64,000 nucleotides of DNA from Gemmatimonadota bacterium. GTDB taxonomy: Bacteria; Gemmatimonadota; Gemmatimonadetes; Gemmatimonadales; Gemmatimonadaceae. The position numbers and the translations under genes were made by a program. This document shows, in pieces, positions 1 through 64,000 of the stretch. Each line of letters starts with the position of its first letter. Positions within the stretch are counted from its first letter, which is position 1. The notes under the pieces are model-generated. The model was not told the origin of the DNA, did no database searches, and was given only the letters and a program-made list of their open reading frames with translations. The stretch is from the NCBI GenBank assembly GCA_031372565.1, contig JANMLN010000057.1:15025-79024 (forward strand). The letters are read 5' to 3'.

Positions 1-68
1 TTGATGCGCTCCACTTCAGCGGCGGCGGTGGCCAAGGCCACGGCAAGCCGCGCGTCGCGCTCGGGCAT
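1..68 (-). CDS. 5' fragment of a gene running off the window (MPERDARLAVALATAAAEVERI...)
   Basis: ATG at 68, 2 bp after the stop of the upstream minus-strand gene; frame is open to the window edge. Confidence 0.45.
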   Translation of the reverse strand, partial: MPERDARLAVALATAAAEVERI

Positions 69-70
69 GC

Positions 71-826
71 TTACGGTGCGCGAGCGTCCGGACGCCGTGC
101 GCGGCGCGCCATCTCGGACACCATGTCGACGATGGCCGCCGCACGTTGCGCTTCCGACTGCTGTAGCAATCGCGGATTGGTATACGAGTACGTCCGGTAC
201 ACTGCGCCGTCGAGCACTTCGACGGTGACCATCACGTTCTCGGCGACGCGTCGCTGATCGGCGGCGCTCACCACCGACTCGGCCCGCGGCAGCGCGTCCT
301 GATCCGGCAGCGTGAAGGCACGCAACGAGTCGAGCTGCGCCAGCACCGTGCGCCACTCGGGCTCCTGCCGCAGGCGCAGTCGGCAGGCCTCGTTGCCGCC
401 GGCACGCATCAGCGCCGAACAGGTCACCGCCGCTTGCACCGAGTCGCGCGTCCGCGAGTTGAGTTCGCCGGTCGTGCCCGCCAGCGACCGATCGCCATCA
501 CCAGAGGGCAGCGTCCACCAGGCCCACAGTTCGCCGTTTGACCCGCCGCGCGGACCGCCAAAGCTGGCCACACGCAGCAGCAGGTCCGGCGCGCCCGACG
601 CCATCGCGAACCAGACACGAATCTCCCGCTGTCCCGACGGGAGCCGCAGCTCGCGCAGGAGGCTCATGCGCGCGAGCGCGGCGATGTCGCCCTGCTCCGC
701 CCGCTCGGCCAGCGACAGGCCGGTCGCACGGCCGCGCATGCCCAGGAGCGTGCACCCGCCGGCCAGCGCCACACATGCGGCAGCAAGGGCGACACGAAGC
801 AGCGGTGGGTGCAGAGGCCGTCGCAT
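71..826 (-). CDS. Hypothetical lipoprotein
   Basis: ATG at 826 gives MRRPLHPPLLRVALAAACVALAGGC (signal peptide plus lipobox Cys); no family recognised. Confidence 0.6.
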   Translation of the reverse strand: MRRPLHPPLLRVALAAACVALAGGCTLLGMRGRATGLSLAERAEQGDIAALARMSLLRELRLPSGQREIRVWFAMASGAPDLLLRVASFGGPRGGSNGELWAWWTLPSGDGDRSLAGTTGELNSRTRDSVQAAVTCSALMRAGGNEACRLRLRQEPEWRTVLAQLDSLRAFTLPDQDALPRAESVVSAADQRRVAENVMVTVEVLDGAVYRTYSYTNPRLLQQSEAQRAAAIVDMVSEMARRARRPDARAP

Positions 827-871
827 GTTCCCTGCAAGATGAACAGGCCGCGCGTGCACCGCCACCGGCGT

Positions 872-1390
872 TTAGACGTCGTAGCGGTCGCGGAAGAGCG
901 CGTCGTGATGTCGCTCGTGTCCGGCAATGATGTACGGCAGCGCCCGCGCCGTTGCGCTGCCACCACTCATCGTCCCGCGATTGGCCCAGGCGGCCGCGGG
1001 CGCCGTCGCGATCAACGCCGCGGTCGACGCGCGCACCAGCGCGAACTCGTCGACCATCGCGCCGAAGTCGCGCGCGTGCGCGACGCTCGCCGGCACCCAC
1101 GCATCGTGGTCGAACCCCGGCAGCGGCGTCTCCGCCCCACGCAGGATCGACAACATGCGGTAGGCAAAGACCCGTTCCGTGTCGATCATGTGCTGCAGCG
1201 ACTCGGCCACTGACCACTTGCCGTCGGCGTAGCGATGGCCCGACCGCGTAGCCGCCGCGCGCAGCCGCGCCAGCAGCGCCGGGTGGCCGCTCGTCATGAC
1301 ATCGACAAAGTCGCCATCGGGGACCAAGGTCACGTACGTCGCGTAAAACTCGGCGTGCTCACCGGCAGCGGGACGCGTCAGCATACTCAC
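872..1390 (-). CDS. DinB family protein
   Basis: RP...EHAEFYATYV, YADGKWSVAESLQHMIDTERVFAYR, LPGFDHD and IIAGHERHH motifs of DinB_2 proteins. Confidence 0.85.
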   Translation of the reverse strand: MSMLTRPAAGEHAEFYATYVTLVPDGDFVDVMTSGHPALLARLRAAATRSGHRYADGKWSVAESLQHMIDTERVFAYRMLSILRGAETPLPGFDHDAWVPASVAHARDFGAMVDEFALVRASTAALIATAPAAAWANRGTMSGGSATARALPYIIAGHERHHDALFRDRYDV

Positions 1391-1417
1391 CTCAAAAGGG
1401 GGTGGCGCGTACCGCGC

Positions 1418-2302
1418 TCAGTATCCGCGAAGTTCGAGGAAGAACTGCCAGAACGGGGCATTCCAGCGCGACGACAGGAAGAGATGCTCCACGACTGCGA
1501 GCGACATCAGCGTGGCGACCAGCGACCAGCCGCGCCGAAGATGCGGTCGCTGTTCGCGCACCGTCATGACCATCATCGCGATCGTGGCGATCGTGAGCAC
1601 CGTCAGGGAGAACGGCAGGAAGAGCGAGTTCTCGAGCGGTCCGAAGAAGCGGGCGAGGTGCGCCAATTGCGGCGGCAGAAACTGCGTCCCCGGATTCTTC
1701 ACCCCCCAGAAGATGTTCAGCTTCGAACTCTGCAGGGTGATCCAGAACGCGACGTACGTCCAGAACCCGATCCGGTTGATGCCGCCACGCGTCAGGAACC
1801 AGGCCGCGCCCATGGCGGCCAGCGACGCCACCTCGGAGTTCCATGTCGACCAGAGGGCCTGCACGGCCAGCGCCATCGATCCTGACGGACCCTCGAGCGA
1901 CGCCGTGGCCGCCTCGGCAGGACCGGCAATCCACCCCGTGTAGAGCGTCGCGGTCACCCAGCCCCAGAGCAGCGCGCCGCCGAAGAACGAGGCCGTCGCC
2001 GCACGGTCCGTGGCCACGTTGCGGCGGCTCGCCACGAGCCACGCTCCCCAGCCCGCCAGCGCGGTGCAGACCAGCACGCCGGCCGAGCGCGAGACGGCCG
2101 TGGCCTGCATCGCCAGGATGACCCCGGTCGTGAGCCACCAAAAGCCCACGACGGAGAGGCCCGACGTGGCCATCAGCCGCACGAACGGAATGGGCGGCGC
2201 GCTGGGCTCCGACACCGGCACGTCGGCTGCGGCGAGCGCCCCGATGACCGGAGACGACACCGCCACGGCACCGCCGCGCGTCCGCACGAGGGGCTCGGTC
2301 AT
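1418..2302 (-). CDS. puhE: Photosynthetic complex assembly protein PuhE (DUF3623)
   Basis: Multi-TM protein with FWWLTTGVIL, SSKLNIFWGV.N...FLP..LAHL and LAVVEHLF motifs; ATGA-coupled to bchD. Confidence 0.8.
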   Translation of the reverse strand: MTEPLVRTRGGAVAVSSPVIGALAAADVPVSEPSAPPIPFVRLMATSGLSVVGFWWLTTGVILAMQATAVSRSAGVLVCTALAGWGAWLVASRRNVATDRAATASFFGGALLWGWVTATLYTGWIAGPAEAATASLEGPSGSMALAVQALWSTWNSEVASLAAMGAAWFLTRGGINRIGFWTYVAFWITLQSSKLNIFWGVKNPGTQFLPPQLAHLARFFGPLENSLFLPFSLTVLTIATIAMMVMTVREQRPHLRRGWSLVATLMSLAVVEHLFLSSRWNAPFWQFFLELRGY

Positions 2303-4101
2303 GTGCTCACGCCGCGCATCCCCTGCACCGCGCCGCTGACTGTTTGCGCATCCGCATTTGGCAGGGGAAGATAGCGCGCACCCATCGCCACCGCGATCTC
2401 GCGCGCGAACGGCTCCCCGCGCGGCGACGTGTCCACGAACAGGGCGCTGGTCCCGGAGGCGCGCACGGCCGCGGCGGCGACGAGCGCATCCGCGGCGGCC
2501 TTGGGGCGCCCCGGCGTGCCGTCCCGCGCAATGTTGGCGCGCGCATCGGTGAGCAGCACGATCATCGGCGTGTTCCCCCCGCGGCGCGCCAGTGCCGCTG
2601 CCTCGCGCGCCGCATCGAGCGCGTGCGCGAGCGGCGTGCCGCCGCCGCCGGGCAGTCCCTGCAGCGCCCGCTTGGCCCGCGCCAGCGCCCGTGTGGGCGC
2701 CAGGAGCAGCTCGGCGGTGGTTCCGCGAAACGCGATCAACGCGACTTCATCGCGCCGAGCGTAGCTCTCGGCGAGGATCAGTTCGATGGCGCCCTTGGCC
2801 TCCGCGAGTCGGTTGAGCGCGAGCGATCCCGATGCGTCCACGGCAAAGATCACCGTGGTGCCGGTCTTCTCGATGAACCGGCGAATCCGGAAATCCTCGC
2901 GCCGAATCTTCACGCGTCCGTTGGCCTGCCCGGCGGTGCCACCACGCATCCGCTGCCATGGTGCGGCCGCGCGCAGCGTCTCGAGCACGTGCAATCGCTT
3001 GCCGCCGCGCGGCTCACCATGGCGCGACCCCACCTGACGACCGCGCAACGCACTCGCCTGCGACTGTCCCGCCTGTCCGGCGGCCGCACGTACGCGACCC
3101 GCGCGCGCCAGCAGCGCAGCGAGCAGATCCGCGGGGAGCACCGCCTTCATCGACTCCACCACGACATCCTCGAGCGGCTTCTCCTCTTGCTGCGCCTGGT
3201 CCTGCTCGCCCGCGTCGTTCTCCTGCTCCGGCGGAGGCGGTGGTTGCTCCTGCGGCTCCTCCGGCGGCGGTTCGCTCGACGGAATGCGCGTGGCACGGGG
3301 CGCGAGCACCAGCTTGGCAGCGACCGACACGTCATCGTCACTCACCGCGTCCCGGCCGTCGAGCGCCGCGAGCACGCGCGCGGTGCGCACGGCCAGCACC
3401 GGCGCGCGCAACGTCGGGACGCCAAACGCGAGCGCCGCCCCGACGAGGACCTCGATCTGCTCGTGCGTGGCGGTGACCGTCGCAAAGCGTGCGCGCGCGA
3501 GCGCCACATCGGCTGCGTCTGGCAACAGGGCGTCGGCCGCGCGCCACCGCGCCGGAATCACGACGCCGAACGCGAGGCGGTCCGAGAGCGCGGCGCTCAC
3601 CGGCGCTTCGTCCTCCATCGACTCATCCACGGCAATGACGCCGATCCGCGCGTCGAATGTGGCGCCCACACCATCGCGCGCGACCTGGATCTCCGACGTG
3701 TCGAGCGCCTGCGCGAGCCGCGAGACGAGCGCCGCGCTGGCCCGTTCCGCCATGGGAATGACGACGATGCCACCATCCGCGTCGGCGAGCACGCCGCGCT
3801 CTGCCACGACCGTCCCGCGCGCGAGCGTTGCCGTGAGGTCGAGCCCGCCGAGCAGGCGATCATCGGTGACCCCCGCAGGCACGCGGCGGACCGGCGTGTC
3901 GGTACCCAGCAACTGTTGCAACTGCTGCAGCCACTCCGCGAGCGCGTCATGCGCCCCCGCGCGCACATGGGCGCCGCCCAGCGCATGCGGTGCCACCGCC
4001 AGACAGGCGAGGGCGGTGGCAGCCAACACCGCGGGCCCCGCCGTCACGTCGGAGCGATCGGCCGCATCCAGTGCGTCCGCGGACACGGGGGACTCGATCA
4101 C
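2299..4101 (-). CDS. bchD: Magnesium chelatase subunit D
   Basis: DRLLGGLDL AAA-like region, acidic/Pro linker (PPPEEPQEQPPPPPEQE), C-terminal VWA with DASGS MIDAS and GGGTPL. Confidence 0.95.
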   Translation of the reverse strand: MIESPVSADALDAADRSDVTAGPAVLAATALACLAVAPHALGGAHVRAGAHDALAEWLQQLQQLLGTDTPVRRVPAGVTDDRLLGGLDLTATLARGTVVAERGVLADADGGIVVIPMAERASAALVSRLAQALDTSEIQVARDGVGATFDARIGVIAVDESMEDEAPVSAALSDRLAFGVVIPARWRAADALLPDAADVALARARFATVTATHEQIEVLVGAALAFGVPTLRAPVLAVRTARVLAALDGRDAVSDDDVSVAAKLVLAPRATRIPSSEPPPEEPQEQPPPPPEQENDAGEQDQAQQEEKPLEDVVVESMKAVLPADLLAALLARAGRVRAAAGQAGQSQASALRGRQVGSRHGEPRGGKRLHVLETLRAAAPWQRMRGGTAGQANGRVKIRREDFRIRRFIEKTGTTVIFAVDASGSLALNRLAEAKGAIELILAESYARRDEVALIAFRGTTAELLLAPTRALARAKRALQGLPGGGGTPLAHALDAAREAAALARRGGNTPMIVLLTDARANIARDGTPGRPKAAADALVAAAAVRASGTSALFVDTSPRGEPFAREIAVAMGARYLPLPNADAQTVSGAVQGMRGVST

Positions 4102-5129
4102 TCCGGTCCCAGCACCTCGACCACCGCCCGCGCCACGCGCGACGTGGAGCCGGTGTCATCGAGCACGTTGCGACGCAAGCGGTGCCGGAGCGCCATCGGC
4201 GCCACGCGACGCAGATGGACGCGGGTCGCCGCCTTCGCGCCCTCGAGCGCCGCGGCCGCGCGCGCCGCGCGCAGCAGCGTCAGCTCCCCGCGCAGGCCAT
4301 CGGTCCCCAGCGCCTTGCAGAGCGTCGCACCGAGCACGAGCAACTCGTCCGCGACCGTCACCTCGCGCACATGCTCCTTGGCCTTCACCAGATGGCGTCG
4401 CACCTTCGCGTCTTCCTTCTCGTACTCGTGCGCAAAGGCGTCGGCATCGCGATCGTACGCGTCACGCCGACGCACCACCTCGACGCGGGTCGGGATGTCC
4501 TCGGGCGTGCGCACCTCCACCGAGAGGCCGAAGCGATCGAGCAGCTGCGGACGGAGTTCGCCCTCCTCGGGGTTGCCGCTCCCCACGAGCACGAACCGCG
4601 CCGGGTGCCGCACGCTCACCCCTTCGCGCTCGACCACGTTCTCGCCCGTCGTCGCGACGTCGAGCAGGAGGTCGACCAGATGGTCCTCGAGCAGGTTCAC
4701 CTCGTCCACGTACAGGAAGCCACGATTGGCGCGCGCCAGCAACCCTGGCTCAAACGCCTTTTCCCCGCGCGCAAGCGCGCGCTCGAGATCGAGCGCACCG
4801 ACGACCCGATCCTCAGTCGCGCCCAGCGGCAGATCCACGACCGGCACCGGCGCGGCCACGGCCTTGAGCACCTCCCCGGCACGCTCGCGGGCGTGGCACT
4901 CGCTGCACTGGCGCCCCACATCGGCCGGGTTGCACCCGTACCGGCATCCCTTGACCACCTTCATCGGCGGCAGCAGCGACGGGAGGGCGCGGACGACCGT
5001 CGACTTGCCCGTGCCACGATCGCCGAACACCATCACCCCACCGACCTCGTGATCGGTCGCGGCGATCAGGAGAGCCAGCTTCATCTCCTCCTGACCAACA
5101 ATGGCAGAGAACGGAAAGGGAGTGCGCAC
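4098..5129 (-). CDS. bchI: Magnesium chelatase ATPase subunit I
   Basis: FPFSAIVGQEEMK, Walker A GDRGTGKS, LYVDEVNLL, NPEEGELRPQLLDRFG. Confidence 0.97.
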   Translation of the reverse strand: MRTPFPFSAIVGQEEMKLALLIAATDHEVGGVMVFGDRGTGKSTVVRALPSLLPPMKVVKGCRYGCNPADVGRQCSECHARERAGEVLKAVAAPVPVVDLPLGATEDRVVGALDLERALARGEKAFEPGLLARANRGFLYVDEVNLLEDHLVDLLLDVATTGENVVEREGVSVRHPARFVLVGSGNPEEGELRPQLLDRFGLSVEVRTPEDIPTRVEVVRRRDAYDRDADAFAHEYEKEDAKVRRHLVKAKEHVREVTVADELLVLGATLCKALGTDGLRGELTLLRAARAAAALEGAKAATRVHLRRVAPMALRHRLRRNVLDDTGSTSRVARAVVEVLGPE

Positions 5130-5213
5130 GCGTGCGGTGGGGCGGTGGGGGGCGGGGCGGCGGCGAGCGGCGTCGGGGCGGTACCGACCGCCGACATGCC
5201 AAGCGAGAGGGCA

Positions 5214-5242
5214 AGGTTAGGCGCGCGCGAGGGGCATCGCAA
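5214..5242 (-). promoter_or_regulatory. Putative sigma70 promoter for bchI-bchD-puhE (TTGCGA-N17-TAACCT)
   Basis: Hexamers read on the minus strand at 5242-5237 and 5219-5214 with a 17 bp spacer. Confidence 0.5.
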
Positions 5243-5259
5243 TGACATCGCCCGCCAAC

Positions 5260-5277
5260 TGTATCGAATGCTTGACA
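5260..5277. promoter_or_regulatory. PpsR/CrtJ binding palindrome TGT-N12-ACA
   Basis: TGTATCGAATGCTTGACA is an exact match, in the bchI/crtF divergent gap. Confidence 0.75.
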
Positions 5278-5300
5278 CTCCCCGGTACGCCTCGTAACGT
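5272..5300 (+). promoter_or_regulatory. Putative sigma70 promoter for crtF (TTGACA-N17-TAACGT)
   Basis: Perfect -35 at 5272-5277, TANNNT -10 at 5295-5300; the -35 overlaps the PpsR box. Confidence 0.65.
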
Positions 5301-5341
5301 CGCGCTCCACACCGCAGGCGCACTGCGGCGCGTGCGTCCGG

Positions 5342-6577
5342 TTGACGTACGATGGGGCGCCACCCGCGCCCCTTCCCTCCGCTTCGATCCGCGTGACCGT
5401 TCCCGAGGCCGCCACGACGGCGGCGCCGCCGACCGCCAGTGTTCGCCAAATTGCCGCTCCCTCGCGCAGCTGGCGTGACCGGCTGCTGGACCTGCGCGAC
5501 CGGATCTACACGAGTCCGGCCTTTCAGAAGTGGGCCGCGTCGTTCGTGTTTACCCGCCCGATCGCGCTCAGCAGGGCGCATCGCGCCTTCGACCTCGCGT
5601 CCGGCTTCGTGTACAGCCAGACCCTGCTGGCTGTCGTGCGGCTGCGCCTGCTCGAGCAGCTGCAAGCGGGCCCCCGCTCCGTGGCGGAGCTGGCCAAGCA
5701 CAACGACCTGCCGGTGGATTCCATGGAGCGTCTGCTCCGGGCCGCCCGTGCCTGTCGCTTGGTGGAACAGCGCCGCAGCGGGCTCTGGTCGTTGGGCATT
5801 CTGGGCGCGCCGTTCCTCGGCGATCCCACCCTGCCCATGCTCGTGGAGCACAACGCGGCGTACTACGGCGATCTCCGCGATCCGATCGCCCTCCTCTCCG
5901 GCGCCATGGCTGGCAAGACCGTCCTCGCCTCGTACTGGCCGTATGGTGACGCCGAGCGCGCCGCGCACGTGGAGAGCGCCGAGGCCAGCGAATACACCGC
6001 GATCATGGCCGCCACCCTTCCGCCGCTGGCCGAAGACGTCATCGATTCGTACGACTTCGGAGCGCATCGCGTGCACATGGACGTTGGCGGCGGCGAAGGG
6101 GTCTTCGTCAGCATGGCGGTCCGGCGCAATCCAGGGCTTCGCGGGATTGTCTACGACTTGCCAGCCGTGATCCCGCGCACCGAGGCGCGTCTGGCCACCG
6201 AGGGCCTCGCGGGTCGCGTGAGCGTCGCCGGGGGCAACTTCCACGCCGACCCCCTGCCGGTCGGGGCCGATCTCATCACGCTCATCCGCGTGCTGCTCGA
6301 CCACTCGGACGCGATGGCGGTCGCGCTCTTGAAGAAGATCCGTCAGGCGTTGCCGCCCAATGGCAGTCTCCTCATCGCCGAGCCGTTGTCGGGTCACCCG
6401 GGCGTCGAACGGGCGGCCGACGCCTACTTCGGCTTCTATCTGCTGGCGATGGGCCGCGGACGGTGTCGGTCGCGGGAGGAGCACGAACGGCTGCTGCGCG
6501 AGGCGGGATTCACGCGGTGCAGCGTGGTCCGGACCCGCTACCCGTTCCGCGCCTCCGTCCTCGTCGCGCGCCCCTGA
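5342..6577 (+). CDS. crtF: Carotenoid O-methyltransferase CrtF (start uncertain; GTG at 5393 is possible)
   Basis: FQKWAASF.FTRPIA, FDLASGFVYSQ.L, SAM motif MDVGGGEG, AYFGFYLLAMGRGR; canonical position upstream of bchC. Confidence 0.9.
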   Translation: MTYDGAPPAPLPSASIRVTVPEAATTAAPPTASVRQIAAPSRSWRDRLLDLRDRIYTSPAFQKWAASFVFTRPIALSRAHRAFDLASGFVYSQTLLAVVRLRLLEQLQAGPRSVAELAKHNDLPVDSMERLLRAARACRLVEQRRSGLWSLGILGAPFLGDPTLPMLVEHNAAYYGDLRDPIALLSGAMAGKTVLASYWPYGDAERAAHVESAEASEYTAIMAATLPPLAEDVIDSYDFGAHRVHMDVGGGEGVFVSMAVRRNPGLRGIVYDLPAVIPRTEARLATEGLAGRVSVAGGNFHADPLPVGADLITLIRVLLDHSDAMAVALLKKIRQALPPNGSLLIAEPLSGHPGVERAADAYFGFYLLAMGRGRCRSREEHERLLREAGFTRCSVVRTRYPFRASVLVARP

Positions 6578-6653
6578 CGGTCGCGGAGACCCTACCCAAA
6601 CGGGTGGTACCCCCGTCAAACCTTCGACTTGCAGCTACCCTAACGAAGTTCTG

Positions 6654-6671
6654 TGTCAACCTCCCTTGACG
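6654..6671. promoter_or_regulatory. PpsR-like palindrome TGTCAA-N6-TTGACG upstream of bchC
   Basis: One mismatch to TGT-N12-ACA; contains a TTGACG -35-like hexamer; bchC promoters are classic PpsR targets. Confidence 0.6.
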
Positions 6672-6763
6672 GCTAGTGCAAACACGTGCACCTTAGCCGC
6701 GGTACTTAAGCCGCCGTCTGCAGTCCCTTCACTCACACCCCCCGATTTCGGGGAAGGATCAGC

Positions 6764-7705
6764 GTGGATACGCTGGCCGTGGTGTTTGAATCGCCCGAAG
6801 TCATGTCGATGCGCCGCCTGCCCCTCGTGCAGGCCGGCGACGCGGACGTGGTCGTGCGCATCGATTGGACCGGGATCTCGACGGGCACCGAGCGGCTCTT
6901 GTGGACCGGCAAGATGCCGCCCTTCCCGGGCCTCGAGTATCCGCTCGTACCAGGCTACGAAGCGGTCGGAACGGTGGTGACCGCCGGCGCGACCTCAGGC
7001 CACGCCGTGGGCGATGTCGTCTTCGTCGCCGGGTCTCGCTCGTTCGAGGGGGTGCGCGGCCTCTTCGGTGGCGCGGCACGCACCCTCATTGTGCCAGGGG
7101 TCCGCGCGGTGACCATCGCGCCGCATGTGGCCGACAAGGGCACGCTGCTCGCGTTGGCCGCAACCGCGTACCACGCGATCACTGATGGCGGCGGCGCCTT
7201 CCCGGACCTTGTGGTCGGCCACGGCGCGCTCGGCCGCCTGATCGCGCGCCTAGTCCGCGCCCTCGACCCGTCGCACGTGGTCACCGTCTGGGAAACGAAC
7301 CCCGCCCGCCGCACCGGCGCGCTGGACTACCCCGTGATCGCGCCCGACGACGACACGCGGCGCGACTACGGGGTCATCTGCGACGTGAGTGGGGTCGCCT
7401 CGCTCGTGGACGGGCTCCTCGCCCGCCTTCGCCCGCGTGGTGAGCTCGTGCTGGCCGGCTTCTATGACACGATCAGCTTCGTGTTCCCCGCCGCCTTCAT
7501 GAAGGAGTCGCGCCTGCGCATCGCCGCCGAGTTCACGCCGGCGGATCTCGTGGCCGTCGCCGCCATGGCGGGTGACGGTCGGTTGTCGCTTGATGGTCTG
7601 ATTACCCACACGGCCCCAGCCAGCGAGGCCTCGGCAGCATATGCCACGGCCTTCGGCGATTCGGCTTGCGTCAAGATGGTTCTCGATTGGAGGCATACCG
7701 CGTGA
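6764..7705 (+). CDS. bchC: 3-hydroxyethyl bacteriochlorophyllide a dehydrogenase
   Basis: GISTGTERLLWTG.MPPFPG..YPLVPGYE, LLALAATAYHA, VLAGFY, CVKMVLDW. Confidence 0.95.
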   Translation: MDTLAVVFESPEVMSMRRLPLVQAGDADVVVRIDWTGISTGTERLLWTGKMPPFPGLEYPLVPGYEAVGTVVTAGATSGHAVGDVVFVAGSRSFEGVRGLFGGAARTLIVPGVRAVTIAPHVADKGTLLALAATAYHAITDGGGAFPDLVVGHGALGRLIARLVRALDPSHVVTVWETNPARRTGALDYPVIAPDDDTRRDYGVICDVSGVASLVDGLLARLRPRGELVLAGFYDTISFVFPAAFMKESRLRIAAEFTPADLVAVAAMAGDGRLSLDGLITHTAPASEASAAYATAFGDSACVKMVLDWRHTA

Positions 7706-8718
7706 TTGAAAGCACCACTGGCAGCGCATCCGACGCCTTCGTGCAGCTTCGAAAGAACATGCAGGACGAAGCCGCGCAGGAACCGGCGCCCGTGTCGACC
7801 CGTCCGGTCACCAAGGAAACGCAGATCATCGCCATCTATGGCAAGGGCGGTATCGGCAAGAGCTTCACGCTCGCCAACCTGTCCTACATGATGGCGCAGC
7901 AGGGCAAGAAAGTGCTGCTCATCGGGTGCGACCCCAAGAGCGACACGACCTCCCTGCTCTTCGGCGGCAAGGCCTGCCCGACCATCATCGAAACCTCGTC
8001 CAAGAAGAAGCTGGCCGGCGAAGCGGTCCAGATCGGCGACGTCTGCTTCAAGCGTGACGGGGTGTACGCCATGGAACTCGGCGGCCCTGAAGTCGGGCGC
8101 GGCTGCGGCGGACGTGGCATCATCCACGGCTTCGAGATCCTCGAGAAGCTCGGCTTCCATGACTGGGGCTTCGACTACGTCCTCCTCGACTTCCTGGGCG
8201 ACGTGGTGTGCGGCGGCTTCGGCCTGCCGATCGCCCGCGACATGTGTCAGAAGGTGATTGTCGTGGCGTCGAACGACCTCCAGTCGCTGTACGTCGCGAA
8301 CAACGTCTGCAGCGCGGTCGAGTACTTCCGGAAGCTCGGCGGCAACGTCGGCGTCGCCGGCATGGTCGTCAACAAGGACGACGGCACGGGCGAGGCGGCG
8401 CGGTTCGCCGAGCTGGTGGGCATCCCCGTGCTGGCCAGCGTGCCGGCGCACGAGGACATCCGCCGCAAGAGCGCCAACTACGAGATCATCGGCACCTCCA
8501 CCTCGCAGTGGGGCCCGCTCTTCGCGGAACTCGCCGAGAACGTGGCGTCGGCGCCGCCGGTGCATCCGAATCCGATGGTGATGGACAGCCTGCTCGACCT
8601 GTTCTCCCGCGATTCAGTGGGGCGCGACGTCGTGCTCGAGCCGGCCACGATGTTCGACATGTGCGGCAAGGAAGACGTGATCAAGCCCTCCCTCGAAGTC
8701 GTCTACGACACCGTTTGA
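7702..8718 (+). CDS. bchX: Chlorophyllide a reductase iron protein X
   Basis: IAIYGKGGIGKS, GCDPKSD, GRGCGGRG, DVVCGGF; GTGA overlap with the bchC stop and a GGAGG RBS. Confidence 0.97.
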   Translation: MIESTTGSASDAFVQLRKNMQDEAAQEPAPVSTRPVTKETQIIAIYGKGGIGKSFTLANLSYMMAQQGKKVLLIGCDPKSDTTSLLFGGKACPTIIETSSKKKLAGEAVQIGDVCFKRDGVYAMELGGPEVGRGCGGRGIIHGFEILEKLGFHDWGFDYVLLDFLGDVVCGGFGLPIARDMCQKVIVVASNDLQSLYVANNVCSAVEYFRKLGGNVGVAGMVVNKDDGTGEAARFAELVGIPVLASVPAHEDIRRKSANYEIIGTSTSQWGPLFAELAENVASAPPVHPNPMVMDSLLDLFSRDSVGRDVVLEPATMFDMCGKEDVIKPSLEVVYDTV

Positions 8719-8723
8719 GCGAC

Positions 8724-10331
8724 ATGACACCGTCCGACGTGCGGAATGGCGCGGTTCCCACAGGCGAAGTCGTCTATGACGACGTCGCCGTGGCGCCGAT
8801 GCTGAACGATGGCGATGCGAGCCCGGCCGACGTGAACCTCGCGGCGACCCAGGGCGACGGCGTGGGCTGTCATGCCGGCGCCGCCGAGATGAAGAAGGCG
8901 GCCGCAGCGGCGGGCAAGAGCGAGACGCTCGCGCGCTACGCGGCGGATTACCCGACCGGTCCGCACGACCAGCCACAGAGCATGTGCCCCGCCTTCGGCT
9001 CGTTGCGCGTCGGCCTGCGCATGCGTCGCACGGCGACGGTCCTCTCGGGCTCGGCGTGCTGCGTGTACGGTCTCACGTTCACGTCGCACTTCTACGGCGC
9101 CCGCCGCACCGTGGGCTACGTGCCGTTCAACTCCGAGACGCTCGTCACCGGCAAGCTGTTCGAGGACATTCGCGAAGCGGTCTTCCAGCTGGCCGATCCG
9201 GCCAACTACGACGCGATCGTCATCACCAATCTCTGCGTCCCGACGGCCAGCGGCGTGCCGCTGCAGCTGCTGCCCAAGGAGATCAACGGCGTCCGCATCA
9301 TCGGCATCGACGTGCCGGGCTTCGGCGTACCGACGCATGCGGAAGCCAAGGACGTGCTGGCCGGCGCCATGCTCAAGTACGCGCGCACCGAGGCCGAGCA
9401 GGGCCCGGTGATGGCGCCGCGCGGCGGCAAGACCGACAAGCCGACGATCACGCTGGTGGGCGAGATGTTTCCCGCCGACCCGGTCGGCATCGGCATGTTG
9501 CTCGAGCCGCTCGGACTCGCGGCCGGACCGGTGGTGCCCACGCGCGAATGGCGCGAGCTCTACGCGTCGCTCGACTGTGCGGCCGTCGCCGCGATTCACC
9601 CGTTCTATACCGCGGTGTACCGCGAGATGACCGCCGCCGGGCGCACCATGGTCGGCTCCGCCCCCGTGGGCCACGATGGCACGGCCGCGTGGCTCGAAGC
9701 GATCGGCCAGACGTGCGGCATCGCCGCCGACAAGATCGCCGCGGCGCAGAACAAGTTCCTTCCGGCCATCAAGGGCGCGCTCGCCAGGATGCCGATCAAG
9801 GGCCGCATCACGATGTCGGGCTACGAGGGCTCCGAGTTGCTCGTGGCGCGCCTCCTCGTCGAGAGCGGCGCGGATGTGCGCTACGTCGGAACGGCCTGCC
9901 CCAAGACCGTCTGGTCGGACCCCGACCGCGAGTGGCTCGAGGCGCGCGGCGTCCGCATCCAGTACCGTGCGTCCCTGGAACAGGACGTGGCCGCGATGCA
10001 CGAGTTCCAGCCGGACTTGGCCATCGGCACCACGCCCGTCGTGCAGAAGGCCAAGGAACTCGCCATCCCGGGCCTCTACTTCACCAACCTGATTTCGGCG
10101 CGGCCGCTCATGGGCCCGGCCGGTGCGGGTTCGCTCGCCACCGTCATCAACGCGGCGCTGGCCAACAAGCATCGGTTCGACGAGATGAAGGAGTTTTTCG
10201 AGGGCGTGGGCACCGGCTTCGCGACGGGCGTGTGGGAAGAGACGCCGGTGGATCACCCCGAGTTCCGCGAGCACTACAAGCGTCACCTCACGCGCATCCA
10301 GAAGCGCAAGAAGGCGGAGGAGATGATCTAG
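8724..10331 (+). CDS. bchY: Chlorophyllide a reductase subunit Y (alternative TTG start at 8715)
   Basis: [51 protein letters not shown]. Confidence 0.96.
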
Positions 10332-11785
10332 TGCTCGTCCTCGACCACGATCGCGCCGGCGGGTACTGGGGAGCCGTGTATGTCTTCACGGCCATCAAGG
10401 GACTGCAGGTCATCATCGACGGCCCGGTGGGGTGCGAGAACCTCCCGGTGACCTCGGTGCTGCACTACACCGACGCGCTGCCGCCGCATGAGCTGCCGAT
10501 CGTCGTGACCGGGCTCGGCGAGGAGGAACTCGGCCAGCACGGCACCGAGGCCGCGATGAAGCGCGCCCACAAGACGCTCGACCCCGAGCTGCCGTCGGTC
10601 GTGGTCACGGGCTCGATCGCGGAGATGATCGGCGGCGGTGTGACGCCCGAAGGGACCAACCTCCAGCGGTTCCTGCCGCGCACGATCGACGAGGACCAGT
10701 GGCAGAGCGCGAATCGCGCCCTGTACTGGCTGTGGACCGAGTACGGCCTGAAGAAGGGGGTGCGCCCCGAGAAGGCGGTGCGTGCACCGGGAGCCAAGCC
10801 GAAGGTCAACATCATCGGCACGATCTACGGCACCTTCAACAGCCCGTCGGACATGACCGAGATGCGCCGCCTGGTCGAGGGGATCGGTGCCGAGGTCAAC
10901 ATGGTCTTCCCGCTGGGCAGCCATCTGCAGGACGTGCCGCGGCTGATCGATGCCGACGTGAATGTCTGCATGTACCGCGAGTTCGGACGCATGCTGTGCG
11001 AGTCGCTGGAGGTCCCGTACCTGCAGGCGCCGATCGGCCTGCACTCGACGACCAAGTTCCTCCGCACACTGGGCGAGATGCTCGGACTCGATCCCGAACC
11101 GTTCATCGAGAAGGAAAAGCACACGACCATCAAGCCCCTCTGGGACCTGTGGCGGTCGGTGACGCAGGACTTCTTCGGCACGGCCTCCTTCGCCATCGTG
11201 GCCAACGAGACCTACGCGCGCGGCGTCCGCCACTTCCTCGAGACGGAGATGGGGCTTCCCTGCACCTTCTCGTTCGCGCGACGTGCGGGGGTGAAGCCGG
11301 ACAACGCCGCCGTGCGTCAGGCGATCAAGGAGAAGCCGCCGCTCATCATGTTCGGCAGCTACAACGAGCGCATGTACATGGCGGAACTCGGCACGCGCGC
11401 GATGTACGTGCCGGCGTCGTTCCCCGGCGCGATCATCCGTCGGCACACGGGCACGCCCTTCATGGGCTACTCGGGCGCGACGTACATCGTGCAGGAAGTG
11501 TGCAACGCCCTGTTCGACGCGCTCTTTCACATCCTCCCGCTCGGCACGGAGATGGACAAGGTCGACGCCACGCCGGCGCGTCAGCACAAGGAGCTGCCGT
11601 GGACCGACGACGCGAAGTCGGCCTTCGATGACATCGTCGAGTCCTTGCCGGTGCTGGTGCGCATTTCGGCGGCCAAGCGGCTGCGTGATGCCGCAGAAAA
11701 GGACGCGCGCGATCTGGGCGACGACACGGTGACGCCCGATCACGTGATGGCCACGCGCAAGATGATCGCCGGAGTGCCTGCCTGA
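10331..11785 (+). CDS. bchZ: Chlorophyllide a reductase subunit Z
   Basis: [28 protein letters not shown]-terminal PCP_red-like [17 protein letters not shown] overlaps the bchY TAG. Confidence 0.96.
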
Positions 11786-11813
11786 TGTCCGACTGGGTCC
11801 TCCGGGGGCGCGC

Positions 11814-12686
11814 TCAGCGCGCCGATGCGTCGGCCACGAGTCCGGCGAGGAGTGCGGCTGCGTCGAGCGGTCGTTCCTCGTGGACCACGTGCCCGCCGCT
11901 CCACGAGAGGATCCTGGCCGACGGAAAGTGCTCCGCGAACACCTTGGCGAGCGGCACGGGCGGAATCCAGCGGTCCTCGGTGCCGAGCACGAAGGTGGCC
12001 GGCGACGCGAAGCGTGCCACCCGTGCGAGCAACGCGCGCAGGTCCCAGCCCGCCATGAGCGCGAGTGCCCCCTCGACGTGCTTCGGATCGCGCATCAACC
12101 GCGCGTACCAGCCGCGCTGCGCCGCGGTGAGCGCTGATCCGGTGCTGTCGAGCAGCCGGTCGAGCACCGCCGGTTCGCGCGCGATGAGCGCGGCCACGGC
12201 GCGGACCGGGTCGGTGCGCAACAGCGGCAGCAGCCACGGCGCGATGAGCGCGGTGTACGCGCCCGGTGCTGGCACCAGTGATGGGTTGAAGCCGACGATG
12301 GCCGGGGCGTGCGCGCCGGCGTCGTGGGCCATGGCGACCGCGAGCGCTGCGCCGGCCGAATGGCCGGCAATGAGCGTGGGCGGTGGGAGCTCGAGCGAGA
12401 CGAGGAGCGCGCGCAGCGCATCAGCGACGGCCGGGATGGTTGGTGGCGCGTCAGGCCATGCGCTCGTGAAGCCGTGTCCGGGTAAGTCGGGCACGACCAC
12501 GGTGGCGACGGATGCCAGCGAGCGCGCGACGTCAGCCCACGAATGTGTCGAGGCGCCGGTGCCGTGCAACAATAGGACCACCGGTCCGGCACCAAGTACT
12601 TGCACATGCCATGTGTTTGGGGGCAAGATAGCCGCGCGACTTTTTTCAGAATGCGGCCAGTCGGCTGGAATGCTGGTCAGGGGCAT
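11814..12686 (-). CDS. bchO: Alpha/beta hydrolase BchO (Mg-chelatase accessory)
   Basis: DWPH..SR, WHVQ..G.GP..LLLHGTGASTHSW, DLPGHGFT, GHSAG nucleophile elbow, GGHVVHEE. Confidence 0.85.
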   Translation of the reverse strand: MPLTSIPADWPHSEKSRAAILPPNTWHVQVLGAGPVVLLLHGTGASTHSWADVARSLASVATVVVPDLPGHGFTSAWPDAPPTIPAVADALRALLVSLELPPPTLIAGHSAGAALAVAMAHDAGAHAPAIVGFNPSLVPAPGAYTALIAPWLLPLLRTDPVRAVAALIAREPAVLDRLLDSTGSALTAAQRGWYARLMRDPKHVEGALALMAGWDLRALLARVARFASPATFVLGTEDRWIPPVPLAKVFAEHFPSARILSWSGGHVVHEERPLDAAALLAGLVADASAR

Positions 12687-12798
12687 GCACGATTGTAGTA
12701 CCGCAGTACCGTTTGGCGGCACCGAGCGAGCGCACTGAGGCGTTCGCTTCCCCGAACCGCGGGGGGCAGACCGCGGGATTTCCTGTTCGGAGGATAGC

Positions 12799-12936
12799 AT
12801 GAGCGACAACAACGGCGGCATGACGGAAGACGAAGCACGTCGGTTCCATGGCTACTTCATCATGGGCACGGCGGTGTTTGTTGGGACGGCGATCGCTGCC
12901 CACCTCGCGGCCTGGAGCTGGCGCCCCTGGTTCTAG
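12799..12936 (+). CDS. pufB: Light-harvesting beta polypeptide (45 aa; absent from the ORF track)
   Basis: Hand translation MSDNNGGMTEDEARRFHGYFIMGTAVFVGTAIAAHLAAWSWRPWF; GGAGG RBS; AH..AW.WRPW motif. Confidence 0.95.
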   Translation: MSDNNGGMTEDEARRFHGYFIMGTAVFVGTAIAAHLAAWSWRPWF

Positions 12937-12975
12937 GTCGCAGTCACGTCTTCCCACACTCTACTGGAGAGCAAT

Positions 12976-13134
12976 ATGTATCGGATCTGGATCGGGCTTG
13001 ACCCGAAGATCGTGATGTCGCTGACGGGCACTGCCATCAGCGTCATGGTGCTGGTGATTCACCTCTTCGCGTTCAAGGTGGTGAACTATCCTGGCACGAC
13101 TGTCGCCAAGTACGCTACCGCGGCCACTCGGTGA
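12976..13134 (+). CDS. pufA: Light-harvesting alpha polypeptide, outer-ring (LHh)-type (52 aa; absent from the ORF track)
   Basis: Hand translation MYRIWIGLDPKIVMSLTGTAISVMVLVIHLFAFKVVNYPGTTVAKYATAATR; GGAG RBS; RIW...DP, TM helix and BChl-ligand His29. Confidence 0.88.
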   Translation: MYRIWIGLDPKIVMSLTGTAISVMVLVIHLFAFKVVNYPGTTVAKYATAATR

Positions 13135-13233
13135 CCATTCTGGGACGCCTGGGACATCGCGGTGGCCTGACGTCCGCGTTCGGGCTGTACACGTGTTCTC
13201 ACCGTCGCCCTTTCAACCCTTAGGAGATGCAGA

Positions 13234-13449
13234 ATGCATCGCATTTGGCTGGCCTTTGATCCGCGCAGGGTGATGGTGGCCCTGACCGGATTCCTTGCAG
13301 TGCTGGCGCTGCTGATTCACTTCATCCTGCTCAGCAGCCACCGGTATTCGTGGATCGAAAACGGGACCATGTCCGCCGACCAGCTCAAGGTCGGTAGCGC
13401 GGCTCCCGCAGCGGCGGCTGAAATGGCCCCGCTCCCTCCCGGGCGGTAG
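13234..13449 (+). CDS. pufA: LH1 alpha polypeptide with C-terminal extension
   Basis: [46 protein letters not shown]. Confidence 0.95.
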
Positions 13450-13466
13450 TCTGGCAAGTCGTGGCT

Positions 13467-13514
13467 GCAGGGGAGGGCGCCGTGTGGTTGGTACCGCCGA
13501 CGCCCCCCCTCTGC
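13467..13514 (+). terminator. pufA-pufL intercistronic stem-loop (mRNA decay barrier or partial terminator)
   Basis: GCAGGGGAGGGCGCCG...CGACGCCCCCCCTCTGC imperfect inverted repeat at the same position as the Rhodobacter puf hairpin. Confidence 0.6.
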
Positions 13515-13563
13515 CCGACGCCGCTAAGCACCGGCCCGCGCTTCCCCACTGGGAGATCGCACC

Positions 13564-14388
13564 ATGGCAATGCTGAGTTTCGAGAAGAAGTACCGCGTCA
13601 AGGGTGGGACCCTCATCGGAGGGGATCTGTTTGATTTTTGGGTCGGGCCGTTTTACGTCGGCTTCTTCGGCGTGACGGCGGCCTTCTGCGCCATCATGGG
13701 CACGTTGCTCATCGTGTACGGCGCCGCCGTCGGACCGACCTCGAACATCTGGCAGATCAACATCGCGCCGCCCGACCTCAAGTACGGACTCGGCCTCGCG
13801 CCGATGAACGAGGGCGGGCTGTGGCAGTTCATCACGATCTTCGCGATCGGCGCCTTCGTGAGTTGGATTCTTCGTCAGGCGGAGATCAGCCGCAAGCTCG
13901 GCATGGGGATGCACATCCCGTGGGCGTACAGCGTGTGCGTCTTTGCCTACGTGACGCTCGTGGTGATCCGTCCCGTGCTGCTCGGCGCGTGGGGACACGC
14001 GTTCCCGTACGGGATCTTCAGTCATCTCGACTGGGTGTCGAACGTCGGCTATCAGTACCTGCACTTCCACTACAATCCGGCGCACATGGTCGCGGTGACG
14101 TTCTTCTTCACCACGGTGCTCGCGCTGGCGATGCATGGCTCGCTGATTCTCTCGGTGACGAACCCGGGCAAGGGAAAGATTGTCAAGACGAGCGAGCACG
14201 AGAACGTGTTCTTCCGCGATTTCCTGGGCTACTCCATCGGCGCAATCGGTATTCACCGCCTCGGCCTCTTCCTGGCGCTGTCGGCGGGGATATGGAGCGC
14301 GATCTGTATCGTGCTGGCAGGTCCCTTCTGGACGAAGGGCTGGCCGGAATGGTGGGGCTGGTGGCTCAACATGCCCATCTGGCGATAG
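13564..14388 (+). CDS. pufL: Photosynthetic reaction center L subunit
   Basis: [55 protein letters not shown]. Confidence 0.99.
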
Positions 14389-14400
14389 GGGGCCACACTG

Positions 14401-15498
14401 ATGCTCGAATACCAGAACCTGTTCACCCGCGTGCAGGTGCGGCATGCCCCGGACCCTGGGCTCCCGCTGCCCGCCGGGTCGGACAAGCGCATCGGCACCG
14501 GATTCTTCAACTACTGGATCGGCAAGTTCGGCGACGCCCAGATCGGGCCGTTCTACCTCGGGACTTACGGGTTGCTCTCCCTCCTCTTTGGCAGCATTGC
14601 CATCGAGATCATGGGACTCAACATGTGGGCGTCCGTGGGGTGGGACCCGGTCGAGTTCGTCCGACGCCTGCCCTGGTTGTCACTGGAGCCGCCCTCGCCG
14701 GAGTACGGCCTCCGCATGCCGCCCCTCGCGAAGGGAGGCTGGTACCTGCTGGCCGGCTTCTTCCTCTCGCTGTCGATCGGGCTGTGGTGGCTGCGCACCT
14801 ACAAGCGTGCGAAGGTGCTCGGGATGGGGACCCATCTCGCGTGGGCATTCGGCTCGGCCATCTTCCTCTACAGCACCTTCTTCTTCCAGCCGTTGCTGGT
14901 CGGTAGCTGGAGCGAAATGGTCCCGTTCGGCCTCTTCCCGCACCTCGACTGGACTGCTGCGTTCAGCATCCGGTACGGGAACCTGTACTACAACCCGTTC
15001 CACGCCCTCTCGATCGTCTTCCTGTATGGATCGACGCTGTTGTTCGCCATGCATGCGGCCACGATTCTCGCGACCAGCCGACTGGGCGGCGAGCGTGAGA
15101 TCGAGCAGATCACCGACCGCGGGACGGCCGCCGAGCGCTCGCAGCTGTTCTGGCGCTGGGTCATGGGCTTCAACGCCACGATGGAGTCGATCCATCGCTG
15201 GGCCTGGTGGTTCGCGGTGCTGACCACTTTCACCGGCGGCATCGGCATCCTGCTCACCGGCACGGTTGTCGACAACTGGTATCTCTGGGCGGTCAAGCAC
15301 CATGTGGCGCCGCAGTACCCGGCGGCCAACAAGACGCTGACGCCGGCCCTGCTCGATTCCCTCCGCGGCCAGTATGCGGGGCCGATGAACAAGGGATTCC
15401 CGGTCTACGCCGTTCCCGCGGCGCCGATCGCACCTGCCGTCACCGACACGGCCGCGATGGCCGCGCCGGCCGCGCCCGACACCGGGAGGAAGCCATGA
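14401..15498 (+). CDS. pufM: Photosynthetic reaction center M subunit with a C-terminal extension of about 60 aa
   Basis: [52 protein letters not shown]. Confidence 0.99.
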
Positions 15499-16583
15499 GT
15501 GCCGTGATGGTTCGTCGTCTCTCCACGAGGGCGCTCGCCGCGAGCGCCCTCCTCCTCACCGCCTGCGATCCGATCACGCCGACCAACAATCGGAATCGGG
15601 ACTTCGTGCAGACCGGTGAGCGCGGCACTTCGATGGCGCAGATCTACAACCGCGACGCCAACGCCGCGAAGTTCAAGGCGGTCAGCATTCCGACCACGCT
15701 CCCCCCGGCGGGCTTGAGCCCGCCGGGGCCGCTGCCGTGGAAGAACGTGCAGGTGCTCAACGACATCAGCGTGGCCGAGTTCAACCGGACGATGATCGCC
15801 TTCAGCACGTGGGTCGCGGGCACCGGCAACTGTGCCTACTGCCACAACGTGGCGAACTTCGCCTCCGACACGCTCAACAACGGCAAGCCGATCTACACCA
15901 AGCTCACGGCGCGCCGCATGATCCAGATGACCCGCCACATCAACGGCAACTATGCCAGCCATGTGGCCAACACCGGGGTCACCTGCTACACCTGTCACCT
16001 GGGCAAGCCGCAGCCGAACGGCCTCTGGTTCTACAGCAACGAGAGCCAGTACCTGCGGAACTACCTCGACTACACGGGTGCGCGCGTGGTCTCGCACACG
16101 GTCGCGCCATCGCCGGCCAACCGCTCGTCGGTCAAGCAGACCGAGAACACCTACGCCCAGATGATCTCGATGTCGACGGCGCTGGGCGTCAATTGCACCT
16201 ACTGCCACAACTCGCGGCAGTTCGCGAGTTGGGAGCAGTCGCCGCCGGCGCGCGTCAAGGCGTACCGCGGCATCCAGATGATCCGCGACGTGAACTCCAA
16301 CTACGTCGCGCCGCTGGCGAGCATTCTGCCGGCCATCCGCCTGGGTCCCATGGGTGATGGCCCCAAAGCCCAGTGCAGCACGTGCCATAACGGGGTCTAC
16401 AAGCCGCTCTACGGCGCACAGATGGCCAAGGATTATCCGGCTGTCTGGGGTCGTACCGAGTGGAATGGCATCGCGTTCCCCGGGTTGCATCCGGGCACGG
16501 ACACCACGAAGGCCAAGGTGGCATCGGCGGCTGCCCCTGCCACACCGATCGCGGCCGCTGGCGCGGGATCGACGGGGCACTAG
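15495..16583 (+). CDS. pufC: Reaction center tetraheme cytochrome c subunit (lipoprotein)
   Basis: Four CxxCH motifs (CAYCH, CYTCH, CTYCH, CSTCH), lipobox LLLTAC, QTG.RGT.M; ATGA overlap with pufM. Confidence 0.97.
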
Positions 16584-16614
16584 GCACCGGTTGGTTCTCC
16601 GCCGCCGTACCGGT

Positions 16615-16652
16615 CAGGCCCCGCGCACCACGCGCGGGGCCTGCTCGTTTTC
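16615..16652 (+). terminator. Rho-independent terminator of the puf operon
   Basis: 12-bp perfect stem CAGGCCCCGCGC/GCGCGGGGCCTG, 5-nt loop, followed by CTCGTTTTC. Confidence 0.75.
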
Positions 16653-16746
16653 GGGCACTTCGCATTCGTCTCGGGTGTTGGACTCCGGCTAGATTGTTCC
16701 GCCCAAGCCATCCTGCTCCCGCGCCCGACCGTCCGAGGATCTCTTC

Positions 16747-17391
16747 GTGAGCACCCGCCGACTTCCCGTCTACATTCTGGCCGACGTTTCCGGCTCCATG
16801 CAGGGCACTCCCATCGAGTCCGTCAAGGCCGGCATCCGCCAGCTGCATCGCGACCTGATGAGCGACCCGCAGGCGATCGAGAGTGCCTATCTCTCCATCA
16901 TCACCTTCGCCGACAGCGCGCAGCAGATCGTGCCGCTCACCGAGGTCGCCCAGTTCCAGCCGCCCGAGGCGATGTCCGCGTCGGGCTCCACGAACTTTGG
17001 CGACGGACTGCGGCTCCTCCTCGAGTGCTTCGACGCCGAACTCGTGCGCACCACGGCCGAACAGAAGGGCGACTGGAAGCCGCTCGTGTTCATCCTGTCC
17101 GATGGCGCTCCCACCGACAGCGCCTGGAGCGAGTACGCGAGCGCCCTCACCGCCAAGCGCCCCGCCAACATCATCGCGCTCGCCTGCGGCGATCAGGCCG
17201 ACACGAGTGTGCTCAAGCGCGTGACCGAGACGGTCATCGAGATGCGCGACATGACCCCCGACGCCTTCAAGTCGTTCTTCAAGTTCGTGTCGGCCAGCGT
17301 CAGGCAGACCAGCGCCAAGGTGGGCGCACCCGGAGCCGGGGGCGCGATCACGCTGCCACCGCCGCCGCCGGGCATCACGATCGTCCCGTAG
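16747..17391 (+). CDS. terY: TerY-family VWA domain protein
   Basis: RRLPVYIL.D.SGSM.G.PIESVK.G, DPQAIE.AYLSIITF, KGDWKPLVFILSDG.PTD, FFKFVSASV, C-terminal LPPPPP. Confidence 0.9.
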   Translation: MSTRRLPVYILADVSGSMQGTPIESVKAGIRQLHRDLMSDPQAIESAYLSIITFADSAQQIVPLTEVAQFQPPEAMSASGSTNFGDGLRLLLECFDAELVRTTAEQKGDWKPLVFILSDGAPTDSAWSEYASALTAKRPANIIALACGDQADTSVLKRVTETVIEMRDMTPDAFKSFFKFVSASVRQTSAKVGAPGAGGAITLPPPPPGITIVP

Positions 17392-17397
17392 TCGGCG

Positions 17398-18405
17398 GTG
17401 GCCGAGACCGAGACGCGCGTGATCATTCCGACGGCCGCGGCGCCCGCAGCGGAGCCGCCGGTCGTCGCCGCCACCTGGCAGGAGCGCGAGCCACCGGACC
17501 CATGGTGCCCCGCGGAACTCACCGCGCACCTCCCGTGGGCGGATGAGGTCGTGCGCGCGCACGCGCACACCTGGTCCGCGCGCGGCCGCGCTGGGTGGAC
17601 GCTCGTCGCCGGCACCCGTCGCGGCCGCTCGCACGCGCATCAGGCGCAGTGGCGGGAAGACGCGGCTGGCTTCGCGTCCCTTCCCGCCGCTGACGGGAGC
17701 GCCCTGCACCTGCTCGTGGCCGCCGATGGCGCCGGATCGGCCCGCTGGAGCCGGATCGGCTCGGAGGCGGCGTGCCGGGCCGTCGTGGACTTCGCGGCCC
17801 TCCACGGGCCCAATGCGGCCGATGGCGGGGCCCTCGTCACGGGCGCTGCCGCCTTCGCCGTCGACGAACTCCGCCGCCTCGCCGCCGTCGGCGGCGCGCT
17901 CCCACGCGACCTCCGCACAACCCTCCTCGTCGCCGCCCTCTGGGGGCACCCGGGACACGAGCAGCTGGCCTGCACGCAGGTCGGCGATGGCGCCATTCTC
18001 GTGCGCACGAGCGATGGCAACGTCACGCAGCTCGGTGTCGGCGACAGCGGCGAGTTCTCGGGAGAGGTCACCTGCTTCGTGCCCGATCCGGAGGCCACCG
18101 CCCGCGCCGCGAGTGCACTGGTGCGGCGCGACGCGCGCGAGGTGACGCACTGCCTGCTGCTCACCGACGGCATCGAGGATCCGTTCTACCCGCTGGCACG
18201 CCGCGGTGCCGGGCTGCTGGCCCAACTCATGGACGGCGTGCGCGAGCCCGCTGAGCACTTTCAGCGGCAAGCGGTCCACGGCCCCGTCTTGGGCGACCCG
18301 GCGATGCATGAGCGACTGGCCGAGTGGCTCACCTTCGAGCGGCGTGGCGAGAACGACGATCGCACACTCGTGGCCGCCGTGCGGGCGGCAGCGGTGGAGC
18401 GCTGA
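17398..18405 (+). CDS. PP2C-family Ser/Thr phosphatase (TerY-P triad type)
   Basis: RRGRSHAH...REDA, VAADGAGSA..S..GS, QVGDG, LLTDG, NDDRT metal-binding motifs. Confidence 0.88.
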   Translation: MAETETRVIIPTAAAPAAEPPVVAATWQEREPPDPWCPAELTAHLPWADEVVRAHAHTWSARGRAGWTLVAGTRRGRSHAHQAQWREDAAGFASLPAADGSALHLLVAADGAGSARWSRIGSEAACRAVVDFAALHGPNAADGGALVTGAAAFAVDELRRLAAVGGALPRDLRTTLLVAALWGHPGHEQLACTQVGDGAILVRTSDGNVTQLGVGDSGEFSGEVTCFVPDPEATARAASALVRRDAREVTHCLLLTDGIEDPFYPLARRGAGLLAQLMDGVREPAEHFQRQAVHGPVLGDPAMHERLAEWLTFERRGENDDRTLVAAVRAAAVER

Positions 18406-18406
18406 C

Positions 18407-19843
18407 GTGAGCTTCCTCTCGGCACGCCTCACGGACGGTCGCACGATCGAGTTCGAGGATCGGGCCCTCAACTCGGGCGGCGAGAAAGTCGTGTTCCGCA
18501 CACGCGACCGGCAGCACGTGGTCGGGTTCTTCCATGGCCGCCTGAGCGACCGCCGTGAACGCGCCGACCGGTTGCAGCGCATCATCACGCGCTACAATCC
18601 GACCACAGGCAAGCACGGTGCCTTCTGGCATCCGTACTTCTGCTGGCCTACCGGCGTTGTCGATGGCGACGGGGGGATTCCGCCGCGCTTCGCCCAGCAG
18701 AACGGACTCGTCCTTCCCGCATTGGGCGTGGTCGCGCCGATCTACCGCAAGGAGTTCTTCTTCCGCGACCGGTTCGGCACGCTGCAGGAGAAGGAGGTGA
18801 AGTGGTTCACCGGGCGCAAGGCGGCGACGTTCGTCCCGGAGCACGAGTTCGGATCGTTTCTCACGCGCCTGCAGGTGTGCACGCGCCTCACGCGCGCCGT
18901 GCGCCGCATGCACTTCGCCGGACTCGCGCATTCCGACCTGTCGAACAAGAACGTGCTCATCGATCCCAAGGGAGGCGATGCGTGCGTGATCGACATCGAC
19001 TCGCTCGTGGTGCCGGGCATCGCGCCGCCGTCGGTGCTGGGCACGCCGGGATACATCGCCCCGGAAGTGATGGCCGGTCGGGCCCGGCCGAGCATCGACA
19101 CCGACAAGCACGCGCTCGCGGTGCTGCTCTACCAGATCCTGCTCAACCGGCATCCGCTGCAGGGTCGCAAGGTCCACAGCCGCCGCTCCGCGGAGGAGGA
19201 CGAGACGTTGTCGATGGGCGACAAGGCGCTCTTTGTCGAGCATCCACTGGATCACAGCAACCCGCCCGTGCACCCGATCCGCGTGCCGATGGGACGGCTC
19301 GGACCCTATCTCGCGCCGCTGTTCGAGCAGACGTTCGTGCGCGGGCTGCACCATCCGGCGCGTCGCGCGGACGCCGCCGAGTGGGAAGTGGCGCTGTATC
19401 GCACGCTCAACCTCGTCCACCCGACGCCGAGCGGGCGCGAGTGGTTGGTCGTCGCACCGGGACTGCCGATGCAGTGCCCCTTCACGGGCGAGCGGCTGAA
19501 GCATCCGGTGCCGATCGCGCACTTCCTGCGCGACGCGCATGGCGCCGTCGCGGACGAACACCAGGCGTTGGTGCTCTTCCACCACCTGCGCCTGCAGGCG
19601 TGGCACCTGCGGCCCAACGTGCTGCCGGATGAGTCCGCCGACCGTACCGCGCTGGGCTACGTGTCGCATCATGACGGGGCGTGGTGGATGGTCAACCTCG
19701 GCGACGACGTCTGGCGGCCGTCACGGGGCGTGGCGGTCCATCGCAATGAAGCGCTGGAACTAACCCCGGGCCTCGACGTGCGCGTGGGTGAGGGCGATCC
19801 GGCGCGCATCTTCCGCATCGAGTTCCGCAGTCCCACGGCCTGA
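18407..19843 (+). CDS. TerY-associated Ser/Thr kinase with a C-terminal FHA-like domain
   Basis: SGGEKVVF, FCWPT, GLAHSDLSNKNVLID, IDID, GTPGYIAPEV, TDKHALAVL; GTG start 1 bp after the PP2C stop. Confidence 0.88.
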   Translation: MSFLSARLTDGRTIEFEDRALNSGGEKVVFRTRDRQHVVGFFHGRLSDRRERADRLQRIITRYNPTTGKHGAFWHPYFCWPTGVVDGDGGIPPRFAQQNGLVLPALGVVAPIYRKEFFFRDRFGTLQEKEVKWFTGRKAATFVPEHEFGSFLTRLQVCTRLTRAVRRMHFAGLAHSDLSNKNVLIDPKGGDACVIDIDSLVVPGIAPPSVLGTPGYIAPEVMAGRARPSIDTDKHALAVLLYQILLNRHPLQGRKVHSRRSAEEDETLSMGDKALFVEHPLDHSNPPVHPIRVPMGRLGPYLAPLFEQTFVRGLHHPARRADAAEWEVALYRTLNLVHPTPSGREWLVVAPGLPMQCPFTGERLKHPVPIAHFLRDAHGAVADEHQALVLFHHLRLQAWHLRPNVLPDESADRTALGYVSHHDGAWWMVNLGDDVWRPSRGVAVHRNEALELTPGLDVRVGEGDPARIFRIEFRSPTA

Positions 19844-19846
19844 GCG

Positions 19847-21310
19847 ATGGACGTTCGCGCGCTGGTGCGGCAGGCGCTCGTTGCCCGTGTGGCCGACACG
19901 ACGTGGTGGCCACCCGCGGATGCCACGCGGTTCCACAACCGGTTGCTGGATGATTGCGGTGACGTGGCGCGCCCCGACGTCGCGCTGCTCATGCAACTGC
20001 ACGCACGCGACGTGGGCGGACGGCTGCCGCAAGCGGTGCTGTCGCACGCGGCGTGGCACCGCGAGCGCGCGATGCTCACGATGGTGTTCGCGCATGAACT
20101 CTCGGCCGAGGGCGGCGTGCACGAGCACGATCTGCTCTGGGCCGTGGAGAGCTGGGCACTCGCGCTGTCGGTGATCGACGCTGCCCTGCTCATCCCGCCA
20201 CCACCGGTGCGCGCACCCAGGCGGACGGCGACATCGGGACCGCAGGCATCGGCCGGCCGCACCTCGCGTGCGGGAACGGGCCCGAGCGGGACCGGCGCCT
20301 CCCCCTCGGTGCCCACCTCCTCCCCCTCGGTGCCCACCTCGACGAAGCGCGGTCGAGGGTGGCCGCACGGCCCCATCGCGCGTGCTGCCCCCACCCCGAA
20401 TCACTGGACGTACCGGTGGCCGCTCGACGCCATCACGTTCGGCATGATGGCCTTTCTGGGCGTCGGCGTCGCGGTGGCCGAATGGGCGATGGCGCGTGAT
20501 GCCCGGCTCGCGCGCGAGCGGACGCAGCGGGCCGCGGTCACGGCGGCCTCGTCCGACGTTCGCAGCGCGAACCAGGCCACCACGCTCGTCGCATCGGCAG
20601 CAGGCAGCGTGATGGCGACGGCGACGCCCGAGCCGGAGGACGCCGTGCGCGCCCCGCAACTGCGCGTGCTGCCGAACACCGGGCCTGTCGTGGCTGTGGC
20701 GGGGGATCGCGCGCCAAGCGCCGTGGACACCGTGCAGCTGCGCGACGGGCGTCTCCTTGTGGGCACGATCGGCGTGATCACCGAATCGCACCTGTACCTG
20801 ACCGACGCCGCGACCGGACTCCCCTTCGAGTTGCGCGTGGGCGCCGTGACGCGCGTGCGCACACACGCCGGTCGGCAGCTGCGCTTCGACGCCGCGGGTG
20901 ACGACAGCGCACGGAGCCCCTCGCTGATCGTGCGCGGCGTGGGGGGACGCTATGTCGTGCGCCGACGCGTCCTCGCGGCCAGCGGCGACGCGAGTTGCGA
21001 GGGTACGGGGCGCGCCATCGATCCGGTCGAGCAGACCGACGAGGAGATCACGCATGCGCCCGGGAGCGCCACCTTCACGATGCCATCGCGGCCCGGCGTG
21101 CACGGCACCATCGCACCCGACGGACGGTTCGAGACGGTTCTCCTGAGCGGCATCCGTGCCATGGGCGACTACAGCTGGCGCATGGTCGGCCACTTCACGC
21201 CGACCGGCTTCATCGCCGAGGCCGACGCCAGCACCGTCGTGGTCACACGCTGGCGCGACAGCCAGCGCTGCCGCTTCCTGACCGAGCTCACCGGAGTCCG
21301 CCGACCATGA
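19847..21310 (+). CDS. Hypothetical single-pass membrane protein (paralog A)
   Basis: N-terminal helical domain ending WAVESWALAL.VID, S/T/P-rich linker, one TM (ITFGMMAFLGVGVAVA), beta-rich C-terminal domain with two Cys. Confidence 0.75.
   Translation: MDVRALVRQALVARVADTTWWPPADATRFHNRLLDDCGDVARPDVALLMQLHARDVGGRLPQAVLSHAAWHRERAMLTMVFAHELSAEGGVHEHDLLWAVESWALALSVIDAALLIPPPPVRAPRRTATSGPQASAGRTSRAGTGPSGTGASPSVPTSSPSVPTSTKRGRGWPHGPIARAAPTPNHWTYRWPLDAITFGMMAFLGVGVAVAEWAMARDARLARERTQRAAVTAASSDVRSANQATTLVASAAGSVMATATPEPEDAVRAPQLRVLPNTGPVVAVAGDRAPSAVDTVQLRDGRLLVGTIGVITESHLYLTDAATGLPFELRVGAVTRVRTHAGRQLRFDAAGDDSARSPSLIVRGVGGRYVVRRRVLAASGDASCEGTGRAIDPVEQTDEEITHAPGSATFTMPSRPGVHGTIAPDGRFETVLLSGIRAMGDYSWRMVGHFTPTGFIAEADASTVVVTRWRDSQRCRFLTELTGVRRP
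20298..20339 (+). repeat. Perfect 21-bp tandem duplication (CCTCCCCCTCGGTGCCCACCT x2) encoding SPSVPTS twice
   Basis: Read directly; in frame within the linker of paralog A. Confidence 0.9.
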
Positions 21311-22938
21311 CGGACGAACGTCGCGTCGTGCAGGGCGGGCTGCGCCGCCTGATCAACCGGGAACCACGCTGGGCCGAATGGTCGGTCGATACGCTGCGCG
21401 GCCGCTTCCTCGACGAGGTGGGCAGCGACTACAAGCCGCTCGTGCTGCTGTTGCTGCGCGTCCACGACATGGGCATTCCGCAGCGGTTGCCGCCCGCGAT
21501 CATCGACGCGGCGCACTGGGATCGCACGCGTGGAACGCTCGGCCAGCGGCTCGCCGCGGAGCTGTTCCTGCAGCCCCAGATGGCGGAGTGGGCGGTCGAA
21601 TCGTGGGCCTGGGCGCTGCACGTGATCGACGAGGAGTTTCTGCTCGATCCGCCGCAGGCACGGCCCGCGGCGGCCGTCGCGGCTGGACGCCCGGTCGCCG
21701 GCCGGTCGCCCAGCAGTGCGCCCCGTTCGACCAGCGCTGGTCGCTCGAGCTCCGCCGCGGGCCGCGCCCAAGCCCGCGCACCGATGCGCACCACGGCGTC
21801 GGTGCCAGCGACCTCGGCCGGCGGGGTGATGCGCTCGAGCAGTGCCGGCGGATCCGGTATCCCCGAGTGGGCGATCAAGGCGGCCTACATCTTCATCCCG
21901 GCGGTGTACGGCGGCTTCCTGCTCTTCATGGGCATCCAGATGGCGCGCAGGAAATCGTTCGATGCGACGCCTGCGAGATCGGCCGCGTTGGTCAGCGCGA
22001 CCGCAGAGACGACGCCGAGCGGGGCTCCGCCCGTATCGAGCGCCGACCTCTCACCCCTGCGCGCCGCGACCGCGAGCCCCGTTGCGGACCCCTCTCGTCC
22101 GGCGCTCGACCCGGTCGTGCAGCCGTACGCCAACACCACCCCCACCGGCGCACCGACCTCCACCAATCAGGCGCTCGCTGCCGACCCGTTGCCCGGCGTC
22201 ACGCGCAGTGCCCTGCCGATGACTGCGAACGACTCTGCCAAGGCCATGGCAGCCACGCCACCACGACGCGCGAGCTTTGCCACCGAGCAGGCGCCCCGCA
22301 ATCCGACGTCGGCGGCCGGTGGACTCGACCAGGTGATCACGACCGATGGGCGGACCATGACCGGACGGGTGGAAGTGATTCGTGCGGGCTCGATCGTGTT
22401 CAAGGACCAGAGCAGCGGACTGCGCTACGAGTTGCCCAAGACATCCGTGGTGCAGGTGCTGACCGAGTTCGGCACGGTCGTGAAATTCGACGGCGGCGAG
22501 CGCGTTGCCGTGAGCCCGGTCGTGAAGCGGGGGGTGGCCGGCCGCTACCGGGTGCACTACGTGATCAACGAAGTCACGGGTACCCCCGAGTGCGCGTCGC
22601 TGTGGAAGAATGCCGCGCCGCCTGATGCCGACACGGAGGTGCGACACCTTCCCGGCGCCGACACGCTCCAATTGGCATTCGTGCGCGGCGGCACGTTCAA
22701 CGCCGTGATGGATCGGGAGGCGCGCTTCACGTCGACGTTCGTCATCGTGCCGGATCAGGCGCTCACGGCCTCGGCGGTGACGTCGCGCATTCGCGGCACG
22801 TTCACCGCGACGGGGTTCTCGGGGCAGGTCACGCTCATCGGTTTTCGCCGCGCGCGGCCGGGGTCGGGACTGACCGACACGGCGTGCCAAAGCGTGCTGG
22901 ACGTGACGGGCACCCGCCTGCCGCCAGCGCCGCGATAG
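21307..22938 (+). CDS. Hypothetical single-pass membrane protein (paralog B)
   Basis: ATGA overlap; same architecture as paralog A: WAVESWAWAL.VID, TM (AYIFIPAVYGGFLLFMGI), D.V...DGR...G, GV.GRY.V, two Cys. Confidence 0.75.
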   Translation: MTDERRVVQGGLRRLINREPRWAEWSVDTLRGRFLDEVGSDYKPLVLLLLRVHDMGIPQRLPPAIIDAAHWDRTRGTLGQRLAAELFLQPQMAEWAVESWAWALHVIDEEFLLDPPQARPAAAVAAGRPVAGRSPSSAPRSTSAGRSSSAAGRAQARAPMRTTASVPATSAGGVMRSSSAGGSGIPEWAIKAAYIFIPAVYGGFLLFMGIQMARRKSFDATPARSAALVSATAETTPSGAPPVSSADLSPLRAATASPVADPSRPALDPVVQPYANTTPTGAPTSTNQALAADPLPGVTRSALPMTANDSAKAMAATPPRRASFATEQAPRNPTSAAGGLDQVITTDGRTMTGRVEVIRAGSIVFKDQSSGLRYELPKTSVVQVLTEFGTVVKFDGGERVAVSPVVKRGVAGRYRVHYVINEVTGTPECASLWKNAAPPDADTEVRHLPGADTLQLAFVRGGTFNAVMDREARFTSTFVIVPDQALTASAVTSRIRGTFTATGFSGQVTLIGFRRARPGSGLTDTACQSVLDVTGTRLPPAPR

Positions 22939-23003
22939 GGGCGGCTGGTGACCCCCGCCTGGTGCGGGGATGTGGGCGCCGCACGGAAGCGGTAACTTCC
23001 GCC

Positions 23004-25091
23004 ATGATCCAGTCTGCTGAGCACTCCTGCGCGCCCGCACGCCGTGCCGCGCGCCGTCTGGCTGCCGTGACCGTCCCGGCGGCCGTCCTCGCGCTGCTCA
23101 CGTTCGGCGCGGAGGTGCACGCCCAGCGCGTCGAGCGCGTGGCGTCCCCCGACGGACGCACGCAGGTATCGGTCGAGATACGCGATGGGCGGCTCACCTA
23201 TGCCGTCCTGCGCAACGGGGCCAAGCTGGTCCTTCCGAGCGCGCTCGGCTTCGCGTTCAAGGGCGCGCCGCCCCTCCGGGACAGCGTGCAGATCGTCGAC
23301 GTCGCACGCCAGTCGCACGATGCGACGTGGACGCAGCCGTGGGGCGAAGTCCGCCGCGTGCGCGATCACCACAACGAGCTGCGCGTCACGGTGCAGGAAA
23401 CCGCGCTGCGCGCGCGCCGATTCACGGTCGTCTTTCGCGCCTTCAACGACGGGCTGGGGTTCCGCTACGAACTGCCGGCGCAGCCCAACCTGACGGAGTT
23501 CGCGATCACCGAGGAGCTCACCGAGTTCGCGTTCGCCACCGATGGCCGGGCGTGGTGGATTCCGTCGTTCCAGCAGAACCGGTACGAGTACCTGTACCGC
23601 GCGTCGCCGATGAGCACGCTCGACACGGTGCACACGCCGCTGACGATCGAGTTTCCCTCGGGCACGCACGTGGTCGTGCACGAGGCCGACCTCGAGGATT
23701 ACGCGGCGCTCAACCTTCGCGGCGGCAAGGAGCAGAACCGCACGCTCCGGCCCGTGCTGGCCCTCATGCACGATGGCGTGGCCGCGTACGGCCGCACACC
23801 GTTCGCGACACCGTGGCGCACGCTGCAGATCGCGGACCGCGCGGCGGACCTGCTACCCTCCGTGCTCGGGCTCAACCTGAATCCGCCGAGCCGGATCGCC
23901 GATACGACGTTCGTGACGCCGATGAAGTACAACGGCATCTGGTGGGGGATGCACATCAACACGATGACGTGGGAGTCGGGCCCCATCCATGGCGCCACGA
24001 CCGCCAATGCCAAGCGCTACATCGATTTCGCCGCCGCCAACAACCTCGGTGGCATGCTGGTGGAGGGGTGGAACGTCGGATGGGACGGTGGCTGGGTCGA
24101 CAACGGCGACAAGTTCTCCTTCACCAAGGCCTACCCCGACTACGATCTCGTCTCCGTCGCCGCGTACGCCAAGCTCAAGGGGGTCCAGCTCATCGGCCAC
24201 AACGAGACGGCGATGGGGATCGACAACTACGAGCGCCAGCTCGACAGCGCCTTCTCCCTGTACAGGAAGCTGGGCATCACGTCGGTCAAGACGGGCTATG
24301 TCGGCGACAAGATGCGCAACGGCGACTATCACCATTCGCAGACGATGGTGCGGCACTATCGCAAGGTGATCGAGACCGCGGCCCGGTACGGCATCAGCAT
24401 CGACGCGCATGAGCCGATTCACGACACGGGCGAACGGCGCACCTGGCCCAACATGATCACGCGCGAAGGCGCGCGCGGGCAGGAGTACAACGCCTGGGGC
24501 GGCGACGGTGGCAACCCGCCCGAACACGAAACGATCCTGTTCTTCACGCGCATGATTGCCGGGCCCTTCGACTTCACCCCCGGCATCTTCGACCTGACCA
24601 TCACGCGACCCACGGGTACGCCGCGCCCCATCGAGGCCTCGCGCCCGCGCACCACGCTCGCCAAGCAGCTGGCGCTGTACGTGGTCCTGTACTCGCCCAT
24701 CCAGATGGCGGCGGATCTGCCCGAGAACTACGAAGGCCAGCCCGCCTTCCAGTTCATCCGCGACGTCGCGGTCGACTGGGACACGACGCGCGTGATCGAC
24801 GGCAAGATCGGTGACTTCGTGCTCGTCGCCCGCAAGGCACGCGGCAAGGACGAATGGTTCGTCGGCGCCATCACCGACGAAGCGTCGCGCTCGATGGAGA
24901 TCAAGCTCGACTTCCTCAGCGCCGGCAAGCGATACGTCGCCGAGATCTATGCCGATGGACCGAAGGCGCACTTCCTCGACAACCCGACCGCTGTGGCCAT
25001 CTCGTCGCAGCCGGTGACCGCCGCCACGCGGCTCACCCTGCGACTCGCAGCGGGCGGGGGACAGGCGATCCGCATTCGCCCCGCCAAGTGA
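23004..25091 (+). CDS. GH97 alpha-glucosidase/glucoamylase (SusB-like), secreted
   Basis: Signal peptide; SPDG, FRAFNDG.GFRY, KY.GIWWGMH, LVEGWN.GW, VKTGYV, REGARGQEYNAW, DFTPG. Confidence 0.93.
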   Translation: MIQSAEHSCAPARRAARRLAAVTVPAAVLALLTFGAEVHAQRVERVASPDGRTQVSVEIRDGRLTYAVLRNGAKLVLPSALGFAFKGAPPLRDSVQIVDVARQSHDATWTQPWGEVRRVRDHHNELRVTVQETALRARRFTVVFRAFNDGLGFRYELPAQPNLTEFAITEELTEFAFATDGRAWWIPSFQQNRYEYLYRASPMSTLDTVHTPLTIEFPSGTHVVVHEADLEDYAALNLRGGKEQNRTLRPVLALMHDGVAAYGRTPFATPWRTLQIADRAADLLPSVLGLNLNPPSRIADTTFVTPMKYNGIWWGMHINTMTWESGPIHGATTANAKRYIDFAAANNLGGMLVEGWNVGWDGGWVDNGDKFSFTKAYPDYDLVSVAAYAKLKGVQLIGHNETAMGIDNYERQLDSAFSLYRKLGITSVKTGYVGDKMRNGDYHHSQTMVRHYRKVIETAARYGISIDAHEPIHDTGERRTWPNMITREGARGQEYNAWGGDGGNPPEHETILFFTRMIAGPFDFTPGIFDLTITRPTGTPRPIEASRPRTTLAKQLALYVVLYSPIQMAADLPENYEGQPAFQFIRDVAVDWDTTRVIDGKIGDFVLVARKARGKDEWFVGAITDEASRSMEIKLDFLSAGKRYVAEIYADGPKAHFLDNPTAVAISSQPVTAATRLTLRLAAGGGQAIRIRPAK

Positions 25092-25099
25092 CCGCCCCC

Positions 25100-26524
25100 A
25101 TGCACACGCGCCTCCGCTCCGGCACGCAACGCGCCGCGCGCATCGCCGTCGTCCTCCTCTCGCTCGGGGCCTGCTCCAAGCCGGCGCCGGCGACGAACGC
25201 CGCGGTGCCACCGTCCGCCGCTGCCCTCGACGCCGCCACCACCCACCCCGCCTGGTCGGCGCAGGCGACCATCTACGAGGTGAACATCCGGCAGTACACC
25301 CCCGAGGGCACGCTCGCCGCCTTCACGCGGGAGATCCCGCGCCTCAAGCGGCTCGGCGTGGATATCCTCTGGATCATGCCGGTGCAGCCCATTGGCCGGA
25401 AGAATCGCAAGGGCTCGCTCGGCAGCTACTACTCCATTGCCGACTATCGGGCGATCAATCCCGAGTTCGGCACGATGGCCGACTTCCGTGACCTCGTGAC
25501 CTCCGCGCACAAACAGGGGCTCAAGGTCATTCTCGACTGGGTGCCCAATCACACGGCCTTCGATCATCCGTGGACCACGGCGCACCCGGATTTCTACACG
25601 CACAACGCCGATGGGTCGATCTCGGTGGCCCGCAACAACGACGGGACGCTCACCGACTGGACCGACGTTGCCGATCTCGACTACGAGAACCCGGCCATGC
25701 GGCAGGCGATGATCGGCGAGCTGCGCTGGTGGGTCGACTCGACCGGCATTGACGGCTTCCGGCAGGACGTGGCGTGGGGCGTCCCGCACAGCTTCTGGAA
25801 GGAAGTGCACGACACCTTCCGCCCGTCGCATCCCGACCTGTTCTTTCTTGCCGAAGCCGAGGACGCGGCACTGCACGAGTCGTTCGATGCCACGTACACC
25901 TGGGAGATGCACCACCTGCTCAACGCCATCGCGCAGGGCAAGAAGGGCTTCGGCGAGCTGACGGCGTACTTCGAGCGGCAGGTGAAAACGTACAATCCCG
26001 GCGCCTTCCGGATGTCGTTCACGAGCAACCACGACGAGAACAGCTGGCAGGGTACCGAGTTCGAGCGGATGGGCAGCAACCACCAGGCCGCGTTCATTCT
26101 TGCCGCGACGCTCCAGGGCTCCTTCCCGTTGCTCTACACGGGGCAGGAGGTGAGCCTGAACAAGCGGCTCCGCTTCTTCGACAAGGACACCGTCCCCATG
26201 ACGGGCGCGTCGCTGGCCGACTTCTACGCGTCGGTGTTTGCGCTGAAGCACGCCCAGCCGGCCTTGGCCAACGGCGGGTGGGGCGCGCCGCAGGTGGCGC
26301 TCCGCCACACCGCCGGGGAGCGGGTCTTCGCCTTCACGCGCACCAAGGGCGCCAACACGGTGCTGGTGGCGGTGAACTTCGGCGATGCGCCCACGGCCGT
26401 GGCGTACGCCGGCCTCGCCGAGGCCGGCACGTACACCGACTGGTTCTCGAAGGCCGGCGTGACACTCGGTGCCACCGGTACCATCGACGTGCCCGCGCAC
26501 GGCTGGCGCGTGCTCACGCGCTGA
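25100..26524 (+). CDS. GH13 alpha-amylase-family lipoprotein (alternative GTG start at 25088)
   Basis: LLSLGAC lipobox; IYEVNIRQYT, DWVPNH, DGFRQDVA, LAEAE, NHDEN catalytic regions. Confidence 0.92.
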   Translation: MHTRLRSGTQRAARIAVVLLSLGACSKPAPATNAAVPPSAAALDAATTHPAWSAQATIYEVNIRQYTPEGTLAAFTREIPRLKRLGVDILWIMPVQPIGRKNRKGSLGSYYSIADYRAINPEFGTMADFRDLVTSAHKQGLKVILDWVPNHTAFDHPWTTAHPDFYTHNADGSISVARNNDGTLTDWTDVADLDYENPAMRQAMIGELRWWVDSTGIDGFRQDVAWGVPHSFWKEVHDTFRPSHPDLFFLAEAEDAALHESFDATYTWEMHHLLNAIAQGKKGFGELTAYFERQVKTYNPGAFRMSFTSNHDENSWQGTEFERMGSNHQAAFILAATLQGSFPLLYTGQEVSLNKRLRFFDKDTVPMTGASLADFYASVFALKHAQPALANGGWGAPQVALRHTAGERVFAFTRTKGANTVLVAVNFGDAPTAVAYAGLAEAGTYTDWFSKAGVTLGATGTIDVPAHGWRVLTR

Positions 26525-26567
26525 GCGTGTAGTCGTCCTCGACCCTGCCCTTCGCACTCCTCCCGTG

Positions 26568-27539
26568 ATGACCGCCATGCGCATGCACGCACTGTTGGCC
26601 CTGGGCCTCGCCGTCGCCGCCCCGTCCGCCACGCTCCACGCCAGCCCGGTGGTGTCCACCCGTGCGGCGGCCGCGCCGAACGACATTCTTGGGCGCTGGG
26701 ACCTCACGGTGCAGGGCGCCAACGGGCCGCATCCTTCGTGGCTCGAAGTCGCGCTCTCGGGCAGGGCCACGCTGGTCGGCCGCTTCGTGTCGCAGTTTGG
26801 CAGCGCACGGCCCGTGGCCAAGGTGGCCTATGCGGCCGAGGGCACCTACCGCTTCGAGATTCCGCCGCAATGGGAAGCCGGGGCCGGCGACCTGCTCTTC
26901 GAGGGGCGCCTCGACGGCGACAAGCTCTCCGGCTTCATCACCGAACCGAATGGCACGCGTGCCCCCTTCACCGGTGTACGCGCGCCCGACCTGCGCCACC
27001 CCGAGCCCGCGTGGGGAGAGCCGGCCGCGATCTTCAATGGCAAGGACCTCGCTGGCTGGGAGGCGATGGGACCCGGGAGCCAGTGGACCGTCGTGAACGG
27101 CATCCTCACCAACACCAAGAGCGGTGCGAACCTGCGCACGACCGCGACGTATGGCGATTTCAAGCTGCACGTCGAGTTCCGCGTGCCACCGCAGGGCAAC
27201 AGTGGGCTCTACCTGCGCGGGCGACACGAGGTGCAGGTGGAGGATAGCAAGGGCCTCGGCAAGAACAGCCACCACGAAGGGGGCGTCTATGGCTTCCTGG
27301 TGCCCAACGAGAACGCGGCCGGTGCGCCCCTCGAGTGGCAGACGTACGACATCACGCTCGTCGGGCGGCTCGTCACCGTGACGCTCAACGGCCGGACGGT
27401 CATCCGCGACCAGGAAATCCCGGGGCCAACGGGCGGTGCCATGGACAGCAACGAGGGCGAACCGGGCCCGTTGTACCTGCAGGGCGACCACACGTCCATC
27501 GAGTATCGCAAGATCGTGATGACGACGCCGCGACGATGA
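26568..27539 (+). CDS. DUF1080 (3-keto-disaccharide hydrolase/hydratase) protein, secreted
   Basis: IFNGKDLAGW, YGDFKLHVEFR, GNSGLYLRGR.EVQV.D, WQTYDITL, LQGDH..IEYR. Confidence 0.88.
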   Translation: MTAMRMHALLALGLAVAAPSATLHASPVVSTRAAAAPNDILGRWDLTVQGANGPHPSWLEVALSGRATLVGRFVSQFGSARPVAKVAYAAEGTYRFEIPPQWEAGAGDLLFEGRLDGDKLSGFITEPNGTRAPFTGVRAPDLRHPEPAWGEPAAIFNGKDLAGWEAMGPGSQWTVVNGILTNTKSGANLRTTATYGDFKLHVEFRVPPQGNSGLYLRGRHEVQVEDSKGLGKNSHHEGGVYGFLVPNENAAGAPLEWQTYDITLVGRLVTVTLNGRTVIRDQEIPGPTGGAMDSNEGEPGPLYLQGDHTSIEYRKIVMTTPRR

Positions 27540-27668
27540 CGCGGCGCTGCTGATCTTTCCTTCGGCGCTCCCCGATGCCAGAATGTCATCGCTGACGTCG
27601 GGTTTCGGCCTTACCTTCCGTGCGACCCCCGTGGTGGTGTCGTGCGCCCCAGCTTCGAGGAACACGTT

Positions 27669-29348
27669 GTGCAGACAACAGAGTTCGACGCAATCGTGGT
27701 AGGCTCCGGCATCTCCGGGGGCTGGGCGGCCAAGGAGCTCACCGAAAAGGGGCTCAAGGTCCTGCTGCTCGAGCGCGGTCGGGATGTCAAGCACGTCGTG
27801 GACTACAAGAACGCGACCAAGGCCCCGTGGGACTACGCCCATCGTGGCGGGCGCACCACGGAGATGGAGCGGCAGTATCCCGTGCTCAAGCGCGACTATC
27901 CGCTCAACGAGAAGAACCTCGACTTCTGGGTGAAGGACGAAGAGTCCCCCTACACCGAGGTCAAGCGCTTCGATTGGTACCGCGGGTACCAGGTCGGCGG
28001 ACGCTCGCTGATGTGGGGGCGCCAGAGCTATCGACTGAGCGACCTCGACTTCGAGGCCAACGCCAAGGAGGGGATCGCTGTCGATTGGCCGATCCGTTAC
28101 GCGGAGATCGCGCCGTGGTACGACAAGGTCGAGCGTTTTGCCGGCATCTCCGGATCGCTCGAGGGCTTGCCGCACCTCCCCGATGGCCAGTTCCAGCCGG
28201 CGATGCCGCTCAACTGCGGCGAGGAACTCGTCTCGAAGCGGCTCAAGACGAAGTTCGGCGGTACGCGCCGACTGATCCCGGGACGCACGGCCAACCTGAC
28301 CAAGGCGCTGCAGGGTCGCGCGCCGTGCCAGTCGCGCAACGCCTGCTGGCTGGGCTGTCCCTATGGCGCCTACTTCAGCACGCAGTCGTCCACGCTGCCC
28401 GCAGCCGTCGCCACCAAGCGCCTCACGCTCAAGCCCTTCTCGATCGCCAGCGAAGTGCTGTACGACAAGGACAAGAAGCGGGCGACCGGCGTGCGCGTGA
28501 TCGACGCCAACACCAACGCGGTCACCGACTACAAGGCGAAGGTCATCTTCCTCTGCGCATCGACGCTCAACTCGACGTGGCTCCTGATGCGCTCGGCGAC
28601 CGACCTGTGGCCGCAGGGGCTCGGCTCGAGCTCGGGTGAGCTTGGCCACAACCTGATGGACCATCACTTCCGCCTCGGCGCCTCGGGCAAGATCGAGGGG
28701 CTCGAGGACAAGTATGTCTTTGGAAGCCGCCCGACCGGCTACTACATCCCGCGCTTCCGCAACATCGGGAGCGACAAGCGCGAATACCTGCGTGGCTTCG
28801 GCTACCAGGGTGGTGCGTCGCGCGAAGGATGGGGCCGCGCGGTCGCGGAACTCGGTGTGGGCGGCGGCTTCAAGGACGCGATGGCGATGCCCGGCGGCTG
28901 GACGATCGGCGGCACGGCCTTCGGCGAGATGCTGCCGAACCATGACAACAAGGTCTCGCTCGACGAGGCCAAGAAGGACAAGTGGGGCATGCCGGTGCTC
29001 AAGATCGACTGCGCGATCGGCGAGAACGAACAGAAGATGCGCAAGGACATGACGGCCGACATGGCGGAGATGCTCACCGAGTCCGGCGTGAAGGATGTCC
29101 GGACGTTCGACGCCGGCTACTTCCCGGGGCAAGGCATCCACGAAATGGGTACCGCGCGCATGGGCAGGGACCCCAAGACGTCGGTGCTGAACAAGCACAA
29201 CCAGGTCTGGGACGCGCCGAACGTCTTTGTCACCGATGGCTCGGGGATGACCTCGGCCTCCTGCGTCAATCCGTCGCTGACCTACATGGCCCTCACCGCC
29301 CGGGCTGCCGATTTCGCGGTGCGGGAACTCAAGAAGCGCACCCTCTAG
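27669..29348 (+). CDS. GMC oxidoreductase, glucoside 3-dehydrogenase catalytic subunit (LacA-like)
   Basis: DAIVVGSGISGGWAAKELTEKG, VGGRSLMWGRQ, Cys cluster C..RNAC..GCP, IHEMGTARMG, NPSLTYMALTARA. Confidence 0.92.
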   Translation: MQTTEFDAIVVGSGISGGWAAKELTEKGLKVLLLERGRDVKHVVDYKNATKAPWDYAHRGGRTTEMERQYPVLKRDYPLNEKNLDFWVKDEESPYTEVKRFDWYRGYQVGGRSLMWGRQSYRLSDLDFEANAKEGIAVDWPIRYAEIAPWYDKVERFAGISGSLEGLPHLPDGQFQPAMPLNCGEELVSKRLKTKFGGTRRLIPGRTANLTKALQGRAPCQSRNACWLGCPYGAYFSTQSSTLPAAVATKRLTLKPFSIASEVLYDKDKKRATGVRVIDANTNAVTDYKAKVIFLCASTLNSTWLLMRSATDLWPQGLGSSSGELGHNLMDHHFRLGASGKIEGLEDKYVFGSRPTGYYIPRFRNIGSDKREYLRGFGYQGGASREGWGRAVAELGVGGGFKDAMAMPGGWTIGGTAFGEMLPNHDNKVSLDEAKKDKWGMPVLKIDCAIGENEQKMRKDMTADMAEMLTESGVKDVRTFDAGYFPGQGIHEMGTARMGRDPKTSVLNKHNQVWDAPNVFVTDGSGMTSASCVNPSLTYMALTARAADFAVRELKKRTL

Positions 29349-29356
29349 GCGAGGTC

Positions 29357-29968
29357 ATGCACATGTCGAACGAAACCCACGACTCGACCGGGATCGACCG
29401 CCGCGAAGCGGTGCGGCGCGTCTCGATGATGCTCGGCGGTGTCGCGCTGATCGGGAGCAACGGGCTCCTCACCGGCTTCCGACGCGCGTTGTCGCCGGAG
29501 GAACTCGCCGACGGCCTCTTCACCGCCGCCGACATCGCCTGGCTGGATGAGGTGGCCGACACGATCCTGCCGACGACGAGCACCCCGGGCGCGAAGGCGG
29601 CGCAGGTCGGCGCCTTCATCGCGGTGATGGTCACCGACACCTACGAGAAGGCGAAGCAGCAGACCTTCCTCGAGGGGATGAAGACGCTCGAGACCGAAAG
29701 CGTCAACGCGCACGCTGTCGGCTTCCTCGCGGCGACATCCGCACAGCGCCTGTCGCTGCTTGAGCGGATCGACCGTGAGGCGCATGCCGCCATGAAGAAG
29801 CCCGGTGCCACGCATTACTTCCGGATGATCAAGGAACTCACCCTGCTCGGGTACTTCACCTCGAAGATCGGCTGCACGCAGGCGCAGCGATATGTCGAGT
29901 CGCCAGGGCGGTTCGATCCCTGCGTGCCGTACACGAAGGGCGAGAAGAGCTGGGCCGGGCACGCCTGA
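29357..29968 (+). CDS. Gluconate 2-dehydrogenase subunit 3 family (LacC-like Tat escort subunit)
   Basis: Tat-like IDRREAVRR, LDEVADTILP.T.TPGAKAA, YFRMIKELTLLGYFTS.IG. Confidence 0.88.
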   Translation: MHMSNETHDSTGIDRREAVRRVSMMLGGVALIGSNGLLTGFRRALSPEELADGLFTAADIAWLDEVADTILPTTSTPGAKAAQVGAFIAVMVTDTYEKAKQQTFLEGMKTLETESVNAHAVGFLAATSAQRLSLLERIDREAHAAMKKPGATHYFRMIKELTLLGYFTSKIGCTQAQRYVESPGRFDPCVPYTKGEKSWAGHA

Positions 29969-29974
29969 GTCCTG

Positions 29975-31366
29975 ATGAGCATCGCCCCGGCTGGCAGCGC
30001 CGGCCTCACCTTGCCTGACGCCGGTGCCGTTCAGCCCATGAACGGTCGCCTCTTCTACTGGGCCGTCACGTCGGCGCTGGCCGGGTTCCTGTTCGGCTTC
30101 GATACGGTGGTGATCTCGGGCGCCGAGCAGACGATCCAGTCGTTGTGGGGGCTGAGCGCGGCGATGCACGGCATCGCGATGGGGGCGGCGCTGTACGGCA
30201 CGGTGCTCGGCTCGCTGGTCGGGGGCTGGCCCGCGGACCGCTTCGGCCGGCGGGCCACCCTGCTCTCGATCGGCCTCCTCTACATCGTCTCCGCGGTCGG
30301 CTGCGGCTTCGCGTGGAACGTGCAGGTGTTCATCCTGGCGCGACTCATTGGCGGAATCGGCATCGGCGTGTCCACCGTGGTGGCGCCCCTGTACATCAGC
30401 GAGATCGCGACGCCGGCCCATCGCGGCAAGCTCGCCGGCATGTTCCAGTTCAACATCGTGTTCGGCATCGTCGTCGCGTTCGCCTCGAACGCGCTCCTGG
30501 CCGGCATCGGCGACGACGCGTGGCGCTGGATGCTCGGCGTGGCGGCCATTCCGTCGGTGATCTACACGGTGATGTGCCTCGGCATCCCCGAGAGCCCGCG
30601 CTGGCTGCTCACGCGCCGGAACGACCGCGCGGCGGGGCTCAAGGTGCTCGCGCTCATCGAGCCGACGGCCACGCCGGCGCAGCTCGAGCAGGCCGCCACC
30701 GACATCACCGCCGGCGCCACGGCGCAGACGAGCACGCGCGGCTTCTGGTCGATGCGCCTCAAGGTGCCGATCCTGCTCGCGTTTCTCGTCGCGTTCTTCA
30801 ACCAGCTCTCGGGGATCAACGCGATCCTGTACTTCGCGCCGCGCATCTTCGAGATGACGGGCTTGGGCGCCAAGGCGGCGCTGCTGCAGTCGGTGGGGAT
30901 CGGCATCACCAACCTGGTCTTCACGTTCGTCGGGTTGTGGCTCATCGATCGCCTGGGCCGCAAGACGCTGCTCACGATCGGATCGTACGGCTACATCGCG
31001 TCGCTTGGGCTCTGCGCGTGGGCCTTCTTCACCGGACACTTCGCGATCGTGCCGGCGTGCATCTTCGCCTTCATCGCCGCGCATGCGATCGGCCAAGGCA
31101 CGGTCATCTGGGTGCTCATCTCGGAGATCTTTCCCAACCAGTACCGCGCCACGGGCCAGTCGCTCGGCAGCGCCACGCACTGGGTCTTCGCGGCGCTGCT
31201 CACGACGGTCTTTCCCGCGATGGTCAGCGCCTTCCCGCCCGGGTACATCTTCCTGTTCTTCTGCGGGATGATGGTGCTGCAGCTCCTGTGGGTGCGCACG
31301 ATGGTGCCCGAGACCAAGGGAGTGCCGCTCGAGGAGATCCAGCGCCAGCTCGGCGTCGTGGCATGA
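29975..31366 (+). CDS. Sugar porter family MFS transporter (probably fructose; start may be 30038)
   Basis: GFLFGFDT.VISG, DRFGRR, PLYISEI, PESPRWL, QLSGINAILY, PETKG. Confidence 0.93.
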   Translation: MSIAPAGSAGLTLPDAGAVQPMNGRLFYWAVTSALAGFLFGFDTVVISGAEQTIQSLWGLSAAMHGIAMGAALYGTVLGSLVGGWPADRFGRRATLLSIGLLYIVSAVGCGFAWNVQVFILARLIGGIGIGVSTVVAPLYISEIATPAHRGKLAGMFQFNIVFGIVVAFASNALLAGIGDDAWRWMLGVAAIPSVIYTVMCLGIPESPRWLLTRRNDRAAGLKVLALIEPTATPAQLEQAATDITAGATAQTSTRGFWSMRLKVPILLAFLVAFFNQLSGINAILYFAPRIFEMTGLGAKAALLQSVGIGITNLVFTFVGLWLIDRLGRKTLLTIGSYGYIASLGLCAWAFFTGHFAIVPACIFAFIAAHAIGQGTVIWVLISEIFPNQYRATGQSLGSATHWVFAALLTTVFPAMVSAFPPGYIFLFFCGMMVLQLLWVRTMVPETKGVPLEEIQRQLGVVA

Positions 31367-32253
31367 ACCAGCCGCCGGTGGTCGTCGGCCTTGGCGAAGT
31401 GCTGTGGGACGTCTATCCCGATGGCGCGCACTTCGGCGGGGCGCCGGCGAATTTCGCGTGCCACGCCGCCAACCTGGGCGCCGACGCGTGGATGGTGAGC
31501 GCGGTGGGCGCCGATGCGCTGGGTGACCGCGCGCTGGCCGCGTTGAACGAGCGCCACGTGCATTGCGACCCGGTGCAGCGCGACCCCGCACACGCCACCG
31601 GCCAGGTGCACGTGATGCTCGACGCGACCGGGAAGCCCTGCTACCGGATCGCCCTCGGTACCGCGTGGGACCACATCGCCTGGACCGACGTGCTGGCGCG
31701 CTTGGCGACGCGCTGCGACGCCGTGTGCTTCGGCACGCTCGGGCAGCGGTCGTCCACGTCCCGCGCGACGATCCGCCGCTTCGTCGAGGCCACACCGCGC
31801 GGCGCTCTTCGCGTGTTCGACGTGAACCTGCGCCAGGCGTTCTACGATGCCGAGACGATCAACGCGTCGCTGCAGCTCGCCTCGGCGGTCAAGTTGAACG
31901 ACGAGGAGCTGCCGATCATCGCCGAGCTGTGCGGCATTGGCGGGGACACGCCGCGCGAGACGCTGCGCGCCCTGATGAGCCGCTACGAGCTGCGGCTGGC
32001 TGCGCTCACGCGCGGGGCGCGAGGGGCGCTGTTGATGGAGGAGCGCGGCGAGGATGAATGCGCGGCTCCGTCGCTGGCCGCGGTGGATACCGTCGGCGCC
32101 GGCGATGCGTTCACCGCGACGCTCGTCGCGGGCGTCCTGCGCGGGTTGCCGCTGTCGCAGATCAACGTGCACGCCAATGCCGTGGCGTCGTTCGTCTGTT
32201 CGCAGGCGGGTGCCACGCCCTCGCTGCCCGATTCCCTCCGGTCGTTCGCATGA
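31363..32253 (+). CDS. PfkB-family carbohydrate kinase (fructokinase-like)
   Basis: GEVLWD, GGAPANFA, FD.NLR, VKLNDEE, DTVGAGDAF; ATGA-coupled. Confidence 0.92.
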   Translation: MNQPPVVVGLGEVLWDVYPDGAHFGGAPANFACHAANLGADAWMVSAVGADALGDRALAALNERHVHCDPVQRDPAHATGQVHVMLDATGKPCYRIALGTAWDHIAWTDVLARLATRCDAVCFGTLGQRSSTSRATIRRFVEATPRGALRVFDVNLRQAFYDAETINASLQLASAVKLNDEELPIIAELCGIGGDTPRETLRALMSRYELRLAALTRGARGALLMEERGEDECAAPSLAAVDTVGAGDAFTATLVAGVLRGLPLSQINVHANAVASFVCSQAGATPSLPDSLRSFA

Positions 32254-33809
32254 GACGTCTCGTCGTGGTGGCGTCCCTCATCGCGGCCGTGTCGCTGGCG
32301 GCGACGCCGGCGCAGACACGGGCGCAGGCAGCGGCCGCCGCCGTTTCGTCCCGCGAGCCCTTCCGCCCCGGCTTCCACTTCACGCCGGCTCGCAACTGGA
32401 TGAACGACCCGAACGGCATGGTGTTCTACGACGGCGAGTGGCACCTGTTCTACCAGTACAACCCGTTCGGCGACACGTGGGGCCACATGAGCTGGGGCCA
32501 CGCGGTGAGCCGCGATCTCGTGCGGTGGGAGCATCTCCCCGTGGCGCTCGACGAGGCCGACAGGGTGATGATCTTCAGCGGCAGCGCGGTGATTGACTGG
32601 CGCAACACGAGTGGATTCGGCGTGGGGGGCAAGCCGCCGATGGTCGCGATCTACACCGGGCACCGCGAGGGGCACCAGGACCAGCGCATCGCGTACAGCA
32701 ACGACCGCGGGCGCACCTGGACCAAGGCGCCGGGCGGTCCGGTGCTCGACCTGCAGATGGCCGACTTCCGCGATCCGAAGGTGTTCTGGCACGCGGCGAC
32801 GGCGCGGTGGATCATGGCGGTGTCGATTCCCCTCGAGCACCGGCTGCACTTCTACGCGTCGAGCAACCTGAAGCAGTGGAGCAAGGTCGGTGAGTTCGGG
32901 CCGGCGGGGTCGGTGGATGGCATCTGGGAGTGTCCCGATCTCTTTCCGGTCCCCGTCGAGGGGGGCGGCACGAAGTGGGTGCTCATCGTGAACCTCAACC
33001 CGGGCGGGCCCGCAGGCGGCTCTGGGAGCCAGTACTTCGTGGGCGAGTTCGACGGCGCGCGCTTCGTGGCCGACACCGCTGGCGGCCCGGGCCCGCACTG
33101 GGCCGACTTCGGCGCCGATTTCTACGCCGGCGTCTCGTGGAACGACGTGCCGGCCAAGGACGGCCGCCGCGTGTGGCTCGGGTGGATGAGCAACTGGAAC
33201 TACGCGCAGGCGGTGCCCACGTCGCCGTGGCGGAGCGCGATGACCGTGCCGCGCGTGCTGACGCTGCGACGCACGAGCGACGGGTGGCGGCTCGTGCAGA
33301 CGCCGGTGCGGGAGCTTGCATCGTTGCGCCGTGGCAGGCCGCGGGTCTTCGCCGGCGGCACCGTCGCGGACGCCAATGCGTGGCTCGCGCGGCAGGGCGA
33401 CCTGCCGGCGCTCCTCGATGTGGAGCTCACGTTCAGCGGAATGCGTGGCGCGTCCGCGTTCACGCTCGAGCTGTCCATCGGCGGCGAAACTCGCACCACG
33501 CTGCAGGTGGATGCCGGACGAGCGCAACTCGTGCTCGACCGCTCGCGCTCGGGTCTGGTGGCGTTCCACAAGGACTTCTCGCTGCGCCACCCCGCGCCGC
33601 TGCGCCTCACCAATGGTGCCGTCCAACTGCGGCTGCTGCTCGATGCCTCCTCGCTCGAAGTCTTCGCGCAGCACGGGGAGACGGTGCTCACCGACCTGAT
33701 CTTCCCGCCCGCCGGGGCGCGGCGGCTCTCGCTCACGTCGAGCGGCGATCCCCCGCGCGTGCAGGGCATCACGATCCGGCCCTTGGCGGCTGGCGCGACG
33801 GCGCGGTAG
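32250..33809 (+). CDS. GH32 beta-fructofuranosidase/levanase, secreted
   Basis: Signal peptide; WMNDPNG, FSGSA, FRDPKV, WECPD catalytic motifs. Confidence 0.95.
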   Translation: MRRLVVVASLIAAVSLAATPAQTRAQAAAAAVSSREPFRPGFHFTPARNWMNDPNGMVFYDGEWHLFYQYNPFGDTWGHMSWGHAVSRDLVRWEHLPVALDEADRVMIFSGSAVIDWRNTSGFGVGGKPPMVAIYTGHREGHQDQRIAYSNDRGRTWTKAPGGPVLDLQMADFRDPKVFWHAATARWIMAVSIPLEHRLHFYASSNLKQWSKVGEFGPAGSVDGIWECPDLFPVPVEGGGTKWVLIVNLNPGGPAGGSGSQYFVGEFDGARFVADTAGGPGPHWADFGADFYAGVSWNDVPAKDGRRVWLGWMSNWNYAQAVPTSPWRSAMTVPRVLTLRRTSDGWRLVQTPVRELASLRRGRPRVFAGGTVADANAWLARQGDLPALLDVELTFSGMRGASAFTLELSIGGETRTTLQVDAGRAQLVLDRSRSGLVAFHKDFSLRHPAPLRLTNGAVQLRLLLDASSLEVFAQHGETVLTDLIFPPAGARRLSLTSSGDPPRVQGITIRPLAAGATAR

Positions 33810-33884
33810 GTCACCGCCCTGTGTGCCCGCAGCAGGTCCCGGCAGGCGATCGACGGACGGCCGCCCCCGCCTGCGGGTCGCCTC

Positions 33885-34046
33885 ATGCCACGTCCACTCA
33901 CCCACGCGTTGCTCCGCCTCGGACTCGCCTCCGCCGCAGCCGCATGGGCTGATCGCGCCAGCCCCTCGCTGCGCGCCCAAGCACACGACATACTTCCGAT
34001 ACCCCGCGTGAAGGTCCTGCCCCGTCACACGAGGGGCATCTGGTGA
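33885..34046 (+). pseudogene. Possible remnant of a secreted-protein gene (53 aa)
   Basis: MPRPLTHALLRLGLASAAAAWADRASPSLRAQAH... resembles local signal peptides and then stops. Confidence 0.25.
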
Positions 34047-34129
34047 GGCGCCGCGCGAACGCCCGGTCGCCCGCGCCATGACGTAGCGTTCTCCTGTCCA
34101 CGATGTTGTCGGCCGCCGACCCGCCCACC

Positions 34130-34795
34130 ATGCCTGTCGTTCTCACTGCGCGCGCCATTCTCTTCGACATGGACGGCACCATCGTGGACTCCAGCATCCC
34201 GATCCGCACATGCTGGGGACAATGGGCCGACCGTCATGGCCTCGACGTTCATGAGGTGCTGCACGTGGCGCACGGTCGACGCTCGCAGGACACGATCCGC
34301 CACCTGTTGGCGCACCGCGGTACGGACGTCGCGCGTGCCGAGACGGCGTGGCTCGACGACTGCGAGGTCCGCGAGGCGCACGCCACGCTCCCGTTGCCCG
34401 GAATCCGCGACGTCCTCGACGCCCTGCCGGTGGGTCGTTGGGGGATCGTGACATCGGCGGCGCTGGAAGTCTGCAAGCGCCGCCTCGAGGCGGCCGGACT
34501 TCCCCTCCCTGCGGTCATCGTCTCGGGAGAAGACGTCACGCTCGGCAAGCCCGCGCCGGACGGCTACCGACTCGGCGCCGCGCGACTGGGGTTTGCGCCG
34601 GCCGACTGTCTGGCGTGCGAGGACACGCCAACGGGCATCGCAGCGGGCCGCGACGCCGGCATGCGCATGGTCGGCCTTGTCACCACGAACACCGCCGATG
34701 CACTCGGCGGGTGCGAAGTGCTCTGCAGTGATTGGCTCGGCGTCCAGGTGACCACGACTCACGACGCCATCACCCTCACGTTCCCCACCCAATGA
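34130..34795 (+). CDS. HAD-IA sugar phosphatase (YfbT/HxpA-like)
   Basis: LFDMDGT.VDS, HGRR, IVTSA, GKPAPDGY, EDT..GI.AG..AGM. Confidence 0.9.
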   Translation: MPVVLTARAILFDMDGTIVDSSIPIRTCWGQWADRHGLDVHEVLHVAHGRRSQDTIRHLLAHRGTDVARAETAWLDDCEVREAHATLPLPGIRDVLDALPVGRWGIVTSAALEVCKRRLEAAGLPLPAVIVSGEDVTLGKPAPDGYRLGAARLGFAPADCLACEDTPTGIAAGRDAGMRMVGLVTTNTADALGGCEVLCSDWLGVQVTTTHDAITLTFPTQ

Positions 34796-36273
34796 ATCGT
34801 CGCGAGTTGCTCCGGCGCGCCGCGGCAGGCGCCGCCGCTCCGCTGCTGGGCGCCACCACGGCCGCACCTGCGGCTGCGGCTGTCAAGGCAGAAGCCGTCC
34901 CGACGCTCGGGCGCTTTCCCGCAAAGTTCAAATGGGGGGCCGCGACGGCGGCATATCAGGTGGAGGGAGCCGCCGACGAGGACGGGCGCTCTCCCAGCAT
35001 CTGGGACAGCTTCTCGCACACGCCCGGTCGCGTCCTCAACGGCGACACAGGCGATGTGGCGTGCGACCACTACCACCGCGTCGCCGATGATGTTCGCCTC
35101 ATGGCCGACCTCGGCGTGCGCCACTACCGCTTCTCGATCGCGTGGCCGCGCATCGTGCCGGGTGGTCGAGGTGCGGTGAACGAGCGAGGGGTGGATTTTT
35201 ACAAGCGCCTCCTCGACGCGCTGCAGCAACATGGCATCACGCCACACGCCACCCTGTATCACTGGGACCTCCCGCAGGCGCTGCAGGACCGGTACCGCGG
35301 ATGGCAATCTCGCGAGGTGGCGGACGATTTCGCGGCCTATGCGGACGTGGTCGCGCGGCGCCTGGGCGACCGGATCACGAGCTGGATGACGATCAACGAG
35401 ATCTCCACGATGGCATTCGTGGGGTATGGTGTCGGCAGCCCCGGGGCCCACGCGCCCGGGCTCGCGCTCGCGCGGCCGCGCGACCGATGGCAGGTGATCC
35501 ATCACGCCCTGCTTGCCCACGGGCGCGCGGTGCAGGCGATCCGGGCCTCGGCTTCGCGGCGTCCGTCCGTGGCGGCCGCCGAGAACGTGAATCCTTTCGT
35601 GCCCGTCATCGAGACGCCTGAAGATCTGGCCGCAGCGCGGCTCGCCTTCGCGCGCAGCGACGCGAACGCGACGATCACCATGCCGATGCTCACGGGCAAG
35701 TACGACGCGTGGTGGTGGGACCACCAGGGCGCCGAGGTACCCGAGGTGCGCGACGGCGACATGGCGACGATCCACCAACGGCTGGACTGGTTCGGCTTCA
35801 ATTGCTACACCGGCGCCTACGTCCGCGCCGCCAACACGCCGGCCGGCTTCGAACTGCTCGACACCCCCGCCGGATATCCCCGGATGGCGCTGCCGTGGTT
35901 GCAGATGGTCCCCGAGTCCATCTACTGGGGCATCCGCCACATCGGCGAGGTCACCGGCCAGCGCCGGTTGCCGATCGTGATCACCGAGAATGGGTGCGCG
36001 GACGCCGGTCCGATCGTCCGCGACAACGACGTGCAGGACGTGGACCGCGTCATGTACCTGCGTTCCTACCTGCGGCAGGTGCTGCGCGCCGTCGACGAGG
36101 GGCTGCCGGTCGTCGGCTACTTCCCCTGGAGCCTGATGGACAACTTCGAGTGGGCCGAAGGCTACACGAAGCGGTTCGGTCTCGTGCACGTGGACTATCC
36201 GACGCAGCGCCGCACGCCGAAGCTCAGCGCGCACTGGTTCCGCGAGGTGATCCGCACGGGCCGCGTGGTGTGA
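34792..36273 (+). CDS. GH1 beta-glucosidase with Tat signal
   Basis: MNRRELLRR signal; WGAATAAYQVEG, YRFSIAWPRI, TINE, ITENG, WSLMDNFEW. Confidence 0.95.
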   Translation: MNRRELLRRAAAGAAAPLLGATTAAPAAAAVKAEAVPTLGRFPAKFKWGAATAAYQVEGAADEDGRSPSIWDSFSHTPGRVLNGDTGDVACDHYHRVADDVRLMADLGVRHYRFSIAWPRIVPGGRGAVNERGVDFYKRLLDALQQHGITPHATLYHWDLPQALQDRYRGWQSREVADDFAAYADVVARRLGDRITSWMTINEISTMAFVGYGVGSPGAHAPGLALARPRDRWQVIHHALLAHGRAVQAIRASASRRPSVAAAENVNPFVPVIETPEDLAAARLAFARSDANATITMPMLTGKYDAWWWDHQGAEVPEVRDGDMATIHQRLDWFGFNCYTGAYVRAANTPAGFELLDTPAGYPRMALPWLQMVPESIYWGIRHIGEVTGQRRLPIVITENGCADAGPIVRDNDVQDVDRVMYLRSYLRQVLRAVDEGLPVVGYFPWSLMDNFEWAEGYTKRFGLVHVDYPTQRRTPKLSAHWFREVIRTGRVV

Positions 36274-37730
36274 GCGTGCGCTGGCTCGCGGCGCCGACGC
36301 TCCTGCTGGCGCTCGCCGTCGCGGGGCCGGGGACGCCTGCGGCGGCCTCGGGCCAGGCCGCGGTCGCCGCGTCGCACGCGGCACCATTGCGCTGGTGGCG
36401 CACCACCGCCGATGCGATCGAGCGCGTGGCCGCGCGTACACCGCTGTTGCCCACGCGCGCGGCCACCGGCGACGTCGTCGTGCGCGTGGACCACGTCCGC
36501 CGCTACCAGACGATCACGGGCTTTGGCGCCGCGCTCACCGATGCCTCGACCATGCTGGTTGAAGCGCTGCCTGCCGCGCGGCGTGATTCGCTCTGGCGCG
36601 CACTCTTCGCGCGTGGCGACGGTGGGACGGGCCTCTCGGTGCTGCGCGTGCCGATCGGCGCATCGGATTTCTCGGTGCGACACTACTCGTACGACGACGT
36701 CCCACCGGGCGAGACGGATTCCACACTCGCGCATTTCTCCACGGCGGCGGAACCTGCGGCACGGATGCCGCTCCTGCGGGCCGCGAAGGCGCTCAACCCG
36801 GACCTGCGCGTCGTGCTCGCACCATGGAGCGCGCCCGCATGGATGAAGACGAGCGGCTCGCTCATCGGCGGCACGCTGAAGGACGACCAACTGGCCGCCT
36901 ACGCCCGCTACCTCGTCGAGACCGTGCTCGCCTATCGCGCGGCGGGCGTGCCCGTCGCCGCGCTGTCGGTGCAGAACGAGCCGGCGTTCACGCCGCCCGA
37001 CTACCCGGGCATGCGCCTGACCGCCGCTCAGCGGGCCGCCCTCGTGGCGCAGCACCTCGGTCCGGCACTCGCGCGCGCCGCGTCCGGCGTGCAGTTGCTC
37101 GAGTGGGACCACAACTGGGACCAGCCCGGCGAACCGCTGGCCGTTCTGCAAGACCCGGCCGCGCGACGCTGGATCGCCGGCGTGGCGTGGCACTGCTACG
37201 CCGGCGACGTGACCGCGCAGGACTCGGTGCATCGCGCCTTCCCTCGGGTCGCCACCTGGTTCACCGAATGCGCTGGGGGCCGCTGGGCACCCGAGTTCGC
37301 TGGCAACTTGCGCTGGAATGTGGCCACGCTGGTCGTCGGAGCGCTGCGGCATTGGGCCACCGCTGTGGTGTGGTGGAACCTCGCACTCGACGCCGACGGC
37401 GGGCCGCACCTCGGCGGCTGCGGCAACTGTCGCGGCGTTCTCGCCGTGGACACGCTGACCGGCATCGTCACGCCCAATGTCGAGTACGACGTGCTGGCGC
37501 ACGCGAGCCGCGTCCTGCGCCCGGGCTCCGTGCGCGTCGCGTCCGATGACCGGCCCGGCGGGATCCGCAGCGTGGCGGTCGTCCACGCCGATGGCGGCCG
37601 CGGCATCGTGCTCCTCAACGAGGGCACGACCGAGGTTATCGTCGCGCTCCGCGAGGGCTCGCGCACCTGGCGTCTGGTCCTGCCAGCCGGGGCCGTGGTG
37701 TCGGCGATGTGGGGACCGCCGCGCGACTGA
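36270..37730 (+). CDS. GH30 glycosidase (beta-1,6-glucanase/glucosylceramidase-like), secreted
   Basis: YQTITGFGA, R.PIGASDFS, PWSAPAWMK, VQNEP, WDHNWD, WHCY, FTEC. Confidence 0.92.
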   Translation: MSVRWLAAPTLLLALAVAGPGTPAAASGQAAVAASHAAPLRWWRTTADAIERVAARTPLLPTRAATGDVVVRVDHVRRYQTITGFGAALTDASTMLVEALPAARRDSLWRALFARGDGGTGLSVLRVPIGASDFSVRHYSYDDVPPGETDSTLAHFSTAAEPAARMPLLRAAKALNPDLRVVLAPWSAPAWMKTSGSLIGGTLKDDQLAAYARYLVETVLAYRAAGVPVAALSVQNEPAFTPPDYPGMRLTAAQRAALVAQHLGPALARAASGVQLLEWDHNWDQPGEPLAVLQDPAARRWIAGVAWHCYAGDVTAQDSVHRAFPRVATWFTECAGGRWAPEFAGNLRWNVATLVVGALRHWATAVVWWNLALDADGGPHLGGCGNCRGVLAVDTLTGIVTPNVEYDVLAHASRVLRPGSVRVASDDRPGGIRSVAVVHADGGRGIVLLNEGTTEVIVALREGSRTWRLVLPAGAVVSAMWGPPRD

Positions 37731-37783
37731 CGTATGAGACTGCGGAGCGCGTTCGCAACGTGCGACGCTGGCGTGCCGAAACA

Positions 37784-37806
37784 GCCGCGCGCCGCTCGGG
37801 CGCGGC
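37784..37806. terminator. Hairpin between convergent genes
   Basis: GCCGCGC...GCGCGGC inverted repeat; no U-tract. Confidence 0.35.
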
Positions 37807-37813
37807 GACCGCC

Positions 37814-38959
37814 CTACCAGCGCGTCGTCGCCGGCTGGAACGTGCGCCAGCTGTGCCAGTATTCCTGACTCGCGAGCAGGCGCGGAAGTTCACCCGACGG
37901 GCCACGACCATGCAGCGCGTAGGCGTGCCCGTCGCCGTCCATGAGCGAATCGCCACGCCACGCGTAGCGCAGCTCGGATGATGGTCGGCGAAACGCCGCG
38001 AAGCTGGCCGTATCGCGTCCCAGCGCGAGAAGCAGCGGCACGCCCCCGAGCGTGTCGAGCACGAGCCGCTCGCGCTTGAGCCGATTCCAGTCATACGCGC
38101 GGCTTGCGCCGCCTGCCGAGATGCCCACCACCCAGGACTTGTCCTGCCACGACGCCGTGTCGGTGCCGGTGAGTCGGCTGCGACTCGCGCCGATCTCCAT
38201 CGAGTCGCTCTTCGGATAGCGCGCAAGAGCGGCCGTGTCGGCCTGCATGATGCGGCTCTCTGGGTAGAGGCTCAGCCACTGCCGCAGTGTCACCTGCATG
38301 CTGGGGACCTCGCGCATGACCTGACCGAGCCGAGGACCGGCCACCGCCTCGCCGTTCGCCTGCCGCCACCAGCTGCCGGTGGTGCGATCCTCGAGCATCG
38401 CGTTGAAGTGATCCATGCCCACCAGGCGGAACGTCTCGGCGCGCCCGTCGAGCACCGGCGAGAAGACGCGCCCGGTGCGGCAGACCGTGCAGTAGGACAC
38501 CAGCACCGGCTGCCCCCCGACGGAGTCGGGCACCTGATGGTGATAGCCGATGAACTTGAGCGGATACGCCTTGGCCTCGCCGTTGATCGCGACGCCCACG
38601 ACGAGGCGTTCGAGCGCCACCGTGTTGCGCTCCGGCGTGGCCATCACGAGGTGCTGCGGCACGAGGAACATGTGGTCGGCGGACATCCGCATGTTCACCG
38701 TCCACGCCACGCAGGCCGCGACCACGGCTCCCACCAGCGCGAGCCACCGTTGACGCGGCGCGACGCTGACGAGGGCTGGGAGACCGGCGAGCGCTACCAG
38801 AGCAAGCGCACCGCGCACCCACCACCGCCACTGGTAGACGGCGTACGCGAACTCGAGGCTTCGCATGCGCTGGCTGCCGGGCATGGGCATGATGAAATAC
38901 ACGTTCGCGAATTCGAACAGCACGAACGCGACACACGCTGCGAGGAACAGCTTCTTCAC
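37814..38959 (-). CDS. DUF3179 domain membrane protein with CxxC
   Basis: N-terminal TMs; V.GV.INGEAKAYP, SYCTVCRTG, D..TGSWW.Q..GEAV.GP, YW.SW..F.P.T; GTGA-coupled to trehalase. Confidence 0.8.
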   Translation of the reverse strand: MKKLFLAACVAFVLFEFANVYFIMPMPGSQRMRSLEFAYAVYQWRWWVRGALALVALAGLPALVSVAPRQRWLALVGAVVAACVAWTVNMRMSADHMFLVPQHLVMATPERNTVALERLVVGVAINGEAKAYPLKFIGYHHQVPDSVGGQPVLVSYCTVCRTGRVFSPVLDGRAETFRLVGMDHFNAMLEDRTTGSWWRQANGEAVAGPRLGQVMREVPSMQVTLRQWLSLYPESRIMQADTAALARYPKSDSMEIGASRSRLTGTDTASWQDKSWVVGISAGGASRAYDWNRLKRERLVLDTLGGVPLLLALGRDTASFAAFRRPSSELRYAWRGDSLMDGDGHAYALHGRGPSGELPRLLASQEYWHSWRTFQPATTRW

Positions 38960-40602
38960 GGCACGGCTCGCTGTCGCATGAACGTGAGCGTCACGCCATT
39001 GGTCCACCCGAATCCGTCCTGACCAGGATACTCCCCACCGCCGCCGGGGCGGCTCGCATCGATCATGTCGTACTTCTCCGTCAGCTTGCCCGTTGCGGCA
39101 TACACCCGTTGTGCCGCCGCCAACCACCGCTCTCGCCCCGCGTCGGCGACATCCCCGCGCCCGTAACGCCGTGCGCCCTCGGCCGCGAGCCACTGCAGCG
39201 GCGCCCACCCGTTGGGTGCATCCCACTGCTGACCGCTCGTGATCGTCGTCGTCACGAAGCCGCCCGCGCGCAGGAAGTCGCGCGCGATGCGGTCCGCCAC
39301 GCGCGCACCTTGTGCAGGCGTCGCGATATCGAAGTACAGCGCGCTCGCGGCCGCGAGCGTGGGGCGGTCGGTCACCCGCTCCCGCGAGCGCCAGCGCACG
39401 TCGTAGTAGAAGCCGGAGGCGTCATCCCACATGAGCGCGCGCATCGCGGCGCGCCGCGCCTCGGCGCGCGCGTCGTACCCCCGCGCGACCTCCGCGTCGC
39501 CATTCGCACCGCGTGCACGACGCAGGGCCGCGATCGTCCGCTCGGTGTTGTACAGCAGCGCGTTCAGGTCCACCGGAACCAGCGCCGTGGTCTCGAGCGT
39601 GCGCAGGTCGGACGGGTCGCGCATCCAGCGGCTGGAGAAGTCCCACCCGCTCTCGGCGGCCGCGCGCAGCTCGCGCCACAGCGCCGGGCGATCCGCGCTC
39701 GGGAGCGACGCAGCCGTGACGACGTCCTCGCGGTACGACTCGGGACGGGGATCCTCCCGATCGTCCCAGTAGCGATTGAGCACCCCGCCATCGGCGAGGC
39801 GCACGACACGGCGCACGGCCGTGCCCGGCGCAGCATCGCGCTCGCCGGCCATCCAGAACGCGTGCTCTGCCTCGATCGCGCTCAGGAACGCCAACGCCTG
39901 CGTCGTGTCCGCGGCCCGCGCGTAGAGACCCACCATCGCCGCGAAGTACGGCGGCTGGCTGCGGCTGAGGTAGTACGACCGGTTGCCGTTGGGGATGTGC
40001 CCGTGCGTGCGGACGAGGTGGGCAAAGTTCTCGAGCATTCCACGAATGGTCGCGGTACGTCCACTGGCCGCGAGGCCGAGCATGGTGAAGTACGAATCCC
40101 AGTAGTAGACCTCGCGGAACCGCCCGCCCGGAACCACATACGGCTGCGGCAGCGGCAGGCGCGACGACCACCGCTGCGGTGCGTCTGCAGGCCGAGTCAG
40201 TGCGCTCCACAGTTCATCGATGTGCCGCTCAAGTGGGGACGCGTTGTAAGCCGGCGCGGGAAGCACTGGCGCAGCGGGAAGCTCGAAATGCGTCGCGACG
40301 AATGCGGGCAGGTTCACCGGCCCCGCCCGGCGCGCACTCTCGTACGCAGCGCGCACGGCCGGGGCGCCGTCGCGCGGGATGGCATCGGCGAATGTCTTCG
40401 AGTCTGGAAAGACGCGCGCCAACTGCACGTCGGCAAAGAGCGACCCCAGGTCGCGCGACGGGTCGTACATCGTCGATCCGGCCTCGGACGCGATCGTGGA
40501 CGCCACCGTGCTCTTCGTCTCTGTCGGGCGGCATCCGGCAACGGCCAACGCAGCCACCACGGCCAGCGCCACAGAGCGGCGCTCCAACGCCTGTCGACGC
40601 AT
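38956..40602 (-). CDS. treA: GH37 alpha,alpha-trehalase, lipoprotein
   Basis: DSKTFAD, PGGRFREVYYWDSY, PNGNRSYYLSRSQPP, AAESGWDFSSRW, QQWDAPNGWAP, QDGFGWTNG; LAVAGC lipobox. Confidence 0.95.
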   Translation of the reverse strand: MRRQALERRSVALAVVAALAVAGCRPTETKSTVASTIASEAGSTMYDPSRDLGSLFADVQLARVFPDSKTFADAIPRDGAPAVRAAYESARRAGPVNLPAFVATHFELPAAPVLPAPAYNASPLERHIDELWSALTRPADAPQRWSSRLPLPQPYVVPGGRFREVYYWDSYFTMLGLAASGRTATIRGMLENFAHLVRTHGHIPNGNRSYYLSRSQPPYFAAMVGLYARAADTTQALAFLSAIEAEHAFWMAGERDAAPGTAVRRVVRLADGGVLNRYWDDREDPRPESYREDVVTAASLPSADRPALWRELRAAAESGWDFSSRWMRDPSDLRTLETTALVPVDLNALLYNTERTIAALRRARGANGDAEVARGYDARAEARRAAMRALMWDDASGFYYDVRWRSRERVTDRPTLAAASALYFDIATPAQGARVADRIARDFLRAGGFVTTTITSGQQWDAPNGWAPLQWLAAEGARRYGRGDVADAGRERWLAAAQRVYAATGKLTEKYDMIDASRPGGGGEYPGQDGFGWTNGVTLTFMRQRAVP

Positions 40603-41960
40603 CAGTGCACCGGCGCCGGCGTCGGTACCGCCGAGCCGGCGGCGCGCGACGTTCGAACAAACAGCGCCGCCACCGCGGCACAGAGCAGCAGCCCGCCGGC
40701 CAGACGCACCACGTTGCGCGGATCGCCCGCGAGCAGGCTGTGGTAATACAGCGGGAGCGTCAGGATCTGGATCATCATCGGGATGACGATGAACATGTTG
40801 AAGATCCCCATGTAGACCCCCGTCCGCTCTGGTGGGATGCTGCCCGCGAGCATGATGTACGGGTTGCCCATGATGCTCGCCCAGCACAGCCCGATGCCGA
40901 TCATCGGCACGAAGAGCAGGGCACGGTCGGTAATGGACGGAATCCACAACATGGCGAGTCCCGCGAGCGTCAGGCAGAGCGCGTGTACCACCTTCGGTCC
41001 GAGCCGCCGCGCAAAAGGTACCATCGCGAACGCCGCCACGAACGCGATTGCGTTGTAGAAACCGCCGATCTGTCCGTTCACCAGCACCGCCTCCCGGAAT
41101 CCGTTCGAGGTCGCGTCGCGCGTGTCGAAGAGCGTGACCCCCAGCGACAGCACGATGTACTGCCAATAGCAGAACATGGCGTACCACTGGAAGAGCTTCA
41201 TCACGGCGAGTTGCCGCATGGTCAGGGGCATGTCCCGCACCGCTTCGACAATCTCGGTCAGGATGGCGCCCGGCCCCCGCGCCTGCGCCTGGAGGCGCGC
41301 ACGCTCCTCTGGCGAGAGCGGCAACTCCGGCGTCGTCCGCACGGTAATCAGCACGCTCGCGATCGAACACACGGCCCCGACGAGGAAGGCGATCATCGTG
41401 ATGAGCGGAATCCCCCGTCCCGTCAGGGCATCGCGGTTCATCCCGAGGAACACGAGCAGGCTTGGCGTCAGGTACGACAGCGTCTGTCCGAGCCCGGTGA
41501 ACGCGCTCTGCGTCAGGAAGCCGATCGAGTGTTGCGTCGCGTCCAGTCGATCGGTGACGAACGCGCGGTACGGCTCCATCGTCACGTTGTTGGCCGCATC
41601 GAGAATCCACAGCAGCCCCGCGGCCATCCAGAGCGATCGGCTGAACGGCATCGCCAGAAGGCTCAACGAACAGATCCATGCCCCCACGAGGAAGTACGGC
41701 GTTCGGCGACCGCGCGGGCTGTCGGTCCGGTCGCTCATGGCGCCGATGATCGGCTGCACGATCAATCCGGTCACGGGCCCGGCCAGCCACAGCAGCGGGA
41801 GCGACACCTCATCGGCGCCCAGGATCCGGTAAATCGGGCTCATGTTGCTCTGCTGCAGCCCGAAGCTGTACTGGATTCCGAAGAACCCGACGTTCATGTT
41901 CAGGATCTGGCTGAACGTCAGGTGTGGCCGAACCGCCGTGGGAGCCAAGGGGCTTGTCAT
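40602..41960 (-). CDS. MFS disaccharide transporter (SLC45/MalT-like)
   Basis: [62 protein letters not shown]. Confidence 0.92.
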
Positions 41961-41983
41961 GGCACAAATCTCCCCAAGGGACC

Positions 41984-43195
41984 GTGACTGTAAAGGCCAA
42001 TTCCCAAGCTGCCGAAACGGATGTCCCGCCGCGTGCGAGCGGTACTCCGTCCGCCGATGTCCTCCCCGAGGCGGCGCTCTCCCTGCTACGGCAGCTGACC
42101 GGGCCGCACGGCATTCAGGCGTCCGCCGCTCACGGGGCGACGGCGGAGTATCACGCCGTCTTCACGCGCGACGCCATCATGGCGGGGATCGCCGGCCTCC
42201 TGGCCGACGATCCGAGGATCGCCGAGGGGCTGGGATGCACGCTCGACACGCTGTGCGCCAACCTGGGCGCCGAAGGACAAGTCCCCTCCAACGTGCGCAT
42301 CCTCTCCAGCGGAGAGGCGCACGTCTCATTCGGATCCCTCGCGCCGCGTCTCGACGGTGCCGGCTGGTTCCTCGTGGGTGCCGGGCTTGCCGTGCGGCAT
42401 GGCGTGCGCGAGGCCGCCCCGTTGGCGGACGCGGTGCATCGCGTGGTGCGGCTGCTCGACGCCCTCGAGTACAACGGGCGGCACCTGCTCTATCTGCCCG
42501 CCGGCGGCAACTGGGCTGACGAGTACGTGACCGACGGCTGGACACTCTCCGACCAGGCGCTGCGAGCGTGGGGCCTCCAGCTCTGCGCCACGGCCTTTGG
42601 CCAGCCGGCATGGGCAACGAAGGCCGACGCCATCGGCGCTGCGGTCGCCGAGCGCTTCCGCGATCACGACGCCGACGGCCCCGGCCCACACTGGCCGCTG
42701 GCGAGCGTGAACCCCACCGGCGCTCGCCGCACACTTGACCTCGCGGGCTGTGCCCTCCTCGGCGTGGCAGGCACAGCCGGGCCGCTCGCGGACGACGCCC
42801 TCGACGCGATCACGGCGCGGTTCCTGACCGCGGGGCGGCTGCCTCCTGCCTTCCACCCGGTGATTCACGAGGGCGATGCCGAGTGGCCCGCCCTGCGGCG
42901 CTATCACCTGCATGCCTTCCGCAACGCGCCGCACGAATACCACAACGGCGGCATCTGGCCGATCTGGCTCGGCTGGCTCGCGCTCGCGCTTGCCGCGCGC
43001 CAGCGAACCGAGGCCCTCGCCACGTTGCGCGCGCTCGTGTCCCGCGCCGTCAACGTGCCGGGCTTCGCCCAGCACGAGTTCCTGCATGGCGAGACGCTGG
43101 CGCCGATGGGGAATGCCGACATGGCGTACACGGCCACAGGACTCGTGATGCTCGCGGTCGCCGGCACCCCCGCCCAACGCCGCACCCTGGAATGA
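41984..43195 (+). CDS. GH100-like (alpha/alpha)6 glycosidase (start uncertain)
   Basis: Y.AVFTRDA, GQVPSNV, GGNWADEY, EYHNGGIWP, HEFLHG; resembles neutral-invertase motifs; no signal peptide. Confidence 0.7.
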   Translation: MTVKANSQAAETDVPPRASGTPSADVLPEAALSLLRQLTGPHGIQASAAHGATAEYHAVFTRDAIMAGIAGLLADDPRIAEGLGCTLDTLCANLGAEGQVPSNVRILSSGEAHVSFGSLAPRLDGAGWFLVGAGLAVRHGVREAAPLADAVHRVVRLLDALEYNGRHLLYLPAGGNWADEYVTDGWTLSDQALRAWGLQLCATAFGQPAWATKADAIGAAVAERFRDHDADGPGPHWPLASVNPTGARRTLDLAGCALLGVAGTAGPLADDALDAITARFLTAGRLPPAFHPVIHEGDAEWPALRRYHLHAFRNAPHEYHNGGIWPIWLGWLALALAARQRTEALATLRALVSRAVNVPGFAQHEFLHGETLAPMGNADMAYTATGLVMLAVAGTPAQRRTLE

Positions 43196-43869
43196 GCACG
43201 CCCGACGCGCACGCCAACAACGACGCGCACGCGATGCCGCGCGTCCCCGTCGGCACAGCCCTCGTAGGACTGCTGGCGCCGCTCCTCGGCGCCGTGCGCG
43301 CCGGCACCGCACGGCTCGTCATCGGATTCGGCGGTGAATCCGGGAGCGGCAAGAGCGAGACGGCGCGCGCCGTTGCGGTGGCCCTCGGCACCGAGGGAAT
43401 CGACGCCATCGTCCTGCATCAGGACGACTACTTCCTGCGCCCCCCGTACACGAATCACGCTTGGCGGCAGGCAGGCGGCCTCGAACGCGTCGGGCCGCAC
43501 GAGGTGGATCTGCCGCGGCTCACCACCCACATCGCGGCCTTCCGGCGAGGCGATGCCGACGTCACGGGGCCGCGCGTGGTCTATGCCGAGGACCGCTTCG
43601 ACGAGCGGCGCCTCGATTTCTCCAGTGCCCGGGTGCTCTGCGTCGAGGGCACCTACGTCCTCACGCTCGACGATCTCGACGCGCGCGTGTTCTTCTCGGC
43701 CACGCATGCCCAGACCGCCGAGCGCCGCGCCGAGCGCGCGCGTGCGGCCGAGGAGCTGACACCATTCGTGGCCCGCGTGCTCGCACACGAACACGCGCTT
43801 ATCGCGCCGCTCGCGGCGCGCGCCGACATCATCGTGGACGCGGACTTCCGGATCGTGTCGCCGCGCTGA
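43192..43869 (+). CDS. Uridine kinase/PRK-like P-loop kinase
   Basis: IGFGGESGSGKS, LHQDDYF, VEGTY; ATGA-coupled. Confidence 0.8.
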   Translation: MSTPDAHANNDAHAMPRVPVGTALVGLLAPLLGAVRAGTARLVIGFGGESGSGKSETARAVAVALGTEGIDAIVLHQDDYFLRPPYTNHAWRQAGGLERVGPHEVDLPRLTTHIAAFRRGDADVTGPRVVYAEDRFDERRLDFSSARVLCVEGTYVLTLDDLDARVFFSATHAQTAERRAERARAAEELTPFVARVLAHEHALIAPLAARADIIVDADFRIVSPR

Positions 43870-46800
43870 CCGGTGGCGCGTCCGGGAGACGCAGAATCGT
43901 CAGGGTCTGGTTGTTGCGTGCGGCGACGATCGCCCGCCCTCCGCGAGCGAGGCGCAGCACGCGCAAGTGGCGTACATCGCCGTCCAAGCGCAGGCCGCTC
44001 GAGTCCGGATGCACCGGCGCAAACTTCCCGTCCCCGGTTCCGCGCAGCAACAGCCCCTCGCCTGCGTCATACCAGCCTTGCAACGGCGGCGCTCCGTGTT
44101 CGTTGCCCGCCGCGAGTACATCCACGCGTCCGTCACCGTCCACGTCGGTGACGATCGCCGCATGGATCGGCGCGAGTTGCGCGAGCGTCGGCAGCGGCGT
44201 GAGCACGAAGCGCGCTCCGCGGTTCATGGCGATCGCGCTGGCAAAGGTGCGCGCCTCGCGCACGGTCGCCTTCGCCAGGTCCGCCGCCGGAAAGAGCTGC
44301 TCGAGCGTACTCGCGCCGAACGACGCATACGTCGGATACTTCGGTCGCAACGACGGCACCAGCTTCACGATCTCGTCGCGGCCTTGCATCGGGTAGGCCG
44401 CGCCGTGCTTGAAGAAGGTGAGCGGCTGCTCCAGCGTCCCGTTGTGCTGGAAGTCCGCGATCGTCAACCGCGCGGGCTCGGCGTCGCTTGCGGTGATGTA
44501 GGAATTGCGGCCCAGATTCCCGAGCACGAGGTCGTCGCGGCCGTCGCCATCCAGGTCGGCGGCGGTCACGTGGTTCCACCATCCTTCGGTGCGCGCAAGC
44601 CCGACCTGCGCTGTAGCGTCGGTGAAGCGCCCCTGCGCCTGCCGGAACACGCGCACCGGCATCCACTCGCCCACCACGATCAGGTCCAACAGTCGGTCGC
44701 CGTCAACATCGGTCCACGCCGCCGATGCGACCATGCCGGCCTGCGCCAGCGCGGGCGCAACCTGCGCCGTCACGTCGGTGAACCGTCCCGTGCCGTCGTT
44801 GTGCAGCAGGTGGCTCGCGGGCGTGAGCCCGTACTGCCGTGAGACGACGCGTGCGCCGAGAAAGAGATCGGGGTGCCCGTCGCCGTCGTAGTCGCCGACT
44901 GTGACGCAGCCGAAGTTCTCGAAGATCGCCGGCAGCGCGTCGGGCGCGGCGCTGAAGCTGCCTCGGCCGTCGTTGAGGTACAGGCGCGGCCGCAGCTGCG
45001 GCGCGTTGCCCCAGAACTCGTTCCCAGCGGGCACCACGACCAGATCGAGGTCGCCGTCGCCGTCGACGTCCACAAAGGCCGCATCCACATCCTCTGAGGT
45101 GCTGTCGGCGGCGATCGCGGGCTGTGTCATCGGGACGAAGCGTCCGTCGGCCCCCTGTCGCAGGACGGTCGATGGCTGGAACTTGGCACCACCCACGAAC
45201 AGATCGTCACGCCCGTCGCCGTCCACATCCCCGACCGCGAGCGCCGGACCGAGTCGCGAGAGGAGGTGCGGCATCATCGGCTCGCGATCGAAGTCCTGCG
45301 ACTCGGTCTCGTGGTGCACCCACGCGAGCCCCGTCATGGCCGTCACATCGCGCAGCAGCGTCGGCACCGTCAGCGGCGGTCGGGCCGAGCGCCGGACCGC
45401 GTCCGCTTGGCGCAGCACGAGTCCGCGATTGGCCGGCGGGCGCGCGATGACTTGATCCCGGCCGTCCGGCCACCTGACCACGACGGAATCGACCACGGTG
45501 TCGCGCCCGAGACCGAAGTGCAACCGAGGGTCCACGCTGGACTGGAATCCACGCGTCGGCACGGCCTCGCGCAGTTGCGCCCCTCCGGCGGAATACAGGC
45601 GCACGCGCGCGCCGATTCCCCCGGTGTTCGCCCCGTCGCCCGAGAGCGTCACGGTGAGCGAAGCGTTGCCGTTCCGCTGCCTCGCCATGTTCCGGTAGAT
45701 CGATGCCGGCGCGTTGATCCGGCTCAGCACCAGGTCCAGCGACCCGGTGTTGTCGAGGTCGACGTAGATCGCCCCATTGGAGAAGCCGCGCTCACCCAGG
45801 CCCCACTCAGCGGCCTTGTCCGTGAAGTGCAGCTCCCCGTCATTCCGGAAAAGATGGTTCGCGACCGGCACCTGCGGCATGCGCGTGAGGAGCGCCAGCG
45901 CCTTCTCGTCGACGCCGTTCGCCAGCGACGCCTGCTGGGCATCATTGCCGACGAAGTTGATGTAGTCGAGGTCGTTCGGCCGGCGATAGATCCCGCTCGA
46001 GACGAACAGGTCCTGGCGGCCGTCGTTGTCCACGTCCGCAAAGAGCGGCGCCCAGCTCCAATCCGTCGCGGCAACGCCCGCGAGGAAGGCGACATCGGAG
46101 AAGCGCCCGCCCCCGCGATTGAGCTGCAACGTGTTGCGGGCAAACTGCGCGTGATACCCCGCCTTGAGTCGCAGATTGAACAGGTTCCATGACTCCGACG
46201 CGGCCGACGTCTTGAGGACGTCCTCACGGTCGGGGAACATGTCGGCGACAAACAGGTCGGGCCGCCCGTCATTATCCACGTCCCCCGCGTCCACTCCCAT
46301 CGAGAAGCGACTCGTGTGCCGGGTGGCAGACGAGATCCGCTCCGTGAAGCGGCCGTTGCACTCGTTGTGGTACAGGAAGTCCTGCTCCTGGAAGTCATTC
46401 GCGACGTAGACGTCGAGGCACCCGTCGCCGTCGTAGTCGGTGGCCACTACCCCTAAGCCGAACCCTTCGATGCCGCCGAAGATGCCGGCCTCGGCCGAGA
46501 CATCGGCGAACCGTCCGCGATCATTGCGGAAGAGCCGACCGCCGCCGAGGGGGCTCCGCACGTCGCGCTTGAGCGCGCTGCCGATGGCGCGCTCGGTGTG
46601 CGTGGAGTGACTCAACAGGAACAGGTCGAGGTCGCCGTCGCGGTCGTAGTCGAGGAAGAGCGCTTGCGTCGAGTAGCCGACATGCGCCAGGCCCACTGAC
46701 TCGGCGCGGTCGGTGAAGGTGCCGTCCCCGTTGTTGATGTACAGGGCGTTGCGTCCCTTCAGGCCGAGGTAGGTGACGGTCGAGACGTAGATGTCGAGTC

Positions 46801-47248
46801 GGCCGTCGCCGTTGACGTCGGCCATCGCCACGCCGGTCTTCCATCCATCCGGCCCAGCGACGCCCGCGCGGTCGGTGACGTCCTCGAACCGGTAGCCGCC
46901 GCGGTTCAGGTAGAGCCGGTTCTTTCCGAGGTTGCTCGTGAAGTACAGGTCGGGGCGGCCATCGCCATCCACATCACCCGCCGCGACGCCACCGCCGTTG
47001 TAGTAGTACAGGTAGTTCAGGATGTTGATGTCCTTCGCCTCGGGCAGCTCGTTGGCGAAGGACACCCCCGTCGCGGACGGCGCAAGCGACTCGAACAGTG
47101 GCGCCTCCGCCGTGGGGGCCGCGCCTTTACCCGTTGAGGACACGCCTCCGGCGCGATCGCCGCATCCCGACAGCACCACGAGCGTCGCGACCAGAGCACG
47201 TATCGCACGCGCAGCCGTGCCGCATGTTCGGCGACGACGCGGCACCAC
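43829..47248 (-). CDS. FG-GAP/VCBS repeat + ASPIC/UnbV lipoprotein (CRTAC1-like)
   Basis: Lipobox VLSGC; YYNGGGVA.GD.DGDG, many DxDGDGxxD repeats, ASPIC signature GIGARV...RGFQSS.D.RLHFGLG....VDSVVVRWPDG. Confidence 0.9.
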   Translation of the reverse strand: MVPRRRRTCGTAARAIRALVATLVVLSGCGDRAGGVSSTGKGAAPTAEAPLFESLAPSATGVSFANELPEAKDINILNYLYYYNGGGVAAGDVDGDGRPDLYFTSNLGKNRLYLNRGGYRFEDVTDRAGVAGPDGWKTGVAMADVNGDGRLDIYVSTVTYLGLKGRNALYINNGDGTFTDRAESVGLAHVGYSTQALFLDYDRDGDLDLFLLSHSTHTERAIGSALKRDVRSPLGGGRLFRNDRGRFADVSAEAGIFGGIEGFGLGVVATDYDGDGCLDVYVANDFQEQDFLYHNECNGRFTERISSATRHTSRFSMGVDAGDVDNDGRPDLFVADMFPDREDVLKTSAASESWNLFNLRLKAGYHAQFARNTLQLNRGGGRFSDVAFLAGVAATDWSWAPLFADVDNDGRQDLFVSSGIYRRPNDLDYINFVGNDAQQASLANGVDEKALALLTRMPQVPVANHLFRNDGELHFTDKAAEWGLGERGFSNGAIYVDLDNTGSLDLVLSRINAPASIYRNMARQRNGNASLTVTLSGDGANTGGIGARVRLYSAGGAQLREAVPTRGFQSSVDPRLHFGLGRDTVVDSVVVRWPDGRDQVIARPPANRGLVLRQADAVRRSARPPLTVPTLLRDVTAMTGLAWVHHETESQDFDREPMMPHLLSRLGPALAVGDVDGDGRDDLFVGGAKFQPSTVLRQGADGRFVPMTQPAIAADSTSEDVDAAFVDVDGDGDLDLVVVPAGNEFWGNAPQLRPRLYLNDGRGSFSAAPDALPAIFENFGCVTVGDYDGDGHPDLFLGARVVSRQYGLTPASHLLHNDGTGRFTDVTAQVAPALAQAGMVASAAWTDVDGDRLLDLIVVGEWMPVRVFRQAQGRFTDATAQVGLARTEGWWNHVTAADLDGDGRDDLVLGNLGRNSYITASDAEPARLTIADFQHNGTLEQPLTFFKHGAAYPMQGRDEIVKLVPSLRPKYPTYASFGASTLEQLFPAADLAKATVREARTFASAIAMNRGARFVLTPLPTLAQLAPIHAAIVTDVDGDGRVDVLAAGNEHGAPPLQGWYDAGEGLLLRGTGDGKFAPVHPDSSGLRLDGDVRHLRVLRLARGGRAIVAARNNQTLTILRLPDAPPVSAATRSGSPRPR

Positions 47249-48622
47249 TCAGCGACCGACCGTCGACGTCGCGCCGGCCTGGGCCACGGCCCGTCCACTC
47301 GGCAATCGCGCCGCCACGGCGGCGCCTACCTGACGGCCCGACTTGAGCCCCTCGTCGAGCGCCTGACGGTAGTGAATGCCGCCGTAGAGCCGACTGATGG
47401 ACGCCTCGTCCGCCGCCTGCTGGAACGAGGTGAAGGAGCGCACGGGCAGTCCGTACCCGATCTCGGAGGAGTCGGCGAAGGCGAACCCCTCGCCGAAGAC
47501 GTGCGTGAGGGCCGTCGCTGCCGCGCCGGAGATGACGCTGTGCCCACTCGGATATTCCGGGAACGGCGGCGTCTGCAGCAACGGGGTCCACTGTTCGTCC
47601 ACGTACTTGTTGATCACGGTTTCCGGGCGGATGCGGGCACTCCGGTACTTCTCCTCCCACGCCGCCAGAAAGCCGTCCGCCAGCGCGACCGCCACATGCA
47701 CGTACGCGTCGGCGCTCGACATGATATCGGCCCCAGCCTTGCGGGCTGCGAGGGCCGCGATCCCCATCCAGTGTCCGCCTGGCGAGATCTTCTTCGTGGC
47801 GAACATCGTGTGTCCCTGCACGTTCATCACGTACGGGTTGCAGTCCCAGAACGCCGCGATCGCGCGCTGCTCGGCCGTGAGCGAGCGTCCCACGTCGCGC
47901 GCCTCGAGCACCTGACGCATGTACGGACTGCTGCGCGAGGTGTCGAAGGCGAACGGCGCCACCGGGCGGAACTGACTGGCCGAATCGAGCACGAACGGCC
48001 GGATGCGCCCCCAGTTGGGCTCCACCGCGTCCATGTAGGCCGGCGGCGTCGGGATCCAGCGTCCAGGTTCGTCGCGGATCGTGAACTTCGATGCGCCGCG
48101 CGTGGCGAGGTACCCATCCGCCTTCGCCCACGCGAGGACGTGCTGCGCCACCTGCTCGGCCCACGCCACGGTACGATCGGCGGTCGCGCCGTTCACTCCT
48201 GCAGCCCGGAAGACGCGATCCATGGAATCCTTCGTCGCCTTCACGCGGTCCTGCGAGAAGGTGAGGGGGGTCGCCACGGCGAGGTAGGCATGCACACCGG
48301 CCATTGGCCAGTCCACCCCTTCCGGCGGTGCGGGGAGCGCGCCGAGGTCGCGCAGTCGACCGCCGAGCGTGGCGCGGCCTGGGTGCCCCGGACGCATCGC
48401 CTCGTAGGCCGCGATGCTGGCGTACGCGTACACACGCGCCGCCTGCGGCGGCGAGAAGATGTCGTACACGATCACGTCCGTCACGCGCTGGACGGCGGCG
48501 TGCAGCGTGGCCGCGTCGGAGGCGGCGGTGCGCGGCGTCGGGCGCGAACAGGCCGCGCCCACGATCAGCATCGCGAACACGGCGCGACGCGCCGCACCGG
48601 TGGTTGGCATGGCTCCCATCAC
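47249..48622 (-). CDS. Vanadium-dependent haloperoxidase / PAP2-superfamily lipoprotein
   Basis: WEEKY....RP, TPPFPEYPSGHS, SRLYGGIHY, FWDCNP; lipobox VGAAC. Confidence 0.88.
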   Translation of the reverse strand: MMGAMPTTGAARRAVFAMLIVGAACSRPTPRTAASDAATLHAAVQRVTDVIVYDIFSPPQAARVYAYASIAAYEAMRPGHPGRATLGGRLRDLGALPAPPEGVDWPMAGVHAYLAVATPLTFSQDRVKATKDSMDRVFRAAGVNGATADRTVAWAEQVAQHVLAWAKADGYLATRGASKFTIRDEPGRWIPTPPAYMDAVEPNWGRIRPFVLDSASQFRPVAPFAFDTSRSSPYMRQVLEARDVGRSLTAEQRAIAAFWDCNPYVMNVQGHTMFATKKISPGGHWMGIAALAARKAGADIMSSADAYVHVAVALADGFLAAWEEKYRSARIRPETVINKYVDEQWTPLLQTPPFPEYPSGHSVISGAAATALTHVFGEGFAFADSSEIGYGLPVRSFTSFQQAADEASISRLYGGIHYRQALDEGLKSGRQVGAAVAARLPSGRAVAQAGATSTVGR

Positions 48623-51600
48623 TTGGCGCTCCGTGCCGCGGCAAAGACCCGCGGCGTGTCATTGTTCCTCACGGCGACAATCTGCCAGCCCGCGCGCGTC
48701 CGCACGCGGTGCAGGGCACGCACCTCGCCGCGCACGTCGAACCCGCTCTCGAGCGCGCGCAGCGGGCGCCACGAGCCGTCGCGTGCACCCTCCAGCACGA
48801 GGCCATCGAGCCCTTCCATCCGCGCGAATTCCGGCTTCAGACCGAAGAAGTTGCCCGCGACGACGAGATCCGGTACCCCATCCCCGGTGAGGTCCTGGGC
48901 GAGCAGGGCGTACAGCGGCGTCCGCTGCGCCTCGTCCGGGAGCGCCGTCACGGCGTAGCGTCCGCCCCCGAGGTTCCGCGCCACGACGCTCGCGAAGGTG
49001 GTCGCCCGTAACGTGGTCGCCCCCGCGCGCTCGGTGGGAGTGAACACCTCCTCCATCGTCTTGCCCGCGTACGAGCGATAATCGTTGAACCGGGCCTTCA
49101 GGAACGGGAGCGCCTTGAGAAGGTCGTCGCGCATCGGCACCGGGTAGGCGCGCCCGTCCTGTACCTGCGTCACGATCTGCTCGACGAAGCCATTGCCGAT
49201 GAAGTCGTTGATGAGCATGGTCGCAGGCGCCGACGGCGAAGCGCGCAAGCGTCCATTCGTCCCGAGATTGCCGAGCACGAGGTCGGCCTTCCCGTTTCCG
49301 TCCAGGTCGGTGACAAGCACGCGCGTCCAGCAACCCGCGAGGTCCGTGAGACCCGCAACCTCGAGCAGCGCGAACCTCCCCTGCCCCGTGTTCCGGAAGA
49401 CGCGAACGGGCATCCAGTCGCCCACCACGACGAGGTCGGGACGCCCGTCGCCGTCCACGTCGGTCACGGCGGCATCGGTCACCATGCCGACGCGCTCGAG
49501 CCCCGGAGCACGCGTCACCGTCTCGTTCGTGAAGCGCCCTCGCCCGTCGTTGATCAGCAGGAGGCTCTGCGCCGGCAGTCCGTACTGCCACGGCACGAGG
49601 CGCCCACCCACGAACAGATCCACGTCCCCGTCGCCGTCCAGATCGGCGGCGACCACACGCGACCCTGACGCCGTCTCGTTGGGCAGGCGATCGACCGCCT
49701 TCGTGAAGCGCCCGCGCCCGTCGTTGAGGTAGAGGCGGTCCTGCAGGGCGGAGGCCTCGGCGGCAAACTCGTTGCCACCGCTCACGACGTAGAGGTCGAG
49801 GTCGCCGTCCCCGTCGGCATCGAAGAACACGGCCCCGACATCCTCGGCGATGGCATCGGGCTCGAACACCCCTGCATTCGACGCGACGAAGGCCCCGGAG
49901 GGCTGCTGCAGCATGATCCGGCCCGGCTGATCCTTGGCCCCACCCAGGAACAGGTCATCAAGCCCGTCGCCGTTCAGGTCACCGACCGCGCTCGCCGGCC
50001 CTTCCGTGGACAGCATGCGCGGGATCAATCGATCGCGATCGAAGTCCACGAAGTCGTTCTCGACGTGGCGCCAGGTGAGCGGTGTGACATTCGTGACGTC
50101 GCGCAGGAGCGGCATCGGGCTCCGCATCGGCGTCGAGGGGCGACGTGCCGCCTGCCCCTGCGCCACGGTCACGACGGTGTTCGCCCGAGGCGACACGACG
50201 ACGCTCGAGCGGCCATCGGGCCACTCCACGACGAGGGAATCCGCAGCGCTGCCCGTGCCCAGCCCGAAGGTGAGCGTGTAGTCCACGCTGCTCTGGTATC
50301 CACGCACCGGGCTCTCCTCCTGGACCTGCTGGTCGCGGCCCTGCCACACGGTCACGCGCGACCCCAACCCGAACCGATTGCCACCTTCGCCCGCCAAGCG
50401 GACCTGGAGGTAGTTCGGCGGCGCAGGCCGGCGGCGCACGTCGTTGCGGAAGACGAACGCCTCGCCATTGCTGTTGTTCACGACCAGGTCCGGAGCCCCG
50501 TCGCCATCGAGATCACCATAGGCCGAACCCGACGAGAACGCCGGGAGGTCCACCCCCCATGCGTGCGAAACATCCTCGAAGTGCAGACCACCGAGGTTGC
50601 GAAAGGCGAACTTCGGGATCGGCGTGGCGCGCATGGCCTTCACGAGCGCGAGGAAATCCACGCGCCCGCCGCGACCGATGGCCTCCGCGGCCGTCTGGTT
50701 GGCCATCGAGGACACGTAGTCCTGCGACGTCACATCCTTCGGCAGGCCATTCGTGACGACGAGGTCCTTGCGGCCGTCGAGGTCGAAGTCTGCCAGGAGC
50801 GGGCTCCAGCTCCAGTCCGTGGCCGCGACACCGGCCTGCTGGCCGACGTCGTGAAAACGGCCGTTGCCCCCATTGTGCTGGAGCATGTTGCGCATGAACT
50901 GCTGGTGATAGCCGCCACGGACCTTCGCCTCGTAGACATCCCACCCCTCGAATGACGACTGCTCCTTGAGGCGCTGCTCCCCGCGCGGGAGCATGTCCGT
51001 GGTGTAGATGTCCGGCCAGCCGTCGTTGTCCACGTCGGCGATGTCGAGCCCCATGGAGAAGTAGCTCGTGCCGGGCAACGCCTGCTCCGTGATGTCCTCG
51101 AACGTGCCGTTCCCACGGTTGCGGTAGAGGTAGTCGCGCTCGAAGAAGTCGTTGGCGACGTACACGTCAGGCCAGCCATCGCGATCCACATCCGCCACCA
51201 CGATGCCGAGCGAGAAGGCATTCTCGGGAGCGTGGATGCCGGCCAGCGCCCCGACCTCCGTGAAATGTCCGCCATCGTTGCGGTACAGCTTCGCGCCTCC
51301 CAACGGGTCGCGGACGTCGCGCACGTTCCGCATGCCGAAGCTCGACACCGGTTTCGGCGAGTTGTTGATCAGAAAGAGATCAAGATCCCCGTCGCGGTCG
51401 TAGTCCAGAAATGCTGCCTGAATCGAGTAGCCGCCGTCCCCGACCCCCCATGCCTTCGCCCGGTCGACGAAATGCGGCACGCTGTCGGGGCCGTTCCCTT
51501 GGTTCAGGAAGAGTGCGTTCGCTCGCCCCTCGGGACGCGGCATCCCGCCGCGGCTGATGTAGAGGTCGAGTCGCCCATCGCCGTCCACGTCCGCGATCGC

Positions 51601-51996
51601 GACCCCGGTGGTCCAGGCCGCGTTCGCACGGAGCCCAGCGGCCTCGGTCACGTCACGGAACCGGAACTGCCCTTCGTTCAGGTACAGCGTCACTCCACCG
51701 GAGTTCGACGTCAGCACGACCTCCGGCAGTCCGTCGCCGTTCAGGTCGCCGATCGCGACGCCGCCGCCATTGTAGTGGTTGCGGTACGTGAAGACATTCT
51801 CGCCCTGCGTGTCCGGGATGCGATTCTCGAACGCGATCCCGGTCCACGACGACGGCATCCTCGCGAACAGGCTCATGCCGGGCGCCGGGGCCGCGGCGTC
51901 CTTCGCTGGCGTGCAGGCGGCCACCAGCATCCAAACGAACAGTACCGCCCGTGACGACTGGCAGTACGCAGCAAGACGATGCACTCGAACTCTCAC
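48619..51996 (-). CDS. FG-GAP/VCBS repeat + ASPIC/UnbV lipoprotein, second paralog
   Basis: Lipobox LVAAC; YNGGGVAIGDLNGDG, DWSWSPL.AD.D.DG, RGYQSSVD..LTFGLG....DSLVVEWPDG. Confidence 0.9.
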   Translation of the reverse strand: MRVRVHRLAAYCQSSRAVLFVWMLVAACTPAKDAAAPAPGMSLFARMPSSWTGIAFENRIPDTQGENVFTYRNHYNGGGVAIGDLNGDGLPEVVLTSNSGGVTLYLNEGQFRFRDVTEAAGLRANAAWTTGVAIADVDGDGRLDLYISRGGMPRPEGRANALFLNQGNGPDSVPHFVDRAKAWGVGDGGYSIQAAFLDYDRDGDLDLFLINNSPKPVSSFGMRNVRDVRDPLGGAKLYRNDGGHFTEVGALAGIHAPENAFSLGIVVADVDRDGWPDVYVANDFFERDYLYRNRGNGTFEDITEQALPGTSYFSMGLDIADVDNDGWPDIYTTDMLPRGEQRLKEQSSFEGWDVYEAKVRGGYHQQFMRNMLQHNGGNGRFHDVGQQAGVAATDWSWSPLLADFDLDGRKDLVVTNGLPKDVTSQDYVSSMANQTAAEAIGRGGRVDFLALVKAMRATPIPKFAFRNLGGLHFEDVSHAWGVDLPAFSSGSAYGDLDGDGAPDLVVNNSNGEAFVFRNDVRRRPAPPNYLQVRLAGEGGNRFGLGSRVTVWQGRDQQVQEESPVRGYQSSVDYTLTFGLGTGSAADSLVVEWPDGRSSVVVSPRANTVVTVAQGQAARRPSTPMRSPMPLLRDVTNVTPLTWRHVENDFVDFDRDRLIPRMLSTEGPASAVGDLNGDGLDDLFLGGAKDQPGRIMLQQPSGAFVASNAGVFEPDAIAEDVGAVFFDADGDGDLDLYVVSGGNEFAAEASALQDRLYLNDGRGRFTKAVDRLPNETASGSRVVAADLDGDGDVDLFVGGRLVPWQYGLPAQSLLLINDGRGRFTNETVTRAPGLERVGMVTDAAVTDVDGDGRPDLVVVGDWMPVRVFRNTGQGRFALLEVAGLTDLAGCWTRVLVTDLDGNGKADLVLGNLGTNGRLRASPSAPATMLINDFIGNGFVEQIVTQVQDGRAYPVPMRDDLLKALPFLKARFNDYRSYAGKTMEEVFTPTERAGATTLRATTFASVVARNLGGGRYAVTALPDEAQRTPLYALLAQDLTGDGVPDLVVAGNFFGLKPEFARMEGLDGLVLEGARDGSWRPLRALESGFDVRGEVRALHRVRTRAGWQIVAVRNNDTPRVFAAARSAK

Positions 51997-52035
51997 ACGG
52001 GAACGATTAGAGACGACTGGAAGCTACCACGAACG

Positions 52036-52066
52036 AAAGAGCCTGTGTCCCCGAGGGAACACAGGC
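52036..52066 (-). terminator. Rho-independent terminator after susD (a second hairpin lies at 52085-52110)
   Basis: GCCTGTGT...ACACAGGC stem followed on the minus strand by TCTTT. Confidence 0.65.
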
Positions 52067-52115
52067 CATCTCGCCAACGGACCCCCCAACCCGGCATACG
52101 GCCGGGTGGGAAGGA

Positions 52116-53729
52116 CTAGTACCCCGCGTTCTGCGTCAGCAGCGGGTTGGTCTGCAGCTGCGGGCTCGGAATCGGCATGCGCACCTTGAACGCCGGGCTC
52201 GCCGTCCCGCGGTACTGGACTGGCTGAATGAAGAAGCCGCCACGAATGGCATCCTGACGCCGCTTCGCCTCACCAGCAAGTTCGCGCTGGCGTTCGATGA
52301 AGAGTTCCGTCTGCACGGCTCCCTGCGAGACGACGCCGCTGTAAGCGCCGCCGGCGCCCATCGCGCGCACCTTCACGACATTCATCGCGGTGATAGCGGC
52401 CGCCGTGTTACCGAGTTCGTTCTGCGCTTCGGCCTTGATGAGGTACATCTCGGCGAGGCGGAAGAAGGTGAAGTCGTTCTGGTAGTTGCCGCCGACCGGG
52501 GCAGGATCACCCTGGTTGTACTGGAACTTGTTCATGCGGGGCCCTTCGTTCTCGGCCGCCGACGTGATGTTGGCGATGTTCAGCGTGAAGATGAGCGGGG
52601 CGCCCGCACGGTCGTTGACCTGGGCTCCGGAGAAGTTGAGCTGCGGGCCGACCTGGATCGCCGACCGCCGGATGTCGGGGTTCGTGACCGAGTCCATCTG
52701 GGTGTAGACCTTGGCCAGCAAGGCGAAGCCGTTCCAGCCGCCATTCGGCTGGTTGTAGTGGCTGCCACGCATGGGGATCGTCAGGCCGAGGTCCTGCTGG
52801 GCACGGTTACGGACAACGAGGATGTTCTCGGGCGAGTTCAGGTTGTCGGCCGTGAAGTTCTTGATCCAGTTCGCCCGCGTCTGCATCGTGTAGACGCCGG
52901 AGTTGATCACCGAGTCCGCGTAGTCGCTCGCTTCGGTAAAGCGCGGAGCACCCAACGTGAGGCCACCAGCGGTCAAGGTGCCGGTGAAAACCCGGGCGTT
53001 CAGGTAGAGCGACGCCAAGATCGCGTTCACCGCGCCCCGGGTGAGTCGGCCGTAGTCGCTGGCGGGCCACGAGGCGGGCAGGTTGGCCTTGGCGGCCTTC
53101 AGCTCGCTCTCGATGAAGTTGAAGGTCTCGACTTCGGTGTTGCGCGCGCGGGTGATGCCGATCTGCGCGTCGGTCACGATCGGAACGCCGCCCCACATGT
53201 CGAGCATCATGTAGTAGTAATACGCGCGGAGCGCCCGCAACTCCGCCCGCATCGTGGCCCGGGCCGGGGACAGCGACGCCGCCGTCAGCGCGGGGGCGTT
53301 GAGCACGGCATTCACGTTCGCGATGCCGCCCGACAGGTTGTTATACAGGTCGTTGATGTCGGCGGTGCCGAGACCCGAGGTCGGCGTCCAGCCCTGCCGG
53401 AACATCTCGAGCCAGCGGCCATTGTCGAACCAGTCCGTGCCGCGCGTCGGGACGAGCATCTCGTCCGCGGTGACGACGCCCATGTTGTAGTAACCCCACA
53501 TGACCGCCTTGAGCGTGGAGTAACCGCCAGCCACGGCGCCCAGCACCTGGGCGTCCGTGCTGTAGAACGTCGAGGGCGCCAGCGCGCTGGGCGGGACCTC
53601 GTCGAGATCCGTACAGGCGGCCGGACCTCCGACGAGGGCGGCCGAAGCCACCATCACCGTGAGAACTGTCTTCCGGGAAATGCGCATGAGGCTCCGGGGG
53701 TTGAACTTCGGGTTAGTCTGGATGGTCAT
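52116..53729 (-). CDS. susD: RagB/SusD family glycan-binding lipoprotein
   Basis: AACTDLDE lipobox, DE..VPTRGTDW.D.G, LRAYYY..MLDMWGGVPI, FRLAEMYLIKAEA, ER.RELAGE..RR.D.IR, QNAGY. Confidence 0.93.
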   Translation of the reverse strand: MTIQTNPKFNPRSLMRISRKTVLTVMVASAALVGGPAACTDLDEVPPSALAPSTFYSTDAQVLGAVAGGYSTLKAVMWGYYNMGVVTADEMLVPTRGTDWFDNGRWLEMFRQGWTPTSGLGTADINDLYNNLSGGIANVNAVLNAPALTAASLSPARATMRAELRALRAYYYYMMLDMWGGVPIVTDAQIGITRARNTEVETFNFIESELKAAKANLPASWPASDYGRLTRGAVNAILASLYLNARVFTGTLTAGGLTLGAPRFTEASDYADSVINSGVYTMQTRANWIKNFTADNLNSPENILVVRNRAQQDLGLTIPMRGSHYNQPNGGWNGFALLAKVYTQMDSVTNPDIRRSAIQVGPQLNFSGAQVNDRAGAPLIFTLNIANITSAAENEGPRMNKFQYNQGDPAPVGGNYQNDFTFFRLAEMYLIKAEAQNELGNTAAAITAMNVVKVRAMGAGGAYSGVVSQGAVQTELFIERQRELAGEAKRRQDAIRGGFFIQPVQYRGTASPAFKVRMPIPSPQLQTNPLLTQNAGY

Positions 53730-53743
53730 TGGTGGGCGCTCCC

Positions 53744-56700
53744 TTAGTACGTCACACGGAGGCCGGCCGTAAACGTCCGGGCCCTCGGGTAGGCAAGGTA
53801 GTCGATGCCGCGCGAAGCCAAACCGGCCGCCGCAAAGACTTCAGGATCATACCCGGTGTAGTCAGTCAGCAGGAAAAGGTTGTCGGCAGAAACGTACACC
53901 CGGGCCGAGTTGTTCCGGACCGTTCCCGGCATCTGGAAGGTGTAGCCCATCGTGAGGTTCTGCAGGCGGAGGAAGGTGGCACTCTCGACGTAGCGCGACG
54001 AGAAGATTGCCGGCTCGGAGAGGGCGATGCCGTCCGTCAGTGCCGACCGCAGGAAGTTCGCCGACTGCAGCGCGTTGCTCTTGTTGGCGAAGACCAGCGC
54101 CGTGTTGTTGAACGTCTTGCCACCGACCTGACCGCGCATGATCATCGAGATGTCGAACTGCTTCAGGGTCAACTGGTTACGCCAGCTGTACGCGAAGTCC
54201 GGGTTGGCGTTGCCGAGCACCCGGAAGTCCTGCGCGCTCACCGTCGTTCCCGTCCCCGTCAGGGTGCCGGACGCGTCGTACTTGTTGAAGAGCTGCTTGC
54301 CCGTCGGATCAACCCCGACAAACTCGGGACCGTAGAAGGTGCCCACGGGCTGGCCGACGATCAGGCGCTGTGACTGCTGACCAGACTGGCCTCGGCCCGA
54401 CACGTCACCAGTGCTGATGAACGTACGGTTCTGGCCCAGGTCGGTCATCTTGTTCCGCTCGACGGTCAGAATGAAGCCGGAGGTCCAGCTCCGATCCCGC
54501 TGCGACCAGATGTTCCAGTCGACGGTGGCCTCGAACCCGTTGTTCTCCAGCGTGCCGATGTTCTGGAGCTGCGTCGGGACCGGCGCCGGCTGCGGCACCG
54601 CGACCGTGAAGAGCAGGTCCTTCGTGTTCTTCTGGTAGTACTCAACCGTGCCGGTGACGCGGTTGTTCAACACGCCGAAGTCGAGCGCGAACGACGTCTG
54701 CGTCGTCGTCTCCCACTTCAGGTCCGGGTTCGGGTTCTGGCTCGGCACGATGCCGGTGTACACCTGCGTGCCGAAGATGTAGCGCGCCCCGCCCTGCGTG
54801 TTGAGCAGCGTCAGCGACTGATACGGCGCCACGCCCTGGTTGCCCTGCGTGCCATAGCCCACGCGGAGGCGCAGATCGCTGAACGGCCCGTTCCTCATGA
54901 ACCCTTCTTCCGAGATCTTCCACGCGGCCGACAGCGCCGGGAAGACGGCCCACTTGTTGGTGGCGCCGAACCGCGACGAACCGTCGCGACGGATCACACC
55001 GGTAAAGAAGTACTTGCCGTCGAAGCCGTAGTTCGCGCGCCCGAAGAACGAGGCAATGCGGCTGTCCTGCAGGAAGGAGAACGGCTGCTGATACGGAGCG
55101 CCGCCGCCGCCGAGATTGTTGAAGGTGAAGGCGTCGCTCAGGAACGACTGCGCCTCGACCCCGAACTCCCCGATCTTGTACGTCGCGTACTCGTAGCCAC
55201 CGACGATTTCGGTCTCGTGCCGCGAACCGAACTTCGGCGACCAGGTCATCACGCCCTGGAAGGTGGCCGAGCTCAGGTCGCGGTTCACCTGACGCGCGCG
55301 GCCCGTGAACTCCGCGCCGGCGGGCGATGCAATCGGCCAGTACGTCTGGCGGACCGAGCCGCTCCGGTCGACACCGACGTTGACCTGGGCGTTGAGCGTC
55401 GGCAGGATCATGTACGACGCAGACACGTTACCGAGAATGCGCTGCGTGGTCGCCTGATCGGTGATCTGCTCCAGCAGGCCGAGCGGGTTGCGCTGCGCCT
55501 GACGGCCGGGCCCGTTCTCGAAGAACGGCGACCCCGGCTGGCCGAGGCCGACGGTTCCCGTGCCGGCATAGTAGACCGGATTGGTCGGGTTGAACGAGGC
55601 CATGTTCGAGAATACGCCGCCTTCGAAGCCGCCGGTGTTCTCGAACGGGATGTAGCGGTTGTTCGTCTGCGTCGCCGTGAGGTTCAGGCCGATCAGCAGC
55701 TTGCCATTCATCTTCTGCGACGTGCCGTTCAGGCGGCCCTGATAGCGCTGGAAGCCGTTGTTGAGCACCACGCCCTGGTTGTCCATGTAGTTGATGGACG
55801 CGCGGTACTTCGTTTCCTGAGTGCCGCCGGAGAACGAGAGATCGTGATTCGTCGTGACCGCATTCCGGTTGACCAGGCTCTCCCAGTCGGTGTTCGCATT
55901 GCCAAGGCTGGCCGCCACGGTGGCCAGCGGCGCTCCCTGCGACTGCACGAAGCTCCGGAATTCACTGCCGGTCAGCAGGCCGAGCTTCTTGGTCTGCGAG
56001 GAGGTCGAGACGTAGCCGTTGTACTCCATCACCTGATTCGAGGCCGAGCCCTGCTTGGTCTCGATCAGGATGACGCCGTTGGCGCCGCGGGATCCGTAGA
56101 TCGCGGTGGCCGCTGCGTCCTTGAGGACGGTGATCGCGGCGATGTCCGCCGGGTTGAGCATGTTCAGCGGGCTGCGCGGCAGGGAGGGCGAACCGCCCAA
56201 GCCAAGGCCGCCGGCTTCCGTCTCGACGTTCTGGATCGGCACGCCGTCAATGACGTACAGCGGCTCGTTCGACGCGGAGATCGAGGTCGTACCGCGGATG
56301 CGGATCTGCGCCCCCGCGCCCGGCTCGCCGCCGTTGGTCACGATCGTGACGCCGGCGACTCGGCCCTGCACGAGTTCGTTCGCGTTCGTCTGTACGCCCA
56401 CGAGCGCATCGCTTCCCTTCACGGTCGCCACGGCGCCGGTCACTGCCTCGCGGCGCTGCTGGCCGTATCCGGTCGTCACGACCTGCTGCAGGAAGGCCGC
56501 GGCCTGGTTCAGCGAGAAGTCCACCGACACGGTACCGCCGGCCGGGACCACCACACTGGATGTCTTCGCGCGAAAGCCGATGCGCCCCGCGCGCACGACC
56601 TGCGCGCCAGCCGGAATCCCCTTCAAAGTGAAGGACCCATCGGTGCCGCTGAGCGCACCAAACCGGGTCCCCGTGATCGTGACATTCACGTTGGCAAGAG

Positions 56701-56818
56701 GCGAATTGCTGGTCGAATCCATCACCTTGCCAGTGATTGTGCCGACCTGGGCCAGCGCCGTCGATCCCGTGAGCATGATGCCCATGATCGCGGCGAGAGA
56801 CAAACGACCTATTTTCAT
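53744..56818 (-). CDS. susC: SusC/RagA family TonB-dependent outer-membrane transporter
   Basis: CarboxypepD-like N-domain, VVTTGYG, PLYVIDGVPI, LKDAAATAIYGSRGANGVILI.TK, NPDLKWETT, YP..RT....L.VTY. Confidence 0.96.
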   Translation of the reverse strand: MKIGRLSLAAIMGIMLTGSTALAQVGTITGKVMDSTSNSPLANVNVTITGTRFGALSGTDGSFTLKGIPAGAQVVRAGRIGFRAKTSSVVVPAGGTVSVDFSLNQAAAFLQQVVTTGYGQQRREAVTGAVATVKGSDALVGVQTNANELVQGRVAGVTIVTNGGEPGAGAQIRIRGTTSISASNEPLYVIDGVPIQNVETEAGGLGLGGSPSLPRSPLNMLNPADIAAITVLKDAAATAIYGSRGANGVILIETKQGSASNQVMEYNGYVSTSSQTKKLGLLTGSEFRSFVQSQGAPLATVAASLGNANTDWESLVNRNAVTTNHDLSFSGGTQETKYRASINYMDNQGVVLNNGFQRYQGRLNGTSQKMNGKLLIGLNLTATQTNNRYIPFENTGGFEGGVFSNMASFNPTNPVYYAGTGTVGLGQPGSPFFENGPGRQAQRNPLGLLEQITDQATTQRILGNVSASYMILPTLNAQVNVGVDRSGSVRQTYWPIASPAGAEFTGRARQVNRDLSSATFQGVMTWSPKFGSRHETEIVGGYEYATYKIGEFGVEAQSFLSDAFTFNNLGGGGAPYQQPFSFLQDSRIASFFGRANYGFDGKYFFTGVIRRDGSSRFGATNKWAVFPALSAAWKISEEGFMRNGPFSDLRLRVGYGTQGNQGVAPYQSLTLLNTQGGARYIFGTQVYTGIVPSQNPNPDLKWETTTQTSFALDFGVLNNRVTGTVEYYQKNTKDLLFTVAVPQPAPVPTQLQNIGTLENNGFEATVDWNIWSQRDRSWTSGFILTVERNKMTDLGQNRTFISTGDVSGRGQSGQQSQRLIVGQPVGTFYGPEFVGVDPTGKQLFNKYDASGTLTGTGTTVSAQDFRVLGNANPDFAYSWRNQLTLKQFDISMIMRGQVGGKTFNNTALVFANKSNALQSANFLRSALTDGIALSEPAIFSSRYVESATFLRLQNLTMGYTFQMPGTVRNNSARVYVSADNLFLLTDYTGYDPEVFAAAGLASRGIDYLAYPRARTFTAGLRVTY

Positions 56819-56938
56819 GCCTTCTGATCCTGTGGAAGAAGCGCGTGAATCGATGGCAACACGCCGGCCCATCGGTACGCCGTGAATTCGCGGGATGCGG
56901 CACCCGGCGCATCTCGCATTTCGGCGAGATTGCAGCCT

Positions 56939-56966
56939 ATAGTACGGCCGGAGAACCGTTTGTCAA
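56939..56966 (-). promoter_or_regulatory. Sigma70 promoter of susC (TTGACA-N16-TACTAT) with an overlapping LacI-type operator-like palindrome GAGAACCGTTTGTC (56951-56964)
   Basis: Near-consensus hexamers in the divergent gap; imperfect palindrome with a central CG. Confidence 0.6.
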
Positions 56967-57115
56967 TAGAATGTGACGGCGAGGCGACGGACCGACCGGT
57001 CCTAATTGAACGGGACCGAATCGGGCTGGCCCGACGCTCCCCTCTTATGTTGCCTCACCGTCACCCTCAATACGCCCGGCTCCACCTCTCGAAGCCGCTT
57101 CAGCGAGCGACGCCA

Positions 57116-59572
57116 ATGGTTTCCGTTCTCACCCTGCTGTTCGCTGCGTCGCTTCAGGCCACTCCGACCGAGCCGGGAACCGGAGCGCGACGCGTTCGGC
57201 CGGTCTTGGTGCTGCCCGATGCGATCCTTGACGACACCGCCGCCTATGACGGCTACCGGACCCGCTTTCATCGGGACGTCGCTGGGAACGTCGTGCAGAC
57301 GTACGAGGACCGGCGCGCCGACCGCGTCGTCTTCGTCTGGGGTGACGCGGAAAACGAGAGCCTCGGCTTCACCGCGCACGATGCCAGCGGGCAGCCCGCC
57401 GCACTCACCTGTGGGGCATGCGAGGCAACCATCGGTCGCCACGGCCGCGCCCGCACGCTCACGGTCCGGTACTCCGCACCCGGACCCGTCACCCTTGGAT
57501 GGTTCCTCCTCGGGTCGATGCGCCTGGAGCGCGACGTCCAGTACTGGGGCCTCGCGCGTCGTCCGTTCGGCTCGGCCACGTACACGGTCGCCGAGGTTGA
57601 CACGCTCGTGCGACGCCTGGCCACGCTCGACGCGCCGGCGCGCGCGCCCTTCGTGGCGGCCCTGGGCGCCGCCGACGTCCGGACACTCACCGCGCGCCTC
57701 AATCCATCCTACGTCGCCACGTCGACGCCGGGACGTTGGCGCCTGCGGGTCGTCCAGCCCTCGCTGGACGGACGCGATACGCTGACGCTCACCGTCTCCG
57801 TCGCCACGCGTGACCTGCGTGCGGAGCTCTCGGGCGACCATGTGCGCATCCGACCCGCGACCACCGAGCGCGCATCGGCCGTGACCTTCGATGTGACCAT
57901 CGAGACGACCACGGCCCCGCTCACACCGCTGGCCCGCAGCGAACTCTTCACCCCCGCGTTCCTCGCCTGGGCGGAGCAGAAGCAGCGCACGTCCCCCCAG
58001 CGTCTGGCGCGCCGCTTGGCGCGCGACATCACGAGCGTCGAGCTGCTGGCCTCCCGCGAGAAGCTCTTCGCCGGGCTGCCCACCTACGCGACCTACTTCG
58101 GACGCGATCTGCTCGTGTCCACCCTCATGATGCAGGGGGTCTGGCAGCCAACGGTGACTGAAGCCGTCATGGGGGCCGTGCTGCGCAAGTTGTCCCCCCG
58201 GGGCGAGGTGAGCCACGAGGAAGGCTTGGGCGCCCAAGCGACGCGCGAGGCTGCGGCCGAGGCGGTCGGATTGCTCGATCGGGCGGCATCGGCGGCGCGC
58301 GCGGGAGACGGTCGGGCCGCCGACACGCTGCGTGCTGAGGCGTTGGGGGTCATCCGCACGCAGCGCGCGACGCGCGAGGCCTATCACATGATCGACGACG
58401 AGTTCCAGTTGCCCGTGCTCGCCGCACGGTGGCTCGCCGATCCGACCGTGTCGGCCGCACGTCAACGCGCCTACCTCTCGGCGCGCGTGAGCAACGGACC
58501 GAACCGCGCCGCACTGCTCGTGCGCGAACTCGCGGTGGTGGCGCAGCGTACGGCGGCATACGCCGCGGTCCCGGCGGCGAGTACGCTGGTGTCGTTCGCC
58601 CCGCGCGATACCGGGTGGGGCGCGGCCAGTTGGCGCGACAGCGGCGCTGGATACGCCGGCGGCCGCTACGCGATGGACGTCAACGCCATCTGGGCCCCGG
58701 CCGCGCTCGCCGACCTCGGACGCATCCTCGCCTCACTGCAGCGGCTCGGCTTCGCCGTGGAGGAGCTCGTGGCGGACGCCACCCGCGCGGTGGGGGACAC
58801 GACGCTCGCACGGTACCTGCATCAACCGGCCGCGCTCGCAGCCGCTGTGGCGACCTGGCGCGGCGCCTCGCGCTGGTTCGTCGTTACGCAGGACTCGGGC
58901 CTGGCGGCGCGTGGCGTCGGCGCTCGCCTCGCGGCGATGTCACCCGAGGAGCGCGCCGTGTTCGCCCCATCCGCCACCGGACCCGCCGTGCCGTTCCTTG
59001 CCGTCGCGTTGGATGCGGGGGGGCGCGCGATTCCCGTGATGAACACCGACGCCTCCACGCGGCTCTTCCTGGCGCACAGCGACACCGCGCAGGCCGCGCT
59101 GACCACGCCGGCGGAGGATGCCCGCGACCTGACGGTGTTCACCACGCACTACCCGCGCGGGTTGCTCGTGCCGGGGATCGGGCCCGTGGTGGCGAATGAC
59201 GCCTGGTCCTCGCCCGGCATCTGGGAATGGTTCGTGCGCGACCCGTACCATGGGCCGCGCGTCGTATGGGGTCGGGAGGTCAACCTGTTCGTGCTCGGGG
59301 TCGCGGCCCGGCTTCGAGCGGCCCCCGAGGCCGCGGACGCCCCGCGCTGGCGTTCGGCGCTCGAGGTGGTCCGGCGTGAGGCCGAGGCCTCAGGCTTCCA
59401 TGCCGAGCTCTGGAGCTACGCCCTGGCAGGCGGGCGGGCGGTGCCGCGCCGATACGGGAGCGGAGGCGACCTGCAGCTGTGGAGCACCACCGAGTTGGCC
59501 GTGCAATACGCACTCTCACGCCTTGAACGACCGGCCCCCGGTCGCCGCGGCGCCCGTCGAACACCTCCGTGA
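57116..59572 (+). CDS. Secreted protein with a probable (alpha/alpha)6 glycosidase / debranching-like domain
   Basis: Signal peptide; TYFGRD, VSHEE, MIDD, SWRDS, RYAMDVNA, YHG..VWG.E, ELWS motifs. Confidence 0.65.
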   Translation: MVSVLTLLFAASLQATPTEPGTGARRVRPVLVLPDAILDDTAAYDGYRTRFHRDVAGNVVQTYEDRRADRVVFVWGDAENESLGFTAHDASGQPAALTCGACEATIGRHGRARTLTVRYSAPGPVTLGWFLLGSMRLERDVQYWGLARRPFGSATYTVAEVDTLVRRLATLDAPARAPFVAALGAADVRTLTARLNPSYVATSTPGRWRLRVVQPSLDGRDTLTLTVSVATRDLRAELSGDHVRIRPATTERASAVTFDVTIETTTAPLTPLARSELFTPAFLAWAEQKQRTSPQRLARRLARDITSVELLASREKLFAGLPTYATYFGRDLLVSTLMMQGVWQPTVTEAVMGAVLRKLSPRGEVSHEEGLGAQATREAAAEAVGLLDRAASAARAGDGRAADTLRAEALGVIRTQRATREAYHMIDDEFQLPVLAARWLADPTVSAARQRAYLSARVSNGPNRAALLVRELAVVAQRTAAYAAVPAASTLVSFAPRDTGWGAASWRDSGAGYAGGRYAMDVNAIWAPAALADLGRILASLQRLGFAVEELVADATRAVGDTTLARYLHQPAALAAAVATWRGASRWFVVTQDSGLAARGVGARLAAMSPEERAVFAPSATGPAVPFLAVALDAGGRAIPVMNTDASTRLFLAHSDTAQAALTTPAEDARDLTVFTTHYPRGLLVPGIGPVVANDAWSSPGIWEWFVRDPYHGPRVVWGREVNLFVLGVAARLRAAPEAADAPRWRSALEVVRREAEASGFHAELWSYALAGGRAVPRRYGSGGDLQLWSTTELAVQYALSRLERPAPGRRGARRTPP

Positions 59573-59575
59573 TGT

Positions 59576-59618
59576 GCGCGCGCGCGCGGGGGCGCTATAC
59601 GCCCCCGCCGGTGCGCGC
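59576..59618. terminator. Bidirectional terminator-like hairpin between convergent genes
   Basis: GCGGGGGCG-CTATA-CGCCCCCGC perfect 9-bp core with GCGCGC extensions. Confidence 0.6.
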
Positions 59619-59624
59619 GGCGAC

Positions 59625-61421
59625 CTACCCGCGGACTGCCCCCGCGCGCTCTGCGCGCACGACGCAACCACCAAGCACGGGCGCGCCGAGCGCCGCGACC
59701 GGCACGGCCACGTCGGTCGGTATCGGTCCGTTGTTGAGCAGCACCACGGTGGCACCGCGACGATACGCGAGGACGCTGTCGGTCTCGACCAGCATCTGCA
59801 TGGGCGACGTCGCGAGTCCGGGGCGTTCGCGACGCAGGTGCAGCAGCGCGCGAACGTGGTCGAAGACTGCGCGCTCGGCCGCGGTGCGACCAGCGGCCGT
59901 GAAGGCATCGCGCGCATCGCTGGTCCAGCCGCCGGGAAAGTCGCGTCGGTTGTCGGGATCGTCGCCCCCTGGGAGCGCGATCTCGTCGCCGTAGTAGACG
60001 AGCGGCGTGCCACGCGCGGTGAGCAGGAAGGTGAAGGCGAGCTGCAGCCCCTCGGTCGTCGCCCCCCGCTCGTGCATGAAGCGCGGCACGTCGTGCAGAC
60101 CGAGGAAGGTGACGAGCTGGTTCGGGGCATCGTACAGGTGGTCGCGCCCGATCATGCGCGTCAGTTCCGCCAGCGAGTTGCCATTGGCGAACGCCTTGCG
60201 CAGCGCATAGAACAGGGGAAAGTCGAAGAGCGCATCCACACGGGCGCTGACGCCGTCGGAGCGCGGTCGCGATCCCTCGAAGAAGGCGAGGACGCTCGGA
60301 TCGCCGTCCCACACCTCGCCAACAACGCGCATGCCGGGATACTCGCGCTTGATGGCGGTCATCCAGTCGCGCCAGAAGGTACGCGGCACGTATGGCCAGG
60401 TGTCCTGGCGGATGGCGTCAATGCCGCTCATGGCGGTCCACCAGAGCGTGTTCTGGATCAGGTAGCGCGCGACCTCGGGGTCGTCCTGATTGAGGTCGGG
60501 GAGCACATTCGCGAACCAGCCCTTGAGCGTGGTCGCACGGATCTCGTCGGTCGCGTGCGGGTCGGCGATCGTCCAGACCTGCCAGTTGTTGTTCAGGTGG
60601 CGCGCGACGGTCCCGTTGAACCAGGTCGGGGTCGGCGGGTCGGCGACCCAAGGGTGGTCGGGCCCGACATGGTTGGCGACCATGTCGAGGATGATCTTGA
60701 GGCCGAGCGTGTGGGCCTCGTCCACGAGGGCCTTGAAGCCCGGCAGGTCGCCGAAGCGCTCCTCGAGGGCATAGAGGTCGGTGGCGCCGTAGCCGTGATA
60801 ATCGGTCACGGGGTTGCCGCCGATGGCCTGTTTCACATTCGGCGTGTTCATGTTCTCATAGAGCGGCGTCACCCAGATGGCGGTGATGCCGAGCTCCTTG
60901 AGATACGGGAGGCGATGGCGAAGCCCCGCGAGGTCGCCGCCGTGGTAGTAGCGTCCCTTGACGCGGTCCAGCAGGCCCGCCGAGATCGCCGGGTCGTCGT
61001 TGCCCGGGTCGCCATTGGCGAACCGGTCGACGATGGCCAGATACATCGCATCGTTGGGGGAGAAGCCCTGAAAGCGCCCCGCGCGCGTGAGTGGCGCGTC
61101 GATGCGCCATGTCGCGCGGGCCGTGCCGCCTGCGGTGCGGAGCTCGATGGGCTGTGGGCCAGCCGCAAGGGTACGCGGAATCGTGACATCCACGAAGGCT
61201 GCGGTGCCCGCGGCGTTCACTTTCGGCGTCCCGCATCGCACGGCGGCGCACCGCATGGTCGCCCCCGTGAGGTGCGTGCCGCGCACCAGCACGCGCACCG
61301 GGTTGATCGAGTGGCCCGTCCACCAGTTGGGCGGCTCGAGGCGCGCGATGTTCGGGGCCTGGGCGGCGAGTGCGCTCGGCGCGAGGAGCAGCGCGGCGAG
61401 CAGTGACCGGCGGCGGGTCAG
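59625..61421 (-). CDS. GH13 cyclomaltodextrinase/neopullulanase (SusA-like), secreted; CTG start inferred
   Basis: RLEPPNWW.G N-domain, DRFANGDPGND, YHGGDL.G, YHGY, DMVANH, DAIRQDT, VGEV, LHD. Confidence 0.9.
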   Translation of the reverse strand: MTRRRSLLAALLLAPSALAAQAPNIARLEPPNWWTGHSINPVRVLVRGTHLTGATMRCAAVRCGTPKVNAAGTAAFVDVTIPRTLAAGPQPIELRTAGGTARATWRIDAPLTRAGRFQGFSPNDAMYLAIVDRFANGDPGNDDPAISAGLLDRVKGRYYHGGDLAGLRHRLPYLKELGITAIWVTPLYENMNTPNVKQAIGGNPVTDYHGYGATDLYALEERFGDLPGFKALVDEAHTLGLKIILDMVANHVGPDHPWVADPPTPTWFNGTVARHLNNNWQVWTIADPHATDEIRATTLKGWFANVLPDLNQDDPEVARYLIQNTLWWTAMSGIDAIRQDTWPYVPRTFWRDWMTAIKREYPGMRVVGEVWDGDPSVLAFFEGSRPRSDGVSARVDALFDFPLFYALRKAFANGNSLAELTRMIGRDHLYDAPNQLVTFLGLHDVPRFMHERGATTEGLQLAFTFLLTARGTPLVYYGDEIALPGGDDPDNRRDFPGGWTSDARDAFTAAGRTAAERAVFDHVRALLHLRRERPGLATSPMQMLVETDSVLAYRRGATVVLLNNGPIPTDVAVPVAALGAPVLGGCVVRAERAGAVRG

Positions 61422-62731
61422 GTGGCCTCCTCCGCCGTGTCGGTCACGCGCATGACCAACGCGGCCGCAATGATCATGAACACGCCCCCCGCGATCACCG
61501 CCGCGAGCCGGTTGTTGTCGAGCAGGTGCGTCATCACCCAGCCGAAGCCCAGCGACGCCACGATCTCGGGAATCACGATGAAGAAGTTGAAGATTCCCAT
61601 GTACACGCCAATCTTCCCCTCCGGCAGCGAGCCCGCGAGGATCGAATACGGCATCGACAGGATGCTCGCCCACGCGATGCCGACGCCGGCCATCGACAGC
61701 AGCAACCAGTTGGGCTCGTGGATCACCGCGAGCGAGAGCAACCCGGCCGCCCCGCAGAGCAGGCAGATCGCGTGTGTCGCCTTGCGGCCGAACCTGCGCG
61801 CGAGCACAGGCAGGAAGAACGAGAAGAGAAAGCATACGGCCGAGTACGCGCCGAAGCAGAGGCCGGCCCATTCGACCCCCTGCTGGTACAGCGGCGAGTT
61901 CTGGTCAGGCGCGCCAAACACGTTCCGCGCCACCGCCACCGGGAAGTAGAGCCACATGCAGAAGAGGCCGAGCCAGGTCGCCATCTGCACCCAGGCCAGC
62001 TGCTTCATCGTCTGCGGCATCTCCTTTGCCGCCTGAAAGATCTCGCGCGCGCCGGCGATCGGCCCCTTGCTCGCCTTGTTGGCCGCGCGGAAGGCGACCA
62101 TGTCGGCGGGCGGCACTTCGCGCGGTGGCATCAGTACGGTGTACATGACCGCGGTGAAGAAAGCAGCGGCACCGATGTAGAACGAGTAGCGCACCGTGGT
62201 GGGAATGGTCCCGGGCCCGCCCGCCGCCACACCGAACCAGTTGGTCAGCATCCACGGCATGGCCGACGCGGTCACCGCCCCGAGACCGATGAAGAAGCTC
62301 TGCATCGCAAAGCCGCGCGTGCGCTGCGACGGCGGCAGCACGTCGGCCACGAAGGCGCGGAACGGCTCCATCGAGATGTTGATGCTCGTGTCGAGCACCC
62401 ACAGCAGCGACGCGGCCATCAACAGCCCGGTGGACTGCGGCATGGCAATGAGCGCCAGCGAGCTGAGGATCGCGCCCGTGAGGAAGTACGGGCGACGACG
62501 CCCCAGCCGCGGCGACCAGGTGTGATCGCTCAGGTGCCCGATGATCGGCTGCACGATGAGCCCGGTGAGCGGCGCAGCAAGCCAGAGCATCGGAATCTGG
62601 TCGGCGCTCGCGCCCATGTATTCGTAGATCGCACTCATGTTGGCCATCTGGAGCGCCCAGCCGAACTGGATCCCCAGGAAGCCGAAGTTCATGTTCCAGA
62701 CGGTCAGGAACCGGACGGGTTTTTCAGTCAT
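61418..62731 (-). CDS. MFS maltose-type transporter (SLC45/MalT-like), second paralog
   Basis: [64 protein letters not shown]. Confidence 0.93.
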   Translation of the reverse strand: MTEKPVRFLTVWNMNFGFLGIQFGWALQMANMSAIYEYMGASADQIPMLWLAAPLTGLIVQPIIGHLSDHTWSPRLGRRRPYFLTGAILSSLALIAMPQSTGLLMAASLLWVLDTSINISMEPFRAFVADVLPPSQRTRGFAMQSFFIGLGAVTASAMPWMLTNWFGVAAGGPGTIPTTVRYSFYIGAAAFFTAVMYTVLMPPREVPPADMVAFRAANKASKGPIAGAREIFQAAKEMPQTMKQLAWVQMATWLGLFCMWLYFPVAVARNVFGAPDQNSPLYQQGVEWAGLCFGAYSAVCFLFSFFLPVLARRFGRKATHAICLLCGAAGLLSLAVIHEPNWLLLSMAGVGIAWASILSMPYSILAGSLPEGKIGVYMGIFNFFIVIPEIVASLGFGWVMTHLLDNNRLAAVIAGGVFMIIAAALVMRVTDTAEEAT

Positions 62732-64000
62732 CACCGTTGGGGCCGACGTGCGTAAGTGTCCACCAGACCATTCAGTCGCGTCGTGATGTCCGGAGTGACC
62801 TGCTCCCACCGGAACCGGAACTGCCAGTTGCCGCCGGGCCGTCCCGGCAGGTTCATGCGGGCCTCGCTGCCGAGACCGAGGATGTCCTGCATCGGGATGA
62901 GCACGATGCGCGAGACGGTCGCGAGTGCGGTGCGGATCATCGTCCAATGCATCTCGCGTCCATCGGTGTCGAGATAGCGCATCGCATACGCCTTCTCCTT
63001 GCTCACTTGCTCGGCGGATCGCGTCGAGTCGCCCTCACCGGTGGAACTCCACCACCCCACGGTCGTGTCGTTGTCGTGCGTCCCCGTGTACAGCACGCGG
63101 TCGCGCGTCAGGTTGTGCGGCGTGAAGTCGCCGGCCTGGTCGTCGTTGCCGAAGGCGAACTGCAGGATGGCCATGCCGGGATAGCCCAGCCCTTCACGGA
63201 GTGCGGTGACCCCCGGCGTGATGAGCCCGAGATCCTCCGCCAGAATCGGCAGCGGGCCCAGCGCGGCGGTCATGGCATCAAACAGTGCGCGCCCCGGACC
63301 CGGTACCCACCGTCCATCGATCGCCGTGGTCGCATCGCCCGCCACTTCCCAGTACGCCTCGAAGCCGCGAAAGTGGTCGAGCCGGACGCTGTCGAACATG
63401 GCGAGGGCCGCGCGCATCCGCGCGATCCACCACGCGTATCCCGACGCGCGCATCGCGTCCCAATTGTAGATCGGGTTGCCCCAGAGCTGTCCGGTTGCGC
63501 TGAAGTAGTCGGGAGGCACGCCGGCCTGCACCCGCGGCAGACCGTTGCGCGCGAGTTCGAAGAGCCCGGGGTTCGCCCAGACGTCGGCCGAGTCGTGCGC
63601 GACGTAGATGGGCAGGTCACCCATGAATTGGATGCCACGCGCGCGTGCGGCGGCCTGCAGCTGCGCGTACTGCGTGAAGAAGAGCCATTGCTCGAACTGC
63701 ACGCGTTCGATGGCGTCGGCGAGCTTCGCTCGCCATGTCGCCATGGCCCGTGGCTCACGGCGCGCAATCTCGGCGGGCCACTCGGTCCACGAGACACCGC
63801 CATGCGCCCCCTTGAGCGCCATGAAGAGCGCGAAATCCGGGAGCCATGCACGCGATGCCGCGACGAACGCCTCGTAGGCGGGATCGGGGGACCGCGCGCG
63901 AAAGGCCGCCTCGAGCAGCGCACGCTTGTGCGGGATCACGCGTTCGAAGTCGACGCGGTCTGCCGGCAGGTCGGCACCCGCGCCGGGCACGCTGATCAGC
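62731..64000 (-). CDS. malQ: 4-alpha-glucanotransferase (amylomaltase, GH77), 5'-truncated by the window
   Basis: GDLPIYV..DSADVW, AGVPPDYFSATGQLWGNP.Y, RLDHFRGF, AEDLG, YTGTHDNDT, RMNLPG...GNW. Confidence 0.97.
   Translation of the reverse strand, partial: LISVPGAGADLPADRVDFERVIPHKRALLEAAFRARSPDPAYEAFVAASRAWLPDFALFMALKGAHGGVSWTEWPAEIARREPRAMATWRAKLADAIERVQFEQWLFFTQYAQLQAAARARGIQFMGDLPIYVAHDSADVWANPGLFELARNGLPRVQAGVPPDYFSATGQLWGNPIYNWDAMRASGYAWWIARMRAALAMFDSVRLDHFRGFEAYWEVAGDATTAIDGRWVPGPGRALFDAMTAALGPLPILAEDLGLITPGVTALREGLGYPGMAILQFAFGNDDQAGDFTPHNLTRDRVLYTGTHDNDTTVGWWSSTGEGDSTRSAEQVSKEKAYAMRYLDTDGREMHWTMIRTALATVSRIVLIPMQDILGLGSEARMNLPGRPGGNWQFRFRWEQVTPDITTRLNGLVDTYARRPQR

Follow-up and report, generated by a model that had tools for sequence, protein, structure and literature searches.

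A VWA–PP2C–kinase operon with two membrane-protein partners beside the puf genes of phototrophic Gemmatimonadaceae, read as a possible membrane-tethered phospho-switch

Directly after the pufLMC genes of a Gemmatimonadota bacterium lies a cassette of five genes (g1–g5) that encodes a VWA protein, a PP2C-type phosphatase, a Ser/Thr kinase and two paralogous membrane proteins. Of the contextual signals obtained for the cassette, the strongest is that it is linked with the photosynthesis gene cluster and with genomes of phototrophs. The reading leaned towards here, with a little more confidence than doubt, is that g1–g5 is a membrane-tethered phospho-switch with plug-in partners, likely one unit, that is tied to the photosystem as an accessory. 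The window, meaning the whole stretch of DNA analysed, comprises 64,000 nt of contig JANMLN010000057.1 (GCA_031372565.1), positions 15,025–79,024 of the forward strand, and within it the following features are relevant:

13564–14388, + strand: pufL (Pfam Photo_RC)
14401–15498, + strand: pufM (Pfam Photo_RC)
ends at 16583, + strand: pufC (Pfam CytoC_RC, 1.5e-96)
16615–16643, + strand: terminator-like hairpin located after the pufC stop (16583) and before the start of g1, with a 12-bp stem (11 GC pairs) and a T-tract
16747–17391, + strand: g1, stand-alone VWA protein, 214 aa (Pfam VWA, 1.1e-9)
17398–18405, + strand: g2, PP2C-type phosphatase, 335 aa (Pfam PP2C_2, 2.3e-31)
18407–19411, + strand: g3 residues 1–335, Hanks-type Ser/Thr kinase domain (Pfam Pkinase, 7.3e-12)
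19412–19843, + strand: g3 residues 336–478, degenerate Zn-ribbon and beta-strand-rich C-terminal domain (alignment with relatives)
19847–21310, + strand: g4, single-pass membrane protein, paralogue of g5, 487 aa (N-domain profile, 7.3e-26)
21307–22938, + strand: g5, single-pass membrane protein, paralogue of g4, 543 aa (N-domain profile, 1.3e-31)

The five co-oriented open reading frames (16747–22938) are separated by gaps of 6 nt between g1 and g2 (17392–17397), 1 nt between g2 and g3 (18406) and 3 nt between g3 and g4 (19844–19846), and g4 and g5 overlap by ATGA (21307–21310), exactly the layout that an earlier note on this DNA had described. The same note had a terminator insulating the operon from puf, which agrees with the hairpin at 16615–16643, the strongest site of a terminator scan that is weak by itself because 8.5 kb contained four terminator-like sites where 2.0 ± 1.6 were expected; the insulation also fits RNA-seq data from a cultured relative. 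In Gemmatimonas phototrophica, pufC is followed by a VWA gene, a PP2C gene, a Ser/Thr kinase gene, two hypothetical genes for 445 and 604 aa and then the convergent puh genes (PMC11406998), and these are equated with g1–g5 by annotation, order, lengths and the loci of other Gemmatimonas genomes, not by direct alignment. In Table S3 of that paper the five genes have logCPM values of 7.0–8.0 and no significant light response, and pufLMC has logCPM values of 9.3–9.5 and a light change of log2 −2.45 to −2.49 (PMC11406998). The counterparts of g1–g5 are thus expressed and are not light-repressed together with puf.

The E-values of the Photo_RC matches are 4.2e-95 for pufL and 1.1e-98 for pufM, and pufLMC (13564–16583) closes the crtF-bchC...-puf part of the photosynthesis gene cluster at its 3' end; upstream of pufLMC are a crtF-like O-methyltransferase gene, a bchC-like gene and an Oxidored_nitro gene. 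In the earlier note puf figured only as an insulated neighbour. Among related loci, 24 of the 25 that are informative have pufC as the immediate upstream neighbour of the VWA gene, and puhA-lhaA-acsF converge downstream of the cassette in 27 of 37; in the window, sugar-utilisation genes and not puh follow it. The cassette adjoins pufC in two cluster arrangements, that of the window and that of Gemmatimonas. A sample of 401 genomes of the phylum, 21 of them pufLM-positive and 380 pufLM-negative, yielded the kinase C-domain in 11 of the former and none of the latter, related genomes being non-independent observations in this as in the other counts. The only cases unlinked from puf are two genomes of one genus, where cassette and puf lie on different contigs, yet both phototrophic genomes carry the cassette. 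In one genus its presence varies, and two cassette-free pufLM-positive genomes that were examined have abutting puf and puh with no trace of it. Because 10 of the 21 pufLM-positive genomes are without the cassette, the switch is dispensable for phototrophy. In Gemmatimonadaceae it would likely be tied to the horizontally acquired photosystem as an accessory, not as a core component.

It is possible, though doubtful, that the cassette is instead a neutral passenger that entered an ancestral photosynthesis gene cluster of the Gemmatimonadaceae where puf and puh converge, was then inherited together with that cluster and serves general envelope or stress signalling unrelated to phototrophy. Its absence from all 380 non-phototrophic genomes of the sample argues against this, as do its retention in both phototrophic genomes of the genus that has it on a contig other than that of puf, and its attachment to pufC in two different arrangements. 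The 10 pufLM-positive genomes without the cassette, the two with abutting puf and puh, the lack of co-regulation with puf in the light-shift RNA-seq (PMC11406998), the unrelated contexts of homologous systems in other phyla and the sugar-utilisation genes, not puh, downstream in the window are all what a passenger would leave. A passenger that hitch-hikes within the cluster could account for the co-occurrence with phototrophy.

Hypothetical genes are drawn between puf and puh in the clusters of photosynthesis genes of Gemmatimonas (Zeng et al. 2021, PMC7844134), and by annotation, order and lengths the cassette genes appear to be these. The view that the architecture was undescribed hence holds only in part: the genes had already been drawn as hypothetical ORFs, but the portions of Zeng et al. 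2021 (PMC7844134) and Kopejtka et al. 2024 (PMC11406998) that bear on them, the latter showing genes in the same position and order in grey, carry no proposed function or system-level reading.

In g1 the MIDAS is intact (D13, S15, S17, T82 and D119, invariant in an alignment of 21 sequences) and the C-terminal tail is Pro-rich and conserved, and g2 residues 75–311 match positions 1–208 of the 209 of the Pfam PP2C_2 profile. The Pfam Pkinase match in g3 is limited to residues 156–266 (7.3e-12), and VIA-align matches residues 1–336 to BRAF (Z 20.4), WNK3 (Z 19.4) and PknB (Z 19.1). Alignment shows HSD177, N182 and D196/D198 to be kept in g3, the usual beta3 Lys is missing and K27 in the Gly-loop is the only Lys among the first 60 residues; the AF2 model (pLDDT 88.7, pTM 0.90) contains no membrane helix. 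A Zn-ribbon followed by a beta-strand-rich C-terminal domain is, by the alignments, the hallmark of this kinase family, in which H400, W426, N430, G455 and R467 are conserved, and the ribbon is degenerate in g3, with one Cys left, where relatives in other phyla retain four. The C-terminal region has no Pfam match at E ≤ 10 and no PDB sequence match. For the "FHA-like" domain that the earlier note ascribed to the kinase there is a single weak profile match to FHA (hhalign probability 21%), by which such a fold is only weakly suggested.

The paralogy of the two membrane proteins, also claimed before, extends along their full length (BLASTP 3e-27, 25% identity), and neither has a family in Pfam, PADLOC or NCBIfam. 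Each has one strongly hydrophobic segment, which in g4 is the TM helix at residues 193–211 (nt 20423–20479) and in g5 covers residues 192–210 within a TM helix at 187–216 (nt 21865–21954). The N-terminal domain takes up approximately residues 1–115 of g4 (nt 19847–20200) and residues 1–105 of g5 (nt 21307–21621), and is joined to the helix by a linker that is rich in Ser/Thr/Arg/Pro in g4 (Ser plus Thr 20 of 74, 10 Arg/Lys, no Asp/Glu) and disordered and rich in Ser/Thr/Arg in g5 (18 of 71, 9 Arg/Lys, no Asp/Glu). No signal peptide was found in either, and the linker charge ahead of the helix is +10 in g4 and +9 in g5. Beyond the membrane, g4 has a linker and a beta-rich C-domain with C384 and C475, and g5 has a disordered linker, in which the motif PGVPS..ADS..RR is conserved, followed by a small beta-barrel (residues 341–393) and an 8-stranded one (approximately residues 400–540), the Cys pair of the C-terminal domains (C429 and C527 in g5) being invariant in the alignment. 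The AF2 model of g5 gives a pLDDT of ~96 for an N-domain of seven helices and ~90 for the C-domain, and its barrel aligns by VIA-align with that of Cap15 at Z 10.1, just above the tool's stated background of 7–8. The predicted topology, with a cytoplasmic N-domain, a Ser/Thr/Arg-rich linker, one TM helix and, outside the cytoplasm, a beta-rich domain in which two Cys are invariant, is the one proposed earlier, and linker charge and helix agree with it.

What had been overlooked is that, of genes 4 and 5, only the N-terminal domain is widely conserved and linked to the triad. This helical domain of ~105 residues has no sequence match in Pfam or PDB and represents a large family, nameless in the libraries searched, with 4,794 cluster representatives at E ≤ 1e-3, in which its position is almost always N-terminal. 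When 132 of the top 150 representatives were scanned with Pfam, more than 20 different families were found fused to it, including beta-helix, FGE-sulfatase, SH3, solute-binding, WD40, TPR and LRR modules among others, as well as LuxR-type HTH, MCP signalling, GrpE, RuvB_N, SWIB and PP2C. The LuxR HTH, MCP signalling, GrpE and RuvB modules resemble outputs or substrates more than sensors. Of 140 representatives, 83 have a TM-like segment after the domain, 27 of these 83 being tail-anchored without an outside domain, and Ser/Thr content is mildly enriched in the linkers of the family (16.5% vs 14% in the rest of the protein). The alignment of the domain has an invariant Asp and no invariant Ser or Thr.

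Homologues of genes 4 and 5 do accompany VWA–PP2C–kinase triads elsewhere, as the earlier note had supposed. Searches that included tblastn gave 29 informative Gemmatimonadota loci and 7 cut by contig ends, and in 28 of the 29 the gene immediately upstream of the first N-domain gene is that of the kinase; in one Gemmatimonadota genome (L028) the two g4/g5-like genes stand apart from the kinase. N-domain and kinase C-domain are present in the identical 5 of 41 genomes of the order, with one kinase each, and g4 and g5 are the only genes of their own genome found with the N-domain profile. Of 28 N-domain loci in other phyla, 16 have a strong match to the g3 kinase family, and in most of the 17 of these 28 that were examined by Pfam, VWA and PP2C_2 genes stand in the same gene string, the C-terminal modules of the N-domain proteins varying from locus to locus. 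Five genomes hold 5, 2, 1, 1 and 1 N-domain genes, and each of the four of them that were searched has exactly one kinase of the g3 family. Judged from this linkage, between one and three additional genes carrying the dedicated N-terminal domain are an obligatory part of the unit.

In the phospho-switch that is favoured here, the N-domain of g4 and g5 would be a cytoplasmic docking domain that holds the soluble kinase at the membrane via the Zn-ribbon and beta-rich C-terminus of the latter, and/or the VWA protein, in this case via the MIDAS of that protein and the Asp that is invariant in the N-domain. Neither the kinase nor PP2C contains a sequence resembling the N-domain, so docking cannot be homotypic. 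For the periplasmic beta-barrels the proposed role is binding of a ligand or envelope component. Phosphorylation of the juxtamembrane linkers, rich in Ser/Thr/Arg, would fall to the kinase, and their resetting to PP2C. The docking domain would, in other phyla, join other modules to the same core, and the whole would therefore act as a receptor kinase does, but divided into parts that can be exchanged. No output of the switch is evident. The lack of an invariant Ser or Thr in the N-domain, the mild Ser/Thr enrichment of the linkers, the output-like fused modules and the genome in which the partner genes stand apart from the kinase all count against this picture. A tentative alternative, not exclusive of the sensor reading of g4 and g5, makes the N-domain proteins substrates or outputs of the kinase, with the N-domain as a recruitment or acceptor module, loosely receiver-like, and g4 and g5 as regulated end-points (e.g., periplasmic binding or assembly factors). 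The fusions from LuxR-type HTH to PP2C would suit such a role, as would the 27 tail-anchored members and the ability of several N-domain genes to serve one kinase (four in locus L071), but most identifiable fusions are to ligand- or protein-binding modules, a kind commonly fused to bacterial Ser/Thr kinases, and the domain has no invariant Ser/Thr.

Among the closest known systems is the TerY-P triad of VWA, PP2C and Ser/Thr kinase, which occurs in ter loci and CoCoNuT with a kinase bearing a C-terminal Zn-ribbon, and also as a stand-alone anti-phage system whose kinase has a C-terminal OB-fold (PMC11090510). The likeness lies in three identical protein types in one operon, the intact MIDAS of g1 and the 4-Cys ribbon after the kinase domain in relatives of g3; the differences are the extra N-domain genes that belong to the unit here, the lost Cys ligands and following beta-rich domain of g3, the failure of the PADLOC TerY model to match g1, and the absence of ter genes, noted before for the window and now extended by the finding of no TerD-family gene in the whole 4.44-Mb genome (95.85% complete). 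Membership in anti-phage TerY-P, a reading close to that of the earlier note, with the two membrane proteins as sensors or abortive-infection effectors, is considered unlikely. In the PADLOC run the TerY model gave no g1 match (E ≤ 0.01), and its matches among distant VWAs were weak and partial, at 1.7e-4 and 1.1e-3. For g2, g4, g5 and all N-domain proteins, matches to defence models were absent, and those of g3 were to generic kinase models only. The architecture itself speaks for defence, stand-alone defence having been reported for it (PMC11090510), as do the patchy distribution (5 of 41 genomes of the order, with differences inside one genus), a PIN gene in one N-domain locus of another phylum, and FGE-sulfatase, WD40, TPR, LRR and beta-helix partners known from conflict systems too (PMC7159879). 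Set against these are the lack of any toxin-like domain in what is fused to the N-domain in the 132 representatives and the lack of other adjoining defence or mobile genes in the window or nine flanks scanned, and the cassette is unlike a fast-turnover defence island because it keeps a fixed puf-puh position in many species and, within the phylum sample, is found in phototrophic genomes only.

Kaur et al. describe a kinase-PP2C-vWA theme in actinobacterial GAP1-N2 GTPase neighbourhoods, with a Zn-ribbon and beta-strand-rich domain in the kinase that fits the g3 family; N-domain partners and a photosynthesis context go unmentioned in the relevant portion of that work. The same gene triad, compared by protein type, is found in E. 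coli as YegL (VWA), PphC/YegK (PP2C) and YegI (Ser/Thr kinase), of which YegI and PphC are biochemically characterised (bioRxiv 10.1101/819920; 10.1101/303594). YegI is a membrane-integral protein that has two TM segments (bioRxiv 10.1101/819920), whereas the model of g3 lacks any membrane helix, and g4 and g5, as separate proteins, would provide the membrane anchorage. The single-pass receptor Ser/Thr kinases PknI and PknB of M. tuberculosis are analogous in predicted function, in that a kinase inside the cell is coupled to a sensor outside it, the difference being that sensor and kinase are here separate polypeptides that the putative docking domain would join. The kinase fold of g3 matches PknB, and the periplasmic barrel of g5 resembles the PknI sensor domain with an rmsd of 3.9 across 120 residues and a Z of 9.5, which exceeds the background of 7–8 only slightly.

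Directly upstream of the cassette in the window are pufL, pufM and pufC, with a strong hairpin before the first of the five genes.

16615-16643: strong terminator-like hairpin between pufC and g1
16747-17391, + strand: g1, VWA (Pfam)
17398-18405, + strand: g2, PP2C_2 (Pfam)
18407-19843, + strand: g3, Pkinase (Pfam), with a GTG start within a longer ORF (18206-19843)
19847-21310, + strand: g4, no family match in Pfam, PADLOC or NCBIfam
21307-22938, + strand: g5, no family match in Pfam, PADLOC or NCBIfam

The five co-oriented, tightly packed genes described in an earlier note on this DNA proved to be real. A MIDAS-bearing VWA protein, a PP2C phosphatase and a Ser/Thr kinase (Pfam) are encoded together with gaps of 6 nt (g1–g2) and 1 nt (g2–g3), followed after 3 nt by g4, the stop codon of which overlaps the g5 start as ATGA. 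The last two are paralogous membrane proteins that can be aligned from end to end (E 3e-27, 25% identity). A 777-aa antisense frame on the minus strand (16255-18588), lying over pufC, g1 and g2, was removed by a third-position GC filter as a high-G+C artefact and is not a gene. A large carbohydrate-utilisation region was seen 3' of the cassette (22884-36273 and 52116-63990), with GH97, alpha-amylases, a 3-keto-disaccharide hydrolase, a GMC oxidoreductase, a sugar transporter, GH32, GH1, a SusC/SusD-like pair and GH77. Because these sugar genes follow the cassette, the cassette marks the end of the photosynthesis cluster on its puf side in this genome.

The MIDAS residues of g1 (D13, S15, S17, T82 and D119) are invariant across 21 aligned homologues, and g2 scores 109.4 bits against PP2C_2 (gathering cut-off 24), covering profile positions 1-208 of 209. 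The g1 C-terminus is a conserved Pro-rich tail, ending in '...PPPPPGITIVP' in Gemmatimonadota (g1 C-terminus, window 17340-17391) versus '...DDVW' in other phyla (loci L055-L079), and this short tail has the look of a peptide that docks onto some other component. Fused forms were found at two loci elsewhere: VWA and PP2C share a single ORF in a Caldilineaceae locus (L070:4126-5601), which may be an assembly frameshift, and in Leptolyngbya (L069:9483-11030) a second kinase is fused to a VWA domain and followed by PP2C. Both arrangements are consistent with joint action of the three core proteins.

The AlphaFold2 model of g3 was confident (pLDDT 88.7, pTM 0.90), and its residues 1-336 adopt a Hanks-type kinase fold (VIA-align Z scores of 20.4 to BRAF, 19.4 to WNK3 and 19.1 to PknB). 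In an alignment of g3 with 12 other Gemmatimonadota kinases and 13 from other phyla (L046, which has an internal stop, was left out), the catalytic residues H175-S-D177 (HSD), N182, D196 and D198 (DxD) are invariant. The usual beta3 (VAIK) lysine is missing from the Gemmatimonadota kinases and replaced by Gly, with 'VVGFF' in g3 at the position of 'VALKW' in other phyla, and the Gly-loop reads 'GGEK27VVF' versus 'GGQGEVY' (window 18407-18590). K27, within that loop, is the sole lysine among g3 residues 1-60, and the lysine seems to have been relocated there in what looks like the arrangement of WNK kinases; WNK3 and WNK1 are among the best structural matches of the model, tied with many others. 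A four-Cys zinc ribbon opens the post-kinase region in all 13 aligned homologues from other phyla, and the Cys ligands are gone from g3 and the 12 other Gemmatimonadota kinases; the ribbon is thus a feature of the kinase family, and g3 has lost its ligands. Beyond this degenerate ribbon lies the kinase C-domain, which the earlier note had called FHA-like. Residues 337-478 are beta-rich in the model, and the VIA-align matches listed for g3 are kinases. No Pfam match was found at E<=10 and no PDB sequence relative by profile search (best E 0.2), the Atlas neighbours being unnamed clusters only, and an alignment against nine FHA domains (hhalign) gave a weak match with a probability of 21% and a pairwise E of 1e-3 over 55 columns.

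A stand-alone TerY-P anti-phage system was reportedly described by Gao in 2020, and the earlier note had taken the five genes for an extended TerY-phosphorylation system. The cassette does hold the same trio of a VWA protein with MIDAS, PP2C and a Ser/Thr kinase. The stand-alone TerY-P kinase has a C-terminal OB-fold; the C-terminal 140 residues of g3 are predicted to be beta-rich and had no PDB or Pfam sequence match. The ter/CoCoNuT triad has a kinase with a C-terminal zinc ribbon, which in g3 lacks the four Cys, and is linked to TerD-family genes, whereas no match to TerD (PF02342) was found anywhere in the window's own genome. This account of TerY-P follows passages of Bell et al. 2024 (PMC11090510) and Kaur et al. 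2020 (PMC7159879). A third triad, YegL-PphC-YegI of E. coli, has a kinase integral to the membrane, according to part of a preprint (10.1101/819920), in contrast to g3, the model of which is without a membrane helix. Among PADLOC-DB 2.0.0 models, g1 and g2 had no match at E<=0.01, and the matches of g3 were limited to generic kinase models (PD-T4-6, mad6, MkoA and PglW among them); a TerY model is present in that library, since PDLC02224 matches distant VWAs weakly, and it misses g1. The antiphage label was therefore left unsupported, and the absence of matches to defence-specific models weakens TerY-P-type defence as an explanation of the cassette. It also cautions that a VWA-PP2C-kinase triad alone does not amount to anti-phage TerY-P in every case.

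The distinguishing components are the single-pass proteins g4 and g5. In the AlphaFold2 model of g5, built from 31 sequences, residues 1-105 form a domain of seven helices (pLDDT about 96), here termed the N-domain, followed by a disordered linker, a single TM helix (residues 187-216) and a disordered periplasmic linker in which the alignment shows a conserved PGVPS..ADS..RR motif. A small beta-barrel (residues 341-393) and an eight-stranded up-and-down barrel (about residues 400-540), the Cys pair of which is invariant in 31 of 31 sequences, complete the protein. The cytoplasmic linkers of g4 and g5 contain 25-27% Ser/Thr, 9-10 Arg/Lys and no acidic residues, and it is because of this charge and the lack of a signal peptide that the N-terminus was placed inside the cell. 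The g5 barrel resembles generic eight-stranded barrels, including Cap15 (Z 10.1), the sensor domain of M. tuberculosis PknI (Z 9.5) and avidins, at levels only slightly over the VIA-align background. Foldseek with the whole g5 model gave no match at E<=1e-3, and the VIA-align matches listed for it were those of the C-terminal barrel.

That g4 and g5 belong with the triad, as had been proposed, is now well supported. Among 5.8 billion proteins, g5 found 35 relatives, none with a Pfam domain and those with names all called 'hypothetical protein'. A scan of species-representative genomes gave 64 loci, with full-length relatives solely in Gemmatimonadota (36 loci). A kinase, preceded by PP2C and VWA, lies directly 5' of the first g4/g5-like gene in 28 of the 29 Gemmatimonadota loci with enough upstream DNA, the other seven ending at contig ends; the lone exception (L028) has its genome's single kinase of the g3 family on another contig. 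Most of these loci have two membrane genes, a short and a long type, with one gene in four loci and three in a single locus. The N-domain and kinase C-domain profiles match the identical 5 of 41 genomes of the order, with one kinase per genome, and no N-domain gene other than g4 and g5 was found in the window's genome.

The remaining 28 loci, from Acidobacteriota, Chloroflexota, Cyanobacteria, Gammaproteobacteria, Planctomycetota and others, align with only about residues 10-145 of g5. Profiles built from our own alignments gave a strong match to the g3 kinase family, including its C-domain, in 16 of the 28, with one further match cut at a contig end, and three genomes with an unlinked N-domain gene each have exactly one such kinase elsewhere. 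A Pfam scan of 109 hand-picked ORFs from 17 of the loci placed VWA, PP2C_2 and kinase in a gene string with the N-domain gene in most of them. In those 17 loci the N-domain is fused to right-handed beta-helix/pectinesterase-like, SH3_3, phosphonate-type solute-binding, FGE-sulfatase, MCP signalling or TPR modules, and some carriers are short, tail-anchored and without a further domain. The placement of g4, 3 nt 3' of g3, follows the family elsewhere, with an N-domain gene adjoining a zinc-ribbon/beta-domain kinase. In a Competibacteraceae locus (L071:1933-11313), four N-domain genes (one of unknown type, two FGE-sulfatase and one ankyrin) surround one kinase, with a PIN-domain gene directly 5' of VWA-PP2C, and a fifth N-domain gene of that genome, of beta-helix type (L067), is on a separate contig. 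A cyanobacterial contig of 7.4 kb (L082:340-6848) has six tandem N-domain profile matches and only a weak kinase-like match, and could represent a partner-gene array.

The N-domain profile, from an alignment (A3) with the invariant N-terminal pattern L..D...L...W....W..AL, matches g5 at 1.3e-31 and g4 at 7.3e-26. Among 1.84 billion proteins it recovered 4,794 cluster representatives (50% identity) at E<=1e-3 and 2,860 at E<=1e-10, defining a large domain family without a Pfam model or solved sequence relative. Apart from noise, no Pfam match was found at E<=10; a profile search of the PDB gave a best E of 0.12, and the Atlas neighbours were unnamed clusters only. With no match in Pfam, NCBIfam, PADLOC, the PDB or the literature searched, the N-domain appears to be undescribed, and supplements or Anantharaman et al. 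2012 may hold more. It is almost invariably N-terminal, with two copies in 23 of the best 150 representatives. A Pfam scan of 132 of these 150 (the 18 left out were all 198 aa or shorter) added fusions to Lcl_C, LRR, WD40, Ank, Sel1, NHL, GUN4 with DnaJ_C, ARC6-like IMS, RDD, GerE, GrpE, RuvB_N, HRDC, SWIB, SBP_bac_3 and PP2C_2, and some 60% had no Pfam domain at all. No toxin-like modules occurred among the fusions of the 132, a further point against defence. A TM-like segment follows the N-domain in 83 of 140 representatives, 27 of the 83 being tail-anchored. Homotypic docking was rejected, as the N-domain profile had a probability below 1% against both the kinase alignment and PP2C, with no concealed copy in either.

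The modules joined covalently to bacterial Ser/Thr kinases form a set much like that fused to the N-domain. Because of this resemblance, the system was read as a split receptor kinase whose parts can be exchanged. The N-domain would dock the soluble kinase onto membrane or other partner proteins, and perhaps also the VWA protein, via the MIDAS and an invariant Asp. The kinase would phosphorylate the juxtamembrane Ser/Thr/Arg-rich linkers, to be reset by PP2C, and the periplasmic barrels of g4 and g5 would bind a ligand. N-domain proteins could also be substrates or outputs of the kinase, as fusions with HTH, MCP, GrpE and RuvB suggest, and this is compatible with a split receptor. Membership of the N-domain family predicts which proteins partner a widespread kinase-phosphatase-VWA core, and it brings many orphan membrane and repeat proteins into view as candidates for Ser/Thr signalling.

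The earlier note had treated puf as a mere insulated neighbour, and overlooked both the photosynthesis-cluster context and the pan-phylum N-domain family. In nine annotated Gemmatimonadota flanks, pufL-pufM-pufC lie directly 5' of the VWA gene, and convergent puh, lhaA/pucC and acsF lie 3' of the last membrane gene. Of the 25 informative loci, 24 have pufC directly 5' of VWA, and a search of 37 loci placed puhA downstream in 27; the window keeps the pufC attachment and differs downstream. This stable position within the cluster likewise speaks against defence. The exceptions, L016 and L101, are two genomes of one genus in which the cassette has a single membrane gene and is on a contig other than that of puf.

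Of 401 genomes sampled evenly across the phylum, 11 had the kinase C-domain and 21 had pufLM, all 11 being within the 21 and the cassette occurring in none of the 380 pufLM-negative genomes. This pattern is drawn from related, non-independent genomes, and a passenger carried along inside the cluster would give it too. The 11 all belong to one family, in which three phototrophic genomes lack the cassette, as do seven phototrophic genomes from two other families. In two phototrophic Gemmatimonadota without it (L097 and L098), puf and puh are direct, convergent neighbours, with only about 1.3 kb from pufC to puhA and no remnant of the five genes at the junction, a clean presence/absence difference. 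Two further genomes (G001 and G004; 79% and 85% complete) have no pufLM, and their multihaem matches to CytoC_RC are no more than weak and partial. Since half of the phototrophs lack it, the cassette is an accessory of the cluster and not required for phototrophy, and this also keeps it a serious alternative that it is a passenger there.

Expression data from a cultured relative bear on the same question. In Table S3 of Kopejtka et al. 2024 (PMC11406998), pufL/M/C of G. phototrophica are followed by VWA, PP2C, Ser/Thr kinase, two hypotheticals and convergent puh, and it is their annotation, order and length, rather than a sequence alignment, that link these genes to g1-g5. Their logCPM values there are 7.03 (VWA), 7.64 (PP2C), 7.76 (kinase), and 7.70 and 7.98 for the hypotheticals of 445 and 604 aa. 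Under light shifts they showed no significant response in that dataset (log2 changes of -0.22 to +0.87, FDR > 0.09), while pufLMC, at logCPM 9.3-9.5, changed by -2.45 to -2.49 log2 at 2 h of high light (FDR about 1e-6). Expression levels are thus similar across the annotated counterparts, and their regulation is separate from that of puf, which fits the hairpin at 16615-16643 and agrees with the claim that a terminator insulates the cassette; the lack of co-regulation also keeps the passenger alternative a serious one. That paper describes minimal transcriptional control of the cluster and a transient repression of unknown mechanism, and states the regulation of transferred photosynthesis genes in this lineage as an open question (PMC11406998). 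The reading proposed here lends the conserved 'hypothetical' genes within the photosynthesis gene cluster of phototrophic Gemmatimonadota an identity and a testable mechanism.

It is conceivable, if rather unlikely, that the N-domain is the mark of pan-bacterial plug-in subunits for a soluble kinase-PP2C-VWA core, an unnamed, modular and non-covalent receptor-kinase architecture, and that in phototrophic Gemmatimonadaceae this system is the missing post-translational controller that fits a horizontally acquired photosystem to its new host. If true, such a controller would explain the minimal transcriptional control of photosynthesis genes in G. phototrophica.

A minor observation concerns the puh side of the cluster. 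For the reaction-centre H subunit, the match to Pfam PRCH begins only at profile position 82, in an ORF of about 180 aa (L020:11209-11751 and equivalents), in agreement with the split puhA1/puhA2 of Gemmatimonas described in part of PMC8849296.
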